Source: an uncultured delta proteobacterium (GTDB lineage: Bacteria; Desulfobacterota; Binatia; UBA9968). From it: a DNA stretch of 64,000 bases. Location of the stretch: positions 27,291-91,290 of the forward strand of contig CAWDPO010000020.1 in NCBI GenBank assembly GCA_963804165.1, given 5' to 3'. Positions 1-64,000 of this stretch are shown one piece after another; position 1 is the stretch's first letter; each line of letters starts with the position of its first letter. Both the position numbers and the translations under genes were made by a program. Under the pieces are notes generated by a model. It had not been told where the DNA came from. It saw only the letters and a list, made by a program, of their open reading frames with translations, and searched no databases.

Positions 1-198
1 CGGAATATTCGTCAATTCATCGAGAAGGGGCAAAGGGTGAAAGTCTCGGTTTTCTTCCGCGGGCGAGAAATCACCCATCCCGAGCTAGGCCGCCAGATGC
101 TTCGAGGGGTGGTCGTTCAGGTCCAAGATATCGCCAAACTCGATATTGAACCTCGTCTCGAGGGACGAAGCATGGCGATGTTGTTGACGCCCAAGTAG
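1..198 (+). CDS. infC: Translation initiation factor IF-3, 3' part (truncated by window edge)
   Basis: Frame 1 reads ...GQRVKVSVFFRGREITHPELG...EPRLEGRSMAMLLTPK*; directly upstream of rpmI-rplT. Confidence 0.95.
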   Translation, partial: RNIRQFIEKGQRVKVSVFFRGREITHPELGRQMLRGVVVQVQDIAKLDIEPRLEGRSMAMLLTPK

Positions 199-243
199 CG
201 TCAGGCAACGATTTTGCGAAAGATCAACCTCAAGGAGTGCACA

Positions 244-441
244 GTGCCAAAAATCAGAACCAACAAATCCGCAGCCAAACGGTTTCGTGTCACGGGAAGC
301 GGAAAGATCAAACGCAACAAGGGATATAAACGTCATATTCTCTCGAGCAAGAACAAAAAACGCAAAAGACATTTGCGCCAGGCGACTACGGTCGCCGCGG
401 TGGAAGCAAAGAACATTCGCAAACTTATACCTTATAAGTAA
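244..441 (+). CDS. rpmI: 50S ribosomal protein L35
   Basis: GTG start after AAGGAG; [24 protein letters not shown]. Confidence 0.97.
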
Positions 442-529
442 GCAAGACTGAGGACTGAATCACGAGAGCTGAGTACGGAGGCGTGTTCTATCCTATCAGT
501 CAGCGCTAACTCAGGAAGGAGTTTTTCCA

Positions 530-889
530 GTGCCCAGAGCTAAAGGTGGAAGCAAATCGCGGCAGAGACGCAAGAAGATCATGAAGCTTGCCAAAGGCTA
601 CGTCGGTGGCCGAGGACGCTTATATCGGTCGGCGCGGGAGACGGTGGAGCGAGCGTTGACGTTTGCTTACCGGGACCGGCGGATCAAGAAAAGAACGTTC
701 CGCGGTCTATGGATCACCCGCATCGGCGCGGCGGCGAAAATCAACGGTCTCTCCTACAGCCAATTGATCAAGGGGCTCAAGCAAGCCGGTGTGGAGCTGG
801 ACCGTAAGATCCTGGCCGAGATTGCGGTGGCAGATATGTCGGCTTTCGGCCAGATCGCCCAGACCGCGAAATCCCACTTGGGCGCTTAA
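530..889 (+). CDS. rplT: 50S ribosomal protein L20
   Basis: MPRAKGG...AYRDRR.KKR.FR.LWITRI; operon context. Confidence 0.98.
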
Positions 890-910
890 GCGATCGAGTA
901 TTGCAGTCGA

Positions 911-1951
911 ATGAACGATTCCGTGGAAACCCTCCAGGGAGAGGTTCTCGCTCGCATTCGGCAAGCCAAGTCGGAGAAAGAGCTGGAACAGATCCGGGTC
1001 GAGGTTTTAGGCCGCAGTGGCAGCGTTACGCTGCGGCTCCGCGGGCTCAAAGATTTGCCGGGAGAAGAGCGACGGCGCGCCGGAGAGCAGCTCAATCAGT
1101 TGCGCCGCGCTCTCGAACAGCGTTTGAACGAACAGCTTGGCGCGGTCAAGCAGCAGGCTAAATCGCAGGCGCTAAAAGAAGAGCGCGTCGACATCACTCT
1201 CCCCGGAACGCGTCGGGCGAGGGGAAGCGCTCATCCGATCACACTCGTTACCGACGAGATCATCGATATCTTCTGGGGCATGGGCTTTGAGATCGCCCGC
1301 GGCCCCGATATCGAGGATGACTATCATAATTTCGAAGCGCTTAACTTTCCCAAAGATCATCCGGCGCGGGATATGCAGGATACGATCTTTGTGTCGAATA
1401 ACCGGTTGTTGCGAACCCACACGTCGCCGGTGCAGATCCGCACCATGGAAGACCGCAAGCCACCGCTTCAAGTGATCGTGCCCGGGGCAGTCTACCGTCA
1501 CGATGACGATGCGACGCATTCACCGATGTTCCATCAGGTGGAAGGATTCATGGTCGACCTGGCCATCGCCTTCTCCGATCTTAAGGGCGTGTTGACGCAT
1601 TTCTTGCGGCAAATTTTCGATCGCGACGCGGGTGTTAGGTTTCGGCCGAGCTTTTTTCCTTTTACCGAACCAAGCGCAGAAATCGATATTCAATGTGTGA
1701 TCTGCGGCGGGAGTGGAACGCTGCGGGATGGGCAGTCATGCCGCGTTTGCAAGACTTCGGGCTGGTTGGAAATTCTCGGCGCCGGTATGATTGATCCCGC
1801 GGTTTTTGAGTTCGTCGGCTATGATCCGGAAAAGGTCTCGGGCTTCGCATTCGGGATGGGTGTCGAGCGGATCGCCATGCTCAAATACGGGATCGACGAC
1901 ATTCGCCTGTTTTTTCAAAATGACCTGAGGTTCTTACGGCAATTCGCTTGA
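911..1951 (+). CDS. pheS: Phenylalanine-tRNA ligase alpha subunit
   Basis: HPARDMQDT, LLRTHTSPVQ, FRPSFFPFTEPS, GFAFGMGVER; CxxC...CxxC insertion. Confidence 0.98.
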   Translation: MNDSVETLQGEVLARIRQAKSEKELEQIRVEVLGRSGSVTLRLRGLKDLPGEERRRAGEQLNQLRRALEQRLNEQLGAVKQQAKSQALKEERVDITLPGTRRARGSAHPITLVTDEIIDIFWGMGFEIARGPDIEDDYHNFEALNFPKDHPARDMQDTIFVSNNRLLRTHTSPVQIRTMEDRKPPLQVIVPGAVYRHDDDATHSPMFHQVEGFMVDLAIAFSDLKGVLTHFLRQIFDRDAGVRFRPSFFPFTEPSAEIDIQCVICGGSGTLRDGQSCRVCKTSGWLEILGAGMIDPAVFEFVGYDPEKVSGFAFGMGVERIAMLKYGIDDIRLFFQNDLRFLRQFA

Positions 1952-2021
1952 GTGTGCGAAAAATGGAGTATTGGATACCAAGATCATCAGTCCGATAGTT
2001 CCAACATTCCATCTCAATTCT

Positions 2022-4106
2022 ATGAAGGTGACTTTCAACTGGCTTAAAGAATTTGTCGATTTCACGGGCGCACCTGATGATCTCGCCAGGTTGCTCACCA
2101 TGGCGGGCCTCGAGGTGGAGTCGCAAGCTGCGCTGCGCGAGCCGGAATCCAATCGCGATGATTGGGTGCTCGAAATCGCTGTGACGCCGAACCGCGGCGA
2201 CTGCTTGGGGATCATCGGGATCGCGCGGGAAGTCGCCGCTTTGACCGGAGCAAAGCTCAAAGACGTGCCGTCGAGTGCAACTAGGAAGGATTCCAGCATC
2301 AACAAACGCATCGCTCTAAAGATTGACGACGCCGGACTCTGCACGCGCTATTCGGCGCGCATCGTGGACGAACTCAAAGTCGCGGCGTCGCCGTCTTGGC
2401 TGTGCTGCCGATTGGAAGCTTGCGGCATCCGCGCCATTAATAGCGTCGTCGACGCGACCAACTACGTTATGCTCGAAACCGGCCAGCCGCTGCACGCCTT
2501 CGACCTAGACCGGTTGCCGACGAAAAGGATCATTGTCCGCGCGGCCAAAACGATTAAAAAATTTATCACGCTCGACGGCGTTGAGCGTGAATTGATGCCC
2601 GAAGATTTACTTATTTGCGATGGCGATATGCCCATCGCTCTTGCCGGCGTCATGGGGGGGATGGATTCCGAGGTGCGCGACACGACGCGCTCGATTCTGC
2701 TCGAAAGCGCGAACTTCGCGCCGTCCAGTATTCGGCGTACGGCTAAGCGCCTGGTGTTGCACAGCGAGGCATCGCACCGTTTCGAGCGCGGTGTCGATCC
2801 CGATGCAACGATCCGGGCGTTGGACCGGGCCGTATGGTTGATTAAGGAGATTGCCGGAGGGAGTGTATTGGCGGGCGCAGCCGATTGTTATCCCGTCAAG
2901 GCTAAACCCATGACGCTTCGACTGCGCGAGGAGCGCGTTGAAAGACTCCTCGGCGTTCGCTTCGAACTCAAGCAAGCTGAGAAATTGTTTGCAGCCCTTG
3001 GATTGAAGTCCGAGCGACAGGGGAGAGCGCCAAGCCTGCGAGTCCGTGTGCCGACAAACCGTGCCGACCTTACGCGCGAAGCTGATTTGATCGAAGAGTT
3101 GGCGCGTCTTCGCGGCTACGATAAGATTCCGACCACGTTGCCGCTAACGAGAATCGCAGGGAGTAGTATCGATCCCCGTTTGGCTTGGGAAAGAAAACTG
3201 CGCGCCCTTTTGAGCGGAGAAGGCTTGAGCGAGGTCATCAATCTGCCGTTCACGTCAGAAAAATTGAATCGAAATCTCACCGGTCCGTGGCAGCCCGCGG
3301 CTTCGGCGGTGGTGGTGCTAAATCCCCTGGCGAAAGAAAACGCGGAGATGCGCCACAGTCTGATTCCCGGACTGATCGATAATTTGCGACTCAATCTTAC
3401 TCACAAGCTGAAAAGCTTTCATGGGTATCAACTGGGGAAGGTATTTGGTTCGACGGCGGCCGGCGAAATAGATGAGCGGCAGTGCATCGCCGGGCTCTTG
3501 TACGGACCGCGACAGGTTCATGGTTTGCGTCTGGGCGAAGAGGTTTCGGTGGGATTTCTCCAATGCAAAGGGGTGATCGAAGCCATTCTGGAGCTTTTCC
3601 GTCTTGCCGAAAAGGCGTCTTGGTCCCGTGACGACTTGAGGTTTTTGCATCCAGGGAAATCGGCGGCGTTGCGGTGCGATCAATCTGCGTTGGGTTATAT
3701 GGGTGAGCTGCATCCCGATTTATCCGATGAACTTGACATTCCCGCATCCTGGGTGTTTGAACTTGACTTAGATAAACTGCTTGAGTATGCTCCGCGCCGA
3801 ATAGTGATGCAGACGCTTCCGCGTTTTCCGGCCGTCGAGCGGGACTTAGCCATAGTGGTCGATCGTGATTTTACCTCCCAACAAGTCATCAGTTGGATAA
3901 AGGACCTTGGCGAGTCTTTGATCGAGCACGTTGAAGTCTTCGATCAGTATCTCGGGGCGCCGATTCCAGAGGGTAAGAAGAGTTTGGCTTATAGAGTATC
4001 CTATCGCGCTGAAGATAAGACCCTGACCGACGCGGAGATCAATGGGCTTCACCAGAGACTAGTGAAACGGCTTCAGGATACATTCGGTGTGGAGCAACGC
4101 GGCTGA
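2022..4106 (+). CDS. pheT: Phenylalanine-tRNA ligase beta subunit (short form lacking the B2 OB-fold)
   Basis: MKVTFNWLKEFV start; TPNRGDCLG, ETGQPLHAFD, FERGVD, DLIEELAR, C-terminal FDX-ACB domain. Confidence 0.96.
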   Translation: MKVTFNWLKEFVDFTGAPDDLARLLTMAGLEVESQAALREPESNRDDWVLEIAVTPNRGDCLGIIGIAREVAALTGAKLKDVPSSATRKDSSINKRIALKIDDAGLCTRYSARIVDELKVAASPSWLCCRLEACGIRAINSVVDATNYVMLETGQPLHAFDLDRLPTKRIIVRAAKTIKKFITLDGVERELMPEDLLICDGDMPIALAGVMGGMDSEVRDTTRSILLESANFAPSSIRRTAKRLVLHSEASHRFERGVDPDATIRALDRAVWLIKEIAGGSVLAGAADCYPVKAKPMTLRLREERVERLLGVRFELKQAEKLFAALGLKSERQGRAPSLRVRVPTNRADLTREADLIEELARLRGYDKIPTTLPLTRIAGSSIDPRLAWERKLRALLSGEGLSEVINLPFTSEKLNRNLTGPWQPAASAVVVLNPLAKENAEMRHSLIPGLIDNLRLNLTHKLKSFHGYQLGKVFGSTAAGEIDERQCIAGLLYGPRQVHGLRLGEEVSVGFLQCKGVIEAILELFRLAEKASWSRDDLRFLHPGKSAALRCDQSALGYMGELHPDLSDELDIPASWVFELDLDKLLEYAPRRIVMQTLPRFPAVERDLAIVVDRDFTSQQVISWIKDLGESLIEHVEVFDQYLGAPIPEGKKSLAYRVSYRAEDKTLTDAEINGLHQRLVKRLQDTFGVEQRG

Positions 4107-4143
4107 TGTGCCATGACTGACTGTGCCACGGGAGAGGTGTAAT

Positions 4144-4467
4144 ATGACGAAAGCTGAAATTATCACCCGAATTTACGAAAAGGTTGGGTTTGCAAAAAAA
4201 GACGCCACAGATGTTGTCGAGGCGACATTCGACATCATTAAAGGCTGCTTGGAGCGAGGCGAAAAAGTAAAAATTTCCGGTTTTGGAAATTTTGTCGTCA
4301 ATACCAAACGCCCCCGGAAGGGACGCAACCCGCAAACCGGCGATGAGATCATCATCGTTGGCCGCAAGGTGCTGACGTTTAAAGCGAGCCAGATCATGAA
4401 AAAAAGCCTGAATGGTATTTCTTCGCCTTCGCCCGAGTCGGCGCCAAGCTCGTCCGCGTCGGAATAG
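4144..4467 (+). CDS. ihfA: Integration host factor alpha subunit
   Basis: MTKAEI...VKISGFGNF...RKGRNPQTG; follows pheT. Confidence 0.93.
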   Translation: MTKAEIITRIYEKVGFAKKDATDVVEATFDIIKGCLERGEKVKISGFGNFVVNTKRPRKGRNPQTGDEIIIVGRKVLTFKASQIMKKSLNGISSPSPESAPSSSASE

Positions 4468-4475
4468 GTCCGGCT

Positions 4476-4829
4476 ATGTCTCCGCGTTTGCCGGAAAAGA
4501 TCTATTTTAAGATCGGTGAAGTCAGCGAAATCGTCGGTGTCGAGCCCTACGTTTTGCGTTATTGGGAAACCGAGTTCGACCTGCTGAAACCCTCCAAGGC
4601 GCCGTCAAAACATCGGTTATATAAAAAACGCGACGTCGAGTTGCTGCTCGATATCAAGCGACTTCTTTACACCGATGGATTCACGATCGAAGGAGCGCGG
4701 AAAAAATTAAAAGAAGCCCGGAAAGAAGAAAAAGACCAACTTAAGCTGCCCCTCTCCGAGCAGAAATACCGAAGCGCTCTCGTGAAGCTAAAAAAAGACT
4801 TGGAATCAATGCGTCGATTGTTGTCCTAG
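4476..4829 (+). CDS. MerR-family HTH regulator (conserved ihfA-linked)
   Basis: YFKIGEVSEIVGVEPYVLRYWETEF...RLY; typical ihfA-merR-tRNA-Pro synteny. Confidence 0.92.
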   Translation: MSPRLPEKIYFKIGEVSEIVGVEPYVLRYWETEFDLLKPSKAPSKHRLYKKRDVELLLDIKRLLYTDGFTIEGARKKLKEARKEEKDQLKLPLSEQKYRSALVKLKKDLESMRRLLS

Positions 4830-4900
4830 GCGCGGTCGGCGCAGGCGCGACGGATGCCTATTTGCCGAGCTGACTCACCCCCAATCGAGCGGCCGTGAAA

Positions 4901-4929
4901 TTGATTTGACGCGCGGGGAATGCTAAATT
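4901..4929 (+). promoter_or_regulatory. Putative sigma70 promoter of tRNA-Pro
   Basis: TTGATT-17 nt-TAAATT with extended -10 TG. Confidence 0.5.
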
Positions 4930-4951
4930 TCGCCTACTTCCAAACCAACAT

Positions 4952-5028
4952 CGGGGCGTAGCGCAGCCTGGTAGCGCACACGCTTGGGGTGCGTGTGGTC
5001 ACCGGTTCAAATCCGGTCGCCCCGACCA
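4952..5028 (+). tRNA. tRNA-Pro (GGG)
   Basis: CGGGGCGTAGCGCAGCCTGGTAGCGCA...anticodon loop TTGGGGT...GGTTCAAATCC...CCCCGACCA, 77 nt with encoded CCA. Confidence 0.98.
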
Positions 5029-5289
5029 TTCATTGATCGAGTATGACCACTCAGCAACGTGAATCCAGCGAGTTTCAACTTCGCGGGGAATAGCCAGACG
5101 ATCGTTCGTAGCCGAGCGGCGGCGCCTTGCGTCGTTGTAACAAAAAAATCATTCGTGGACTTGTTCGCTGACTCACTGCGCGATGCCGATGCGGCGGGAC
5201 ATTGAAGCATTCACTGGGTTGCCCGACTTTGCGAGCATGGGCGGCGACTTCAAGAAAGTCTCTATCGGACGAATGCCCGTTCTCGGCGA

Positions 5290-7368
5290 CTACTGATCAG
5301 GCATCGGGTCGTCATCGGGAATCTGTTTCACTTCTTCAAGCCAGACGGTTGCTTCGCTATCGCTTGGTGCGCGGTAATCGCCACGTGGCGATAACGAGCC
5401 ACCGGACCCAACTTTAGGAGCGTTAGGAATGCAGCTCCGTTTATACTGACTCATCTGAAAAAACCGCCACACGAAGACGGACAGCCAGCGCTTGATGTCG
5501 GTGATGGTGTATTGATTACGTCTCCCTTCGGCAATATCGGGCCATTCGCCTAGCGTCCGATCCCGCCAAGCGCAATAGGCGAGGAAGGCGATCTTTGAGG
5601 GCAAGTAGCCGAAGCGCGCTGTGTAATAGAGATTGAAGTCTTGCAGCTCATAGGGACCGATCACATCCTCGGTTCTCTGAGCCGGTTGCTCGCCGTTGGG
5701 GTCGCTGGGGATCAGTTCCGGGCTAAACTCAGTTTCGAGGATGGAACGGAGGATCACGCTGGTTTGTTTGCCCAGTTGGTTTGTTTCAGCCACCCAGCGG
5801 ATGAGAAACTGAATGAGCGTTTTTGGCACGCTCGCGTTGACACTATAGTGGGACATGTGATCGCCCACGCCGTAGGTGCACCAGCCAAGCGCAAGTTCAC
5901 TGAGATCGCTGGTTCCCAACACCAAAGCTTGATGGAGGTTGGCAAGCCGGAACAGGTGGCTGGTTCGTTCTCCCGCCTGGACATTTTCAAAGGTCACGTC
6001 ATACACCGGGTCGCCGTTGGCATAGGGGTGATTGATGTCGCGGAGCATCTGCTCGCAGCTCGGGCGGATGTCCACTTCATGGGCGACACAGCCAATCGCT
6101 TCCATGAGCGCCTTGGCGTTTGTCAGAGTGCGTTGAGTGGTGGCGAAACCAGGCATCGTAAAGGTGAGCAGGTTGGACCGCGGCAGTCCCAGTAGATCCA
6201 ACGCGCGGGCAGCGACGATGAGCGCGTGGGTCGAATCGAGGCCGCCGGAGACACCGATCACGATCTTTGATAGGCGGGAACTCTGAAGTCGTTTCACCAG
6301 TCCTTGCACCTGAATGTTGTAGGCTTCGTAGCAGCGGCGGTCGCGTAACACCGGATCCGAAGGCACGTAGGGAAATCTTTCGATTTTGCGCCGGCACAAC
6401 AAGCGGCCCGTTCTTGGTAACTCGATGTCGAAACCGATTTTGCGAAATTGGCGCGGCACTTCGCGATAGTACTGGATGCTCTGACCGAAGCTGTTCTGCC
6501 GCATACGTTCCTGCGCAAGTCGTTCAAGGTCAAGTTCCGCTACGATGAGTTGGGAGTGGTAGCAGAATCTCTCGGACTCAGCGATCAGCGTGCCGTTTTC
6601 GTAAACCATGGCATGCCCGTCCCAGGCGAGATCGGTAGTTGATTCTCCGGGTCCGGCGGCGACGTAGAGATAAGAGGCAAGACAGCGAGCGGACTGATTC
6701 GCGACCAGCGCGTGGCGATATTCGTCCTTGCCGATGGTGATATTGGAGGCGGAAAGATTCAAAATCACTGTGGCGCCCGCCAGGGCGGCACTGGATGAGG
6801 GTGGAATAGGGACCCAGAGATCCTCGCAGATCTCCACAAAAAACGTCAACTGCGGCTGCGATTGGCACTGAAATAGGAGACGTTCGCCGAAAGGAATTTG
6901 CCGCTGATCCAGGACGTCGATGGCGCTGCTTAGCCCCGCCGATGCTGCGGCGAATTGGCGATACTCGTAGAACTCCCGATAATTGGGCAAGAATGTTTTA
7001 GGAACGATCCCCAATATCTTACCGTGAGACAGAACGATGGCGCAGTTGAATAGTAAATTGTCAACCTGCAGCGGCATGCCGACTACGGCGACTAAGTTCA
7101 AAATTTCGGAAGCTTTTAATACACGGCTCAGCGCTTCCAACGCGCCTTCCAGCAAGGCCTGCTGGTGAAATAAATCCTCGCATGAATACGCGGTCAGCCC
7201 CAATTCCGGAAAGAGCATGATAGCCGCCTTGTCGCGCTCAGCTCTTTCCATCAATTCGATAGTTCGGGCTTGGTTGAATGCTGGGTCCGCCACGCGCACT
7301 TCGGGTATTCCGACAGCAGTGCGAACAAAACCGTGACTATAAAGGTTGAAAAACTCGCCGTTCCTCAT
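5290..7368 (-). CDS. nadE: Glutamine-dependent NAD+ synthetase
   Basis: Nitrilase domain ([29 protein letters not shown]) plus SGGLDST synthetase motif; start at MRNGEFF assumed. Confidence 0.95.
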
Positions 7369-7694
7369 GGCTTCACGAACCGATGGATGGACTATGTTTG
7401 ATTTTTTCGCGGCGCGCAACGCCTCTGTGCGGTTGAGCCGATCGCACGCCGTGACAGACCATTTGTGGTTGTTTCACTCGTTGAACTTCGCGGCGCGATA
7501 CCGCCTTCAAGCGGAAGCAATGCGACATCAGTGGCAGCGACCTGGTTGCTTCCTAGGGAGGTTCCAGACTTGACGACCGCGACGGGCGTGATGCAACTCC
7601 TCCAGCGGAAACGGATCGGCGTCGACTCACGAATCGTGCAACGCTGCCAGGCTTCGTTCGATGAATTCCCGAAGTTGCCGGCGAGGTATCTGCT

Positions 7695-9051
7695 TTACCC
7701 GATGAAGGCGTACTTCGTATGACTTAGTTGGTCATAGAGCGGGTCGGTTTCGACGTTGCTGATAATCACGGCTTCCCCGGTCGCGCCTACCGTGCCGGTG
7801 ATTCCTAGACCTTTCTTGAAGTCCCGGAAAATGGTCGAAAAATCGGCATGCGTCTGGTAACTCGCGCGGGCGTGCAGCATTTCTCGCCGCTCGTCAAAGA
7901 GACAAACTCTCATCGCGTCGAAGCCAAATATCTCGGTGATTTTTCGCACGACCTCTTGGAGGATACTTTCCATTTCCAACGACTGGCTGGCAGTTGCCGT
8001 TACGTCGAATAGCGCCGAGAGTTCCTTGGATTGCTTTTCCACCTCGGCATACAGACGGGCGTTGTGAATCGCGATGGCGATTTGATTCGACATCGAATTG
8101 ATCAATTGAGTCTCGTGGGAGGTAAGCTCGCGGGCGTCTCTGCCCATACACATAATCACGCCCAAGGTCGTGTCTTTGTGTTTGATCGGGAAGCCTGCGA
8201 GGAATTTACGTTCTGTGGAGCGGGCGTGGTTCGAGGAGCTGAGCTCGGCATACCGGGGATCAGTATCGACGTTGCTGATAATCATGGCTTCCCCGCTCTC
8301 TCCCACTGTACCGACGATTCCTTGCCCCCTCTTGAAGCTCGGTGAGGCGAGCGAGATGTCCGCGCGCGTCAAATAGGACGCCTTAGCCTGCAGTGTCTCC
8401 CTCCGGTCGTCGAAGAGAAAAACTCTTGTGGCATCGAATCCGAAGATCTCGGTAATTTTTCGTATGACTTCTTGGAGGATGCTTTCCATCTCCAGCGACT
8501 GGCTCGCGGCCGAGGTCACGTCAAACAGCGCGGAGAGTTCCTGGGATTTTTTGCTAAGCTCGGCATAGAGCCTGGCGTTTTGAATGGCGATCGCGGCGTG
8601 CGCGGCAAGAGACGCAAGGTGATTTACGTCCTGGTCTCTGAATTCGTGCGCCGTCGTCGTCATGATATCCAGGACGCCTACCGGCTGCTCCGCCACTCTC
8701 AGCGGGATACCGAGATAGGACACCAATCCATGCGCGCGGTTAAATTCCCTGTGGCGCACCCTCGGATCGTCTTCCAGACGAGGAATCTGGACAGGGATAG
8801 GACTGTTCAAGACCGCTTGTGCAATACCACTTCGTCGGTCCGACAAATGCACTTCGTGCGCGCGCCTCCAGGCTTCCGTGTCGATGTTTCGACAGGACGT
8901 CGAAGGCACCCGTGTTTGGGTTGAGCAACTGAACGGCCATCACCGCGGTGACCGGTACGATCGTTTCGATCCGATCCAGCAAGACCTTCATCACGTCATC
9001 CATGCTTAGCGTCGAAACCATGGCTTGTTCGAACTGGCGCATCGCGCGCAT
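7695..9051 (-). pseudogene. Multi-GAF-domain sensor fragment (frameshifted, no output domain)
   Basis: Tandem GAF repeats (AIAIQNARLY; ELSALFDVT..ASQSLEMESILQEV.RKITEIFGFDA twice); frameshift near 8890; stop inside the third GAF. Confidence 0.8.
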
Positions 9052-9053
9052 AT

Positions 9054-9600
9054 GCGACAGAAGTCGCCAAGAGCATCGCGCGTAGCGAGGTTTGGCGTCT
9101 GCTCGAAAGAAGAATAAGGACCTTGCGTGAATCTACAGCTAATCGATTTGGCCCAAGTGCTGGAAGAAGAGCTTTCCGTCGGCAACGAGCTTCGTTGTAA
9201 CCTGGACGCGCAAAAACAAGCGATTCTGGTGGGACATCGCGGTGCTGCTCGAGCGAACCAAGTCGCGCCCGAAGGCACTTTGGAGTTCAACCCCGACGGT
9301 ACGCTTAACGGCGTCGACCCATTACAGACATTAGTTTGAGTGGGCTCGCGGTTGGCGCGGCCGCCATTGCATTTGCCGGTTCCAACACCGCAGTGTTGGC
9401 GCAAACACAAACGAACACCACAACGGCTTGCAAGCTCAAATCGCGCGCCTGGACGCGGCCCTCGATCGGATCGCGACTTTTCGCGCCGAAGTCGGCGCCC
9501 GTTTGAATAGCGTCCAGGTTGCCGGCGACGCCGTCGGAATCTTAAAAGACCGCACCTTGGGACAGAGATCGCAAATCGAGGATGCCGACGTACTGGCGGC
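9054..9600 (+). pseudogene. Mosaic of flagellar gene remnants (FlgM-like end, FlgN-like start, hook-like piece, FlgL/flagellin C-terminus)
   Basis: ATEVAKSIARSE; MNLQLIDLAQVLEEEL...LDAQKQAI; GTLEFNPDGTL; LDAALDRIATFRAEVGARLN...SQIEDAD. Confidence 0.55.
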
Positions 9601-9971
9601 TTTGGGTTTTCCGGATGATCGCCGTTATCGGGGTTGAGCCGATTCAATACCGGCGCCATCAGTTAATCGCCCTTCCTTATTTTGGAATCCATGGATCATG
9701 AATTGTCGTTTCCAGTGATCCATATCCCGATTTAGTCGCCCTGGATTATCGCCGTGCCGGTGTGCCCGGAGATCCTTGCCAGTCTTGAGGCTATGACGGC
9801 GTCCAATCTCGTGCCATTTTTTAATTGTCACCGTGCGCCAGCGGGTCGAGGATATCAGTGTGAATCTCCAAAAGGACCTCTAATCGTGAATTCGGCTGCG
9901 TTGATCGGCATACAATTTGTAATTGAGGAATACCCGGTGCGCTATACATTGATCCAGCCCGATTTGACAAA

Positions 9972-10439
9972 GTGATTCGTCGTCGCGAGCGCACGGCTGG
10001 GGAAAAGATTGCACTAGATTATGTTCAAAGCGCCAAATTTTCAAAACCCGAGCAAGCGGGAGAGTTCCCGAGATTTCACGCAGACCTCACGACCCAATAC
10101 TCGGGCGGTTCACCGTACCCGGCGTCATTGGAGCCGGACATCCGGCTCATGGTGATGCTCCTGGAAGATGCGGTGCAGTGCTACCAACGATATTTCTCGG
10201 CGCAGACAGACGCAGGAAAAAGAACATTCCGCGACGCCGAACGCTGGCTCTTCGGTCAGACCGAAGACTGGATTTATTCCTTTGAAAACATCTGCGCGTG
10301 TGTCGGTATTAATCCGCAGTACCTCCGCATCGGCTTAAGGCACTGGCAAAAGTCGGCGTCCAGCGAACGGTCAGCGGGCTCACGTCCCGGTCGGCGTGGT
10401 CGAACGCCGTCGGCCCTGCGGCGGGACCCGACGCTTTAA
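9972..10439 (+). CDS. Hypothetical protein of an uncharacterised family (LM..LEDAV...W...DW.YSFENIC...P.YLR.GL..W)
   Basis: Plausible 155-aa ORF with a conserved-looking W/SFENIC core. Confidence 0.7.
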   Translation: MIRRRERTAGEKIALDYVQSAKFSKPEQAGEFPRFHADLTTQYSGGSPYPASLEPDIRLMVMLLEDAVQCYQRYFSAQTDAGKRTFRDAERWLFGQTEDWIYSFENICACVGINPQYLRIGLRHWQKSASSERSAGSRPGRRGRTPSALRRDPTL

Positions 10440-10960
10440 ACGATCGGCGCGGCGCCAACTCCCCATTGGATCCGATCATTCGGATCAGTCTTCCCGGCCG
10501 AAATCCTTTTAAAAGGCATTAGCGGCGAACAAGTTTGAATCCGCGGAAACGATAACTGATGGGTTCCAACTGCCGAGCCGACCGATCGATGATGAGTCAA
10601 GGCGCGGCTCCCCCGTCACTCGCTTCTGAAGCGCGGTCAGCTCTGACGCCCAGGGCCATTGTCCTAAATCGGCTCGTTCGTGGTCGTGTTCATCGTTTTT
10701 CCGACGTTGTCGATCACGCGGTTCTCCGCATCACACCCCTTGTTTCCATTTTGCCTTTGTTTCGGCGTTTCGGCGATGCGCCGAGCCATTAACCGCGTTC
10801 TAATGTCCCGGTTGCCGGTTTGCTCTAGAATGACAAACTTGACTTTGCAAAGCAGGGCGGGCTACAAGACTCCCTGGTATTTGCGGCATGTGTCTCAATG
10901 AGGGAGCCGTGCTTTCTGACTGGCATCAACAAGTTGCCGATTTCTTGAAGGGCAACAGGA

Positions 10961-11332
10961 GTGAGCAAGATGAACGGACAGTCCGTAGAGCGGCTGATGG
11001 ATGTTGTACTGCAGATGAGAATAAATCTGTCCCATATCACCGAGACGCTGCATCAACAAACTTGTGAGATTCGCCTGCAGCTCGATGGGGTGTTCGACGA
11101 ACGGAAGCGAGCGCTCGAGAGCTGCCTCAGCGGCATCGATCAAAAACTCATCGAATGCTCGGCCTCCATCATTGAGTACCGGCGGCATTTCGCAGATCTT
11201 GCCGTTATGCGCGAGAAGCTCCTGCAGCTCGGCGCCGATCCTAACGGTCTGCCCGCCGCTTTACCGGGCGAAACTGCATCAGATGTGATTGCCTGGCGTC
11301 TGCACGAACTAAGAGACGAGGGCAGGATTTGA
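10961..11332 (+). CDS. Hypothetical coiled-coil protein
   Basis: 123-aa ORF, AGGAG RBS, heptad-rich helical sequence. Confidence 0.65.
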   Translation: MSKMNGQSVERLMDVVLQMRINLSHITETLHQQTCEIRLQLDGVFDERKRALESCLSGIDQKLIECSASIIEYRRHFADLAVMREKLLQLGADPNGLPAALPGETASDVIAWRLHELRDEGRI

Positions 11333-11415
11333 ATCATCTTACTTTGAAACATCTCCGGCCCATCTTCTTGGGCGCTGGGCTTGTCTGCATCACTGGACCG
11401 ACAATTATCGTATAA

Positions 11416-11621
11416 TTTGAATCACTGTGGGTCTCATTCCCCGCAGCTTGCTGCATGGAGAACTCTTCCAGACCTCTTCACGTCCGTCATTCCCGAATGC
11501 TTCTATTGGGAATCCAGGCGAGCCCGGAACTGGCCCCCCGATTGAAACATTCGGGGGTGGCGTCTTTGGGATAAAGGCTCGACCGTTCTGATACCCGCAG
11601 CTTGCTGCGGCGTAGTTCATT
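11416..11621 (+). repeat. MITE/REPIN-like element, copy A
   Basis: Similar to 39525-39746 and (inverted) 44956-45230; hairpin ends CCCGCAGCTTGCTGC(GG); internal GTCATTCCCGAATG REP. Confidence 0.85.
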
Positions 11622-11811
11622 CCTCTTCTCCTAATTTTGCATACCTGACATTTCTGGCGGGCTATGCCCGTGTTGTGCTATAAGGGACAATATCGGGGGA
11701 TTTATTTATTAAAACCGCACTCCCTTTTAAGACCGTCCGGGTCAATATCGTCGAACGAGCGCGCGTCGCAACTCAGCCAGTGTTTCCCCCGCCCTTATTT
11801 ATTCTGCGATC

Positions 11812-12477
11812 GTGAAACTCTCCGAAGGAAGTCCCAATGACTTTACCTGGGCCAGGGAACGAATGGTTCAGGAGCAGATTGTCGGGCGTGGCATCAGCGA
11901 TGCCCGGGTGCTTGCCGCCTTGCGGAGGATTCCGCGGCATTTGTTCGTCGATCCAGGGATCGTCAATCGGGCGTACGATGACAGCGCTTTGCCCATCGGC
12001 GAGAAGCAAACATTGTCGCAGCCCTACATGACGGCGCGTATGACTGAAGCACTTGCTCTGACCGGCGCCGAAAAAGTGCTTGAGGTCGGCACAGGCTCAG
12101 GCTACCAAACCGCGCTGCTTGCCGAGCTTTGTTTCAATGTCTTTTCCGTCGAAAGAATTCGGGTCCTCTCGCGCAAAGCGCGAACCTTGTTGGATCAACT
12201 TAAATATCAAAATATCGCGCTACACGTTGGTGACGGCACGATCGGCTGGTCGGAGCACGGGCCCTATGATGCGATCATCATCAGTGCGGGATCGCCATCC
12301 ATGCCCAAGCCGCTCCTTGAGCAGCTGGCTTTGTGGGGTCGCTTGGTGATTCCGGTCGGTGACGAACAGAACCAGACGCTTTTGCGCGTGATCCGCACGC
12401 GATCCGGGTTTGAGCAAGAGCAGCTCGGTGAGTGCAAATTTGTCAAGCTATTCGGTAAATATGGTTGGCGGGATTGA
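11812..12477 (+). CDS. pcm: Protein-L-isoaspartate O-methyltransferase
   Basis: RAYDDSALPIG.KQT.SQPY, VLEVGTGSGYQTA, GDG..GW, PYDAII. Confidence 0.95.
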   Translation: MKLSEGSPNDFTWARERMVQEQIVGRGISDARVLAALRRIPRHLFVDPGIVNRAYDDSALPIGEKQTLSQPYMTARMTEALALTGAEKVLEVGTGSGYQTALLAELCFNVFSVERIRVLSRKARTLLDQLKYQNIALHVGDGTIGWSEHGPYDAIIISAGSPSMPKPLLEQLALWGRLVIPVGDEQNQTLLRVIRTRSGFEQEQLGECKFVKLFGKYGWRD

Positions 12478-12573
12478 GGGGGCAGCGAACGCCTTGCTCC
12501 AGCGATTATCCGGCTAGGCGAATCCAGCGCAGGCTACTTTCCTCCTGCATGGGCCGGTGCCGCAGCTTGACCG

Positions 12574-13329
12574 ATGAAATTCCACTTCGGAGTGATTTTC
12601 GGACTCAGTCTCTCATTGCCGCTGCTGTCAAGTTGCGCTCCCCGAATGGCGACTCAGCGACCACATGTTCCACGGCAGTCTCAAGGGATTTATCACGTCG
12701 TGAAGCCGGGCGAAAACCTCTTTCGGATAAGCAAGGCATACGATGTGCCGCTCGAAGAGTTGGCGCGCATCAACGCCATCCGAGACCCAGGCCACATTCG
12801 CGTCGGACAACGTATATTGATTCCTGGCGCGACTCGACCGCTGCCGGTTGAAACCATCACGCCCACCGAGGACGTGTCGGTGACACGAAGCACCGCGCCG
12901 ACGCCGGATCAAACCTATGACGCGCTGCTGGCGCCCGTAAACGGTACAATCAATTCCGGTTTCGGTCCCAGGAATGGGAGCTTTCACGACGGTGTCGACA
13001 TTGGGGCGCCGGAAGGTACGCCGATTGTTGCGGTGGCACAGGGCGAGGTGGTTTACAGCGATCAACTGCGCGGCTATGGAAACATGGTGATCGTTCGCCA
13101 TGCCGGTGGGATCGTGTCGGTTTATGCGCATAACCAGATCAACTTGGTGCGCGAAGGCCAGCAGGTCGCGCGCGGCGAAGTGATTGCCAAGGTCGGCAGC
13201 ACAGGCCGGGTTAGCGGCCCGCACTTGCATTTCGAGCTCCGCAAGAACAACGCGGCGCAGGATCCAATGCTCTATTTGCCGCAGTTGTGCTGCCCGCCGG
13301 CATCCGATAATCTGACGCCGAAAGATTAA
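12574..13329 (+). CDS. nlpD: LysM + M23 peptidase lipoprotein (NlpD-like)
   Basis: Lipobox LSSC, LysM (YHVVKPGENLFRIS), M23 motifs HDGVD and HLHFE. Confidence 0.85.
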   Translation: MKFHFGVIFGLSLSLPLLSSCAPRMATQRPHVPRQSQGIYHVVKPGENLFRISKAYDVPLEELARINAIRDPGHIRVGQRILIPGATRPLPVETITPTEDVSVTRSTAPTPDQTYDALLAPVNGTINSGFGPRNGSFHDGVDIGAPEGTPIVAVAQGEVVYSDQLRGYGNMVIVRHAGGIVSVYAHNQINLVREGQQVARGEVIAKVGSTGRVSGPHLHFELRKNNAAQDPMLYLPQLCCPPASDNLTPKD

Positions 13330-13561
13330 TCGCGCACGCGTGCATGAGCCAGTGACGCCAAAAGAACGGAACTGCTTGGTCGTCGGTTGCGTCCGGCCAA
13401 TGAAGGATCTGTGGTGGGCAGTTAGCGCGGTGAAGACGAACGGAAACCAAAACCTGAAGCTGTCGTCGAATCCGCCTCGCAGCTGAGGCGGCTAGCGCCC
13501 GCTAGACTCGGAATTTCGAATCTCAAATTTCATAATATTGCAGGAGAGAAGGCGAACGAAG

Positions 13562-14098
13562 ATGAGTAATGATAATGCGATTATCCGCCAGGCGATTCGC
13601 GACATTCCAAACTTTCCAAAGCCGGGAATCATCTTCAAAGACATCACGCCGCTATTAGCCAACGGGGCGCTGTTTGCCAAAACCATCGATCTTCTAGCCG
13701 GTCGCTATGACGGCCAAAAGATCGACACTGTGCTCGGCATTGAATCGCGCGGCTTTATCATCGGAGCGGCGCTGGCCTATCGATTGGGCGCCGGCTTCAG
13801 CGTCGTGCGGAAGCCGGGAAAATTGCCTTACGAAACCCATAGCGAGAGCTACGAGCTGGAATACGGCACGGACAAGCTGGAAATCCATGTCGACGCGATT
13901 TCCCCTAACGCCCGGGTCATCATTGCCGACGACCTAATCGCCACCGGTGGCACCGCCGCGGCGACTGCCGCGTTGGTGACCAAGCTCGGCGCCACGGTGG
14001 TCGAGTGCGCATTTGTGATCGAGCTTTCTTTCCTCAATGGCCGCCAGAAACTGAAACCCTATGCGGTCTATTCGATCGTGCAGTACGACGCGGAATAG
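13562..14098 (+). CDS. apt: Adenine phosphoribosyltransferase
   Basis: IPNFPKPGIIFKDITPLL, ESRGF, RKPGKLP, LEYGTD, DDLIATGGT. Confidence 0.97.
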   Translation: MSNDNAIIRQAIRDIPNFPKPGIIFKDITPLLANGALFAKTIDLLAGRYDGQKIDTVLGIESRGFIIGAALAYRLGAGFSVVRKPGKLPYETHSESYELEYGTDKLEIHVDAISPNARVIIADDLIATGGTAAATAALVTKLGATVVECAFVIELSFLNGRQKLKPYAVYSIVQYDAE

Positions 14099-14250
14099 CC
14101 TGTAATTACAGCGATGTTTTTGCGTTTCCTCTTCCTTGACATCCCCCGGCAATGTTCTATAAGTGAGAGTGAAAGTGGAAACTGACCCATCGTGATGAGG
14201 CTTTCCGCTTCAAACCATGCTGCGCGCCGCAGCTCACATTGAAATAACTC

Positions 14251-14820
14251 ATGAAACGCATCGAAGAAATGTCTCTTTGGGAACGGCTCTATTTCCCGGA
14301 GGTCATTCGCGGCCTGACGGTTACAGGCTATCGATTCTGGCGCAACTTGGGAATTCACATCTTGCAAATGTTCGGCTTGGCGCAAAACGCCTCGGCGGCC
14401 ATTACCGTGCAATACCCCGAAGAGCGCTTGCCCTATCCGGATACGTTTCGCGGCCGACACAGACTTACGCTCAAGGATGACGGTTCGGTACAGTGCACGG
14501 CGTGCTTTCTTTGCGCGACGGCATGTCCAGCCGAATGCATCTACATCGAAGCCGGCGAGTATCCGGACAAGTCGGTGGAAAAATTTCCGATTCGCTACGA
14601 TATCGACACGCTGCGTTGCATTTATTGCGGCTATTGTGTCGAAGCCTGCCCGTGCGACGCCATTCGCATGGACTCCGGAACGCATCCGGGCAACCTCGGT
14701 TTCGGTCGAAAAGAATTCGTCGAGACTAAAGAGGTTTTAATGAAACGCTCCGAGGATCTCGCGGAGAAGGGAAAAGAAGGCCTCTATGAAGAATACGTCA
14801 AACCGTACCGTCACGTCTAA
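14251..14820 (+). CDS. nuoI: NADH-quinone oxidoreductase subunit I (2x[4Fe-4S]), stand-alone
   Basis: TVQYPEE, FRGRH, CTACFLCATACP, CIYCGYCVEACPCDAI. Confidence 0.9.
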   Translation: MKRIEEMSLWERLYFPEVIRGLTVTGYRFWRNLGIHILQMFGLAQNASAAITVQYPEERLPYPDTFRGRHRLTLKDDGSVQCTACFLCATACPAECIYIEAGEYPDKSVEKFPIRYDIDTLRCIYCGYCVEACPCDAIRMDSGTHPGNLGFGRKEFVETKEVLMKRSEDLAEKGKEGLYEEYVKPYRHV

Positions 14821-16806
<1,986 letters not shown>

Positions 16807-16923
16807 ACGTCTTTCTAGTTCGGAATTTCTACTCGACTGGCTGGCTCGATGCCGGCCAGTTTAATTTTTGCGTCCAGGATCACCCCCGCCGGCAGCATGA
16901 TGCCGAGGCGCGGCGCGAATCTC

Positions 16924-17550
16924 ATGCGGATCTTAATCTACGGTTTCGGTCCCTATCGCCAGTTCCGCGAAAATATCACGGCAAAAATTATCGACGCGTT
17001 GCCGCGGCGCGCGGGGCTTAAGAAGCTTGTCTTCCCGGTCAGGTTTCAGCGCGCGCCATTCGTTCGAGCCTTGAAGCAGCATCATCCGGACATCGTCGTC
17101 GGTCTCGGACAGAGTTCGCGGCGGGCAATTGAAATTGAAACTAGGGCAGTCAACCGTCGAAGCGTCAGGACACCGGAAAAACTAAGACCTATCTTTACCA
17201 GGGAAAACAAACAACTGGCGACGACTCTAAACTTGAAAGGCCGTTGGGCGAAAATATCGAAGGACGCTGGTGATTACGTCTGTAACTATTCGATGTACGT
17301 GATGTTGCGTGAAATTGTCCGCGAAAACTTAAATGTCTCGTTCGGGTTTATTCACATACCGCACGATTACAACGAACGCACAGCGCAACGATTCATCGAA
17401 GGAGTACTGCGCCAGTGTTACCGATCAGGGGCGGTAAGAATAACCCACCGTGCGACCAAAGTTTCCTCGCGCGGCACGAAGGTGCTTTCCCCACCGGGCC
17501 GGTCAAGGTCGCGCACAGGCTTTGCTCAATCTAACGGGTTAGGCGCCTGA
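16924..17550 (+). CDS. Pyroglutamyl-peptidase I (C15) family protein
   Basis: [10 protein letters not shown] (IETRAVN), [14 protein letters not shown] catalytic triad. Confidence 0.8.
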
Positions 17551-18400
17551 GTGCCTCAAGATATTTTTCCTGGGTTTTCTTGACGATCTCCGGCGGTAGC
17601 GCAGGTGGCGGCGATTTCATATCCCACGGGAGGTTGAGCAAATAGTCGCGCACGAACTGCTTGTCGAAACTATCGGGAGTTTTTCCCGGCGTGTATCCGT
17701 CCGCCGGCCAAAAGCGCGACGAATCGGGAGTCAGCACCTCGTCGATCAGGAGGATGCTATCCCCTTCGATACCGAATTCGAGCTTGGTGTCGGCGATGAT
17801 GATCCCTTTTTTTTCCGCCAGATCGCGCGCCCGGCAATAAATCGCGATGGTCGCGTCGCGCATCTTTTCGGCTCGTTGCCGGCCGATTTTACCGATCATA
17901 TCGTCGAACGTAATGTTGACGTCGTGGGCGCCCACCGGTGCTTTGGTCGACGGAGTAAATATGGGTTCAGCGAGTCGCGATGCTTCCATCAGTCCATTTG
18001 ACAGCGATATGCCGCACACCGAGCCGGTCTGTTGGTAATCTTTCCAGCCCGAGCCGGCCAGATAACCGCGGACGATGCATTCCGCCGGCGCCGGCAGGCT
18101 TTTTTTGACGAGCATCGATCGGCCCTCCAACGCGGCTTTGTGTGGCTGGCAGACGGCCGGAAATTCTTCGACACGAGTCGTGATGAGGTGATGGGGCACG
18201 ATACCTTTGACGATGCCGAACCAGAATTCAGACATCGCCGTCAGAATTTTGCCTTTATCGGGGATCAGCGTGGGCAGGATCACGTCGAAGGCAGAGATGC
18301 GATCGCTGGCGACTAACAAGAGCTTGTCGTCTAAATCATAAATGTCACGGACTTTCCCGCGGTTGAATAACTTCAGCCCGGACAGGGTTTCGTCAGTCAT
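17531..18400 (-). CDS. purC: SAICAR synthetase
   Basis: [53 protein letters not shown]. Confidence 0.98.
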
Positions 18401-18546
18401 GTGGTTGAACCTTTCTGCTAAATTCGGCTGTCATGCTTAGCGGCGCGAAGGTCGCATCGAGACAACTTCTATCCACACCATATCGTTCCGATCGTGTCAA
18501 TTTATGAATGTTGAAATCTCAAGATCCGATGGGCGACAATTTAGGA

Positions 18547-18665
18547 AAAAAGGGGCGACGTGAACTTGCCCCGTGGCGTCGATGCACAGGGCAAGTCCGT
18601 TGCAAAGTGACGCGCAGAACGGACAGCGTCGCCGATGGCGGGCGCCTAGACGACGCGGTCTCGGT
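18547..18665 (-). ncRNA. Candidate structured RNA / attenuator upstream of purC
   Basis: GGCGACG/CGTCGCC closing stem followed by U6; internal hairpins TCCGTT/AACGGA and CTTGCCC/GGGCAAG; alternative GCGTCG/CGACGC pairing. Confidence 0.5.
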
Positions 18666-18691
18666 TTGTCAGTAGCAATGATCGAGGGAAC

Positions 18692-18796
18692 TTATTTTTT
18701 CTTTATCTTACTCTTGAGCGATTCCACTCCGATCATCAGAGCAAGAAGACCAAACCCGGAGGCTAGGATCCAAACGAGGGGTTCCCACTTTCCCAT
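18692..18796 (-). CDS. Unannotated 34-aa single-TM small protein MGKWEPLVWILASGFGLLALMIGVESLKSKIKKK
   Basis: AAGGAGGAG RBS 3 nt before ATG; hydrophobic helix plus Lys tail; below the ORF-track length cut-off. Confidence 0.7.
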   Translation of the reverse strand: MGKWEPLVWILASGFGLLALMIGVESLKSKIKKK

Positions 18797-18813
18797 TTTC
18801 TCCTCCTTGCGAA

Positions 18814-18859
18814 AACGGACAGGCCAGCTGATCTCGATGGATCAGCTGGCCTGTCCGTT
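18814..18859. repeat. Perfect 20-bp inverted repeat
   Basis: AACGGACAGGCCAGCTGATC-tcgatg-GATCAGCTGGCCTGTCCGTT. Confidence 0.9.
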
Positions 18860-18919
18860 AGTTAGTCCCTCCGCGATATGCGAAGGTACGACCTAATTTA
18901 CCTGCCCGCTATCTAAAAT

Positions 18920-19015
18920 AAAAAAGCCGGCCTGAAACACGGTTTCTCAGGTCGGCCTATTTCCCAACTGGTTGAGTTCGGTCCACGCCAACCCTTCGGA
19001 AAATCGTCAGACGGT
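18920..19015 (-). promoter_or_regulatory. Structured leader with intrinsic terminator (candidate antitermination element)
   Basis: TTTTCCGA/TTGGGAAA and GGTTG/CAACC stems, then GCCGACCTGAGAAAC/GTTTCAGGCCGGC hairpin followed by TTTTTT. Confidence 0.65.
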
Positions 19016-19019
19016 TGTT

Positions 19020-19048
19020 TTTATAAAAATTACCGGCGCAAATGTCAA
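19020..19048 (-). promoter_or_regulatory. Sigma70 promoter overlapping the DUF2294 stop codon
   Basis: TTGACA-17 nt-TATAAA on the minus strand. Confidence 0.75.
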
Positions 19049-19428
19049 GACTCCTTTCGACGCGCCAATAGCTTCTCGAGATTGGTTTCCAACGTGAAAA
19101 CAAACACCCGCTCTCCTGAAGCGGTGCTGATGTCGGTATGCAAGTCCAAGATCTTCACGCCGGAAATGTCGCCGACGACCTGATCGAGAAGCGGCCGCGC
19201 TTTTTCGATGAGGATCGCGCGCATCTTCTTAACCAGCTCACCGCCATCGGTGGTCTTTGTCAGTTGTTCCTCGGCCGGGGTCAAAACACCTTTGAGCCTG
19301 ACGACGAGCATGTCTTCGATGATGTGGGCGCGCGCTTCTTTTGGGCCGCGCCCCATGTAATCGATTTCAAATTGGACGAGGGCGCGGCTGATTTCCGCTT
19401 CGATTTCACCTTTGGTTTTCATGCGCAA
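19045..19428 (-). CDS. DUF2294 / MpsC-family protein
   Basis: KTKGEIEAEIS...YMGRGP...RLKGVLTPAEEQL...LHTDISTASGERVFVFTL. Confidence 0.88.
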   Translation of the reverse strand: MRMKTKGEIEAEISRALVQFEIDYMGRGPKEARAHIIEDMLVVRLKGVLTPAEEQLTKTTDGGELVKKMRAILIEKARPLLDQVVGDISGVKILDLHTDISTASGERVFVFTLETNLEKLLARRKES

Positions 19429-19483
19429 GCAGTGCGCTGCGAGAACGCGCCGGAGCTACGGCCGTCCGGCGCGAGATGATCAT

Positions 19484-19831
19484 TCAAAGAATTGCTTTGA
19501 CTTCGGCTTCGTTGAAGCCCGTGAGCTTCTGCTTGCCCTTGATGATGACGGGGCGTTTGAGCAAATTGGCGTCCTTGAGCATAAGCTTGATTGCCTCGTC
19601 TTTGGAGGGCGGCTTTTGCTTCATGTTTCTTTCCCGATAAAGCGGCGTTCGGGTATTGAGAAAACGCTCGATCGGCTCTTCGCCGATCAGGTCGCGCAGC
19701 TCTTTTTCTGTGAAGGGACTTTTGCCGTATTCGCGCTCTGCGAAATCGATTTTTCTTGATTGCAAGAAACTTCTTGCTTTGCGGCAAGTCGTTCACGTCG
19801 CCTTATAGATAAATTTGACCTTGTCTGCCAT
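19484..19831 (-). CDS. ArsC/Spx-family thioredoxin-fold protein, probable selenoprotein (UxxC)
   Basis: MADKVKFIYKAT-TGA-TTCRKARSFL...LLKRPVII...LTGFNE; in-frame TGA at 19793-19795 in the first-Cys position. Confidence 0.85.
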
Positions 19832-19843
19832 TGGGGCGCCCTT

Positions 19844-21226
19844 TTACTTAAAGAATTTGGCGACCCGCTCGAACGCCGCCGACTCGATTTCGTTGCGCAC
19901 CGGCCATTCGGCTTTCGAATTCAACGGTATCGTGGCATCGATGATCGCGACGGTGTCGCCCAGCCAGCCGCGAAAGCTCTGCACTTCGCGGATGATCTCG
20001 ATATCCTTGTCCCAATGCACGCGGGTGGCAACCGCCCACATTACTTCGCGTTCATTGAAGACGTCGACATCCTCGTCGACGACGACCGCGAGTTTGAGAT
20101 TCGGCATCTCGACGAACGCCTGCATGCCGGCCTTATTGGGCTCGTTTTCGAATTCTTTTTTGATCGAGATGTAGCAGATGCAGCGGCCGCAGCCCGAGGC
20201 TGGGAGATGAATCGCTTTGATCCCGGGGACATTTTTCCTGATCACGTTGTAAGTGCTGCCCTCTTTGGGAATGCTGCCGAGATTCCAATGATCCATATGG
20301 CCGGGCCAGAAATCTTCGACGATGCCGCCGCGCCGGTGGGTGATTGCGGTAACTTCGATGACCGGCACGTCCATTTTCGGTTGCGCGTAACCGAGAATCT
20401 CGCCGAAGGGGTTTTGCGACTTGCGTTCGCCGGGTAAAATCTCGCCTTCGATGATCACTTCAGCATCCGCCGGAACCATGAATTTATCGCCCCAGGTCGT
20501 CGATGGGGTTAACCGAAGGGGCTCCTTCAAGAACGCCGATGCGGTTAGATAATCGTTGTTCCCCATGGCGGTCATGGCACAGGAGGAGAGATAAAATGCC
20601 GGGTGGTGTCCCAAGATAACGATCACCGGCGCGCGCAGATTCTTTTCCTCGTATTCGCAGGCCATGGCTTCCAGATGGTGATGTTTGTGCGCGGAGAAGC
20701 TCATGTGCTGCGGATCGTGGAATTTGTTTTTCGTGAACGTGATGTCGTAAAAATCGGCGTTCAATCCCTTCATGGCGCAGGTCATCGTGTGATAAGGACC
20801 GGCGTCGCCTTTTTGGTGCATCGGCATCGGCAAGACTCTGAGATCGGCCTTGTCACCGGTGAGTACAACTTCCTTGACGGGCGCTTTTTCAGGCGCAATG
20901 ACTTCGAGCTTGCCTTGCTGTTGTTCGAGCTTGGCGACTTCGAGGCTGACTTCCATCGGCGACTTAATGTCGCCCATATCCAACGAGTCTGCGACGTATT
21001 GTCGCGTCACCCACGGGTTGTAAAACATTGGGAACCCGGATTTCTGGCCGTTTAGGGCTGGAACATTTTCGAATAGAACCATCTTGGGTTCGTTGCGCAC
21101 GTCGAGGTGTTTTAGATAAGCAACGGTTTCGTAATTATTCGCATCGATGAAATTTTTCTCACGAATGACTGAACCTTCTCTCTTTGCGCCTTCCTGGGCG
21201 ATAAAACTCGGTAGATCTTTGGCCAT
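19844..21226 (-). CDS. UbiD-family (prFMN) decarboxylase
   Basis: DLRVLPMP.H...DAGPY, VPADAEVIIEG, PFGE..GY, VVVDEDVDVFN.REVMWA. Confidence 0.9.
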   Translation of the reverse strand: MAKDLPSFIAQEGAKREGSVIREKNFIDANNYETVAYLKHLDVRNEPKMVLFENVPALNGQKSGFPMFYNPWVTRQYVADSLDMGDIKSPMEVSLEVAKLEQQQGKLEVIAPEKAPVKEVVLTGDKADLRVLPMPMHQKGDAGPYHTMTCAMKGLNADFYDITFTKNKFHDPQHMSFSAHKHHHLEAMACEYEEKNLRAPVIVILGHHPAFYLSSCAMTAMGNNDYLTASAFLKEPLRLTPSTTWGDKFMVPADAEVIIEGEILPGERKSQNPFGEILGYAQPKMDVPVIEVTAITHRRGGIVEDFWPGHMDHWNLGSIPKEGSTYNVIRKNVPGIKAIHLPASGCGRCICYISIKKEFENEPNKAGMQAFVEMPNLKLAVVVDEDVDVFNEREVMWAVATRVHWDKDIEIIREVQSFRGWLGDTVAIIDATIPLNSKAEWPVRNEIESAAFERVAKFFK

Positions 21227-21304
21227 GAAAATTCTCCTGTGATTGAATGACTGAAAACGGTATCACACTTTCTTAGTTGAATCGCTTTGTGAGTTCAAGG
21301 GTGC

Positions 21305-22834
21305 CTAACTGCGCATTAGCCCCCTTAGGGCGCGCCATTTGTGGCTCAAGCCGGAGTGACATAACAGGTTGAGGAGATGACGAATTTGCTTCGCTTTCTT
21401 TTCCGTTGCGGGGTACCAGGGGAATTCTTCCTTGAGTCCGAATCGGTCGATGACGATGGTTTTTTGCTGGCAAAACTTGCGGATACCTTCGGCGCCGTGG
21501 CGATAACCGAAACCGCTGTCCTTGATTCCGCCCATGGGCGCGTCGGTAACGATGAAGCTTACTAAACTATCGTTAATGGACACGGAACCACTTTGCAGAC
21601 CCTCGGCGAGACGCCACGCGGCGGCTTTGTCGCGGGAAAAAATGCTGCCGCTCAATCCGTAGCGTGAATCATTTGCCAAGTGCAGCGCCTCGCCGGCGTC
21701 TTCAACCTTGATGATCGGGATCACCGGTCCAAAGGTTTCTTCACTCATAACGGCCATGGAATGATTGACGTCGACAAGGACGGTTGGCTCATAATAGTAG
21801 CCCGCTAAACTTGGGTTGCGGCGGCCGCCAGTGAGCGCCTTTGCTCCGTTGGCAATGGCTTCGTCGACCTGCGCCGCAACTTTTTTTAGTTGTGCTTCCG
21901 AGGCCATACTACCGACATCGACTTCGTCTCTGCTCGGTCCTTGGCGAATCGCGGCAACACAAGCCACGACTTTGTCGACGAATTGTTTATAGACCGGCGC
22001 TTCAACGTAAACCCGCTCGATGGATGTGCAGATTTGGCCGCAGTTCATCAGCGCGCCCCAAACACATGCGCCGGCTGCGCGTTCCAGGTCGGCATCTTTC
22101 AGGATAACCATGGGATCTTTGCCGCCGAGCTCCAATGAAACGGGGATCAAGCGATCCGCCGCTCGCCGCATTACCTGTTTGCCGGTTTCGACACTTCCGG
22201 TAAACGCGATCATGTCGGCGTGGTCGACCAGTGCCTCGCCGGTCGCACCGTAGCCGACGACAACTTGGACGAGATTCTCAGGGAAGCCGGCCCGGAGCGC
22301 GATGTCAGCGCCAAAAATCGCTGAAAGCGGCGTGAGCTCGGAAGGCTTGATGACTACGGCATTTCCCGCCATCAGCGCCGGCAGCGCTTCGCCCAGGGTC
22401 ATTGTCAATGGAAAATTCCACGGACTGATGATGCCGATGACGCCGCGCGGCGCATGGACGGAAACCACTTTTTTAGTTTTGAGCAGAGGAAAATGCGGAC
22501 GAATGTTTTGCGGACGGAGATATCCGGCGCTCTTTTTCGCCCAAGAGCCGATGGCGTCGCAAAGGTAGAAAAGCTCGTTGCCGTAAACTTCGGCGCGCGG
22601 CCTGCCGGTTTCGGCGGTCAATATATCGGCGAGTCTATCGCCTTCATCGAGCAAGAGATCCCGTAACCTGTAAAGCACTCGCGCGCGCTCACGAAAACTG
22701 GTTGTTTGCCAAGCCGCCTGCACTACGCGGGCGCGACCAACGGCGGCGGCGACATCCGGCGTTTGGGCGACCGGCAATTCGGCAACCGTTTCGAGAGTCG
22801 CGGGATTGCGGACGATGATTGTATGAGCGCTCAC
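21305..22834 (-). CDS. Aldehyde dehydrogenase
   Basis: ISPWNFP, FTGS, LELGGKDP, NCGQICTS, EETFGP. Confidence 0.93.
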   Translation of the reverse strand: MSAHTIIVRNPATLETVAELPVAQTPDVAAAVGRARVVQAAWQTTSFRERARVLYRLRDLLLDEGDRLADILTAETGRPRAEVYGNELFYLCDAIGSWAKKSAGYLRPQNIRPHFPLLKTKKVVSVHAPRGVIGIISPWNFPLTMTLGEALPALMAGNAVVIKPSELTPLSAIFGADIALRAGFPENLVQVVVGYGATGEALVDHADMIAFTGSVETGKQVMRRAADRLIPVSLELGGKDPMVILKDADLERAAGACVWGALMNCGQICTSIERVYVEAPVYKQFVDKVVACVAAIRQGPSRDEVDVGSMASEAQLKKVAAQVDEAIANGAKALTGGRRNPSLAGYYYEPTVLVDVNHSMAVMSEETFGPVIPIIKVEDAGEALHLANDSRYGLSGSIFSRDKAAAWRLAEGLQSGSVSINDSLVSFIVTDAPMGGIKDSGFGYRHGAEGIRKFCQQKTIVIDRFGLKEEFPWYPATEKKAKQIRHLLNLLCHSGLSHKWRALRGLMRS

Positions 22835-22932
22835 GATGATTTTTTTTAAAATTCGATGAGCTGCAATACTCAGATTAAACGAGAGCGAGTAGGCTTATGA
22901 TCTGACGGATTGGTCCAGAAAAATGTTTTAGT

Positions 22933-23706
22933 TCATACCATCGTCTGACCACCGCAGATGTTGATCGCCTGCCCGGTGATTCCCGCGGCGGCATCCGAGG
23001 CGATATAGGCAACGAGCTCGGCTACTTCATTTGCTTCTAGAAATCTTTGGATGGGGACGGCGGCGATCGCCTGGGCTTTGAACTCTTCCGGTGTAATTCC
23101 CTGGCGTGTAGCCGTCTCGTTTATGCCGATGGTCGCCATTTCGGTGTCCACCCACCCCGGGCAAATCGTGTTAACCGTTATTCCTCGGCTGACGACCTCC
23201 AAAGCAAGGGCGCGGGTGAAACCAATCATGCCATGCTTCGTGGTGCAGTACGCTGTATAGCCCGGCACCCCGAATTTTCCCAGGACCGATGAAATGTTGA
23301 TCACCCGTCCGCCGGCTTGGTCTGGCATGTGTCGAAGGGCAGCTTTGGTAACGAGATACAAACCATTTAGGTTTGTGTCGACGATGTCAAACCACTTACT
23401 ATCGTCGGGGTCATCGATCATACTAGTCCCCGATGTGCCGGCATTGTTCACGAGGATGTGCAGCGCTCCCCAGCGAGACACGATCGCAGTGATCGCACGC
23501 TCGACGTCGGTTTTTTTGCTCACATCCATCGGCAGAGCGAGAACCGACAGGCCGCGGTTTCGGAGCTCTTCAGCGGCACTTTCGACACGGGCCAAGTTGC
23601 GTGAAGCGATGGCCACATTCGCACCGTTTTGGGCCAATTGTAACGCGATCGCTTTTCCAATCCCCGTACCCCCACCGGTTACAAGTGCGACTTTAGGTCC
23701 AGCCAT
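22933..23706 (-). CDS. SDR-family oxidoreductase
   Basis: TGGGTGIG, NNAG, YCTTK, PGWVDT. Confidence 0.92.
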   Translation of the reverse strand: MAGPKVALVTGGGTGIGKAIALQLAQNGANVAIASRNLARVESAAEELRNRGLSVLALPMDVSKKTDVERAITAIVSRWGALHILVNNAGTSGTSMIDDPDDSKWFDIVDTNLNGLYLVTKAALRHMPDQAGGRVINISSVLGKFGVPGYTAYCTTKHGMIGFTRALALEVVSRGITVNTICPGWVDTEMATIGINETATRQGITPEEFKAQAIAAVPIQRFLEANEVAELVAYIASDAAAGITGQAINICGGQTMV

Positions 23707-23922
23707 CGGTATTAGCACCCATTAAAAACAACTCATAAGTATCTGCTTTTAAATATAAAATCAATGTTTTTCACATTGACAAAGACGTTCAGCTCCGGTC
23801 ATCATAAGATATTGCTTAGAATTGGTACTGTAATTGCTGATAATGTCGAGCGGACAATAATCTTTACAGCTTTCAAGCGGATATAATAAAATCACTAAAC
23901 CATTCGTAGGGAGCCGGTCGTT

Positions 23923-24996
23923 ATGGATATCACCCAACTCTTAGAATTCGGCGTGGAACATGGAGCATCTGATTGCCATCTGAGCGCCGGTGAGCCGCCG
24001 CTCATACGTATCGACGGCGATTTAAAGAAACTTGACAATCCTCCTTTGACTAAGGAAGAAGTCCACGCGTTGATTTATGACATCATGAACGACGCGCAGC
24101 GAAAAGCATTCGAAGAAACTCATGAGTGCGATTTTTCATTTGAGCTGGGCAAGCTGGCGCGGTTTCGCGTCAACGTTTTCATGCAAAGGAAGGGTGAGGG
24201 CGCGGTCTTCCGCACGATTCCCACTAAAATTCTAACTCTCGAAGAACTCGGCATGCCGCCCATACTCAAGCAGATGTGCGAAAAGGAGAAGGGTTTGATT
24301 CTGGTGACTGGCCCAACCGGTTCCGGCAAATCAACGACTCTGGCCGCGATGGTCGACTATTTGAACAGTTCGTTTGAAGGCCACATATTGACCGTCGAGG
24401 ATCCGATCGAGTTCGTGCACCAATCGAAAAAGTGCCTAGTCAATCAAAGAGAACTCGGTCCGCACACGCACTCGTTTGCCAATGCGCTGCGGGCAGCCCT
24501 ACGCGAAGACCCCGATATCATCTTGGTGGGTGAAATGCGCGATCTGGAAACGATACAGCTCGCTTTGACGGCGGCAGAAACCGGTCACATCGTCTTCGGC
24601 ACGCTGCACACATCCAGCGCACCGAAAACCGTTGACCGTATCATCGACGTGTTCCCGCCAAGCCAACAGGCTCAGATTCGCGCTCAATTTGCCGAATCAG
24701 TCGAAGCCGTGCTCACGCAAACTCTGCTCAAGAAAAAATCGGGAGGGCGGGTCGCGGCGTTGGAGATTCTGACGGGAACCACCGCGGTGCGCAATCTTAT
24801 TCGAGAGGGCAAAATCCACCAGATTCCCGGGACCATGCAGGTGAGCCAAAAAGACGGTATGCAAACCATGGACATGGCCCTGACGAACCTCGTCACTCGT
24901 GGGTTGGTGACTCGGGAAGAGGCCCAGTCGAAGAGTATGAATCCAAATCTTTTCGGCGCTGCAGGGCCGGCCGCGATCGCCGGCGGTCGCGTGTGA
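23923..24996 (+). CDS. pilT: Type IV pilus retraction ATPase PilT
   Basis: GPTGSGKST, EDPIE, LREDPD, AAETGH, AVRNLIRE motif. Confidence 0.96.
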   Translation: MDITQLLEFGVEHGASDCHLSAGEPPLIRIDGDLKKLDNPPLTKEEVHALIYDIMNDAQRKAFEETHECDFSFELGKLARFRVNVFMQRKGEGAVFRTIPTKILTLEELGMPPILKQMCEKEKGLILVTGPTGSGKSTTLAAMVDYLNSSFEGHILTVEDPIEFVHQSKKCLVNQRELGPHTHSFANALRAALREDPDIILVGEMRDLETIQLALTAAETGHIVFGTLHTSSAPKTVDRIIDVFPPSQQAQIRAQFAESVEAVLTQTLLKKKSGGRVAALEILTGTTAVRNLIREGKIHQIPGTMQVSQKDGMQTMDMALTNLVTRGLVTREEAQSKSMNPNLFGAAGPAAIAGGRV

Positions 24997-25020
24997 TCGT
25001 CCGCTGAGAGCCTGACTACG

Positions 25021-26196
25021 GTGACCCAAGTGGATATTCAGGATTTTTTTAAAACGATGGTCGAAATGGAGGCGTCGGATCTCTATATCACCGTGGCCAA
25101 ACCGCCGATGTACCGCGTGCAGGGAAAAATCGAGGCGAGCGGCGATCATTCGTTCACTCCACAAGAACTTCGAGAAATTGCCCAATCCATCATGAACGAA
25201 AAGCAGCAACGGGAATTCGCTGAAACGATGGAGATGAACATGGCGATGTCGCTTCCGGGAGTGTCCCGTTTTCGCGTCAATATTTTCCAGCAGCGCGGCT
25301 CCGTGGGCATGGTGATCCGGCGCATCAAGGCAGAGGTGATGTCGGTGCAGGAATTGGGATTACCCTCGATACTCACGGACATCGTCATGTCGAAGCGCGG
25401 CTTAGTTTTAGTTGTCGGCGCCACCGGCTCCGGCAAATCTACCTCATTGGCCGGGATGATCGATTATCGAAATACCCATGAGGCCGGACATATTATAACG
25501 ATCGAGGATCCGATTGAATTCGTGCATCGGCACAAGCAATCGATCGTCACCCAACGCGAGGTCGGATTCGACACCCATTCGTTTCAGTCGGCGCTTAAAA
25601 ATACCTTGCGCCAAGCACCGGATGTGATCTTGATCGGCGAGATTCGTGACACGGAGACGATGGAGGCAGCGATCACATTCGCTGAAACCGGCCACCTGTG
25701 CCTCGGAACTCTCCACTCCAATAACGCCAACCAGGCCATCGAGCGAATCATGAATTTTTTTCCGATCGAACGGCATGCGCAGATTTATTTGCAGCTTTCG
25801 CTAAATTTGCGTTCGATTGTTTCGCAGCGATTAATCCCGTCGGTGGATGGCAAACGGGTGGCGGCATTGGAGATCTTGATGGACACGCCGCGCATCAGAG
25901 ATCTGATCAGAAAGGGCCAAGTCGATATCTTGAAGGAAGCTATGGAGCAAGGGATCCAGGAAGGGTGTCAAACTTTCGATCAGGCGCTCTTCGCCCTCTA
26001 CCGGGACGGGAGTATTGTTTTAGATCAAGCGTTAATCAACGCCGACAGTGCCAATAACCTGAGATTGAAAATTAAGCTCGCGGGACTTAAGGTCGATCAA
26101 GAGCCACTGCCGGCCCAAGCTCCAGGCCCAGGTCAGGATGTGTCTAGGCCGGAGCCGGTTCAAGCCGCCGCGGGGTTTCGTTTACGGAAAAATTAA
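25021..26196 (+). CDS. pilU: Type IV pilus ATPase PilU
   Basis: GATGSGKSTS, LRQAPD, HSNNANQA, QTFDQAL, NADSANNLRL. Confidence 0.93.
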   Translation: MTQVDIQDFFKTMVEMEASDLYITVAKPPMYRVQGKIEASGDHSFTPQELREIAQSIMNEKQQREFAETMEMNMAMSLPGVSRFRVNIFQQRGSVGMVIRRIKAEVMSVQELGLPSILTDIVMSKRGLVLVVGATGSGKSTSLAGMIDYRNTHEAGHIITIEDPIEFVHRHKQSIVTQREVGFDTHSFQSALKNTLRQAPDVILIGEIRDTETMEAAITFAETGHLCLGTLHSNNANQAIERIMNFFPIERHAQIYLQLSLNLRSIVSQRLIPSVDGKRVAALEILMDTPRIRDLIRKGQVDILKEAMEQGIQEGCQTFDQALFALYRDGSIVLDQALINADSANNLRLKIKLAGLKVDQEPLPAQAPGPGQDVSRPEPVQAAAGFRLRKN

Positions 26197-26434
26197 CGGC
26201 CCACGCGGATACCCCAAGCGGAACTTCTTCTCAAAGTCTGTATTGATCGATTTGACGAATTCGGCGTTTTAATTAGCGTTGTGGTTTGAGCACGTGTGCT
26301 GATTTGGTGGAGTACGCCACTTGAGAGAGTCTTTCATCCGGTATGTGCTGCCCGGCCAATCACGCGGGAGCTCGGACCATATTTGGCGCGATCAGCGCCG
26401 GTCGGACTCACTCGGTATAAGATCCTTAATTTTC

Positions 26435-26463
26435 TTGACAATTTGCGGGTTGCAGGGTAAAAA
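26435..26463 (+). promoter_or_regulatory. Putative sigma70 promoter of the paralogue triplet
   Basis: TTGACA-17 nt-TAAAAA. Confidence 0.45.
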
Positions 26464-26505
26464 CCAGTTATACAATTTCTCTAGGCAGCCAAATAGGAGC
26501 AGCGA

Positions 26506-27108
26506 ATGTCGCTTATTCAGGACGAAACCACTGCGGTCGGAGGGGGTTTGATGAATGGGATGACAGGCTATGCACAGCCTCTGCGCGCGATAGGTCAAGC
26601 TTTGGAGACATTGAACTTGCAGAGCTTTGAGTTGGAACCGGTAGGGGAGGGGTTCCACGTCCGGGGGATTTTACTGAAAGCACACCCGGAACTATCGGAC
26701 GATCTCGTCACGGCGGAAAAACTAAACGCGATTTGGGGGACGCCGCCCAACACTAACGCCGATGATCGTTCCCGTCGCGAGGGAAGCAACTCACAGGTCC
26801 TATCGCCAATCGAATTGCAATATAGTAAGACGGATGTCGATCGACTCGAAGAAGAGGGGCGGGCTAAGAGAGTCGATCCTCATAGGACGCCGGATGCCGC
26901 GAGCTTGTCACAAATGCTGCGCAGCATCGGTGCATATCTCAATCAGAAACGTGCCAGCCTGCTCCGGCTCTCTCGCGACATCGACTCGGTTTCCGTTGAA
27001 TATAAGACATCCTTGGGGAGTATTCTTCGAGAAACACTTGCGGTTGGCGAGCTGTATGATCTTTGGGTGAGAATGTATCTCCAGAGGGCCGAACGCGTAA
27101 GCCAGTAG
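26506..27108 (+). CDS. Uncharacterised protein, paralogue 1 of 3 (alternative start 26551)
   Basis: YAQPLRAIGQALE...LSQMLRSIGAYLNQK...LYDLWVRMYLQR. Confidence 0.85.
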   Translation: MSLIQDETTAVGGGLMNGMTGYAQPLRAIGQALETLNLQSFELEPVGEGFHVRGILLKAHPELSDDLVTAEKLNAIWGTPPNTNADDRSRREGSNSQVLSPIELQYSKTDVDRLEEEGRAKRVDPHRTPDAASLSQMLRSIGAYLNQKRASLLRLSRDIDSVSVEYKTSLGSILRETLAVGELYDLWVRMYLQRAERVSQ

Positions 27109-27158
27109 AGTCATATGCCGCTCGGTGGCGTGCCGGAAACGCGCGAGGAACAAAAACG

Positions 27159-27710
27159 ATGATTGAAGACTTTACATATGCCGCATTGCTACGACCCATT
27201 GGACAGATGCTCGAGTCGTTGCGTATCGATTCCTTCGCAGTCAAACCCGACAGCGATGGCTTCGTCATACGAGACAAGACCAGAAATCGCGCTCAGTTGA
27301 CTCCCAGAGAAAGAGCTTTTCTCGCCGAGTTGCATTTAAGCCACACTGCCTCCTTGGATAAGGAAGACGCCCTTCGATTAGCTGCCGGCATTTTTGAGTG
27401 GCATTTGACGCCAACGGATCTCGAACGGCTGGAAATAGAGGGGCGTGAGCTGCGGCGAGGCGACAAACGAACTCCGGATTCACACTCAGTGTCGCAAATT
27501 CTCCGCGTTATCGGAAGCATGCTCGATCAAAAGCGCGGGTCTATGGCTTCCGTGTCGAAGGACGCCCAGATGGTCACAGTGGAATACTCCTTACCGGACG
27601 GTAAGCAAGCGACTGAAGAATTTGCCATGCCTATGCTTTATGACCAGTGGGTACGCATGTATAAAAGACGAACAGTCGACCGCCAAGCGGACCCGATCAC
27701 AACCGTTTAA
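27159..27710 (+). CDS. Uncharacterised protein, paralogue 2 of 3
   Basis: YAALLRPIGQMLE...VSQILRVIGSMLDQK...LYDQWVRMYKRR; GAGG RBS. Confidence 0.85.
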   Translation: MIEDFTYAALLRPIGQMLESLRIDSFAVKPDSDGFVIRDKTRNRAQLTPRERAFLAELHLSHTASLDKEDALRLAAGIFEWHLTPTDLERLEIEGRELRRGDKRTPDSHSVSQILRVIGSMLDQKRGSMASVSKDAQMVTVEYSLPDGKQATEEFAMPMLYDQWVRMYKRRTVDRQADPITTV

Positions 27711-27747
27711 CGTCAACCCACGACCTCCAGCTGAATAGACCGGCTCC

Positions 27748-28266
27748 ATGGCGCCGAATTTTAGTTTTTCCCAACTACTTCGTCCGGTTGGCCAAATGCT
27801 CGAAGCGCTTAACGTCGAGTCATTGTCTCTCAAAGTCGAGGACGCGGGCGTATCTGTACACGCGCAAAAACGGCAGGAGCGGCAAACCTCCGCGCCCAAT
27901 ATTTCGCTGCACGTGACATGGCAAATATTTCGCCGCAAAAAGCCGGAGACCGAATCCCAACCCTCCTCCGGAGTTTTGGACCTTCATTATTCGCATGATG
28001 ATATCATGCGAATGGACTCGGAAGCCCAAACCCAAAGGAGAGGGACCGGGGGAAGCCCGGAAGCCAATACTCTATCTCAAATTCTTCGTGCCGTAGGCGC
28101 ATTTGTCGATCAGAAACAGGGCCGTTTGTTGGGCGTGACGATTGAAGGGCAGGATATCGCGATCGAATACGAGTCGGCTCTAAAAAAAGCATTAACCGAG
28201 AAATTTACCATTTCCTCGCTCTACGATTATTGGGTCAAATTGTACCTGCGGCGGCGCGACCGTTAG
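27748..28266 (+). CDS. Uncharacterised protein, paralogue 3 of 3
   Basis: FSQLLRPVGQMLE...LSQILRAVGAFVDQK...LYDYWVKLYLRR. Confidence 0.85.
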   Translation: MAPNFSFSQLLRPVGQMLEALNVESLSLKVEDAGVSVHAQKRQERQTSAPNISLHVTWQIFRRKKPETESQPSSGVLDLHYSHDDIMRMDSEAQTQRRGTGGSPEANTLSQILRAVGAFVDQKQGRLLGVTIEGQDIAIEYESALKKALTEKFTISSLYDYWVKLYLRRRDR

Positions 28267-28613
28267 GCCGATCCACGACGATATAATACCTCGCCGAAAA
28301 GTTCTCTGTAAATGGACGGACTCTGACAATGCGTCTTAGCGCTAGCCAAATACGCCGCTACTTGGCTAGTCTTTGGTGGATAGAGTCTCAGCAGCTTGTA
28401 ATAGCGATCAACAACTCTTCCTTGAGCGGATCTTGTCCCGCGTATAGTCGATCAACCCCAAGGAGAAAGTTAGTAGCGACAGCTTCGTTGAAAATTGGGC
28501 AACTCCGAGTGGATGCGTTGTCTGTTGGGTATATTAAAGCTATTTGGCAGGAGCGGCGCGGCTTTCGATCTCTCCGTGATTGCCCATCCGTGTTGACCGT
28601 CGGTTTGTTTAGG

Positions 28614-28949
28614 TCAAATCTTTAACAGAATCCACGCAGTAACAAACGTTCCGACGATCGCTCCGCCGTAGCACAGCACGGCGAGAAGTTTATTGATGGC
28701 TTTGAGCCCCGTGTCATTGAGAGTGAAGTAGAAGCGATGAGCCCAGTGATAGAGGGGAAGAACGATCAGAACAAAGAGATAAAGCTTTACCCACCAGAGG
28801 CGGTACAACGCCCCGGTGTCGGTAGTCCAGCCAAGCGGCACGGCGAAGCCAACTAGAATGATGTGAATGGGAACTAAAAATGCAGCTACTACGCCACCGG
28901 CAGAGAAGAGCCCCCACCAGAGGGGTTCGATGGTTTTTTCTGTCGCCAT
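28614..28949 (-). CDS. frdD: Fumarate reductase subunit D
   Basis: EPLWWGLFSAGG...LPLYHWAHR...LCYG. Confidence 0.9.
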   Translation of the reverse strand: MATEKTIEPLWWGLFSAGGVVAAFLVPIHIILVGFAVPLGWTTDTGALYRLWWVKLYLFVLIVLPLYHWAHRFYFTLNDTGLKAINKLLAVLCYGGAIVGTFVTAWILLKI

Positions 28950-28952
28950 AAT

Positions 28953-29366
28953 TCAGCTCTTAAGCGCGAGGAATAAAACTAGCACTGTCACCGAGACCAT
29001 CACCCATGCGCCAACGTGCAGCGCCGTAACGATCGGCCGGGAAATTAAACGCTCGCCGATGCGCAGCGGCAGGACAACGGCACTCGACTGAAACCATGTA
29101 AAGCTGTGGTACAGCGCGAACAGCAGCGCCACCAAGTGGAAAAGAATCCAGCCGGGCGAATTGAGCTTTTGCGTGAAGGCGCTATACGCGTCGGGGCCCT
29201 GCGACAACTGATATAACTGACAAAGGTAGACAACGAGGAAGAGGGCGATAAAGACACTTGAAAGCTCGCGCAGCATGAACAGAAAATAGCTCTGTTTCGT
29301 CAGCCACCAAGTCGCCGGCATCTTTCGATGGTAAAGCTTGGATGGGTCCGGTCGCACGGCGCTCAT
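28953..29366 (-). CDS. frdC: Fumarate reductase subunit C
   Basis: Y.RKMPATWW...FMLRE...ALYHSFTWF. Confidence 0.9.
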
Positions 29367-30106
29367 CGTTGCCCCCAGGGCATCAGGATTGATTGAAACC
29401 AGTTTTTGGTAGTGTCCACTTTAGAGCGCTGGATCGCCGCGGCGGGATCCACATGCTTCGGACACACGACGCTGCATTCCCCGACAAATGTGCAGTCCCA
29501 GATGCCATCGTGGTTGCCGATGATTTCGCGTTGATCCTTTCCCTGGTCGCGCGAGTCCATGTTGTAGCGGTAGCCGAGCGCGATGGCGGCTGGGCCCAAA
29601 AACCTCGGCTCCAGCCCGTAAACCGGGCAGGCCGCGTAACAGAGCATGCAATTAATACACTGGGTGAACTGATGGAACGCCTCGAGTTCCGCCGGCGTTT
29701 GTAAATATTCACCTTCGCTGACAGGTTTCTCGTCCTTGCGTATGATCCAGGGTTTAACGCTCTTCAGTTTGTCCATAAAGTCGGTCATATCGATGACCAG
29801 ATCGCGGATGATCGGAAAGTTGACGAGGGGCTCTACCCGAATCTCCTGGGGGTAATAGTCACGAAGGAACGCTGCGCAGGTGAGTTTTGGCGTGCCATTC
29901 ACCATCATGCCGCAACTGCCGCATACTCCCATACGACAAGACCAGCGATAACTCAGAGTTCCGTCCATCTGATCCTTGATGTGATTTAACGCATCGAGAA
30001 CGACCCAGTCCTCCCGGTAAGGGACGACGTAGGATTGTGTGGTCAGCGCCCGATCTTTATCGGGGCGGTAGCGAGTAACGTTCAATGTGATAGTTGGCTC
30101 TGCCAT
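29363..30106 (-). CDS. frdB: Fumarate reductase iron-sulfur subunit
   Basis: [40 protein letters not shown]. Confidence 0.93.
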
Positions 30107-30201
30107 TGTCTCCTCTTGGAATTTAGCACTGAGCGATCAGCGCCGAGTTCAAAATGCGCGTCTGCTAAATTGGCGCGCACTCGGCGCTCAGCTCGCGTGG
30201 C

Positions 30202-31932
30202 TTAATACTTGCGCTCCTCCGGCTGCCAGCGGGTAATGGTCACTGGCAGGTATTCGATTCTCGGTCCATCGGGCGTTCGGCAGGCAAGAGTGTGTTTCAG
30301 AAAGTTTGCGTCGTCCCGTTTCGGAAAGTCCGTCCGAGTATGAGAGCCGCGCGACTCCTTGCGCTTGAGCGCGGAATTTGCGACGGTCTCAGCCACGTCG
30401 AGCATGTAGTCCAGCTCGAGCGCGTTCATAAGTTCGGTGTTAAACGTGCTGTCTCGATCTTCAATGATGATGTTCTTAAAACGCTCTCGCAGAGCTCTCA
30501 GCGTGTCGCAAGTCTTCTGCATGCTCTGTTCAACGCGATAGATTCCTGCGCCTTCTTCCATTGTTTTTTGCATCTCTTGGCGAATCGTCGCGATTTTTTC
30601 CTTGCCGCCGTCCTTCTTCAAGAAGTGGCGATCGAGACGCTTTTGTTCGTCGGCCGCGAGCGCCTCGATTTTTGCCGAGGCGGGTGCCGAAGCGGTGGAG
30701 GCATAGGTCGCTGCAGAGCGGCCTGCCCGATTGCCAAAGACCAATAGCTCGGTCAGGGAGTTAGAACCCAACCGGTTGCCGCCGTTAAGCGAAACGCAGG
30801 CGGTTTCTCCCGCGGCGTAGAGCCCGGCGAGATTTGTTTTGGCGTTTATGTCCGTCGAGATCCCGCCCATCATGTAGTGTACCACCGGTCGAACCGGAAT
30901 GGGCTCATGAACCGGGTCGATGCCGACGTATTTGCTCGCTAGCTCTCGGACAAAGGGTAGTTTCTTGTCGATCACTTCCTCGCCCAAGTGGCGCAGATCG
31001 AGATGCACGTAGTGACCGTAAGGGCCGTCGAAGGTGCGGCCTTTGGCGAATTCCTGCATGTGACAACGCGATAGAATGTCACGCGGCCCCAGTTCCATCT
31101 TGCGGTGCGTGGGCGTATCGGTCGGCGGGCCGAGTCCGTAATCTTGGAGATAGCGGTAGCCGTCCTTGTTCTTTAGCCACCCGCCTTCACCGCGCGATGC
31201 TTCGGTAATCAAAATTCCCGTTCCCGGCAATCCCGTGGGATGGTACTGGACGAACTCCATGTCTTTGAGGGGGACTCCCGCTCGATAGGCTGCTGCCATG
31301 CCATCCCCGGTGTTGATCGCGGCGTTGGTGGTGAAAGGGAAGATGCGGCCTCCTCCTCCCGTACATAGGATAACGCTTTTGCCGGCAATGACTTCTACCT
31401 TGCCGGTATAAAGATTGATCGATGTGACACCGCACACTTTGCCGTCATCGACCAACAATGAAGTGAGAAAACACTCATCGTAGCGAACGATGCTTTCATA
31501 CTTCAGAGAAGTCTGGAACAGGCTGTGGAGCAAGTGAAAGCCAGTTTTGTCCGCGGCAAAAAGCGTGCGATCGGCGCTCATGCCGCCGAAGGACCTGACG
31601 CTCACACGACCGTCAGGATCGCGGCTCCACGGGCAACCCCAGTGCTCCAGTTGGATAAGTTCTCCAGGAGCCTCTTGGACAAAAGCCTCGACAGCATCTT
31701 GGTCCGCCAGGAAGTCAGCACCAAAAATGGTGTCCTTCGCATGGAGATCGAGGCTATCGAAATCGCGCATAACTGCCGCGGTTCCTCCTTCCGCGGAAAC
31801 CGTGTGACTTCTCATCGGATAAACCTTGGAGATTAATGCGATCGATAGCTTATTCGATATCTCTGCTGCGGCTATGGCGGCGCGCAGGCCGGCACCTCCG
31901 CCGCCAACGATTACGATGTCATGAGTAAACAT
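30202..31932 (-). CDS. frdA: Fumarate reductase / succinate dehydrogenase flavoprotein
   Basis: [16 protein letters not shown] (FAD His), [20 protein letters not shown]. Confidence 0.93.
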
Positions 31933-32084
31933 TTCGAGTTGTCTTATATGCTGACTCGCTAGGTGTCAAGGCAGTGATACGATTAGAGAACAATTTTCCA
32001 TCCGTACGGCCAAGAGAGGATCCTGGCTGCACGAACTACTCTGTAATCTTTCTTGGAGACGCAAAGGAAATAGTAAAGAATTGT

Positions 32085-32417
32085 CTACCTTGCCGGCGCG
32101 ACACCGGCTTCTTTGGCCTGGTCCGCGGCGTCGAGCTTCATGTATTGCTCGACGATCTGCGGCACATCTTCTTTGGTCACCTTCATATACCACAGCCCTT
32201 CGGGCCAAACCATCATGTTGGGGCCGAATGCGCAGACGTCTAAACAACCCGATCTGACGACACGAATCTTGCCTTTTAGGTTGCGTTCTTTGCAGACCCT
32301 TCTAAGTTCTTCGACGACTTCTTCCGACCCGCTATAACCGCACGACGGGCTTTCACCGTTGCGGTTGTTGATGCACACGTGGATTTGACGGACATAAGGC
32401 TGTGGGCGCCGAATCAC
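32085..32417 (-). CDS. Thioredoxin-like [2Fe-2S] ferredoxin
   Basis: VC.N.R...SC...SGCLDVC.FGP...PEG.WY. Confidence 0.88.
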   Translation of the reverse strand: MIRRPQPYVRQIHVCINNRNGESPSCGYSGSEEVVEELRRVCKERNLKGKIRVVRSGCLDVCAFGPNMMVWPEGLWYMKVTKEDVPQIVEQYMKLDAADQAKEAGVAPAR

Positions 32418-32748
32418 GGATTGTCCCTTCAGATGTTGGAATCAATGGGTTTATAGCAGAAAAAAAAATCGTTTGCACGCGGCGCGGCGGCTTGATTTCC
32501 CCATGCACGCTACCGTTGAAGTCGGCATTAGGTGCCCGCTGTAACAGCTCGCCGTTTTCATATTCCATCTATTGTCCTTGTCTCAGACTCGCCGAATCCA
32601 TAGAATCCCACCGGGGCGATTGGATTCAAGCTGGAGTGTATTTAACCGGGCTTCTGGACGTTACTTTAGGGGGATACAGCTATTGCCGCGCGCGGTGCCA
32701 ATCCGGCATGTAGCGTTGTGTCTGATGTGAATCGGCTTAGAGGAGCGT

Positions 32749-33024
32749 ATGTCGCGGGATAAACCTGTATTGCGGGCTCTAAGACTCCTGTCGCTCATCG
32801 AAAAAAACGGCAGCGGGTTGCGCGTTACGGATATGGCCGAGCAGCTCGGCGCGAATGCGAGAGCGGTTGGCAGGGTCGAGTACGAGGTGGTTCACGTCCT
32901 GATCGATCGAGGTTTCGATCTTGATACGCTTTTTGGCTGGCGTGGCGCGTTGAAACGATCGTCGCGAAGCCGCTGCGTAGATATCCGGGAGAAAAATATT
33001 GAGCTACGCCACCACCCGGTTTGA
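32749..33024 (+). pseudogene. Truncated HTH regulator (N-terminus resembles WYL-type regulators)
   Basis: GGAG RBS; MSRDKPVLRALRLLSLIE...GLRVTDMAEQLGANARAV, then similarity is lost. Confidence 0.45.
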
Positions 33025-33328
33025 CGATCCGAATGGACGAGCCTTGATCATCGGGTTTGCCCTTGCGGCTCACGGAGGAAATCGAACCGGACGGATTTTT
33101 ATGGGAGATCGGAGCGGCGATTGGCTTGTGGTCGTTGTTGGTGAAAATTGAATCGTTTACAAATGGGTGGATGTCTCGCTAAAAACAATAACGTGCATGA
33201 GAAGATTGCTGGTATTTTGTCGATGCAGGGGGCGAATGACTAACTTTGTTTACAGTGGGCAGGATTGAGTGACTAAACTAAACAGTCGGCACACACATCG
33301 AAGCTTATCGAAAGCCCGAGTCGAAGAT

Positions 33329-34744
33329 TTATTGGAGTCTTGCTTGTTCTTCCACACCCTGCGGGACTAAATCGCGCTCTATCGATATTCTCGTTTCAGC
33401 CCTCTTGTTCGCATTCTCGGGCTGAATGCCGCCCAATAAATCCTGGGAAGCGGGGAGCAGCATTGTGAACGTTGTTCCGACGCCCTCCTTGCTCTCCACG
33501 GCGACGGTGCCATCGTGAGCCTCCACGATGGTTTTGACTATAAAAAGCCCGAGCCCGGTACCTTCGATGTTGGCAGCTCCTTTGAGACGTCCGTATTCGG
33601 AGAACAAGCTCGAGAGTTCTTCTTTCGGTATCCCCGCGCCGGTGTCCGTCACTTGTATTGAAATACTTTTCTTGACCATTCGAGTGCTCACAGTGATGCT
33701 GCCCCCGGCAGGGGTAAACTTTATGGCGTTGCTGACTAGATTCAACACCGCGCGTTGAAGTTGATGTTCGTCTCCTAGGACCGGTTTTAGTTCCTTATCG
33801 AGATCGAGAGACAGTTGAAGATTTTCTTCGCGGGCCGTCACCATTTGTTGGAGTACGATGTCTTCGGCGATGGCATTGATCTGAACCAAATTTTTCGCAG
33901 AATCTAACGTCAATGTTTCCAGCTTCGAAACAGCCAAAAAATCGGTGATCAGTTTTACGATACCATCGATATTTTTACGGATGCATGTGATAGAGGACAG
34001 CTTTCCCGTCGAATCCGGCTGGCTGCCGTAATCTGCAGCGAGCAGTTCCGCATGGCCGAGAATGACGTTGAGGGGCGTCTTGATGTCATGCGCGAGGGCA
34101 GAAACGAATTGACGCTTTAACCTCATCGTGGCTTCCATTTTCTCCACCCGTCTCTTTTCTCGCTTAACTTGACTCGCCAGATAACCATAAAAGATGGATA
34201 TACCGAACATGAAGGGCACGCGAATCAAGAAGTTTGGCTTGATGGTCAACACATCTGCCGCATTTGGGGATACAAACACGAGAAACACAAGGCTCAGAAG
34301 CACGCATCCGACACCAATCTGAATTAGATTTTCCCCTATAGCCGCGATCAAGACGCAGAAAAAAAACAGCAGCAGTAGGTCCCACGGTGCTTCCTGCGTT
34401 AGGATAGCGGAAACAATCAGAATGGAGTCTAGAATGAGAAGGCCGGGCTCAATTAGGTGGTTTTTAAAGGTCTCTTCGGAAATGCGCTTCAGTAAGGAAG
34501 CTGATCCAAGGCATACCAAGATTAATAGTGCCGGGATTGGATCGGTCAGACTCCAATTATTTGCGGCGAATACCAGGTAAGAAGTGCCGATTGCAACCAG
34601 CCATTGGATGGCGATGATAGCGTTCCGGTCTTCTCGGATCGAGGTCCCGTCACGACCGCGTGAACTCCAGGGACCGAGCCATTGCGACATTACTTTGCCG
34701 TTTGAAAGTGAGATCGGCCACTGGAGCGAAGATTCACTGTTCAC
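33329..34744 (-). CDS. Membrane sensor histidine kinase
   Basis: Multiple TM helices; LAHDIKTPL H-box, NLVSNAIKFT, DTGAG, GTGLGL; GTG start after AAGGAG. Confidence 0.92.
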   Translation of the reverse strand: MNSESSLQWPISLSNGKVMSQWLGPWSSRGRDGTSIREDRNAIIAIQWLVAIGTSYLVFAANNWSLTDPIPALLILVCLGSASLLKRISEETFKNHLIEPGLLILDSILIVSAILTQEAPWDLLLLFFFCVLIAAIGENLIQIGVGCVLLSLVFLVFVSPNAADVLTIKPNFLIRVPFMFGISIFYGYLASQVKREKRRVEKMEATMRLKRQFVSALAHDIKTPLNVILGHAELLAADYGSQPDSTGKLSSITCIRKNIDGIVKLITDFLAVSKLETLTLDSAKNLVQINAIAEDIVLQQMVTAREENLQLSLDLDKELKPVLGDEHQLQRAVLNLVSNAIKFTPAGGSITVSTRMVKKSISIQVTDTGAGIPKEELSSLFSEYGRLKGAANIEGTGLGLFIVKTIVEAHDGTVAVESKEGVGTTFTMLLPASQDLLGGIQPENANKRAETRISIERDLVPQGVEEQARLQ

Positions 34745-34855
34745 AAACTTCTCCTTCGATAATTTCTCGGATGATGATCGCGCCAGGCCGGCGCCCCAAC
34801 CTACTTGTTTTCTAAAGTAAACGGTTGCAATCGATCCTCCGGATCTGATCTTTTG

Positions 34856-34872
34856 AGCATCTTCCGTGCCAA
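34856..34872 (-). promoter_or_regulatory. Putative sigma54 (-24/-12) promoter
   Basis: TTGGCACGGAAGATGCT, GG-N10-GC spacing. Confidence 0.55.
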
Positions 34873-35146
34873 CGCCTCGTACCATAAGTTGGTGTCGATT
34901 TTTTAAGGAGATAGCATTCAGCCGTTAATTGGCCGATGACATATTGGGACATTCTTGGCGGATTTTACCAAAAATGAACTTTTCCAAGGTAGTAGAAGCA
35001 AAGCCGCAGACTATGCACCTGATGCGAGAGAGTGTTAAAACCATAGTTCAGCCCGGCATCGTCGGGTCGCAGTATTCGCGAGTCTTGAGGGTTTAAGTCG
35101 TTAATTCTTTTCGTTCCCGCACCGTTGTGCTAGCAGAAGAAAAAAG

Positions 35147-35830
35147 ATGGCCGCGATCAAACAACTCAACGAGTCGATCATTCGATGCAAAAGGTGCCCG
35201 CGGCTGGTGCGGTGGCGAGAAGCGGCAGCGAAAAATCCGCCGCGGCGTTATCTCGGACAAAGCTACTGGGCCAAACCGCTGCCGGGATTCGGCGACCCGA
35301 AGGCGCGTGTTCTCATCGTCGGCCTGGCTCCTGCGGCGCACGGCGGCAATCGCACCGGACGCATGTTTACGGGAGACCGCAGCGGCGATTGGCTTTACGG
35401 CGCGCTTCACGCCGCGGGTTTTGCCAATCAGGCCAATTCCGATCATCGCGACGACGGCCTGAAGCTCCGCGAGTGTTACATCACCGCGGCGGTGCACTGC
35501 GCGCCGCCGGGAAACAGGCCGGCGATTGGCGAATTCCAGCGCTGCCGGCCTTACTTGGTACAAGAGCTGAGACATTTTCGCCAAGTGAAAGTGGTGATCG
35601 CGCTCGGCAAGATTGCCTTCGATTCGTTTATCAAAGCCTATGAAGAAGCCGGTGGAACGATTACCAAACCGCGGCCAAAATTCGGCCATGGCGTCGCGGT
35701 GGACTTGCCAAATGGTCAGCGACTAATCTGCTCGTATCATCCGAGCCAGCAAAACACCTTCACCGGGAAACTCACGAGACCGATGTTTCAAAGTATCTTT
35801 GATCGAGCGCGCGCGATACTGAACGATTAG
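35147..35830 (+). CDS. Uracil-DNA glycosylase family 5 (UdgB-like, Fe-S)
   Basis: [38 protein letters not shown]. Confidence 0.92.
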   Translation: MAAIKQLNESIIRCKRCPRLVRWREAAAKNPPRRYLGQSYWAKPLPGFGDPKARVLIVGLAPAAHGGNRTGRMFTGDRSGDWLYGALHAAGFANQANSDHRDDGLKLRECYITAAVHCAPPGNRPAIGEFQRCRPYLVQELRHFRQVKVVIALGKIAFDSFIKAYEEAGGTITKPRPKFGHGVAVDLPNGQRLICSYHPSQQNTFTGKLTRPMFQSIFDRARAILND

Positions 35831-35844
35831 ATACGCGCCATCAA

Positions 35845-36569
35845 ATGGGAATCGGGGATCTTTTATGCGCTCGTCGCCGGGCTTTTTTGGGGCACGAGTC
35901 CGGTGCTGGTGAAACGCGGGTTGGCGGGTGCCGACGTGAGCGCGGCGACGCTCTACCAACAAGCAACGATTCTTCTAACGCTATTCGTCTCCGCGCTGCT
36001 CGAAGGGGATTTATTCGCCGGCAAGATCCCTTCGGTCGCCGTGCTTATTTTCGCCGGCACCGGTGTCGTCGGCGCCTATCTCGGCCGGACGCTCTTCGTC
36101 AGAAGCGTCGATCAGATCGGCGCCTCGCGGGCGCAGTCGCTCAATAACTCCGCGCCTCTGATCACGTTGGCGGGTGTGCTTTTGGCGGCGGCCGTGACGT
36201 CGGCGAAGGAGTCTGTCTTTTGCCGTCCTGATCGGCGTGATGTTTATCATCTCCGGCGTCTTTCTTCGTGCCGAGCCAAATTCGAACGGCTGCGCCGGAC
36301 GGCAAATCCGCGACCACGGCGGGTCACTCTGGCTGCCAGCCATTAAGCGACAGCTTTGCGGTTTTCTCTACGCCATCGGTTCGATCTTTACTTTGAAAGC
36401 GCTGGTGCACGCGCCTGCTTCCATAGTTGCGCCGATCTGGAGCGCGCAGCCTATCGTCAGTTTCTTTTTAGCGAAGACCACGCTCAAGGGCATCGAAGAC
36501 GTCAAGTTCAAGGACGGCGCGGCGGCGGCGCTGGTCGTCGTCGGCGTTTTGGTGTTACGGTGGGGATGA
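35845..36569 (+). pseudogene. EamA/DMT-family transporter, frameshifted or deleted
   Basis: Hydrophobic segments in several frames (GILYALVAG, LGRTLF...IGASRA, SIVAPIWSAQP). Confidence 0.7.
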
Positions 36570-36627
36570 AAGAGTCGTTCAAGGGTTCAAGGTTCAAACG
36601 TTCAATAGGAGAATTGCGGAGATTACG

Positions 36628-39522
36628 ATGAGCGTGAAAGAAGGCAGAGATCATTTCGAGATCGAAGCGGAATTAAGAAGGCGAGTTGAAGGCGATATTC
36701 ACTTCGACCGATATTCGCGTTTGCTCTATTCTACGGACGCGTCGATCTATCAGATCGAGCCCATCGGCGTCGTCGTACCGCGCCACAAAGGCGACGTGCA
36801 AGCGGTGATCGAGATCGCCAATCGGTTGGGTGTATCGATTTTGCCGCGCGGCGGCGGGACATCCTTGGCCGGACAAACGGTGGGACACTCCATCGTGTTG
36901 GATTTTTCCAAATATATGAAAAACGTGCTGGAGGTGAACCGTGAAGAGCTCTGGTGCCGCGTTCAACCTGGCCTGGTGCAAGACGAACTGAATGCTCATG
37001 TCCGCGGTATGGGGCTGCAGTTCGGTCCCGACACTTCGACGTCCAATCGCGCGACGATCGGCGGTATGATCGGCAACAACTCCGCCGGCGCCCATTCGCT
37101 GACTTACGGCAAGACGCTGGATCACGTTCTCGAACTGACGGTGCTGCTCGCCGACGGCAGCGAGGTCGTGCTGAAAGACCTTTCGCCCGCGGCGCTGGAA
37201 GGTAAAAGCAAGGCCGATTCGATCGAGGCCAGCGCCTATCGCGAGGTGTCGCGCCTGGCGCAGCAGCATAAGAACGAAATCCTCGCGCGCTATCCGAAAA
37301 TTATGCGGCGAGTGTCGGGTTATAATTTAGACGAGTTTATCAAGCCGCAGCCGTTCAATCTCGCGCGCATGCTGGTCGGCTCCGAGGGTACACTGGCGAC
37401 GATCATCGAGGCCAAGATGCGACTCGTGCCCAAACCCAAGTGGACGGCGATGGACGTCATTCACTTCCACGACGACATCGCTGCGCTTGAGGCAGCCCAG
37501 ACGATTTTGGAAACTGCGCCCTATGCTCTGGAGTCCACCGATAAGATGATTCTCGATTTGGCGCGGGGAAACATCGTACAATCCCAACGTCTGGGTTTCG
37601 TCCAGGGAAACCCGAGTTCCCTGCTGATGGTCGAGTACGCCGGTGAAAGCGAAAAAGAGGTGAGGGAGCAAGTCGACAAACTCGAGGAAGTGCGCAAGCG
37701 CAAGAAGATCGGCTACGCCGCTACGCTCGCGTTCAAGCCGGAAGAGGTGAAGGCGGTCTGGGGCGTGCGCAAAGCCGGACTCGGTTTGTTGCTCGGCACC
37801 ACGGGCGACAAGAAGCCTATTGCCTTCGTCGAGGATGCGGCGGTGGAACCGTCCAAGCTGCCGGAGTTTATCAAACGTTTTCGCGAAATCGTCACGCGTC
37901 ACGACACGGTGGCCGGTTACTACGGCCACTGCTCGGTCGGCTGCATGCATATCCGTCCGCTGATCAATCTCAAGGAAGAGAGCGAAAAGCAAAAAATGGT
38001 TTCCATCGCCAACGCGATTGCCGATCTGGTGCTGGAATTCAACGGCGCCATGTCGGGCGAGCACGGCGATGGCCTGGCGCGGAGCCATTTCAATGCCAAG
38101 CTGTTTGGCCCGGCGCTGTACGATGCGTTTCGCCAAGTGAAACGCGCCTTCGATCCAAAAAATCTCATGAACCCGGGCAAGATCGTCGACGCGCCGGCGA
38201 TGACCGAGTCGCTGAAAATCAGCCCGCAATACAAAACCTGGGAGCCGCGCACGACGCTGGACTTCAGCGAACAGGGTGGTTTTGCGCGGGCGGTGGAAAT
38301 GTGCAGTGGCATGGGCGAGTGTCGCAAAAAACTCGACGGCACCATGTGTCCATCCTACATGGGCACTCTCGACGAAGAGCACTCCACGCGGGGCCGCGCC
38401 AACGCGCTCCGAAACGCCATCGCCGGAAGAATGCCGCAGGAAGAATTCACGGGTAAACGGTTATTCGAAGTGATGGATCTTTGCCTCGAGTGCAAAGCCT
38501 GCAAGGCGGAGTGTCCGTCCAACGTCGACATGGCGAAGCTCAAGTACGAGTTTCTCGATCACTACCACCGCGCCAACGGTTTGCCGCTGCGCAACCGGCT
38601 GTTCGGCGGCATCGAGACTTTGAATCGCATCGGATCGAAATTGGCGCCGCTGTCGAATTGGCTCGCGAATTCGTCGGTGAATCGCTGGGTGATGGAAGTC
38701 GTCGCCGGCATTGACCGCAGACGGCCGTTGCCGCAATTCGCGGGGGAAACTTTCGAGGACTGGTTTCGCAATCGCAAAACGGAAGGCGACGGCTCGAAGG
38801 GTGACGTCGTGTTGTTTCACGATACCTTTAACAATTTTAATACCCCGAGTGTCGCCATTGCCGCGACGCGTTTTCTGGAAAAATCCGGCTATCGAGTTCT
38901 GTTGATCGATAAAAAGTGCTGCGGCCGGCCGATGATCTCCAAAGGCATGCTTGGCCAAGCCAAGGAAAACGCCGCGTGGAACGTCGACAAACTCGCGCCG
39001 TTCGCCGAGAAGGGGACGGCGATCGTCGGCCTGGAACCTTCGTGTTTGCTCACGCTGCGGGACGAATATCCGGAATTCATTCGAACCGAGGCGGCGAAGA
39101 AGGTTGCCGAGAACAGTTTTCTGCTCGAAGAGTTTGTCGCGCGCGAACAGAAGGCGGGACGACTGGTTCCCACTTCATCCGGCAACGGAAGAAAAGTTTT
39201 GCTGCATGGTCACTGCCACCAAAAAGCTCTGGTTGGGACGGCGCCGACCATCGCGATGCTCAAAGCAGCCGGATACGACGTCAGCGAAGTCGACTCCGGC
39301 TGCTGCGGCATGGCCGGCTCTTTTGGTTTTGAAAAAGAGCATTACGATCTCTCAACTAAAATCGGCAACCGGCGATTGGCGCCGGCGGTAAAAGCCGCTG
39401 GCGATAACGTCGAAATCGTCGCTCCCGGGATTTCCTGTCGGCAGCAGATCGATCACCTCGCAGGCAGAAAAGCGAAGCATCCGGCGGAGCTTTTGTGGGA
39501 AGGACTGAGTAACGAGGACTGA
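36628..39522 (+). CDS. FAD-linked oxidase / Fe-S fusion (YdiJ/GlcD-GlcF-like)
   Basis: RGGGTSLAGQ, GSEGTL, SGEHGDG, CLECKACKAECP, CCG domains. Confidence 0.92.
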   Translation: MSVKEGRDHFEIEAELRRRVEGDIHFDRYSRLLYSTDASIYQIEPIGVVVPRHKGDVQAVIEIANRLGVSILPRGGGTSLAGQTVGHSIVLDFSKYMKNVLEVNREELWCRVQPGLVQDELNAHVRGMGLQFGPDTSTSNRATIGGMIGNNSAGAHSLTYGKTLDHVLELTVLLADGSEVVLKDLSPAALEGKSKADSIEASAYREVSRLAQQHKNEILARYPKIMRRVSGYNLDEFIKPQPFNLARMLVGSEGTLATIIEAKMRLVPKPKWTAMDVIHFHDDIAALEAAQTILETAPYALESTDKMILDLARGNIVQSQRLGFVQGNPSSLLMVEYAGESEKEVREQVDKLEEVRKRKKIGYAATLAFKPEEVKAVWGVRKAGLGLLLGTTGDKKPIAFVEDAAVEPSKLPEFIKRFREIVTRHDTVAGYYGHCSVGCMHIRPLINLKEESEKQKMVSIANAIADLVLEFNGAMSGEHGDGLARSHFNAKLFGPALYDAFRQVKRAFDPKNLMNPGKIVDAPAMTESLKISPQYKTWEPRTTLDFSEQGGFARAVEMCSGMGECRKKLDGTMCPSYMGTLDEEHSTRGRANALRNAIAGRMPQEEFTGKRLFEVMDLCLECKACKAECPSNVDMAKLKYEFLDHYHRANGLPLRNRLFGGIETLNRIGSKLAPLSNWLANSSVNRWVMEVVAGIDRRRPLPQFAGETFEDWFRNRKTEGDGSKGDVVLFHDTFNNFNTPSVAIAATRFLEKSGYRVLLIDKKCCGRPMISKGMLGQAKENAAWNVDKLAPFAEKGTAIVGLEPSCLLTLRDEYPEFIRTEAAKKVAENSFLLEEFVAREQKAGRLVPTSSGNGRKVLLHGHCHQKALVGTAPTIAMLKAAGYDVSEVDSGCCGMAGSFGFEKEHYDLSTKIGNRRLAPAVKAAGDNVEIVAPGISCRQQIDHLAGRKAKHPAELLWEGLSNED

Positions 39523-39524
39523 GT

Positions 39525-39746
39525 TTTGAATCACTGCGGGTCTCATTCCCGCAGCTAGCTGCGTAGAGTACTCTTCCATATCTCTTAACGTCCGTCATTC
39601 CCGAATGCACCTATCGATGGCTCGACTGGGCTCGCCACAGGCGAGACCGGAACTGGACCCCCGATTAAAACATTCGGGGGTGACGCCTTTGGGATAAATG
39701 CTCGTCTACTTCTGATACCCTGCACCTTGCTGCGGGGTAGTTCATT
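39525..39746 (+). repeat. MITE/REPIN-like element, copy B
   Basis: Close match to 11416-11621 at both ends and internally. Confidence 0.85.
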
Positions 39747-39793
39747 TTCTGCCGCCGAATTGGCGTCGTCCAGAGCATGGAGGCCGGCACGGC

Positions 39794-41833
39794 TCAGTAC
39801 TTCCAGTCCGGCTCTTCGCTTTCGGGAAGTAAGTTGAAGACAGCTTCGGCGGAGCCGTATATCGGCGCGACGGCGGCGGGCGCCAATTCATTGAACCATT
39901 CCAGGTAGCGGGCAATCTGGCGCCGGGTCGAAAACACTTCGAAGGAGCGGGAACCGGTCAGCTCGCGCAATTCGCTCGCGTAGTCCTGGGCTTTGGCGGC
40001 AAAATTCTCGGCGGGATCGCGATCGCGCACGCTCTCTACGAGCGGCGCGAGGAGATAGAGCTCGATCAGATTGGCGATCGCCCATTTGCGCGCCGAATGG
40101 TCCTCGTTACGCAAATCGGTGAGCGACTGCGCTTCGGCCAGCGCCCAAAGGCGCCAGGGGGATTTTTCCGAATTCTCCGTCGCCTGCGCCTGGTTAAATG
40201 AATTCAAAATCAACGTCAGTGAAAGAAACTGGACGATCGCCCAGTGATTGGCGCGATGGCTGAGAAACGAGTTCCAGTAATGATCCCGCGCGCGCTCGAG
40301 CGCGTCCATCATGTCGCGGCGAGCCTGGTCAAGCTCATTCGGATCGATCGTGGTAATTTTAGTGATGGCATGATGGATTTCGGCCTCGCGCTTTTCGGTG
40401 CTCGCGAGCAGGCCGCGGATACGTGCCATATGAGCGGGATGCCGGATCAGCAACTTTTCCAGTCTGAATTTCGCCGTGGCGACTTGTTGTTTCGCGACCC
40501 GCAGCAGCGCTTCCTTTTCCTCTTCGGTCTCGGGCTTGGCTTGATTCGCCATGGAGCGCCGACTGGTGCGCGTAGAGAAGCGTCGGGTAACTTCATCGGC
40601 TTCGTGAAGGGCGACATCGATGCTATCCATCGCGCGCTGGATCTGCACCGAGGCGAGCTGCTCGTCGAAATCCGGCGGCAGCGACGCGTACGCCGTGACC
40701 GATGCCCAGTCATGGGTCGTGGGAAACTGAGTGTGCAGTTGTCGCCGCAAATCCATCAGCAGCTTGCGCGGGTCTTCACCCCAAAGCAGTCCATGATAGA
40801 GAATTTCCACCAGTCGCACCGACCCGCCATAGGACAAAGGAAATTGCGAAGCGATCACCATGGGGACGCCGGCTTCGTGCAGGGCGTGGGCGATACTGGC
40901 GCCGGCGCCGGCGATTGAACCGACGTTGCCGCTATTACAGCTCGCCAGTGTTACCACCGTCGGACGGGCCAGCTGTCCGTCGTGGGTTCTTTGCGCGACG
41001 CGCAACGCGGTCGCCAGGCGATCGCCGCTCACGATATCGGCGTCACCCATGACATCCGCGGCGGTATGGAGCGCGAGCCCGAAGCGCACGTCGTAGTCGT
41101 TACGGTGCTCATGACCGTGAGCGAGGATATGAATGTGGGTGTATTGGCCGGACGCGCAGGCTGCTTCGATGGATTCCGCGCTGGCATGGGTCAACACCGA
41201 TAAGTGTTCCTCCACGCGCTGCTTGCGTTTGTCCGGACCTTCCGCTTCGGTGGCGCCAATCCACGGCTCGATGGCTTTGCGCAGGGCGAGCAGATGGGCG
41301 CCGGCGGGAACGGCGGGGTAACCCGGCGGCGCTGCGGTGACGAACAAGATTTTCGGCCGCTTCGGCCAGTCGACAAATTCTTCGGGCACACGGCGCGTCT
41401 CGCGGGTAATGCACAACGGCATTTGCGACTGCAGCAGCAGCGATTGCCCCGAGCCGGGAAAGCCGTGCGGCGCCAGCGCGAGCTCGAAGGGCAGCAGCGC
41501 AAGCTCGGCGGCCGACAGCACCAGACGCAGGTGCGTGACCGATTCCTTATCGGCGTCGATCTGCTGGCCGCTGAGGGCGGCGGTGAGCCCAGGGATCTTG
41601 GATAGCAGATCGCCCATCACCTGCGCCGTATCGCGCACCTGAAAAATACGCGGCTCCTCGCCGATATTGTAACTGAGCGCGCGATGGCGATAGAGAAATT
41701 GATTGTGCTCGAAGGGCACATGCACCGTTACCGCGGAGTGGTTCTCGCATAGGGCGAGATATTGCGTCAGCGGCGAGAGCAGCTGATTATGGGCCGGACC
41801 GTGGCGCAATAATTCGAGTGTGATCGTGCGCAT
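39794..41833 (-). CDS. CHAT-domain (caspase-like) protease with a helical C-terminal domain
   Basis: ELALLPFELA, HILAHG (His), TLASCNSG (Cys), GVPMVIASQFPL, DWAS; ATG 2 nt after the upstream stop. Confidence 0.88.
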   Translation of the reverse strand: MRTITLELLRHGPAHNQLLSPLTQYLALCENHSAVTVHVPFEHNQFLYRHRALSYNIGEEPRIFQVRDTAQVMGDLLSKIPGLTAALSGQQIDADKESVTHLRLVLSAAELALLPFELALAPHGFPGSGQSLLLQSQMPLCITRETRRVPEEFVDWPKRPKILFVTAAPPGYPAVPAGAHLLALRKAIEPWIGATEAEGPDKRKQRVEEHLSVLTHASAESIEAACASGQYTHIHILAHGHEHRNDYDVRFGLALHTAADVMGDADIVSGDRLATALRVAQRTHDGQLARPTVVTLASCNSGNVGSIAGAGASIAHALHEAGVPMVIASQFPLSYGGSVRLVEILYHGLLWGEDPRKLLMDLRRQLHTQFPTTHDWASVTAYASLPPDFDEQLASVQIQRAMDSIDVALHEADEVTRRFSTRTSRRSMANQAKPETEEEKEALLRVAKQQVATAKFRLEKLLIRHPAHMARIRGLLASTEKREAEIHHAITKITTIDPNELDQARRDMMDALERARDHYWNSFLSHRANHWAIVQFLSLTLILNSFNQAQATENSEKSPWRLWALAEAQSLTDLRNEDHSARKWAIANLIELYLLAPLVESVRDRDPAENFAAKAQDYASELRELTGSRSFEVFSTRRQIARYLEWFNELAPAAVAPIYGSAEAVFNLLPESEEPDWKY

Positions 41834-41835
41834 AG

Positions 41836-43317
41836 TTATTTCTTGACGCGCAGGCTTTCCGGAACCGTCTCGGGTACTCCGCCGCCGGATTGCATGCGTC
41901 TCAGTTCGCCGCACGTGCGGCCCTGGTGATCGACAAAAATCGACACGATGGAGCAGCGCTTGGTGACTAGGCCGGGTTCGTCGTCCAGCGCGGCCATTTC
42001 GCCGCCTTTCAATATATTAAAGACTTTCTCGAACTTGACCGGATCGCCGCGCACCTCGGGCGTGATCCGGATGAGACGCGCCCAGGTACCGCTGTTGAAA
42101 TAAAACCCTTGACCCTTCCGTCGCTGGAGCGCGCGCTCGAGATGGGTATGGCCGGCCACCAGGAAATCGACGTCCGCCCCGACCAAGTCATCGAGCCACC
42201 TGGAGGTGTCGTCGTCCGTAGCAATATCGAAGCTGCGATCGCGGTCGAGATTTTCCAGCGCTTCTCTGAGCACTTCGTGGGTGGGTTTGCCGGTAACCAG
42301 ATTCCATGTGGCGCTCCAGAATCCCAGCTGCCTGCTTTGCTCGCCGCGCACCAGTTCCATCGGGTCGGTGCCGTGCCGCGCTTGCGCTTCGACGAAGGTC
42401 ATGAGCTGTTCGGCCTGAACTTTGGACGCACCCTTTGCATTCATAGCGTTCAGGCGCGCGGTAAAAGTCGCGGCGGTATTATTATTCTGCGCGGATGAAA
42501 TGTTCGGATTATTCCCCGCCGCGACCTGCGCATCGCCGAGAAAGCCCGTGGCCATGCGCGCGGCGTCCCAGGCGCGCCGTCCGGCGACGACTGCGGCGCC
42601 CTGCAATTTCGTGATCGCGGACGGATCGAGGGCGAGGAGCGTAGGCACCACGCCTTCGGCCTCGGGTTTCAGCAGATCGACGAACGGATAGCGTCGCTTC
42701 ACCTCATTCATGACTTGAATCACCATCTGCGTGCCGGCGTTGGGTATCCATGGCTCCACGGAATTCTGAAAATAAACGTCGCGGCCGATGCGCCTGATCT
42801 GTTCAAAATCGACGACGTTCCAACTGTCCACCTCGTTGCCGTGCAGGCATAGCACTTTGGCGCCGCCGACCCGGCACAAAACCCCGGTGCCGTCCACGAG
42901 CACACGCAACCTGCCGCGCGCCGCCATGTCGCCGCCGCAAAGTGAGCGTATTAAATGTTCCCGTACCCATGGTAGCGCCAATTCGAGATCGTGGTTGCCA
43001 AGGTTGACGACCAAGGTGCGCTGTTTGGCGCGCAGGAATTTTTGCAACCCTTTAAAGATCGGCGCAAAGGTCTCATCAGCCATCACCCGAGTTAATTTGT
43101 CTTGGGCGTGCTCGGGATCGAAGTAGGCGGCCGGAGTTTCCGCGAGGAAATCGACAAAATCTCCGTTGATCACGAGAGCGATCTCTTTCTTGGTCTCCGC
43201 CGTCGCCAAGTGGTCGATGAACGCAACGAGCTCGGCCGTGGAGCCAAAGATCTGAAAGCGTTTTTCTCCGCCGAGGTGGAGATCGGAAATGACGTGAACT
43301 TCGTCGAATTGCAGCAT
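41836..43317 (-). CDS. Calcineurin-like metallophosphoesterase
   Basis: DLH, GDFVD, GNHD, LHG, GHTH, NSGTW motifs. Confidence 0.88.
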   Translation of the reverse strand: MLQFDEVHVISDLHLGGEKRFQIFGSTAELVAFIDHLATAETKKEIALVINGDFVDFLAETPAAYFDPEHAQDKLTRVMADETFAPIFKGLQKFLRAKQRTLVVNLGNHDLELALPWVREHLIRSLCGGDMAARGRLRVLVDGTGVLCRVGGAKVLCLHGNEVDSWNVVDFEQIRRIGRDVYFQNSVEPWIPNAGTQMVIQVMNEVKRRYPFVDLLKPEAEGVVPTLLALDPSAITKLQGAAVVAGRRAWDAARMATGFLGDAQVAAGNNPNISSAQNNNTAATFTARLNAMNAKGASKVQAEQLMTFVEAQARHGTDPMELVRGEQSRQLGFWSATWNLVTGKPTHEVLREALENLDRDRSFDIATDDDTSRWLDDLVGADVDFLVAGHTHLERALQRRKGQGFYFNSGTWARLIRITPEVRGDPVKFEKVFNILKGGEMAALDDEPGLVTKRCSIVSIFVDHQGRTCGELRRMQSGGGVPETVPESLRVKK

Positions 43318-43360
43318 GGAGATCAGGTACCTTCTAAAACATCGCGTTCTACTCGATCAC

Positions 43361-43628
43361 GGCTCGCCCGAGGTTAACCGTGGAAAAAGTCTCCTGTCAA
43401 TCACAACCGTTTCGCGAATATATTTATGTCTCTCTCGGAGATGATTCGAAGATTCCTTGCCTTCAGGCGAGGTGCAAGTGCGTCATGCCGGTAAAAACCG
43501 GCATCCAGGTTCATTTTCAGTTCAAGCTCAAAAGCCGCTTGGATTTCGCCGGAATGACGAAGACAGGAGCCGACTTCCAATCGACCACGCCGCAACCTCT
43601 CGGCTTGGAGCCAAGGGCCGTTCAGTTT
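43361..43628. repeat. Second MITE-like element with an internal REP doublet
   Basis: GTCATGCCGG-TAAAAA-CCGGCATCCAG...TGGATTTCGCCGGAATGAC at 43482-43559; hairpin-bearing end CTCGGCTTGGAGCCAAG. Confidence 0.55.
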
Positions 43629-43657
43629 CGCCACGACGATTTGCCGTCCGCATGTCA

Positions 43658-44782
43658 TTAGAATCCGCCCCAGGGCTGAATGCCGGGATTGGACTCGGCC
43701 GAGATCGGCTTACCGGCATAGAGCGCCTTCGGGACATAGATTTGTTGGCCGGAGGATTCCTGCATGCGATCAAAAACGCTTTGATGGATTCTTTGTCCGG
43801 CGCGAATGGCACGCGGTTCGCGCTTGAGATTGAGCGACCCGGCGATGCCGCCGATCAGGCCGATACCGTCGTAGAATTCCTTGTAGGAGTCGCGCTGCAG
43901 GCCGCGCGGATCTTTGAGATCAAAGCCGGGGATGCCGCGCGAGTCGAGAGGTAAGCCGGCGTCGCGCGCAGACTGGAGCATCCAGAAAAGAGCGATATTC
44001 GAGAGATTGGCGTCGCAGTAGCCGCCGCCGACGTTGGTGTGGCAGCCGCTGAACCAGACTTCGTCGATCTGCGTATCGGCGCGCGCCGGAGGATCCCAAT
44101 ACGACGGTTCGAATCGTTCGCGCTCTTCATCGAGGGCGAAGGCGTGGGCGACGCGCTTAACGTTGCCGGGATGGATCCGATGAAAGTTGCCGAGTGTCCG
44201 GCCGAACGCGAGTGCGCCCACGGTGTCCCAGACGCCGATGAAATCAAGCATCGTGTCGACCGTTCCGTAGCGCGCTTTATCGACGAGATCACCGCCCATG
44301 TAGGCATCGTAGATCTCCAACAATTCCTCTTCCTTGAGCGCGCGCGGTTGCTTCGGTAGGCCCGCGACGTCAATCAATCCAGCGAGACTGCGGATCGCAA
44401 AGGCGCCCCGGCTGAAGCCAAAACCGTAAATGCGATCGCCTTGGCGATAGCGTTCCGCGAGGAAACGGTAGGCGTCGCGAATGCGCTCCGAGGTGCCGGT
44501 GCCCGTCGCACCTTCGAGAATGTGGGTTTTTACCGTGCCGCTCGTGCCGATACCGGCCAAATAAATCACTTCGCCTTCGACGCCCGTGAAAAGAATTTTC
44601 GGTTTTATCGGCGCGATCGAGCCGTAATAAAAATCCGCGGCCAGCGGGACGTTCGCCAGCGCCTGCCAAGTTCGTACGACGTTGGACGGTGTCGCTTCTT
44701 CGTTGTCGGTCACAGGATCTTTGTCTTTCTGACCCGGTTGATTCCAGGTTCCGTCTATGCAAATGATCCAAGTGTTGGCCAT
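43658..44782 (-). CDS. DUF2235 alpha/beta hydrolase (Tle1-like phospholipase fold)
   Basis: CIDGTWN, SNV, GFSRGA, GVWDTV, AFALDE.R, WFSGCH.NVGGG. Confidence 0.9.
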   Translation of the reverse strand: MANTWIICIDGTWNQPGQKDKDPVTDNEEATPSNVVRTWQALANVPLAADFYYGSIAPIKPKILFTGVEGEVIYLAGIGTSGTVKTHILEGATGTGTSERIRDAYRFLAERYRQGDRIYGFGFSRGAFAIRSLAGLIDVAGLPKQPRALKEEELLEIYDAYMGGDLVDKARYGTVDTMLDFIGVWDTVGALAFGRTLGNFHRIHPGNVKRVAHAFALDEERERFEPSYWDPPARADTQIDEVWFSGCHTNVGGGYCDANLSNIALFWMLQSARDAGLPLDSRGIPGFDLKDPRGLQRDSYKEFYDGIGLIGGIAGSLNLKREPRAIRAGQRIHQSVFDRMQESSGQQIYVPKALYAGKPISAESNPGIQPWGGF

Positions 44783-44955
44783 AAAAAGTTTCCCGAGGAT
44801 TCAATGGCGCGAGGAAACGCTGACGCACGCGCTCAACCGCCGGACGAATTTTAACACAACATCGAAGATAGTTGGGAAAAAGCGGGATTTTTTTTGATTG
44901 TCTGCCGGAAGCCGGTGAGTTCTCCCAATGAACGGGGGTGCGCCGAGTAGTTGGA

Positions 44956-45230
44956 CTGAATTACCCAGCCAGCAAGCTGACGGGTATCAGAGCATCGAGA
45001 TGGGAATTTATCCCAAGGGCACGCCCGAATGTCTTAATGACTCTCTGGGGATGGAATCCCTTCGTCCCTTCGAGAAACCTCCCGGCGAACGCCGGCATCC
45101 AGCTTCGATTTGAGTTCGAGGTCCGATCTCATGGATTCCCGATAGGTACATTCGGGAATGACGGACGTTAAGAAGTCTGGACAACGCCTTACGCCGCAAG
45201 CGGCGGGGAATCAAAGTCGCAGTGAATCGA
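44956..45230 (-). repeat. MITE/REPIN-like element, copy C (inverted, diverged)
   Basis: Reverse complement shares TTAACGTCCGTCATTCCCGAATG, GGGATAAA, TCTGATACCCG and the hairpin ends with copies A and B. Confidence 0.75.
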
Positions 45231-45238
45231 GACGAAGA

Positions 45239-46096
45239 TCAGGACACGCTTCGGGCGGCAAAAGTATCGCATTGCTTTAAATCGCCGCTTTCGATACCGC
45301 GGCGAAACCAGCTGACGCGCTGCTCGGCGCTGCCGTGGGTGAAGCCTTCGGGAACCACGTAGCCCTGGGCGCGTTTTTGGATCGTGTCATCGCCGATCTG
45401 GGCGGCGGCGTTTAAGCCTTCTTCGACATCGCCCGGTTCGAGAATCTTGCGCTCGCGGTTGGCGAAGCTGGCCCAGATACCGGCGAGGCAGTCGGCCTGC
45501 AATTCGAGCTGTACTGAGACTGCGTTGGCTTCGCGCTCGCGCAGCCGGCTCTGCCGTTCCTGAACTTTGCCCATGATGCCGAGAAGATTTTGCACGTGAT
45601 GTCCGACCTCATGGGCGATGACGTAAGCTTGGGCAAAATCGCCGGGCGCTTTAAAACGCTCGCGCAGTTCACGATAAAAAGCCAGGTCGATATAAACTTT
45701 CTGGTCGTTGCCACAGTAAAATGGCCCGGCTGCCGCCTGGGCGAAGCCGCAGGCCGATTGAACTTGGCCGGTGAAGAGCACGAGCTTCGGTTGCGTGTAA
45801 CTACGTCCGGCGCGTTGGAAAATTTCGCCCCAAGTTCGCTCGGTGCTGCCGAGGACGCGGGCGACGAAGTCGCGCCCGTCGTCTCGGACGCCGCTTTGTG
45901 GTGATTGCGTCGCCGGCTCGTCAGAGACGCTGGTTTGCGGGTTGCTCTGCAGGATCGCGCCCGGATCGACACCGAAAAAGAGCGCGATAAGTATCACCGC
46001 GATGGTGCCGATGCCGCCGCCGGCGACGCCTTTCGATACGCGGAATCCGCGCCGATCCTCTACGTTCCGGCTTTCTTGTTCGTCATCGAGACGCAT
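45239..46096 (-). CDS. Neutral zinc metallopeptidase (YpfJ family)
   Basis: SRNVEDRRG, GPFYC, GDFAQAYVIAHEVGHHVQ, ELQADC, FTHGS. Confidence 0.93.
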   Translation of the reverse strand: MRLDDEQESRNVEDRRGFRVSKGVAGGGIGTIAVILIALFFGVDPGAILQSNPQTSVSDEPATQSPQSGVRDDGRDFVARVLGSTERTWGEIFQRAGRSYTQPKLVLFTGQVQSACGFAQAAAGPFYCGNDQKVYIDLAFYRELRERFKAPGDFAQAYVIAHEVGHHVQNLLGIMGKVQERQSRLREREANAVSVQLELQADCLAGIWASFANRERKILEPGDVEEGLNAAAQIGDDTIQKRAQGYVVPEGFTHGSAEQRVSWFRRGIESGDLKQCDTFAARSVS

Positions 46097-46155
46097 CGGT
46101 CACCTCCCATAGGGCGATGTTTCAACTGCTCCATGCGCACATTATCGAGGGCCAC

Positions 46156-46197
46156 AAAAAAAACAACCCCGCCCGCGTTGCCGCGAACGGGGTGTTC
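46156..46197 (-). terminator. Rho-independent terminator after comEA
   Basis: ACCCCG...CGGGGT stem followed by a T-rich run on the minus strand. Confidence 0.55.
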
Positions 46198-46216
46198 CCG
46201 AGCCTTAACGACGCGA

Positions 46217-46646
46217 TTACTTTTTGTCGATTTTCTTTTCATCGGCCTTGGACTTTTCGGCCGCTTTTTCTTTGGCTTTATCTGCCTTCATGACGTCCCC
46301 TTTGGGTGCCTCCGCCGTCTTCGCTCGCAGCGCCTTTCGATTTTTCCGATTCGGCGGTTTTGCCCTTCGCATCCGGCTTGTCGGTGCTCGTCTTGCCCGT
46401 GACCGTGATATCCGAGCGAATCTGTTTCATGAGGCCGGGTCCGATGCCGGGCACCTTTTCGAGATCGTCGATGGATTTGAAGTCTCCGTTCTTCTTACGG
46501 TAATCGATAATCTCCTGGGCGCGTTTGTCGCCGACGCCCTTCAAGCTCGTCAGCTCTTCTTTCGTCGCCGTATTGATGTTGACCGCCGCGGCGGCAAATC
46601 CGGAGAGCGCGAAACACATCACCAAAGCCAATGTTAACTTCTTCAT
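46217..46646 (-). CDS. comEA: ComEA-family helix-hairpin-helix DNA-binding protein (Lys-rich tail frameshifted)
   Basis: Signal peptide; VNINTATKEEL..LKGVG..RA..II.YR..NG.F...L.KVPGIG; tail DVMKADK...KK* in a shifted frame. Confidence 0.85.
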
Positions 46647-46827
46647 GAAAGCCTCCTGGTCATTTGTTTGGCGCTTTTGCCGCCAATTTATTCGTTAGAC
46701 GAAAAGCGCGCCCGCGCATTCAACTCAAGCGCTGCTTCTCGGTGAGACGAGCGGATGGCAATGGGTAATAGCGAAGACGGCGCGGCGATGTCAAGCGCAA
46801 ATAAGCCCCGGCAAGATGACGTGCGAC

Positions 46828-47277
46828 TTAATCGGCGACGATTTTTGGCAGGCCCGGCTCCCATCCCGGGTTCCCCTGAACGAACACCCAAAACGGTTTT
46901 TTGCGCTCGCGCCAACTGGCGGCTGCCGCGTTCAAGACTTCGACCGCCGTGTTAAAGCTGTCTTCGTCATTGCGCGCGAAGAGGTCACAACGAATTAGGA
47001 TCAGTACCCAGCCGGCGCCGTCCAGCCAGGCAAGATCGCTCAAGCAATCGGCCAGCGCATCCCAGTTGCGGCCGAAGTAGTCGGGGAAATGGAGGATCGT
47101 GGCAAATCGATCGAGGAATTCATTTTTTCCACGCGCTTTGCGAACATCGACTTTGAAGGTATGGAGACCGGCCGCCTTCGCCGCGGCGATGATCTCGTCC
47201 GCCGGGACTTCCGTATGATAGACCCCGGCGCGTTCAACATCGGGTAGCAGCGATAATAGAGAATTCATAGACATCAT
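46828..47277 (-). CDS. Barstar-family ribonuclease inhibitor
   Basis: FPDYFGRNWDALADCLSDLAW; overlaps the RNase stop. Confidence 0.9.
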   Translation of the reverse strand: MMSMNSLLSLLPDVERAGVYHTEVPADEIIAAAKAAGLHTFKVDVRKARGKNEFLDRFATILHFPDYFGRNWDALADCLSDLAWLDGAGWVLILIRCDLFARNDEDSFNTAVEVLNAAAASWRERKKPFWVFVQGNPGWEPGLPKIVAD

Positions 47278-47636
47278 TCCCTGATTCGACGGAAGGTTCT
47301 GTAGTGATTGTCTGTATAATAGTATTCACCGCTGCGCCCGGCGATGAGTCGCCGCGCGCCGCGGTCGCGCGCGCCCGGAGTCGGCACCGTGTACTCACGA
47401 TAGTAGCCTCGCTCCCGACTCGGTAACCGCCGCTCGAAGTTGCCAAAGACGCCGCCGTCGCGCGGGTAGGGAAAGGGGCCGCCTTCTTTGATAAGGGCGA
47501 GGGTGGCGCGCGCTTCTTTCGGTAAGTCGGCAAGATGGACCTTTAGGATGGCCGGCCGCGTGGTTTCACGCGCCGATATTGGCGCCACTACCGCCGCGAA
47601 GCCCAGTGCTAGACACAGTAAAAAGTAAAACCGCAC
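47274..47636 (-). CDS. Secreted guanyl-specific ribonuclease (N1/Sa/barnase family)
   Basis: Signal peptide; GGPFPYPRDG.VF.N.E.RLP, YYREYTV.TPG..DRGARR, YYT.NHY. Confidence 0.92.
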   Translation of the reverse strand: MRFYFLLCLALGFAAVVAPISARETTRPAILKVHLADLPKEARATLALIKEGGPFPYPRDGGVFGNFERRLPSRERGYYREYTVPTPGARDRGARRLIAGRSGEYYYTDNHYRTFRRIRE

Positions 47637-47677
47637 CGCAAGCCGACGTCCGGTGCTCAAACCGCGTCCGACCGATT

Positions 47678-47929
47678 CTACCGACTGGTTTTGAATTTCA
47701 AATAAGCCCACAGGACCACGAATGCGCCGACGATGGATCCGATCCAACCGGCGCCTTGTCCCGCCTCGTACCAGCCGATCGCTTGCCCGAGGTAGGTGGC
47801 CGCAAGCGAGCCGACGATGCCGAGAAGGGTGGTCATGATGAAGCCCAGGTTCTCCTTGCCGGGCATGACGAGCTTGGCGATGACTCCGACAATGAACCCC
47901 ACGATGATCGTTCCGATAAGACCAAACAT
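47678..47929 (-). CDS. GlsB/YeaQ/YmgE-family membrane protein
   Basis: GFIVGVIAKLVMPG...TTLLGIVGS...IGSIVGA; GAGG RBS. Confidence 0.9.
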   Translation of the reverse strand: MFGLIGTIIVGFIVGVIAKLVMPGKENLGFIMTTLLGIVGSLAATYLGQAIGWYEAGQGAGWIGSIVGAFVVLWAYLKFKTSR

Positions 47930-48247
47930 ACCAACCTCCTCGGGCAGTCCGTTCCGTTCGCTGGCACGGCGCGCCGCCGCGTTTACGAGCCCGTTAATAT
48001 TTCCCGACGCGAATTTTGCGTCGGCCATGTGTTGCGGCATGAACGTGACCGCTTCTGCCGCATATCCCACGAACTTCGATCTGACGGTTCATTTGATCAG
48101 ACAGCACGGCGTAAGATACCCGGAGAGCGGCGGTGAAGTAAACCATGCTCCGGCCACCGCTGAGGTGGAATGCGCTGGAGCCGTAGCAAATCGGCGCGCA
48201 CCGCTGGCGCATCGGTCATTGGACGATTAATATTACCCTAGGGTGTT

Positions 48248-48745
48248 ATGGACACAGCGAAGCAAAAAGTGCAGGCGTGGGTTGAGAACCATCGCCAAGC
48301 AGTTCTCTATGACGACGAATCTTCGAGTCTGCTCGACGTGGCGTCGGGAAAGAGCGTGCCGATAGCTTGGCGCGACGTGAAGGCGATTGAAGAAAAAATT
48401 CATCCGGAAAGCAAAGACGTTTATCTGGTTCTGCTATTTGAAAACGACCACCAAATCGCGCTGGTCGACCCGGGTGGCGTCGCCTTTGCGCCTGCAACGG
48501 TGAATTCGGGCCCGGTGCAAAACCTCCCGCCGGTAGTTTGCCTGAGAGACTTTTTTACGCTCAAGCAGCGTGTCGATCATTATCTCTACGATCATCCCGA
48601 CGAGCCGCCGCCGCGCGAGTGTTTGGATTTAGTCATGATCTGTATCGCCACTCTCGATGGCGCGCGTGCTGTCGGGTTCAACGTCGGGGATCTGGAGGGT
48701 GAGTTGGACAAGGCGCTGAACGAAGTCGAGCGCCGAACGAGATAG
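48248..48745 (+). CDS. Hypothetical protein
   Basis: 165-aa ORF with normal codon character. Confidence 0.7.
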   Translation: MDTAKQKVQAWVENHRQAVLYDDESSSLLDVASGKSVPIAWRDVKAIEEKIHPESKDVYLVLLFENDHQIALVDPGGVAFAPATVNSGPVQNLPPVVCLRDFFTLKQRVDHYLYDHPDEPPPRECLDLVMICIATLDGARAVGFNVGDLEGELDKALNEVERRTR

Positions 48746-48780
48746 CGGTTTGGACAAGATTTACGGGAACTCGCCGCCGA

Positions 48781-48880
48781 TGTCATCCTGAGGCGAAGCC
48801 GAAGGATTGGCTTTATCTGCGAGCCTTGTCGGACCGAATGGCAAAGCGGATTCTTCGTCGCAAAGCTCCTCAGAATGACA
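48781..48880. repeat. REP doublet of the GTCATnCTGAG family
   Basis: TGTCATCCTGAGGCGAAGCCGAAGGAT...ATTCTTCG...CTCAGAATGACA. Confidence 0.8.
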
Positions 48881-48991
48881 GCCGGAGTTTGGTGCCATTC
48901 ACCGGGCGCATTGGAGCGATGGAGAGATGGAGTGTTGGCTTTCGAGCCATCGGATTGTCTCGTCTGATGTTTTTGATGTGGGAACATAACC

Positions 48992-50242
48992 GTGGGATTG
49001 ATTAGCTCGTTACGTTGTCCGAAGTGTGGGCATGAGCCGGGTTCGCGAACGGTTTTTCAATGCCCGCGGTGCCGGAGAATTCTCGAAGTTAACGTCGAGT
49101 TGAGCCAGCTCACCCGCGCGGATTTCGCAGCGATGCGCCAAAGCAGCGACCGCTCGATCTGGCGCTGGTTTGAATTTTTTCCGGTTGAGCATCGATCGTC
49201 AGTCGTGTCGTTGGGTGAGGGAGACACGCCCTTGATTCACGCCGCGCGACTCGGCGAAAAAATTGGAATTCACAATCTGTACCTAAAAAACGACACGGTT
49301 TTGCCGACTGGTTCGCTCAAGGACCGCAGCAACAGCGTCGGCCTTTCCGTTGCGCGCGAGTTGGGATTCAAAACCGCGGCGGTGATGTCGACGGGAAACG
49401 CAGCCGCTTCCGTCGCCGCTTATTCCGCGGCGGCGGGTATTAAGAGCGTGGTGATGGTGCCGAAAGGAACGGCACCGGCGAAAATCATTCAAGCCCGCGC
49501 CTACGGCGCCACGGTAGTCGTGGTCGACGGCGACTTCGATTACGAAGTCGCCAAGCTCTACAAGGCCGCAACACAAGAATTCGGCTGGTACGATTGCTTG
49601 TCATCCAATCCCTATCGCGACGAAGGAAAAAAATCCTACGCCTACGAGATGGCCGACCAGCTCGACGGGCAAATTGCGGACTGGGTAATCCATCCAACCG
49701 CTGGCGGCACCGGCATTTACGCGATGTGGAAAGGTTGCCGTGAATTCTTATCGCTCGGCTGGACCGATCGCGCGCCGAAACTTGTCGCGGCGCAGAGCGA
49801 AGCGGCGGCGCCGATCATCGCCGCGTTCGAGAAGGGATTGGCCGACGTGGAGCCTGTGGTCGCCCGCGCGACGGTCGCCGAGAGTATTCAAGTCGGCAAT
49901 CCGGTGTCGCTTGGCTGGCGCGCGCTCGCCGCGTTACGGGAATCGGGCGGCACGGCAGCCGCCGCGTCGGATACAGAGATCCTCGAAGCTCAAGCCTTTA
50001 CCGGCAGACTTGCCGGCATTTTCGCCGAACCTGCCGCGGCGACTTCAGTCGCCGTCGCGAAGAAGCTGCGCGTCGCGGAGAGAATTGGTCCCGACGATGT
50101 CGTCGTCTGCAATCTCACAGGTCATGGTTTGAAACAGCCGGAGGCGATTCGATTCTCCGAGAAAGAGTTCCCATCGATAGCGCCGACTTTGGGAGCGTTA
50201 CGCGACCGAATAAAGGCGGTCGGGGAACAATTCACACCTTAA
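48992..50242 (+). CDS. thrC: Threonine synthase-like PLP enzyme
   Basis: N-terminal CxxC pairs, SLGEGDTPL, PTGSLKDR, STGNAA, LTGHGLK. Confidence 0.88.
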   Translation: MGLISSLRCPKCGHEPGSRTVFQCPRCRRILEVNVELSQLTRADFAAMRQSSDRSIWRWFEFFPVEHRSSVVSLGEGDTPLIHAARLGEKIGIHNLYLKNDTVLPTGSLKDRSNSVGLSVARELGFKTAAVMSTGNAAASVAAYSAAAGIKSVVMVPKGTAPAKIIQARAYGATVVVVDGDFDYEVAKLYKAATQEFGWYDCLSSNPYRDEGKKSYAYEMADQLDGQIADWVIHPTAGGTGIYAMWKGCREFLSLGWTDRAPKLVAAQSEAAAPIIAAFEKGLADVEPVVARATVAESIQVGNPVSLGWRALAALRESGGTAAAASDTEILEAQAFTGRLAGIFAEPAAATSVAVAKKLRVAERIGPDDVVVCNLTGHGLKQPEAIRFSEKEFPSIAPTLGALRDRIKAVGEQFTP

Positions 50243-50329
50243 ATCCGTGCTCCCTGTACCATTTCTCCACGCCGGGGGTGGCGTCGGTGGTTTCGCCGAG
50301 CTGGCCGATGCCGGTGTAGGAATCTTCCG
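50236..50329 (-). repeat. Diverged duplicate of the 3' end of the 51109-52074 gene
   Basis: Matches 51114-51228 with an internal deletion between CGGGGTGG-like repeats. Confidence 0.85.
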
Positions 50330-50440
50330 CGTAGATAGCCAATCCTTGCGCGGCAAGATGGCGGGTCCCTCGATTCATCACTTTTGCTTCCAGCTCAAAC
50401 CGCAGTCCCACACGCGACAGGCCATGGTCGAGGATATCTA

Positions 50441-50477
50441 TTGACAAAGCGATATATAGACTTAATATAGCCTATAT
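50441..50477 (+). promoter_or_regulatory. TA promoter with palindromic operator; probably leaderless mRNA
   Basis: TTGACA-16 nt-TAATAT; ATATAG...CTATAT inverted repeat; ATG 7 nt after the -10. Confidence 0.65.
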
Positions 50478-50754
50478 GAAGACTCTGACAATTACGGATG
50501 CGAAGAAAAATCTAGGCCGCTGGCTGACCGCCGCCGGCCGCGGAGAGGACATCGGCATTATTTGCGGGGCGGACGTTATTGCGCTTCGCAAGGTCGATGT
50601 GGAGTCCACCGACTACGCGCAGCGCGAATATGGCGCGACCCGGGAGCAAGTAGCAGCGTTGGCAAGAGCCACGGATAGACGGTATCGAAAACTCAAGACT
50701 GGCAAGAAATCCGTCACGGCGTCACCGGAACAGCTCAGGAAGATGCTTGAGTAA
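50476..50754 (+). CDS. Antitoxin, Phd/YefM-like N-terminus
   Basis: MKTLTITDAKKNLGRWL.AA.RGEDI.I; overlaps the downstream toxin gene. Confidence 0.7.
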   Translation: MKTLTITDAKKNLGRWLTAAGRGEDIGIICGADVIALRKVDVESTDYAQREYGATREQVAALARATDRRYRKLKTGKKSVTASPEQLRKMLE

Positions 50755-51037
50755 ACTTCTCTGCATCGATCCGACCGTTCTGCGCCGCTTGCGGGCGCTG
50801 CCCAAGAACGAACGGGTCGAATGTTTGCTCGCCTTGTGCGATCTGGCTGAATCCTTCGGCCAACCCCATGTCCACAGCGGTCTTGGAATTCGTAAGCTTG
50901 GCACAAGACTCTTTGAGTGCCGGGGAAACCGATCCTTGCGGTTTATTTTCCAGAATCGGCCGGCAGATCTCTATGTGTCATTTCTCGGCGACCACGACGA
51001 AATCAAGGCGTTGCTTCGGAGAGGTAGCTACGACTGA
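50747..51037 (+). CDS. RelE/ParE-like toxin
   Basis: 96 aa; HSGLGIRKL...LFECR....LRFIF....G.HDEI. Confidence 0.65.
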   Translation: MSKLLCIDPTVLRRLRALPKNERVECLLALCDLAESFGQPHVHSGLGIRKLGTRLFECRGNRSLRFIFQNRPADLYVSFLGDHDEIKALLRRGSYD

Positions 51038-51108
51038 GTCTTGCTAATTCAAAGCAGTCCCACCTTTGCGTCAGTCGCGCCACGCGGGCCCGGTTCGTGA
51101 AGATTGCT

Positions 51109-52074
51109 TCACACGTTAAATCCATGCTCCCGGTACCACTTCTCTGCACCGGGGTGGAGCGGGACATCGCGCGGGGTGGCGTCGGTGTTTTCGCCGAGCT
51201 GGCCGATGCCGGTGTAGGAATCTTCCCAGCACATCTGGTCTTTGCGCGCGTTGATGGCGTCGCAGATTTTGTAGGCGTCGTCGTCGGGCAGCGCGGCGCG
51301 AGTGTAAATCGGCCAGCCGCTGTAGTCGATGCAGGTGTAGTCCTCGAGCGAGATCTTTAAAGCGGCCGGGTTTGATGGTGTATTTGCGCCAGCCTAGCTG
51401 ATCGACCAGATATTTGAACGCATGATCGTCTAGCGTGACGGGTTTCATGCCCGAGGCCAACGCCGCGTCAAACCACAACGGCAAACCTTCGTCGAAGATC
51501 GCGTCGATCGGTTGTTCGCGGATCGCTTTCATGCGCCGCTCGTCGCCGGGCCCGCCATTGAGCTGTAAAACGCCGCCCCAGCATTCGATATCCTTTACCG
51601 TCATGCCATACGCGGCCAGGGTTTGGTCGACCAGCACCCGCGTCGAATGGGTGGCGTCTTCGCGAATCGACAGGCGCAACGGATATTTGTTCGCTTTGAT
51701 CTCGGCCAGCGAGTTGAGCCCGGTGCGCGGATGAACACGTAGACGAAATGATCAAGCGACGGATAGACCGCGACGATCCGCACCGGCAACGGCTGGGGAA
51801 ACAGGCCGGTGCCTCGATAGGCTTGGGTGAGCAGGCCCGAAGGGTTGATCATCGCCGCTTCCAACTCATTCGCGGCAAACCCGTGCGCCAAGATCGGCGA
51901 GCCGGTGGACATGCGCAGCCAGGGCTTGAACGTTTCATTGGATCCGCTGCCGACGGCGATGCACATATCGCGCGGGCCGTAGTAAGGAGTATTTGGATTG
52001 CCGGCGATGTGCAGACCAATTTCCCACAGCATCAAGGCGCGTTGAAAATTTGCGCCGCGCGGCAGTGGTTCCAT
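51109..52074 (-). pseudogene. TAXI/TRAP-like substrate-binding protein (frameshifted)
   Basis: NPSGLLTQAYRGTG.F, IDAIFDEG, IDYSGWP, DVPLHPGAEKWY across at least three frames. Confidence 0.7.
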
Positions 52075-52828
52075 GATTGACCTCCGGTAGATTAATATCA
52101 GGCGCTCCATATTGATGCGGCCGTCCTTGTGTCAATACTATTGTAATATAGGCGGGCAATTCTTCATGTCAAGCGGCATATGCCGCTCTTACCTCGTGAA
52201 GAGACCGTGTCGCGACCATCCGAGGCGATAGCCGAAGGATCTCGACTTTAAGTAGCTGAAAACAGATCTTCGTGCGTTCAGATGACACTTCATGGTGAAT
52301 TTTTGTCACAACAAGTATCGTCGGCCGCCTTCGGGTCCTTCGCCTAGTTCGTGGTAAATTATCTGCCATGACTTTCGACGCAGGCGAAATTCGCCAATCT
52401 CAGCGAAAAGAGAACTATTCACGGCCATCATTCGCCCGAGGGTCAGGCGATCCGCACGTTGAGCCGGGCGCTGCACGGTTGGTCGACGGGGAAGCTCTCG
52501 GGCGCCGACGTCGTTGTGTTGTGTGATCAGGCGATGCAGGATTGGCTGAAGCCGGTTGAAACGCTCGCCTTGGTCGTTCCAAAAGTGTCGGCATCGTAGG
52601 GCAACCCGAAGACGAATTGGCTGGCGGCCGCGGAGCCGAACGATGTAGCTGTCCAGCGTGGCGACGCGCTGCGTACGAACAGCGTAAATTGCACGCCGGA
52701 GCGCGAAGCGAATTAAGGCGTCATCGCAGCGGCGGAAAAACATTGGTAGAGCGAAAGAGTTGGACGGGCGCGATTGCGTCGTGCGCACGGCTCATGACTA
52801 ATCTTCCCGCGCGGCAAATCAACGACGC

Positions 52829-54261
52829 ATGGACCCTCGCACCAACTGGCTGCTGCTCAGCAACGCGGCGCTCGGTAACTTTCTCGCCGGCACCTCGAGC
52901 CGCATCTTTTCCGTGTCGCTGCCGACGGTGGCCAACAGCTTGGAAACCACCATCGTCGGCATTTCGTGGGCGGTGATCGCTTATCAGATTTCGCAGATCA
53001 GTTTGTCTTTGATATTTGGCCGTATCGGCGATATCTACGGCCGCCACACGCTCTTCGGTCTGGGCTTGATCGGTGTCGTCGTTGGCTGCGCTTGCCTGCG
53101 GCTTGTCGCAGAACGTCGCCCAATTGATCTCTTTCGCCTGTATTCCAAGGCGTGGGCGCGTCGATGACGCAGTCCCAGGGGCGCGCGCTCGCGCTCGAAG
53201 CGTTGCCGAAGGAGTCGTCGGGACGCGCGCAAGGATTTATGACCACGGCGTTTCACACCGGCGTGCTGATCGGACCGAGCATCGGCGGCTTGATCATCGA
53301 ATATATTCACTGGCGCGCGATATTTTTCTTTCTCATTCCGATCGCCATGTGCGCGATGGTGCTGACGCTGATCAACCGCAGCAAAGGCAATGTGCCGCAA
53401 CGCAACCGCGTCGACAGGACCGACAGGGTCGTATCGATTATCTCGGCGCGCTGCTGTTGATCGGCGCGACCGTGGCATTGATCGCCTGCGTCGATCATCG
53501 GATCATGGAATCGCTCGGCGCCGTTTTGCGCTGGGCTGTCGATGGCGGCCTTCCTCGTCGTTTTGACCGGGTTTCTCTATCGAGAGCAAACCACCGCCAG
53601 CCCGATCCTCGATCTGTCGCTGTTTCGTATCCGCATGTTCACGCTGAGTAGTTTGGCGCTGCTGCTGGTCGGTGTCGCCCAGGTAATGATCGGTTTCCTT
53701 TTGCCGTTTTATCTACAAGACGTGCTCCATTTAAAGCCGTCGTTCATCGGCCTGCTGTTCGTCAGCGCGCCGATCTTTACCGTTACTCTTTCGCCGCTGG
53801 TCGGCTGGGCGGTGGATAAAGTGGGACCGCGGCTGCCGGCGACGGTCGGCATTATCGTTTCTCGCCGGCGCGGGTTTTTTCGGCTCGTACTTGCGCACCG
53901 ACTCGCATTGGTTTGCGGCAGTGGGCGTGCTTGCGCTTATGGGGCTTGGCCACTGCATTATTTTTTACTTCCAATCATACGGCGATGATTACCTCTGTGC
54001 CGTCGCAGCACCGCGGCGTCGCCACCGGCGCGATTTACGTCATGTTCGGCTTGGGCACCACTTTCGGCGTTTCCCTCGGCACAATGCTTTTGACCGCTGG
54101 CGTTTCGCTACTACAGCGGCGATCCGCTGGCCACGCCGACGGCGGCGAATCCCGAGATATTCGTTCGCGCGATGAATTTTAGTTTTCTCGTCGGCGGATT
54201 TATGGCGCTGGTGGCGATGTGTTGCTCGGCGCTGCGCGGCGAAAGCGCGCGAGTTTCTTAA
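52829..54261 (+). pseudogene. DHA2-like MFS transporter (multiple frameshifts)
   Basis: SLPTVA, GRIGDIYGR, IGPSIGG, WRAIFF, PILDLSLF spread over several frames. Confidence 0.8.
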
Positions 54262-54453
54262 TCGTCGATCGGATGGCTGTATATGCGCCGCCATTCTGGA
54301 CACCACTTGCATGTTGAGGGAATTCCGTGTTTATCGTTTCTGCGAGCAGGGAATTATCAGGTTCCTGAAAAAAGTTCCGAAGCATTCTTTGCCACTTTTT
54401 CAGCATCCAGCTATTCTATTCAACGCTCAGCAAAATCCAGAAAGGATGAAATC

Positions 54454-55071
54454 ATGATTCAGCTTTACACGTGGGGCACGCCCAACGGCAAAAAAGTTTC
54501 GATCATGCTCGAAGAGATCGGCATGCCCTACGAAGTTCATGCGATCAATATCGGCCAGGGGGACCAATTCAAGCCGGAATATCTGGCGATCAATCCGAAC
54601 AACAAGATCCCTTCGATCATCGACACCGACGGTCCGGGCGGCAAGCCGTTCACGCTGTTCGAGTCCGGCGCGATCTTGATGTACCTGGCGGAAAAGTCCG
54701 GCAAGATGTGGCCGGCGGACACGCGCCAGCGCTACCTGGTGATTCAGTGGCTGATGTTTCAGATGGGCGGCGTCGGGCCGATGTTCGGCCAGGCGAACTA
54801 TTTCTACCGACTCGAAGAAAAAGTTCCCTATGCGATCGAGCGCTATCATAAGGAATCACTCAGGCTGTATGGGGTACTGGACAAGGAATTGGCTCAGAGG
54901 GAATATCTGGCTGGCGAATATTCGATCGCCGATATCGCAACCTATACCTGGGTGTGGCGGCATGAAATGCATCACGTGAAATTGGAAGATTTTCCCAACG
55001 TGAAGCGCTGGTTCGATGTCATCTCGCAACGACCCGCGGTTCAGCGCGGGATGGAAATTCCGAAGCGATGA
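54454..55071 (+). CDS. Glutathione S-transferase (YfcG/YghU-like)
   Basis: TPNG, INPNNKIP, LFESGAIL, WLMFQMGGVGPMFGQ, YSIADIA. Confidence 0.93.
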   Translation: MIQLYTWGTPNGKKVSIMLEEIGMPYEVHAINIGQGDQFKPEYLAINPNNKIPSIIDTDGPGGKPFTLFESGAILMYLAEKSGKMWPADTRQRYLVIQWLMFQMGGVGPMFGQANYFYRLEEKVPYAIERYHKESLRLYGVLDKELAQREYLAGEYSIADIATYTWVWRHEMHHVKLEDFPNVKRWFDVISQRPAVQRGMEIPKR

Positions 55072-55216
55072 GCGGCCGGGTGGAACACTATTCTTTTGCT
55101 GGGTCGGTGTGTGACCTTGGCGCCGAGATGTAAATTTTAATATCGTCGTGAGTGCAACGAAGAATCGCGACTTCGCAACAGGACGATGATATACGTCGAC
55201 TGAAAGGAGCCTCGCC

Positions 55217-56603
55217 ATGACCGTCGCAGAAAAACCGCTCTACTATTTGTCGATTCATGAAGCGCAACAACTCATTAAGGACCGCAAACTTTCACCGGTC
55301 GACTTGACCCGCGCCGTTCTTGACCGCATTCAAGCCGTCGATGGCAAGCTGCACGCTTACATTAACTTGATGGCGGATGGCGCGATGCAGGAAGCGCGGG
55401 CCGCTGAGGTGGAGATTGCCAAAGGCAACTGGCGCGGGCCGATGCACGGCATCCCCATCGCGGTGAAAGATCAGCTGGACGTGGCCGGCGCGCCGGCGCG
55501 CATTCGCCAATTCACCCAAGGCGTAGGCGACGCGACGGCTGTGCGCAAACTGCGCGAGGCGGGCGCGATCATGATGGGCAAGCTGCATATGAGCAGCTTG
55601 CCAGATAGCGAACTGCCGTTGCCGCGCAATCCGTGGAACACGGAACATATCACCGGCGGATCGAGCACGGGCTCGGGCGCCGCCGTGGCCGGGGGGCTTT
55701 GTCTCGGCTCACTGGGCGAAGATACCGCGGGCTCGATTCGCAATCCGTCGGCCTTTTGCGGCCTCGCCGGCTTGAAAGCGACCTACGGGCGAGTAAGCCG
55801 GCACGGCTTGGCGCCGCTCAGTTGGTCGCTCGATCATTGCGGGCCGATGGCGCGGGTGGTCGAAGATCTCGCCTACATGCTCAACGCTATCGCCGGGCAT
55901 GATCCCAAAGATCCGACGTCGAGCAGCATGCCGATGACCGATTATACCGACGCGCTGCGCGAAGACGTTAAAGGCATGTCGATCGGCGTGCCGCGCGCGT
56001 ACATCGACGAATGCGCGCCGCGCACGGATCCGATCGTATTGAAACGCGTGGAAGAAGCCATTGGTGAGCTCAAATCGATGGGGGCGCGTATCGAAGAAGT
56101 CAAAATTCCCACGCTGCATCTGGCGACCATCGCTAACGCGGTGATCTACTACAATGAATTTTGGTCAGCCCATAAAAGCGACGCGGCGACGGTATTGAAA
56201 ACCGGCGCGGCGCAGCGGCGCGCGCGGATCTATTTGGGCTTGCTCACGGGTTCGGCGGATTATATTCAGGCGCAGCGTATCCGCAGCCGCTGCCGCGCCG
56301 AGCTTGCCGAGGTTTTCGCCAAAGTAGATTGCCTTGGCGCTGCCGAATCAGGCCGGGCCCGCGCCGCGCGTCAAAGACGTCGGGCCCATCGATACTTTAT
56401 TCAAGCATGTCGTGCCGGAGTATCACGGACCGTTCAATTTAACCGGCCTGCCGACGCTGTCGGTGCCGTGCGGTTTTTCGGATAATCAGTTGCCGATCGC
56501 ACTGCAGCTGGTCGGCAAACCATTTGACGAGTCGACGGTGCTGCGCGCGGGTTATACCTACCAGCAGCATATGAAATGGTTCGAACGGAGACCGGCGATT
56601 TAG
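55217..56603 (+). CDS. Amidase-signature enzyme (one frameshift near 56335)
   Basis: IAVKD, GGSSTGS, DTAGSIRNP; C-terminus NLTGLP.LSVPCGF in the next frame. Confidence 0.85.
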
Positions 56604-56619
56604 GGATGACGAACGTCGG

Positions 56620-56690
56620 TTCAAGGGTTCAAGGTTCAAAGTTCAAAGTTTTCCGGGCAGAAAGAGTTCAAGTCGTTCAAAACGTTCAAG
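56620..56690. repeat. Degenerate GTTCAA(G/A) short tandem repeats (also at about 36576-36605)
   Basis: GTTCAAGG GTTCAAG GTTCAAA GTTCAAA... Confidence 0.6.
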
Positions 56691-56708
56691 GGAAGGAAAA
56701 AAACGATC

Positions 56709-57052
56709 ATGGAGATACAACGAATCAACCCGCGCGAATGGAATTGCAGCGCTGCTGTTTTTGGTGATCTGGTTTTTCTTTCCGGCACGGTCGCCGATGA
56801 CAAATCGCTGGACATGAAAGGGCAGACGGCCGAGGTGCTGAAAAAGATCGACGCCGTTCTCGCCAAGGCGGGCACAAACAAGTCGCGCATCTTGAGCGCG
56901 ACCGTCTACATGGCCGACGCTGGGTTAAAAGACGAGATGAATGCAGCCTGGATGGCGTGGGTCGATCGGTCCAATCTGCCGACCCGTACGGCGGTGGGCG
57001 CCGTGCTCACTCCCGGGACCCCGTCGAGATCACGGTCTGCGCCGCCAAGTGA
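56709..57052 (+). CDS. RidA/YoaB-family protein (frameshift near 57020)
   Basis: VFLSG.VA, QT.EVL.KID..L..AGT, EMNAAW..W; VEITVCAAK* in a shifted frame. Confidence 0.85.
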
Positions 57053-57282
57053 GCGGCGCGATCCCTTCCCTCGCGGAAACTCGCCAATCCTCGGACCGTA
57101 CGCTTCGATCAGCGCTAAATCCCTCTAGCTCGGCGCCTTTAAACCCGACTAGAGCCGGGCTTGCTATTCACCATGTTTTTTACTATGAACTTGACCCCAA
57201 TATCCGAGGCTGTTCACCTATGGCAAAACTGGAAAGGACTATTCGAGAGTCTAAAGGATAACCCGTAGAGGACTGGTAGCAT

Positions 57283-57474
57283 ATGCCCGAACAACTGCTG
57301 ACGCTGGAACAAGTTGCCGAGTATCTCAATGTCGATAAATTCACCGTGTATCGCTTGTTGGCGGATAAAGAACTGCCGGCGTTCAAGGTGGGAAATCAGT
57401 GGCGCTTCAAAAGAAAGATGATTGAGAATTGGCTGATGAAGAACTCCAACGTCAGACGCAAAGATACCCAGTAA
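57283..57474 (+). CDS. Excisionase-like HTH_17 DNA-binding protein
   Basis: LLTLEQVAEYLNV...TVYRL....LPAFKVGNQWRF. Confidence 0.88.
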   Translation: MPEQLLTLEQVAEYLNVDKFTVYRLLADKELPAFKVGNQWRFKRKMIENWLMKNSNVRRKDTQ

Positions 57475-57524
57475 ACCCGCGCACTCTTATCGTTCCAGCT
57501 GTCGAGCACGCGACAAGTTTTTAT

Positions 57525-57911
57525 TCACTCCGCTTCTCTGCACAGCGATTCAATATTGTAACCGTCGGGATCGAGGACGAAGGCGCCATAATAATCGGTG
57601 CTATATTGCGGCCGTAATCCCGGTTCGCCGTTGCTTTGCCCGCCCGCCGCGATAGCGGTGCGATAAAAATCCTCGACCAGCGTCCGTTTGGTAACGAGAA
57701 AAGCGACATGCGTGCTCGCCAGGCTGGGCGTGCCCTGGTAAAGCCATAGGTCGGCGCGCGCCGGCTCGCCGAATCCCGCGCTCGGCGTCGGCCGCGTCGA
57801 CGTCACGCCATACTCACGGAGCATTTCGTAGCCGATGGGTTTGAGCGCTGTGGTGTAAAACTTCTTGCTTCTCTCGATGTCGCTGACTTGCAGGCCGACG
57901 TGGGCGATCAT
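57525..57911 (-). CDS. VOC/glyoxalase-family protein (the nucleotide text may carry a small lesion near 57620)
   Basis: MIAHVGLQVSDIERSKKFY, HVAF, YYGAFVLDPDG.NIE. Confidence 0.85.
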   Translation of the reverse strand: MIAHVGLQVSDIERSKKFYTTALKPIGYEMLREYGVTSTRPTPSAGFGEPARADLWLYQGTPSLASTHVAFLVTKRTLVEDFYRTAIAAGGQSNGEPGLRPQYSTDYYGAFVLDPDGYNIESLCREAE

Positions 57912-58050
57912 GGAGTACCGCTTTTGTTTTTCCCATAATGAGACTGTGTCGCAGTGTGCACGATCATACGGATGTCATGCTGATTAATATGAAAGCGATG
58001 GAATCCACAGCGTCAGTGACTAGACTGGCGGGTGAAGGAGGAAATCGCAA

Positions 58051-59093
58051 ATGGAATACATTGCATTGGATGTTCACAAGCACTACAGCTGGGCGCGAGT
58101 GGAAAACGACAAGGGCGATAAGCTCTATGAGTGCAAACTCGCGCACGTTGGTGGAACCATCGAGAACTTTACCAAGAAGTGGAATCCCGGAACTCCCGTG
58201 GCGGTGGAGACGGTTGGGAACTGGTACTGGGTAGTCGATGAGATCGAAGCTGGAAAAGGGAGTCCGCAACTGGTCAATGCACGCTTGGCCAAGCTGATGA
58301 TCGGCAGCATCAACAAGAGCGATAAGTTGGATGCCAAAGGAATGAACCGTTTGCAGAGGGCAGGAACCCTGCCGACGGTCTGGATTCCCCCGCCGCGGTG
58401 CGCGACGCTCGGGAAATGCCGCGCACCCGCATGGTGTTGAGCGATCAACACACCCAACTCAAGAATCGGATTCACGCCACTATAAGTAAGTACGGCTTTA
58501 AGGTGGACGGAATCAGCGACGCCTTTGGCAAGCAGGGACGACAGATCCTCGAAGGACTGCTGGCTAAACTGCCCCCTCATACCGGCGAAGCGCTGAAGTT
58601 GATGCTTGACGAACTCGATCATGTACAAGCCAATCTCAAGGTCATCGAAGCAAAGATGCAAGCAGCGTTTGCTCCCTGCCCCCAGACGACCTACTTGAAG
58701 AGTGAGCCGGGGGTCGGTGAAATGCTGGCGGTGGTGATTTGGACTGGAATTGGCACCATCGAACGCTTTGGCCGAGCCGAACAGTTGGCGAGCTATGCGG
58801 GACTGGTACCGCGAGAGAACTCCAATGGCGGCAAGATCCGCTACGGGCGGGTGCGCAAAGATGTGAACCTGTATCTCAAGTGGGCCTTCGTCGAGGCGGC
58901 CAACAGCGCGGTGCTCAACCGCGAGCGCTGCCAGTACCGACATATCAGCCGGCTGTATGAAAACGTCAAAGCCAGGCGCGGTCATGGCAAAGCGATTGTG
59001 GCGGTCGCCCGACACTTGGCCGAGGCGGCTTTCTGGGATGCTTAAGAAGGGAGAGTCCTGATCGGGAACCGATGTCGTCCACGCGGGGGCTAA
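58051..59093 (+). pseudogene. IS110 DEDD recombinase, frameshifted
   Basis: YIALDVHK, AVETVG, KSDKLDA; frameshifts near 58390 and 59035; ENSNGG instead of ENSSGG. Confidence 0.9.
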
Positions 59094-59280
59094 GCGCGTT
59101 TCGCTCATGAGCCAAACAAGGCTCGAATGCTGATTGCGACAGCCCTGTGGCATTTTCCTCTGCCGCTTAAGACGGCGAATAGATGAGTCCGATAACATCG
59201 GGTGCGCAGGACTACGGACGATATGAGTAAGTTTGTTCAAAACCTTTGACGGAATATCGATATGTGAATATCAGCCACCT
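59094..59280 (+). ncRNA. Putative bridge/seek RNA region of IS copy 1
   Basis: Conserved with 63794-63980; contains TTCGCTCA, ATGCTGA (target match) and ATAGATGA (donor match). Confidence 0.75.
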
Positions 59281-59301
59281 TGACAAAGCTTTCATAGATG
59301 A

Positions 59302-59372
59302 GCAATGCGAAGCATCTCGCATTTTTCAGGTGTGTCAAAGTCGAGATTCTTCGCCTTCGGCTCAGAATGACA
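59302..59372. repeat. Remainder of the REP doublet interrupted by IS copy 1
   Basis: GCAATGCGAAGCATCTC...GAGATTCTTCGCCTTCGGCTCAGAATGACA. Confidence 0.8.
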
Positions 59373-59514
59373 TTAGAGCGCAGTCTCAAACGGTGGGCGA
59401 AGATGAATTCAGCGTTGAAACGGCGGAGCGGTGGGTGCACAAAGCCGCTGCTTTTGATTTCGTCCAAAACACGTCCAATGGTTCCTTCGCTCAGTAGGCG
59501 CTCGACTGGATTCT

Positions 59515-60504
59515 CTAAATGAACGTAGCGTCGAGGATTGTTTCCGGCTTCAACGTCGAGAGCTTGGGATTGGTTCGCGACAGGATAGAGTAAATCTTTT
59601 GCAAGCCTTCAGGTTTAGGCCTCAAGTCGTTGCTGTAGGCTGCGACCATCGCGTGGTAGCCGGTTTCTGCATCTTCCACGCGGTTAAGCCGGAGATGTTT
59701 AGCCATCGTTTTTAGGACAACCGGTTTGTTTTCCGGTTTTTGAAAGAACCGCAGCGCATCAATGGTTCCCTTGAGCAACGCTTCGTAGGTCTTTGCCTCC
59801 TGATGCGCCGCGGTTTTCCTGACCACCAAGGACGAGCCGACGTAGGGAATCGGCGCCCGGCTTAAATCGAGCAGAAGCGTGTAGCCTTTTTTCTTGAGCG
59901 GCGCGCTGAAGGTCGAGCCCATCCAGGACGCTTGAGCGCGGCCGGTTTCGAGAGCTTGGATGCGCGAGGGCTGATCACCAAGAACGATGAACCGGATGTT
60001 GTCGCGGTCCGAATCGAGGCCGAGGTAATCCAGAGCCAGCATATTGTTCGCCCAACCGCCGCCGCCGATACTTTGAATCGCGACCAATTTACCCTTAAGA
60101 TCCTCGGGCTTTTTGAACTCCGGGCGCGCCATGAAGTCCCCTTCGGGGCGTTGGAACAACGCCCCGATGATCACGACATCCAACCCTCCGGCGGCGAGAT
60201 TCAAAACGGCGTTGGAGCTGGTGAGAACCGCGTTCACATCACCGGAAACCAACGCAGACGCCGCGAGCGATCCAACCCGCATGTAGATGACCTCGACGTT
60301 AAGACCGTGCTTGCGGTAAAAGCCTTGCTCGACACCGACCCAGAGCACCGCCGGATTCTCGCCGCTGGTGCCGTTGGCGATGCGAAAGTTGGTGAGAGTT
60401 TGCGCTGCGGCTGAGCCAGTCAAAATAAAAATGACAAATGCCGTAACTGCCGGCTGAAATCTCTGGTGGAGCCGAGTTCTAATAAAATTGCCAACTGCTT
60501 TCAT
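59515..60504 (-). CDS. NMT1/THI5-like ABC substrate-binding protein (C-terminus may be disrupted)
   Basis: Signal peptide; G.YRKHGLNVE, ALVSGD, DLKGK.VA. Confidence 0.8.
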   Translation of the reverse strand: MKAVGNFIRTRLHQRFQPAVTAFVIFILTGSAAAQTLTNFRIANGTSGENPAVLWVGVEQGFYRKHGLNVEVIYMRVGSLAASALVSGDVNAVLTSSNAVLNLAAGGLDVVIIGALFQRPEGDFMARPEFKKPEDLKGKLVAIQSIGGGGWANNMLALDYLGLDSDRDNIRFIVLGDQPSRIQALETGRAQASWMGSTFSAPLKKKGYTLLLDLSRAPIPYVGSSLVVRKTAAHQEAKTYEALLKGTIDALRFFQKPENKPVVLKTMAKHLRLNRVEDAETGYHAMVAAYSNDLRPKPEGLQKIYSILSRTNPKLSTLKPETILDATFI

Positions 60505-60610
60505 GCGGATCTCCTCGAATGATGTCCCGGTCAATTACGGGCCGGAGCCTAAATCATGACAGCGATGCCTGTCAAAGCGCCGATAATAACCGAGAGAGAA
60601 AAATTGCTCT

Positions 60611-61451
60611 TTATAGCTCCGACCACATCAGCCGGATGCCGACGAACACCAAAGCGAGCGCCAGGCCGCGTATAATCCATTTGCCGCCGACCCGATTGGA
60701 CAGACGCGCGCCCATTTGGGCGCCGAACAAGACGCCGATGGCGAGGATCGCCGTGCGCCGAATGCCATGGGCGAACACGCCATTGGCGACGTGCACGAGA
60801 GTACCGGTCAAGGCCATCACGGCGAGCACGAAGTGGGAAGTGGCGGTGGCGATGTGGACGGGAAAGTTCAACAGTCGAGATAGTGCGGACATGAATAAAC
60901 CCGCCGCCGACGCCCAGAGGCTCGATGCAAAGCCGACGAATATGCTGAGCACGATGCCGATCACCGGATTATACTCGTAGTGATAGCGCACGCCGTCCGC
61001 GTCGACGAAATCGCGAACTGTCCAGCGGCCGGCTTATTGGCAGAAGCGTGCGGACCCGATGGAGCTTGCGCGCGCGCGTGATCGTCTTTGGCCGAGACCC
61101 AAAGAAATGCACCTGTCACGATCATCAAGACGCCAAAGATGAGGTCAAAGGCGTAGCGTGGCACGTACGCGGTGGAAACCGCGCCGAGGACGCCCCGGGA
61201 ATCGTCGCGATTGCGAAGATGATGCCCGACTTGTAATCGACCCGTTTCATCCGGCTGTAGGCCCACGAGCCGGAGAGCGCATTAAAAAAGACCACGGCGA
61301 GCGAGATGCTCGTGATCAGCTCGGTATTTTCATTCGGGTAGACGAGGAGAAGTATGGGAACCAGGATGAAGCCGCCGCCGGCGCCGATCAAAGTTCCGAA
61401 GGCGCCGATCAGTAGACCGAGAGGAAGCAGCCAAAGGGAGTGATAAGGCAT
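60611..61451 (-). pseudogene. TauE/SafE-family membrane protein (frameshifted)
   Basis: GTLIGAGGGFILVP, NALSGS, ATATSHF, GAQMGA in different frames. Confidence 0.82.
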
Positions 61452-61563
61452 GATGCAGCTACAGGCATAAAACTACCTCGGCTTGTGTAATAGGTCGTGT
61501 GTAGCCGATCGAAAACTAGCATGAAAATTTTTCTGAGAAAATAGCCGGCGCGCGGATTTTGCT

Positions 61564-62650
61564 TCAATGAGTCGGCAAACCGTAGAAGCGCTCAGCATTC
61601 CGATAGCGTACGGCGTCCTTATCATCCTGTGTGAGTCGTTTATTTTCCTCCAGCTCTTCGAGCTCCGCTTTGCACGTGTCGTTATTCACTTCGTGGGGAA
61701 AATCTGAGGAGAAGATAAACGGTTTGTTGCCGACGACACTGACGGCGAAGGGTAAATAAGCTCGTCGCCTTCGACACCGACGTAAATCCGATCTTCGTCG
61801 ACATGGCGCTTGATGTAGTCGGTCACGGATTCCTTTTCACGGAGCTTCAAGAAGCGCCCGCGGGGGTCGTGCTGCACGTGGCTATTCCAGGCGCGCTCGA
61901 GACGCTCGATGCAGTTGACGAACCACCCGGCGCCGGCTTCCATGAAGCCGAAACGGACCTTCGGAATTTATCGAAGACACCGTTGAACAGAATGCCGGCG
62001 AAATTGACCATCTGGCCGAAGGGATGGCCGAGCGCATTCACCGGAGCATAGGGTGTCATGTCATCCAAACCCATGTGGTCTGCACGCCGCCGTGGATGCC
62101 GATGCAGCAGGCGAGACGGTTGGCTTCCTCGTAAATCGGCCAGTATTTTTCGTCGCCGAGATGATTCTGCGCGCCCATGACTCCCGTGCTCGGCAGCATG
62201 GCCCCGCAAAGCCCAGCTCTTTGACGATGCGGCGAAGCTCTTTCACCGCTTCCGCCGGATCTTGCAGCGGGATCAGGCCCAAAGCCTGAAAGCGTGAGCT
62301 CTTACTGAGATATTCGTCATGCATCCAGTCGTTATACGCGTGGGCCAGCTCGATCGCCCAGTCCAGGCTGACGATCCGCCCGAACGACAGTCCGTTGGTC
62401 GGATAGAGCACCGCGCTGGCAAGGCCGACGTCTTCCATGAAATCGATCCAGCCCTCGCGGCCGACTCTCGCAAAGGCGCCCGGCGGGAGAAAATGCGCAT
62501 TGGCCGAGTGCAAATGATCGTTGGGCGGATAGGGGCTGCGGCTCGAGCCAATCGGTCGCGATACTGTTCCGGCATGCGCGCCGCGATCGCCGAGTGATCT
62601 TCCACCACGTGGCCGTCGCCGTCGATGATTTTATGGTTCTTGGTGTTCAT
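61564..62650 (-). pseudogene. Amidohydrolase_2-family metalloenzyme (multiple frameshifts)
   Basis: IIDGDGHV, VLYPT, AYNDW, EAGAGW, SSDFPHE, NAERFY across frames. Confidence 0.82.
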
Positions 62651-62752
62651 GGGGTCTTTCCTTCTTCTTTCGAAGTGTCATTCTGATTAATATGAAAGCG
62701 ATGAAATCCGCAGCGTCGGTAGATAGACTGACGGCTGGAGGAGGAAATCGAA

Positions 62753-63793
62753 ATGGAATACGTCGCATTGGATGTTCATAAGCATTACACCTGGGCGCGG
62801 GTAGAAAATGACCAAGGCCAGAAGCTCTTTGAGTGTAAACTGGCGCATAGTCGAGGAACGATTAAGAACTTCACCAACAAGTGGAGTCCGGGAACCCCGA
62901 TGGCGGTCGAGACCGTGGGCAACTGGTACTGGGTAGTCGATGAGATCGAGGCGGGGAAAGGATCGCCGCAACTGGTCAACGCACGACTGGCCAAGCTGAT
63001 GATCGGCAGCGTGAACAAGAGCGACAAGCTCGATGCGAAGGGAATGAATCGTTTGCAGAGAGTCGGAACCCTGCCGACGGTGTGGATTGCGCCGTCTGCG
63101 GTTCGTGATGCCCGCGAGCTGCCGCGCACCCGCATGGTGCTCAGCAAGCAGAGAACCCAGTTCAAGAACCGTATTCACGCCACTCTGGAGAAGTACGGGC
63201 TCAAGGTCGACGGCGTCAGCGACGCCTTTGGCAAGCGGGGCCGACAGATCATCGAAGAGCTTTGCTCCAAGCTGCCACCGCACACCCAACAAGCGCTGCG
63301 ATTGATGCTCGACGAGCTCGACCATGTGCAGGCCAATCTCAAGACCATTGAAGGCCAAATGCGCCAAGCCTTTGCTCCCTGTGCCGAGACGACTTATTTG
63401 CAGAGCGAGCCAGGAGTGGGTGAGATGTTGGCGGTGGTGATCTGGACTGAGATCGGTACGATCGAGCGCTTTGGCCGAGCCGAGCAGCTGACGAGTTACG
63501 CGGGGCTGGTACCCCGGGAGAACTCCAGTGGCGGCAAGGTGCGCTACGGGCGGGTGAGAAAGGATGTGAATCTTTATCTGAAGTGGGCCTTTACCGAAGC
63601 GGCCAATAGCGCGGTGCTCAACCGCGAGCGCTGCGAGTACCGACACGTTGCCCGGCTGTATGAAAATGTCAAAGCCAGACGGGGGCACGGCAAAGCGATT
63701 GTGGCCGTGGCCCGACACTTGGCGGAGGCGAGTTTCTGGATGTTGAAAAAAGGAGAAAGCTATCGCGAACCGATGTCGTCCACGCAGGGCTAA
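62753..63793 (+). CDS. IS110 DEDD recombinase/transposase, intact
   Basis: YVALDVHK, AVETVG, KSDKLDA, YAGLVP.ENSSGG, KAIVAVARHL. Confidence 0.96.
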   Translation: MEYVALDVHKHYTWARVENDQGQKLFECKLAHSRGTIKNFTNKWSPGTPMAVETVGNWYWVVDEIEAGKGSPQLVNARLAKLMIGSVNKSDKLDAKGMNRLQRVGTLPTVWIAPSAVRDARELPRTRMVLSKQRTQFKNRIHATLEKYGLKVDGVSDAFGKRGRQIIEELCSKLPPHTQQALRLMLDELDHVQANLKTIEGQMRQAFAPCAETTYLQSEPGVGEMLAVVIWTEIGTIERFGRAEQLTSYAGLVPRENSSGGKVRYGRVRKDVNLYLKWAFTEAANSAVLNRERCEYRHVARLYENVKARRGHGKAIVAVARHLAEASFWMLKKGESYREPMSSTQG

Positions 63794-63980
63794 GCGCGCG
63801 CGGCTCATGGGTCCACTGAGACCCGAATTCTGATTGCGACAGCCCTGTGGCATTTTTCTCTGCCGCTTTAGACGGCGAATAGATGAGTCCGATAACATCG
63901 GGTACGCTTTGCCACGGACGATAAGTACTGGTGTATTCGAAACCATGAGAAGAAAAAACAATATGTGACTAACAGATACC
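63794..63980 (+). ncRNA. Putative bridge/seek RNA region of IS copy 2
   Basis: CGGCTCA, hairpin GGGTC/GACCC, ATTCTGA (target match), ATAGATGA (donor match). Confidence 0.78.
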
Positions 63981-64000
63981 TTGACAAAGCTTTCATAGAT

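Follow-up and report, generated by a model that had tools for sequence, protein, structure and literature searches.

A conserved, terminator-containing leader RNA linked to DUF2294/MpsC genes: a candidate transcription attenuator in an uncultured delta proteobacterium

Introduction

In the BglG, SacY, LicT and GlcT systems of transcription antitermination, an imperfect RAT hairpin that contains internal loops shares sequence with the 5' arm of an intrinsic terminator; termination is the default, and read-through follows when the hairpin is stabilised by a factor. The regulators of the BglG family carry a CAT RNA-binding domain together with PRD domains. In the hut operon of Bacillus subtilis the gene for a small regulator, HutP, lies directly in front of a leader that contains a terminator and controls the genes behind it, and antitermination of the HutP type is associated with UAG-triplet repeats in the RNA. 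The Na+ riboswitch (DUF1646 motif) is described, in the sections of the paper drawn on here, as a genetic ON switch in which either the aptamer or the terminator stem can form, but not both; it can be arranged in tandem with other switches, precedes genes with membrane or ion-related roles, and has conserved nucleotides at the base of P1 and in the P2 loop (White et al, 2022; PMC9337991). Neither DUF2294 nor mps genes occur in the text of that paper.

DUF2294/MpsC is a widespread family of proteins without a known function, for which 3399 close matches were returned in one search and 1418 clusters are formed at 50% identity. The only name in print for it was taken from an operon of staphylococci where, according to the parts of the study consulted (Fan et al, 2019; PMC6689103), deletion of mpsC gave no phenotype and the gene was dispensable for MpsAB function. 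The same parts describe mpsC as not being collocated with mpsAB outside the staphylococci.

The leader described here follows a DUF2294 gene on the minus strand of the window, which is the whole stretch of 64,000 nucleotides that was analysed. As in the RAT systems, its predicted rod takes in the 5' arm of an intrinsic terminator, but at approximately 64 nt the rod is much longer than a RAT hairpin and begins at the predicted +1. In contrast to the BglG family the DUF2294 protein carries PF10057 only, with no CAT or PRD domain, and no sugar-PTS genes are present in the leader loci that were read. The placing of the DUF2294 gene directly upstream of the leader, with a spacing that is fixed in 29/34 copies, is reminiscent of HutP, although here a separate conserved promoter is found between gene and leader, and Pfam assigns the protein to PF10057 and not to the HutP family. 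The apparent rod-versus-terminator ON logic, the tandem modules and the membrane genes downstream resemble what the cited sections report for the Na+ riboswitch. The leader does not match the Rfam model of that riboswitch, however (E <= 10, positions 18350..19900), and whereas conserved nucleotides are reported there for the P2 loop, the P2 tips of the leader are variable.

Results and Discussion

A promoter overlaps the stop codon of the DUF2294 gene

The positions of the features are given in Table 1. The ORF containing the DUF2294 gene spans 19428..19045 on the minus strand, with the likely start at the ATG at 19422 and a TTG further upstream at 19428. A TTGACA-17-TATAAA promoter had been predicted to overlap the stop codon, and it is indeed exact, at 19048..19020 (-), with the TGA (19047..19045) sitting within the -35 box. 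No other exact match occurs in the window; with up to one mismatch allowed the pattern is found twice, as compared with 0.07 matches expected from 100 shuffles. A generic promoter scan omitted it because that scan demands a T at the final position of the -10 box. The predicted +1 lies near 19013. Among the related copies, TTGAC precedes the first model position by 33-40 nt in 31/34, and the -35 and -10 boxes are kept while the sequence of the 17-nt spacer and the C-terminal codons of DUF2294 vary. The hexamers, a spacing within 16-18 nt and the conserved position are those of a sigma-70 promoter and, being conserved in relatives, the arrangement of promoter and leader goes beyond chance.

Table 1. 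Features of the DUF2294 locus and its leader, in window coordinates.
Feature	Position	Strand	Details
DUF2294/MpsC gene, type 1	19045..19422	-	ORF list; Pfam PF10057; AlphaFold2 model
Sigma-70-type promoter	19020..19048	-	-35 TTGACA 19048..19043; 17-nt spacer; -10 TATAAA 19025..19020
Leader element A (whole covariance-model match)	18919..19013	-	95 nt; R1 82.5 bits, E 8.8e-20
5' tail CGUCUGACGAU	19003..19013	-	11 nt; 5' strand of P0, the basal helix of the rod
P1/P2 hairpin	18959..19004	-	P1, GAUUUUCCGA with UUGGGAAAU; purine-rich AG / AG internal loop; P2
Intrinsic terminator of element A	18920..18958	-	stem 18958..18926; U-tract 18925..18920
Leader element B, second hairpin-plus-terminator module	18812..18911	-	17 copies aligned; RNAalifold
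Ribosome-binding site AAGGAGGAG	18800..18808	-	3 nt before ATG; read from sequence
34-aa small membrane protein MGKWEPLVWILASGFGLLALMIGVESLKSKIKKK	18692..18796	-	conserved as peptide

The leader is a conserved structured RNA

The structured leader of about 95 nt, with its terminator, that the original prediction had placed after the promoter is present at 19013..18919. The 226-nt stretch 19025..18800 (-) folds with -100.4 kcal/mol as compared with a mean of -64.9 for shuffled sequences (z = -7.99), and none of 200 shuffles equals it. A terminator scan reports a hairpin and U-tract at 18951..18931 (-), followed by CCGGCTTTTT; the full fold extends the terminator to 18958..18920, with a G+C-rich stem and a U-tract directly 3' to it, as is seen in intrinsic terminators.

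Alignment of element A gives strong evidence that this structure is maintained. RNAalifold on 11 sequences returns 30 pairs with compensatory changes in 12. In 37 sequences 93.0% of cells pair for P1, P2 and the terminator taken together and 19 pairs show double changes; the observed value is reached by 0/500 shuffles, and controls in which the pairing was slid give 28-57%. At pair 18-66, for example, 20 sequences have GC, 11 AU and 5 GU, and at pair 24-60 UA occurs in 23 and CG in 11. For the terminator helices the fraction of paired cells is 92.3% and 93.1%, covariation is seen at each of the five pairs in the upper helix, and the stem is followed by a run of U, at least four long and five or more in the other copies, in 36/37 sequences, the one exception (L028) having CUCCUG before its U-run. 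P2 is GGUUGG..CAACC with a tip that is variable in both length and sequence, and the conserved nucleotides are concentrated in the internal loops. Purine internal loops include GACGAU/AAUAGG at the base of the rod and AG/AG between P1 and P2. The sequence of the tail varies by subgroup (GUCUGAC, GGUUUGCA) with the structure retained.

No family of Rfam matches the leader. With Rfam 15 at the gathering score, the sole match in the whole window is a tRNA at 4952..5025; relaxing the threshold to E <= 10 over 18350..19900 gives just eight spurious matches to microRNA, lncRNA and sRNA models, and ten related loci give none. The leader is a new RNA class, absent from Rfam 15, and the evidence supports a genuine structured RNA, conserved and equipped with a promoter and terminator of its own.

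The leader RNA tracks the DUF2294 gene

The covariance model finds covarying homologues, and these keep company with DUF2294. The RNA is present in 38/90 genomes of the source family, probably Candidatus Binatia, and PF10057 in 42/90: 36 genomes have both, two the RNA only, six DUF2294 only and 46 neither, so that 36/38 RNA-positive genomes carry DUF2294, although the table overstates the support because related genomes are not independent. One of the two RNA-only genomes (G003) retains a truncated DUF2294 remnant, and in the other (G063) the leader lies 101 nt from the end of a contig. Among the six with DUF2294 but without a strong R1 match, one shows a deletion (G019) and two (G074 and G081) have weak R2 matches only. 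The distance from the DUF2294 stop to the start of the leader is 29-32 nt in 29/34 copies; five do not follow DUF2294. Element A follows the gene wherever it sits and whatever its upstream neighbours. Of 59 pattern hits in the genome contigs, 34 were taken as chance because the model did not confirm them, and none of five arbitrary genomes to which chance hits of the pattern had led carries DUF2294.

The association extends outside the source family. R2 matches are found downstream, on the same strand, of 7/7 DUF2294 genes in six genomes from other families of the phylum, with E-values of 1.9e-9 to 0.09 that are weaker than in the source family, and in 8/13 DUF2294 loci of a Planctomycetota sample, where they are likewise weaker. 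When strict filters were applied to R2 in 151 whole Planctomycetota genomes, one was positive and this one carries DUF2294. The co-occurrence in the 90 genomes and the spacing in 29/34 copies support a tight linkage of the leader RNA to DUF2294.

The DUF2294 protein

The protein has 125 residues and matches PF10057 (MpsC) over profile positions 1-110 of 111 (E 3.6e-36, 124.1 bits, cut-off 23), the sole Pfam family on this leader-adjacent protein. It is predicted by AlphaFold2 with a mean pLDDT of 97.4. Comparison with the PDB gave no matches to the sequence at E <= 1 and none to the model at E <= 0.001 with Foldseek. In a wide VIA-align comparison the best structural Z of the model was 6.6, with TRAPP Bet3-type chains at 6.0 and 5.5, RbfA at 5.5 and a V4R protein at 4.5; all of these scores lie where a common arrangement alone may explain them. 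Neither Foldseek nor VIA-align revealed a recognisable RNA-binding fold in the predicted structure. The homodimer prediction scored 0.26, as compared with a mark of 0.42.

Element B and the genes behind the leader

The further hairpins, strong ribosome-binding site and 34-aa ORF of the original prediction are all found downstream of element A. The hairpins belong to element B, where a 5' tail UAGCGGGCAGG precedes a terminator with a perfect 20-bp stem (18859..18814, minus strand) followed by UUUU. RNAalifold on the 17 copies gives 25 pairs with compensatory changes in 12. In folds of shortened transcripts the 5' arm of the terminator is taken up in the base of a rod, which is the same design as in element A.

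The 34-aa peptide has homologues with 53-59% identity in three loci (L003, L009 and L011) and 74% over the retained part in a fourth (L002), and more are readable behind the leaders of L027, L033 and L044. It belongs to no Pfam or NCBIfam family, and a search of a protein atlas gave scores of no more than 0.81. In 15 loci the leader is followed by element B, a ribosome-binding site and either a permease or the 34-aa ORF, and in seven there is a 53-aa two-helix membrane ORF with AAGGGAGG some 45 nt past the terminator. In most loci of the source family the leader is followed first by a gene for a small membrane protein or for a TauC/SsuC/NtrB-like permease, and the leader class would define a small-membrane-protein regulon in this uncultured lineage. 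The same-strand genes with ribosome-binding sites begin 15-45 nt after the U-tract, and no promoter-like sequence was seen between the two in the stretches read. Some genomes have several leader copies before different genes, tandem A-B modules occur, and in some loci of the source family and of Planctomycetota the gene behind the leader is a divergent second type of DUF2294. The idea of a terminal small RNA with convergent neighbours was dropped, given the small same-strand ORFs behind the leader.

The 5' tail and the terminator 3' arm are predicted to compete for the same strand

When the 3' arm of the terminator is left out, the 5' tail of element A can, in the folds, pair with the terminator 5' arm to give a rod-shaped antiterminator. 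Positions 18958..18951 (-) serve both as the 3' strand of the rod base and as the 5' arm of the terminator, and the tail and the terminator 3' arm would compete for them. Without the 3' arm the tail pairs with the 5' arm in the minimum-energy folds of 28/31 copies; when whole copies are folded, 31 of the 33 listed form the terminator, and two degenerate copies (L045 and L046) retain the rod. Over the full rod (P0-P1-P2) 85.3% of cells pair, and over P0 and the P1 extension 75.7%, as compared with 21.6-42.8% when slid. Double changes are seen at only 5/11 pairs of P0, a level reached by 6/500 shuffles, and the support for P0 comes chiefly from invariant positions.

For the window copy the rod has an energy of -20.7 kcal/mol with P0 and -17.8 without. 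The minimum-energy fold of its shortened transcript is a pairing of GGGUUGGC with GCCGACCU, at -22.9 as against -20.7 for the rod. When each tail was paired with its own terminator arm or with a swapped one, the two could not be told apart (mean -6.25 and -6.11 +/- 0.20 kcal/mol, respectively), with 248/1000 shuffles at least as good. Pairing of GGUUGG with the terminator arm was also considered as a conserved antiterminator and dropped, as it is not kept in the subgroup with GCUGCC in P2.

A model for attenuation, and its alternatives

The reading that we favour, to which we would give a probability of roughly 55%, is that the leader is a cis-acting transcription attenuator, off by default, that is turned on by a factor holding the rod, most likely the adjacent DUF2294 protein. 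The near-consensus promoter overlapping the DUF2294 stop would start the RNA at about 19013, and the first 64 nt or so would fold as the long rod P0-P1-P2, with P0 made from the 5' tail and the terminator 5' arm. P0 is weak, consisting of isolated pairs broken by purine mismatches. Once transcribed, the 3' arm would displace the tail to form the far more stable terminator and transcription would stop, making off the default state. If a factor clamped the rod at its base, the 5' arm would stay occupied and the polymerase could read through into element B, which has the same design, and then into the 34-aa membrane-protein gene. The likeliest candidate for this factor would be the DUF2294/MpsC protein, possibly responding to a ligand. 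We infer, then, that the rod acts as an antiterminator with off as the default, and the DUF2294 protein is the prime candidate for the factor that binds it.

The rod could instead be an aptamer that senses a small molecule or ion, with DUF2294 as a conserved neighbour or co-functioning gene. The rod-versus-terminator logic matches that of ON riboswitches, such as the Na+ riboswitch as presented in the sections cited above (PMC9337991). The internal loops hold the conserved nucleotides, as an aptamer might, but the rod is unbranched with variable tip loops and has neither junction nor pseudoknot. Unbranched rods with variable tips are more typical of protein-binding sites. The tandem of elements A and B also fits, since tandem modules are known among riboswitches, as does the DUF2294 fold, which has no sign of RNA binding, and in some loci the divergent second DUF2294 type is the regulated gene and not the upstream neighbour. 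In the 90 genomes, however, the RNA is found without DUF2294 only at a gene remnant or a contig end, the spacing of 29-32 nt to the DUF2294 stop is fixed in 29/34 copies, and no Rfam riboswitch model matched. On balance this explanation appears unlikely.

Less likely again is that the leader, of about 95 nt, acts in trans as an independent small RNA whose conserved 5' tail would be the seed for target mRNAs. The conserved promoter and strong terminator would suit such an RNA, but same-strand genes with ribosome-binding sites lie 15-45 nt past the U-tract. A small RNA would also suit the conserved 5' stretch, which the minimum-energy fold of the whole leader leaves unpaired; the tail is, however, complementary, in register, to the terminator 5' arm and differs in sequence among subgroups while the structure is kept. 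That the first downstream gene varies among loci is consistent with a small RNA; multiple copies before different genes and the tandem A-B modules speak against one. It is very improbable that the element is a mere 3' untranslated region and terminator of a UbiD-ArsC-DUF2294 operon, with incidental boxes and pairings. The terminator would indeed end transcripts derived from upstream too, and the element tracks DUF2294 whatever lies upstream of the gene. Plain terminators, however, are not known to keep a hairpin of 60 nt in front of them with compensatory changes between genera and phyla, the -35 and -10 boxes are conserved next to a variable spacer and variable C-terminal codons, and 5/34 copies do not follow DUF2294 at all.

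Returning to attenuation through DUF2294, a wider and more tentative suggestion, which we place a little short of even odds, is that DUF2294/MpsC is an unrecognised family of RNA-binding, probably ligand-responsive antiterminators that forms with the rod leader a multi-phylum pair switching on membrane or stress-type genes through blockage of an intrinsic terminator. If true, this would give DUF2294 a first function. An RNA switch locked to the DUF2294 gene provides a concrete, testable hypothesis for the role of the protein and, since its parts are few and small, namely a promoter, a 95-nt leader and a single protein of 125 residues, the system should reconstitute easily in a laboratory host.

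The carbon theme

The original prediction was of a new antitermination system possibly read by DUF2294 in response to CO2 or bicarbonate. The conserved RNA, promoter, terminator, alternative pairing and linkage to DUF2294 speak for such a system; the CO2/bicarbonate signal is the part that found no support. Neither the dispensability of mpsC and its lack of collocation with mpsAB outside the staphylococci, as given in the consulted parts of PMC6689103, nor the first downstream genes, which are mostly small membrane proteins or a permease, lend it weight. The annotated neighbours in the window are UbiD-like, ArsC/Spx-like, purC, a C15 peptidase and an aldehyde dehydrogenase, and the MpsABC arrangement of mpsC beside mpsA/mpsB is not found among them. 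UbiD and purC had been taken to fit a carbon-flux theme. As UbiD lies upstream of the promoter it is not controlled by the leader, and purC is the first sizeable downstream gene in some loci only.

The DUF2294 gene is followed by a conserved promoter and a leader RNA

Behind a conserved promoter and locked to a DUF2294 (MpsC) gene, the locus carries two modules that probably act as a terminator switch. The DUF2294 gene, promoter, leader, terminator, further hairpin, ribosome-binding site and 34-aa ORF are all present where the original prediction had placed them.

Features of the locus and related sequences in the window
Feature	Position	Strand	Remarks
ArsC/Spx-like gene	19831..19484	-	between UbiD and DUF2294; in-frame TGA 19795..19793
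Hairpin after in-frame TGA	19788..19773	-	directly after the TGA
DUF2294/MpsC gene	19428..19045, likely ATG 19422	-	125-127 aa; Pfam PF10057, E 3.6e-36
Promoter TTGACA-N17-TATAAA	TATAAA 19025..19020	-	DUF2294 stop TGA (19047..19045) inside TTGACA
Leader RNA (type A)	19013..18919	-	95 nt
Terminator-like hairpin and U-tract	within leader	-	read in sequence
Type-B module	18911..18812	-	second module
Perfect 20-bp hairpin	18859..18814	-	terminator of the type-B module
Ribosome-binding site AAGGAGGAG	ahead of 34-aa ORF	-	present in sequence
34-aa ORF	18796..18692	-	present in window
Terminator-like stretch, GGGGCAAGTTCACGTCGCCCC then TTTTTT	18540..18580	-	between 34-aa ORF and purC
One-mismatch promoter match, TTGACA...TAAAAA	26435..26463	+	second match in window

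TTGACA-N17-TATAAA has its sole exact match in the 64-kb window here, and with up to one mismatch there are two matches against 0.07 expected. The promoter is absent from a generic promoter scan because that scan demands T as the last base of the -10 box. In aligned related loci CTTGAC is invariant at the DUF2294 stop, the 17-nt spacer is variable and the -10 box reads TATAAA/G or TAGCAT; downstream of it comes a conserved RNA, about 95 nt long, with a terminator at its end. The predicted +1, 6-7 nt past the -10 box, is the first nucleotide of the rod, a predicted paired form of the leader that is an alternative to the terminator. The 226 nt at 19025..18800 (-) fold with z = -7.99, none of 200 shuffles being as stable. 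The further terminator-like stretch downstream looks, from its sequence, as if it would part the 34-aa ORF from purC.

The leader belongs to an uncatalogued RNA class

At the gathering score Rfam 15 gave a single match in the whole window, a tRNA, and none on the leader; at E <= 10 over the leader region the matches were spurious only, so that the leader, predicted to be part of a new system, is without an Rfam 15 match. It is a member of an uncatalogued RNA class that extends to other phyla. Searched at the DNA level, 12 of 61 genomes contain the region, the window's own included, and RNAalifold on 11 type-A copies gives 30 pairs, 12 with compensatory changes. Of 90 family genomes, 38, belonging to 14 of 23 genera, have a match to R1, a covariance model of type A; some carry 2-4 copies. 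In A3, an alignment of 37 copies, 93.0% of cells are paired and both partners change in 19 of the 30 pairs; no shuffle out of 500 came up to this, and slid controls pair 28-57%. The predicted structured leader has both homologues and covariation. Rows and counts include L040, a two-copy locus of the unpublished genome G035, and no claim is built on L040 alone. A pattern scan of genome contigs returned 59 stretches, of which R1 confirmed 25, all from metagenome-assembled genomes labelled Candidatus Binatia, Deltaproteobacteria, delta proteobacterium, Syntrophobacter(aceae) or Thermodesulfobacteriota.

DUF2294 is rare in the phylum sample (7 of 201 genomes, counting the window's own). In the other six genomes all seven DUF2294 genes have a match to R2, a broader model, downstream on the same strand (33-kb search, E 1.9e-9 to 0.09), and in several of these loci a CTTGAC box stands at the DUF2294 stop codon or close to it. 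The Planctomycetota sample of 151 genomes was centred on a Pirellula genome met as a chance pattern hit. DUF2294 occurs in 12 of these genomes, and R2 leaders were found in 8 of the 13 DUF2294 loci searched (E 6.2e-8 to 0.009). Three of the eight have the gene-promoter-leader order of the window; among the others, some leaders diverge from a type-1 gene and some precede a DUF2294 gene of type 2. One subgroup has a tail, GUCGG, that is fully complementary to the terminator arm CCGAC. R2 is too weak for whole-genome searching, where it matched in only 1 of the 151 genomes, a DUF2294 carrier.

The RNA and DUF2294 occur together

Of these 90 family genomes, 42 carry PF10057. RNA and DUF2294 are found together in 36, RNA alone in two, DUF2294 alone in six and neither in 46, counts that describe a pattern rather than a statistical test, related genomes not being independent. 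The proposed co-occurrence is thus seen in 36 of 38 RNA-positive genomes, and the two RNA-only genomes are explained: G003 has a 3' remnant of the DUF2294 gene ahead of the promoter, and the G063 contig, 2697 nt long, ends 101 nt from the RNA. Among the DUF2294-only genomes, a deletion in G019 (L107 1400..1500) joins the 3' end of the gene to the middle of a small downstream ORF, so that promoter, leader and the first half of a 53-aa ORF are gone. The gene is at a contig end in G061, weak R2 matches lie downstream of it in G074 and G081, and the PF10057 protein matches of G068 and G086 are themselves weak. Of 34 type-A copies, 29 start 29-32 nt past a DUF2294 stop, the five exceptions being second copies or copies behind other genes. 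The window's own genome (81% complete) has one DUF2294 gene and one RNA copy.

DUF2294 is a large family, with 3399 hits in a homologue search and, counted separately, 1418 clusters at 50% identity. Close homologues are labelled '[Candidatus Binatia bacterium]'; together with the genome titles given above, this makes the host probably a member of Binatia. Its AlphaFold2 model, built from 58 sequences, is confident (mean pLDDT 97.4), with the order helix-strand-strand-helix-helix-strand-strand-helix; comparison with solved structures gave no sequence match and no clear fold match. Near-invariant residues are the GRG loop, R68 and K65, and the acidic E8, D37, E51, D97 and E104. A full-text literature search for DUF2294, PF10057, MpsC-like or the YbcI family gave no paper tying the protein to an RNA. 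Fan et al. (2019, PMC6689103) report that deleting mpsC in staphylococci causes no phenotype, that the gene is dispensable in complementation, and that outside staphylococci it is not collocated with mpsAB. The CO2/bicarbonate response originally proposed finds no support in the family of the window.

Predicted rod and terminator forms of the leader

In the alignment P1 pairs 5' GAU-NN-CCCRA with UYGGG-NN-AU and is longer than first predicted. When each copy was ended at the 5' arm of the terminator, the minimum-energy structure was one long rod in 28 of 31 copies, with the 5' tail (about the first 9 nt) paired to that arm as helix P0. Full-length folds gave the terminator and an upper hairpin instead of the rod in 31 of 33 copies; L045 and L046, loci with degenerate terminators, kept the rod. 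Over the whole rod 85.3% of cells are paired. For P0 and the P1 extension (11 pairs) the value is 75.7%, against 21.6-42.8% in slid controls, and five pairs show double changes, a number reached by 6 of 500 shuffles. The covariation support for P0 is thin because P0 is mostly invariant, and the helix is broken by conserved purine mismatches. In the window's copy P0 contributes -2.9 kcal/mol (-20.7 versus -17.8), but the minimum-energy truncated fold of that copy is a different pairing at -22.9 kcal/mol, which counts against the rod. A rough duplex comparison, with each tail set against its own arm or a swapped one, gave no discrimination (248/1000). In folds type B forms the same kind of rod, built on its own terminator arm.

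Genes behind the leader and the nature of the proposed switch

Among 33 classifiable type-A copies, the first downstream gene is a BPD_transp_1 permease reached via type B in 11, the 53-aa ORF in seven, the 34-aa ORF in six (4/6 via type B), a membrane protein starting MNPLL in two and a Crp-family regulator behind a type-B-like module in two. Single copies precede purC, a TctC-family receptor, and a second, divergent type of DUF2294 with TerC behind it; two are unclear. On first view such a variable, sometimes convergent, downstream gene would suit a stand-alone small RNA. Against this, seven loci have AAGGGAGG about 45 nt past the terminator and then the conserved 53-aa ORF, whose product has two hydrophobic segments, and in 15 loci, the window included, type A is followed by the terminator-ended type-B module and then directly by a ribosome-binding site and gene. 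A stand-alone small RNA is improbable, and we favour an attenuator, with a probability of roughly 0.8. DUF2294 is a candidate for the factor operating this attenuator, a proposal to which we give even odds. Direct ligand sensing by the leader, as a riboswitch, seems unlikely. The Na+ riboswitch (PMC9337991) is a different motif, and its description never mentions DUF2294.

Type B, in 17 aligned copies, has 25 pairs, 12 of them compensatory. The 53-aa ORF (MNSTTYIIAGVLLIIVGVVGLYYIRQFPG...; L017-L023, about 45-210 nt past the type-A terminator) has a strong ribosome-binding site and takes the place of the type-B module and 34-aa ORF in these seven loci. The permease resembles TauC/SsuC/NtrB and scores under every equivalog cut-off. 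The 34-aa peptide is 53-59% identical in three loci; in a fourth, the portion that is retained is 74% identical, and three further loci also have a readable copy. In G020, which of all DNA-search matches has the highest DNA identity (86%), a deletion has taken out the stretch extending from the terminator loop as far as codon 8 of the 34-aa ORF (L002 390..405). With the G019 deletion, this makes two relatives with losses inside the module, which in some lineages appears to be decaying.

The divergent second DUF2294 type lies downstream of leaders at L017 2154..2510, L044 856..1218 (-) and L041 1841..2227 (PF10057 E 1e-9 to 1e-11), followed by HtpX-like (M48), TerC or TMEM14-like membrane proteins; it also stands directly behind the leader in some Planctomycetota loci.

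The in-frame TGA of the neighbouring ArsC/Spx-like gene occupies the first cysteine position of a CxxC-type motif (KAT-TGA-TTCRKA). Read with Sec, the protein matches NCBIfam TIGR01617 (Spx/MgsR subfamily) at 83.4 bits (cut-off 75.05) and also 'ArsC family (seleno)protein'. The listed ORFs of relatives start just past the same TGA position, which suggests that the product is probably a conserved selenoprotein.

Follow-up and report, generated by a model that had tools for sequence, protein, structure and literature searches.

Two sister IS1111-group elements with predicted bridge RNAs that match different variants of one REP hairpin in the genome of an uncultured bacterium

Results

Paralogous Elements Inserted in REP Hairpins

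The 64,000-nt stretch of DNA analyzed here (the window) carries in its last part two paralogous insertion sequences that belong to the IS1111 group within the IS110 family (Table 1). Copy 1 (type A) and copy 2 (type B) align over their full length at 81% nucleotide identity, and their proteins are 88% identical in amino acid sequence. The right junction of copy 1 reads ATAGATGA|GCAAT at 59300/59301, while copy 2 stops at the T of its right-hand core TG, where the contig itself ends; complete siblings of copy 2 measure 1317 bp. Elements of the IS1111 group are marked by a long downstream non-coding region and by subterminal inverted repeats (PMC11187229, PMC11208160). Copy 2 has a left end of 67 nt (62686-62752) and a right end of about 208 nt (63794 to the end), placing the long non-coding region downstream as in that group, and the subterminal repeats TATGAAAGC and GCTTTCATA, 9 bp long and 5 nt inside each end, fall within the 7-17 bp range of the IS1111 group. 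An outward -35 box lies in the right end and a -10 box in the left end, such that the joined ends would read TTGACA-17-TAATAT or TATTAT in 65 of the 69 family members having both ends; within the element itself, a search for promoters on the plus strand gave none. The strings and coordinates quoted for both copies in the original prediction were all recovered.

Table 1. Positions of the two elements, their target sites and their predicted RNA features in the window.
Feature	Position	Strand	Details
G-variant REP left half, site of copy 1	57974..57982	+	GTCATGC+TG; right half AGCAATGCGAAGCATCTC begins 59301
Copy 1 target-side core	57981-57982		TG
Copy 1 (type A), IS1111-group element	57983..59300	+	1318 bp as assembled; starts with ATTAATATGAAAGC, finishes with GCTTTCATAGA+TG
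Copy 1 subterminal inverted repeats	57988-57996, 59288-59296		read directly
Copy 1 recombinase gene	58051..59045	+	split: 58051-58440 and 58398-59045
Copy 1 bridge/seek RNA region (predicted)	59077..59205	+	
Copy 1 right target guide	59100-59107	+	TTCGCTCA
Copy 1 hairpin between target guides	59109-59124		GAGCC/GGCTC, 59109-59113/59120-59124
Copy 1 left target guide	59127-59132		ATGC+TG (+AT); ATGCTGA = 59127-59133
Copy 1 right donor guide	59152-59160		
Copy 1 left donor guide	59179-59185		ATAGA+TG; ATAGATGA = 59179-59186
Copy 1 outward -35 box	59280-59285	+	TTGACA, right end
T-variant REP left half, site of copy 2	62677..62685	+	GTCATTC+TG; right half beyond contig; empty allele AGCCGCAGGCGAAGAATCTCG
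Copy 2 target-side core	62684-62685		TG
Copy 2 (type B), IS1111-group element	62686..64000	+	
Copy 2 -10 box	62688-62693		TAATAT, left end
Copy 2 left subterminal inverted repeat	62691..62699	+	TATGAAAGC; partner GCTTTCATA at 63989-63997; read directly
Copy 2 recombinase gene	62753..63793	+	346 aa, intact
Copy 2 target-binding loop (predicted)	63783..63849	+	
Copy 2 closing stem P1	63783-63791 with 63841-63849		5' arm overlaps stop codon
Copy 2 P2	63795-63798 with 63835-63838		
Copy 2 right target guide	63799-63807		complement of TG+AGCCGCG; CGGCTCA = 63801-63807
Copy 2 hairpin P3	63809-63813 with 63820-63824		GGGTC/GACCC
Copy 2 left target guide	63827-63832		ATTC+TG; ATTCTGA = 63827-63833
Copy 2 donor-binding part (predicted)	63852..63902	+	
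Copy 2 right donor guide	63852-63860		ATTTTTCTC
Copy 2 donor-part hairpins	63861-63877 and 63888-63902		
Copy 2 left donor guide	63879-63885		ATAGA+TG (+AG); ATAGATGA = 63879-63886
Copy 2 outward -35 box	63981..63986	+	TTGACA, right end

Recombinase Genes

As originally predicted, the recombinase belongs to the IS110 (DEDD/serine) family: it matches Pfam PF01548 (E 1.1e-12, residues 4-148, the N-terminal RuvC-like DEDD domain), PF02371 (E 1e-20, the C-terminal Tnp domain) and the NCBIfam model NF033542, "IS110 family RNA-guided transposase", whose cut-off of 140 bits it exceeds with 228.9 bits over model positions 1-342 of 343. In a structural match to IS621, D91 and D94 align with D102 and D105 (chain numbering +2 for the Asp pair) and S259, within GLVPRENSSG, aligns with S241, the Ser of ESG, the motif fitting GL-P----SG; D7 and E53 are assigned from a reading of the sequence only. 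Copy 2 encodes an intact protein as had been proposed, and its description as a programmable recombinase would follow from family membership. The reading frame of copy 1 is broken as assembled and that element is degenerate, which amends the earlier view. Compared with three intact 346-aa siblings, the copy 1 gene lacks a single nucleotide, carries three additional G and differs by roughly 11 substitutions, and the indels could be errors of long-read assembly, since the window shows such errors elsewhere.

Empty Sites in the Same Assembly

Another contig of the genome (C25, positions 1-6926) is an IS-free version of window positions 54860-62686, 97-98.6% identical and lacking both elements. 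Its flanks are joined precisely at TG at both sites: at the copy 1 site 57982 abuts 59301, and the copy 2 site reads GTCATTCTG|AGCCGCAGGCGAAGAATCTCG. Both sites therefore occur occupied and empty within one assembly, and the insertions are polymorphic. Comparison with the empty alleles leaves only TG common to both junctions, i.e., site-specific insertion without duplication beyond the core, and the relatives L009, L016 and L031 carry other bases after TG on the target side. The view that these are naturally re-programmed paralogues splitting the variants of one REP family is supported, with a shared core of TG instead of the TGA first proposed.

The contig carrying the elements (C20) ends at window position 64000, and the right flank of copy 2 was taken from the empty allele on C25. 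This flank, AGCCGCAGG, agrees with the GAGCCG predicted to follow position 64000, which is also the right flank in three of five sibling copies; its AGCCGCA matches the guide complement AGCCGCG at 6 of 7 positions. None of the other contigs begins with the REP half expected after 64000. Two Logan DNA contigs extend 4 and 7 letters beyond this position.

A Predicted RNA With Target and Donor Guides

Downstream of each gene lies a predicted RNA of about 120 nt whose target loop is supported by covariation. Across 13 sequences, the 27 pairs of the target loop are 97.4% paired, and 13 of the 27 show double changes (9/9 pairs in P1, 3/5 in P3); none of 500 shuffles scored as high, and slid controls were 36-42% paired. 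The compensatory changes reported for the hairpin between the guides (GAGCC/GGCTC versus GGGTC/GACCC) amount to two double pair changes between copy 1 and copy 2. Of the two target segments, the one that complements the top strand comes first (5') and the one that complements the bottom strand second, with an overlap at the core; this order and overlap match the description of IS1111 seekRNAs (Siddiquee et al., 2024, PMC11187229), in keeping with the IS1111-type layout that had been suggested, with the RNA downstream of the open reading frame. The left target guide is shorter than first stated, comprising 4 nt and the core only; the AT that follows it in copy 2 (63833-63834) equals the first bases of the left end.

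A fold of the single sequence was no better than those of shuffled sequences (z = -1.27), and a permissive E-value scan of 57900-64000 against Rfam gave no match to a curated family. Contigs from two soil metatranscriptome runs cover 62897-63158 only, with at most 18 differences, and are uninformative on the RNA either way. No solo copies of the RNA were returned by blastn with the whole element, which found only the 11 loci described below. A long-range pairing proposed by RNAalifold between CGTC (63777-63780) and GATG of the donor guide was dropped, its pairs being invariant or changed on one side, with no compensatory change.

The left donor guide, ATAGA+TG, equals the right end of the element and, as had been noticed, right end plus core recur within the RNA of both copies as ATAGATGA; in L016 and L031, ATAGA is changed to AGAGA in right end and RNA alike. 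The second donor guide, previously described as not clearly visible, covaries with the left end: its position -6 is associated with left-end base +5 (Fisher 7e-9), and none of the 13 other positions shows an association. In the register adopted here, this right donor guide pairs at only 6 of 9 positions in the window copies. A canonical right donor guide (the reverse complement of TG+ATTAAT) 5' of the TGCCG hairpin is absent in the clade, and the shifted register was used; a guide at the canonical position is present in L031 (TTAATCA) and L016 (ACCAACA versus the expected ACCATCA). A closing stem of the donor region, GTGGCA/TGCCAC, occurs only in type B and was dropped.

Copies in the Genome and Site Preference

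The genome contains the element at 11 loci on 8 contigs (4 type A, 7 type B). All four type A copies sit in the ATGC|TG form of the REP and six of seven type B copies in the ATTC|TG form, the seventh, truncated, being in ATTT (type against G or T at the site, Fisher p = 0.0048). In 10 of 10 cases where the insertion could be read, the element sits in the REP variant that its own guide specifies, for which the chance would be 0.001 if either RNA were used at random. The genome also holds 160 empty REPs; the G and T variants are used and the commoner C variant is left free. No third close paralogue aimed at the ATCC variant was found in the genome, where the other IS110-family matches are 25-40% identical.

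On the right-hand side the agreement is looser. Among T-variant REPs, type B favors those with an AGCCG loop (Fisher p = 0.0006). AGCAA loops are over-represented at type A sites even though the complement of the type A guide is AGCGA, a combination that requires a mismatch or a one-base bulge. Type A copies match their guide at 4-5 of 7 positions and the type B copy B_C14 at 3 of 7; the weak match cautioned for the right flank of copy 1 is borne out, at 4 of 7 positions after TG.

Such a pattern could be historical, with both lineages inactive relics and the association between type and REP variant left by a few old events or by duplication of blocks of IS plus flank. Ten sites are a small sample, and copy 1, B_C30 and B_C22 are broken or truncated. 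Eight of the 11 copies, however, retain an intact 346-aa frame, identity within each type is 99-99.7%, and the insertions are polymorphic as described above. Moreover, the sequence outside the REP differs at every insertion site, indicating separate insertions, and the REP loops also vary between sites. We consider this history very improbable.

Guides Track Flanks in Relatives

The tracking of targets by guides seen among the genomic copies extended, as the original prediction required, to other genomes (10 independent lineages) and to metagenomes (80 loci). In the 10 lineages, the guide agrees with 37 of 40 positions in the 4 nt on the left of the core (shuffled mean 24.0; 0/100000 shuffles as high) and with 50 of 70 positions in the 7 nt on its right (mean 29.8; 15/100000). 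Similarly, the left 4-mer is perfect in 40 of 46 metagenome elements and differs from the element's own guide in the other 6, and the right 7-mers match at 269 of 371 positions versus 174 after shuffling (0/20000). Right-side matches are often partial, and several relatives from Nitrospirota match little beyond AGC. The hosts found for the clade are uncultured soil and sediment bins labeled Binatia, Nitrospirota, Chloroflexota, and Planctomycetota.

These relatives also bear on whether the recombinase protein or the shape of the REP hairpin, rather than the RNA, picks the site, the RNA-like matches being a by-product such as target sequence acquired in a past imprecise excision. The hairpin context is common to all REP-targeting members, many of which match loosely on the right, and the abstract of a preprint on ISPpu10 reports that a target stem-loop is needed besides RNA pairing (10.64898/2026.03.19.712850). 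The matching segments, however, are not a REP copy; within a covarying stem they form two distinct strands of opposite sense, one on each side of a covarying hairpin. Close relatives whose targets are not REPs (L015, L009, and L016) match their flanks over 7-9 contiguous bases on both sides: L015, 92% identical in amino acids, is retargeted to a site where CCTC+TG and TG+AGCAGGC are both perfect, and in L009 TG+GATGCCG is perfect. Types A and B, furthermore, differ at the very guide base that distinguishes their sites, yet have highly similar proteins. Site choice by protein or hairpin shape thus appears highly improbable.

This genome is a bin of 81% completeness and 5% contamination that holds two versions of this region and contains indel errors, and the co-variation might in principle be an artifact of mixing or mis-assembly. 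This is scarcely credible given that the same logic of element and flank recurs across the genomic loci, 11 loci of other genomes and the metagenome contigs, and that contigs assembled from short reads of independent soil runs cover it with an identity of 99% or more.

Discussion

What is established here comprises membership of the family, an RNA structure supported by covariation, the tracking of flanks by guides and the empty sites. The best explanation, in which we have high confidence, is that of two IS1111-group elements each with a DEDD/serine recombinase and its own predicted bridge RNA naming its REP variant. The structured RNA (seekRNA), encoded downstream and overlapping the stop codon, would carry a 5' target guide strand complementary to the top strand over TG and as many as about 7 nt on the right-hand side of the insertion point, and a 3' strand, of the same sense as the 4 nt left of it plus TG, that would pair with the bottom strand. 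Type A would read ATGC and type B ATTC, and the two would therefore insert at TG into different one-base stem variants of the same REP hairpin. A second region of the RNA would guide the element's joined ends, with ATAGA+TG for the right end and a 9-nt strand for the left. By analogy with the published mechanism, the RNA would be expressed and would pair with DNA, a circular form carrying a promoter at its junction may arise as an intermediate, and the elements may be active at present.

The donor ends of types A and B are interchangeable and their donor guides nearly identical, so that either RNA could in principle insert either element. It is possible, though we hold this only tentatively, that in nature each bridge RNA works nearly exclusively in cis, on the element from which it derives, with single-base retargeting dividing a repeat family between sisters.

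The mechanism itself, RNA-guided target choice by a bridge RNA or seekRNA, found via guide-target covariation, was published in 2024, and nothing in it is new here. The worth of these elements lies in a clean natural data set for a compact system of uncultured soil bacteria, which pairs a 346-aa enzyme with a predicted RNA of about 120 nt and in which two sisters in one genome separate their targets by a single base and both empty sites lie in the same assembly. Roughly 100 relatives with guide-flank pairs provide a natural table of tolerated and untolerated mismatches, and the positions of all four putative guides are given for an IS1111-type RNA whose core is TG. The system is a candidate for bench characterization and could serve to test whether bridge RNAs act in cis.

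Comparison With Known Systems

IS621 (Durrant et al., 2024, PMC11208160; Hiraizumi et al., 2024, PMC11208158) has the same two protein domains with the Asp pair and Ser aligned, a core of two nucleotides, and a target loop in which left and right guides flank a hairpin; its donor guides are likewise separate, and it targets REPs. The present elements show little sequence similarity to it (E 1.5e-11, mostly within the C-terminal domain), the core is TG instead of CT, and the predicted RNA lies in the right end instead of the left with the guide order reversed; for IS1111 elements, a right-end bridge RNA whose donor nucleotides lie in a multiloop has been described (PMC11208160). Unlike in IS621, the donor guides lie between hairpins and not in a simple internal loop, and the clade's right donor guide, in pairing with the left end, would leave a constant gap of 2 unpaired nt beside the core. 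The left target guide has 4 nt here, whereas a "nine-base LTG" including the core is given for IS621. The circle of IS621 rebuilds a promoter, and here a promoter at the joined ends is predicted from the sequence.

According to their abstracts, ISPpu9 and ISPpu10 of Pseudomonas putida are likewise members of the IS110 family that occupy a single position within REP or other intergenic hairpin repeats, ISPpu9 with an RNA gene downstream of its transposase (PMC12288879; 10.64898/2026.03.19.712850); hosts and repeats differ, and these abstracts mention no paralogue pair splitting repeat variants. Such a pair appears in no title or abstract that we found, and supplements of PMC11208160 (Table 5, Extended Data) and PMC11187229 may list models or targets for the clade.

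The IS1111 seekRNA elements ISEc11, ISPa11, ISKpn4, and ISPst6 (PMC11187229) share with the present ones a DEDD transposase of 330-350 aa with GL-P----SG, the downstream non-coding region, the subterminal inverted repeats and the order and overlap of the target segments, and ISPa11 also targets a REP. In contrast to these, the elements described here belong to another lineage with a TG core and a different REP, and comprise two paralogues in a single genome that differ by one guide base.

Sister elements and their recombinase genes

Sequence comparison supports an interpretation in which the recombinases of two IS1111-group elements, copy 1 (type A) and copy 2 (type B), are guided by a predicted RNA to variants of REP, a small genomic hairpin repeat. 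The original prediction, which saw paralogues whose guide segments track their own insertion sites, holds after three changes: TG replaces TGA as the core, copy 1 proves degenerate, and the RNA region includes a second donor guide; each string it quoted was found in the window sequence at the position given for it.

The two copies align end to end with 81% nucleotide identity. Copy 2 has an intact 346-aa ORF whose product carries the Pfam DEDD_Tnp_IS110 and Transposase_20 domains, scores 228.9 bits against NCBIfam NF033542 'IS110 family RNA-guided transposase' (cut-off 140) and, among solved structures, matches the IS621 transposase (E 1.5e-11). In that match, D91/D94 align with the Asp pair of IS621 and S259 with the Ser in ESG, residues whose numbers in the structure's chain are two higher than the D102/D105/S241 given in PMC11208158.

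The copy 1 gene is in two pieces and differs from its siblings by one deletion, three extra G and approximately 11 substitutions. Two neighboring minus-strand genes are split into overlapping ORF pieces, and short-read contigs from independent soil runs have one additional base at each of two places, G after window position 62549 and C after 62750. The available data suggest that the split minus-strand genes reflect homopolymer indel errors of the long-read assembly and are not real pseudogenes. The indels in the window may be assembly errors, and it is therefore uncertain whether copy 1 is truly dead.

Coordinates of elements, genes and predicted right donor guides in the window
Feature	Position	Sequence	Remark
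Copy 1, type A	57983-59300		
Copy 2, type B	62686-64000		
Copy 2 ORF	62753-63793		
Split neighbor gene	60611-61451		minus strand
Split neighbor gene	61686-62650		minus strand
Right donor guide, copy 1	59152-59160	ATTTTCCTC	predicted to pair at 6/9 positions
Right donor guide, copy 2	63852-63860	ATTTTTCTC	predicted to pair at 6/9 positions

Insertion sites and empty alleles in the genome

The assembly comprises 7.5 Mb in 46 contigs. The window corresponds to C20:27291-91290, and this contig, which holds both elements, ends at window position 64000. Whole-genome blastn identified 11 loci: four of type A (copy 1 and those on C41, C36, and C17; 99% identity) and seven of type B (copy 2, C14, C3 twice, and C17 at 99.6-99.7%, C30 at 96%, and a truncated locus on C22). 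The 346-aa ORF is kept in 8 of the 11, the exceptions being copy 1, C30, and C22. The left flank is GTCATGC+TG in 4/4 type A copies, GTCATTC+TG in six type B copies and ATTT+TG at C22. After the right end (...ATAGA+TG), type A copies are followed by AGCAATGCG (twice), AGCAAAGCG and AACGAAGTG, and type B copies by AGCCGCAGG (twice), AGCCGAAGG, AGCGTTAGC and AGCCCAGAC. Beyond the REP halves each site has its own sequence, and the insertions therefore occurred separately.

The decayed type B copies at C30:69037-70337 and C22:28800-29683 each adjoin an inverted C-variant REP (GTCATCCTGAACGAAGTG, other strand) and so lie in REP doublets; the right flank of the C30 copy is not a REP half. Other IS110-family genes, only 25-40% identical, are present on contigs C28, C26, C34, C6, C15, C12, and C18.

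A search for copy 2's left flank among relatives found contig C25 of the same assembly. Neither element is present in C25:1-6926, which otherwise runs collinear with window 54860-62686 (97-98.6% identity). The copy 1 site there reads GGATGTCATGCTG followed directly by AGCAATGCGAAGCATCTCGCATTTTTCA, which is both window flanks joined, and the copy 2 site reads TTTCGAAGTGTCATTCTG followed directly by AGCCGCAGGCGAAGAATCTCG. The empty allele thus contains the GAGCCG start that had been predicted for copy 2's right flank as the test of the proposal. These empty sites show precise insertion, TG alone being shared by the two junctions, and polymorphism of the insertions, either within the population that was sampled or between two regions that are nearly identical. 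One version of the region, at the end of C20, has both IS copies and the other, at the start of C25, has neither; either the bin (completeness 81%, contamination 5%) is thus a mixture of strains or the region was recently duplicated.

The IS-free version alone contains a repeat of ~420 nt (C25:2207-2631 versus window 57063-57085), with 70-85% identical copies on many contigs. This repeat includes ACGAACC-TA-GATGCCGG, which is similar to the AACC+TG+GATGCCG target of L009-type relatives from other genomes.

REP variants and target choice

Left and right flanks together make up a REP-like hairpin, GTCAT-N-CTGAGC...GCGAAG-N'-ATCT. A genome search identified 160 uninterrupted REPs with complementary N/N' (64 C, 63 T, 32 G, and 1 A), and three compensatory stem variants are found as empty copies: ATCCT/AGGAT (64), ATTCT/AGAAT (63), and ATGCT/AGCAT (32). 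Type A is present only in the G form and type B only in the T form (Fisher p = 0.0048). The commonest variant, C, is without a close resident paralogue in this genome; ATCC-guided relatives elsewhere include L010 in other genomes and 12 of 46 metagenome elements (from 80 of 98 stretches).

Among T-variant REPs, type B favors those with a loop beginning AGCCG (4/7 sites versus 2/61 others, p = 0.0006, counting copy 2's site, empty on C25, as occupied). Loops with AGCAA hold 3/4 type A copies, with 3/5 such sites occupied versus 1/30 others (p = 0.006). This preference is at odds with the guide complement, AGCGAAA; speculatively, a one-base RNA bulge would restore 5-6 matches.

Guide and flank covariation in genomes and metagenomes

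A scan of species-representative genomes produced 28 related loci, of which 11 were used because their downstream region is present (L009-L013, L015, L016, L018-L020, and L031). Ten distant loci at 25-30% identity (L022-L029, L032, and L036), six cut by contig ends (L014, L017, L021, and L033-L035) and one fragment (L030) were set aside. The hosts are bins labeled Binatia, 'delta proteobacterium', Nitrospirota/Nitrospira, Chloroflexota, and Planctomycetota.

L015, with 92% aa identity to type B, occupies a non-REP site, GCCTC+TG+AGCAGGC, and its RNA region matches both flanks perfectly, with CCTC+TG for the left and the complement of TG+AGCAGGC for the right; these matches span 6 and 9 contiguous bases. 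L030, from the same MAG, is an RNA-region fragment with a left end in inverted orientation beside it, and may represent a nested or rearranged copy. Both guides are perfect at the L009 site (AACC+TG+GATGCCG), L010 has ATCC in guide and flank alike, and L016 (53% aa identity) has the guides GAAAT and TCACAGC at GAAAC+TG+TCATAGG. The base after TG differs between left and right junctions in L009, L016, and L031, and the shared core is therefore TG and not the TGA originally proposed.

Ten lineages were compared, with one site per distinct guide pair and nine redundant rows dropped. Guide and flank agree at 37/40 positions of the left 4-mers (shuffled mean 24.0, 0/100000) and at 50/70 of the right 7-mers (mean 29.8, 15/100000); the latter figure is 47/70 (77/100000) when types A and B are each represented by their worst-matching site. 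Many REP-targeting members pair loosely on the right side.

Searching metagenomes for an exact pattern taken from the conserved donor region gave 98 matching stretches, 80 of which were analyzed. In these 80, the left 4-mer agrees with its guide at 4/4 positions in 40 of the 46 elements with both readable, including 10/10 with guide ATGC, 15/16 with ATTC, and 8/12 with ATCC, among others. Three of the six exceptions have an ATCC guide and lie in ATTC sites; insertion with one mismatch, or guided by the RNA of a different element, does therefore happen. Right guide and flank are readable in 66 loci from the same 80 stretches, giving 53 unique pairs that match at 269/371 positions versus 174 when shuffled (0/20000); positions 3-7 of A-starting pairs match at 146/235 versus 92 (0/20000).

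Predicted RNA structure and donor guides

The structure was derived from an alignment of 13 downstream regions with RNAalifold and then trimmed. Double changes affect 9/9 pairs of its 9-bp closing stem, the 5' arm of which overlaps the stop codon. The target loop contains a conserved 4-bp stem, an internal loop with both target guides and a 5-bp apical hairpin with double changes at 3/5 pairs. On its 3' side, two conserved hairpins flank the ATAGATGAG segment. Overall, 97.4% of cells are paired (36-42% in slid controls) and 13/27 pairs changed on both sides (0/500 shuffles); the compensatory changes noticed originally, GAGCC/GGCTC versus GGGTC/GACCC, are two of these 13. The two donor-side hairpins are nearly invariant and hence neutral as covariation evidence. 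Single-sequence folding reproduces the target loop and is no better than shuffles (z = -1.27), and Rfam has no family matching the RNA region.

The left donor guide, ATAGA+TG, equals the right end, and both are AGAGA+TG in L016 and L031. A second donor guide, not visible in the original reading, lies in the 9 nt directly 5' of the TGCCG hairpin, whose sequence changes together with that of the left end. The left end is readable in 71 loci, 49 of them unique; in these 49, position -6 is T in 20/21 elements whose left end begins ATTAAT and A or G in 24/28 beginning ATTATT (Fisher 7e-9); the other 13 positions tested in these loci are not associated with the left end. In the register that we infer, -1 (C) would pair with the core G and -2 (U) with left-end base +1, -3 and -4 would remain unpaired opposite TT at +2 and +3, and -5 to -9 would pair with +4 to +8; such a shifted register would fit the position -6 association.

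Two bases follow TG in each left guide: AT in the left target guide, equal to the start of the left end, and AG in the left donor guide, equal to the start of REP right halves. These extensions resemble the 2-nt 'handshake' idea of PMC11208158, and show no covariation in the few informative relatives.

Predicted promoter at joined ends

TTGACA lies in the right end, 15 nt from the tip, and TAATAT begins at the third base of the left end, such that ends joined through one TG form TTGACA-17-TAATAT. This arrangement, with TAATAT or TATTAT, is found in 65/69 family members with both ends, and the predicted promoter would fit the circle-junction promoter that PMC11208160 describes for IS621. For the integrated state, no plus-strand promoter was found in 62600-64000.

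Relationship to known IS110-family systems

REP targeting has long been known in the IS110 family, including IS621, ISPa11, and ISPpu9/10, and Tobes and Pareja 2006 is cited in connection with it. Particular to this genome are sister elements one guide base apart, both of their empty sites in the same assembly, a left guide of 4 nt combined with a TG core, and a mapped right donor guide.

Siddiquee et al. (PMC11187229) define IS1111-type elements as having a downstream non-coding region, subterminal repeats, a seekRNA with its top-strand match 5' of a bottom-strand match that it overlaps in the target, and transposases of 330-350 aa with GL-P----S(t)G; the window elements display all of these features, the RNA as a prediction. 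Durrant et al. (PMC11208160) predicted that 93% of IS1111 elements have a bridge RNA in the right end and noted donor-binding nucleotides in a multiloop, as in the RNAs predicted here; their discovery rested on guide-target covariation over thousands of natural pairs. Because these IS1111 and bridge-RNA features have already been described, the mechanism is not new.
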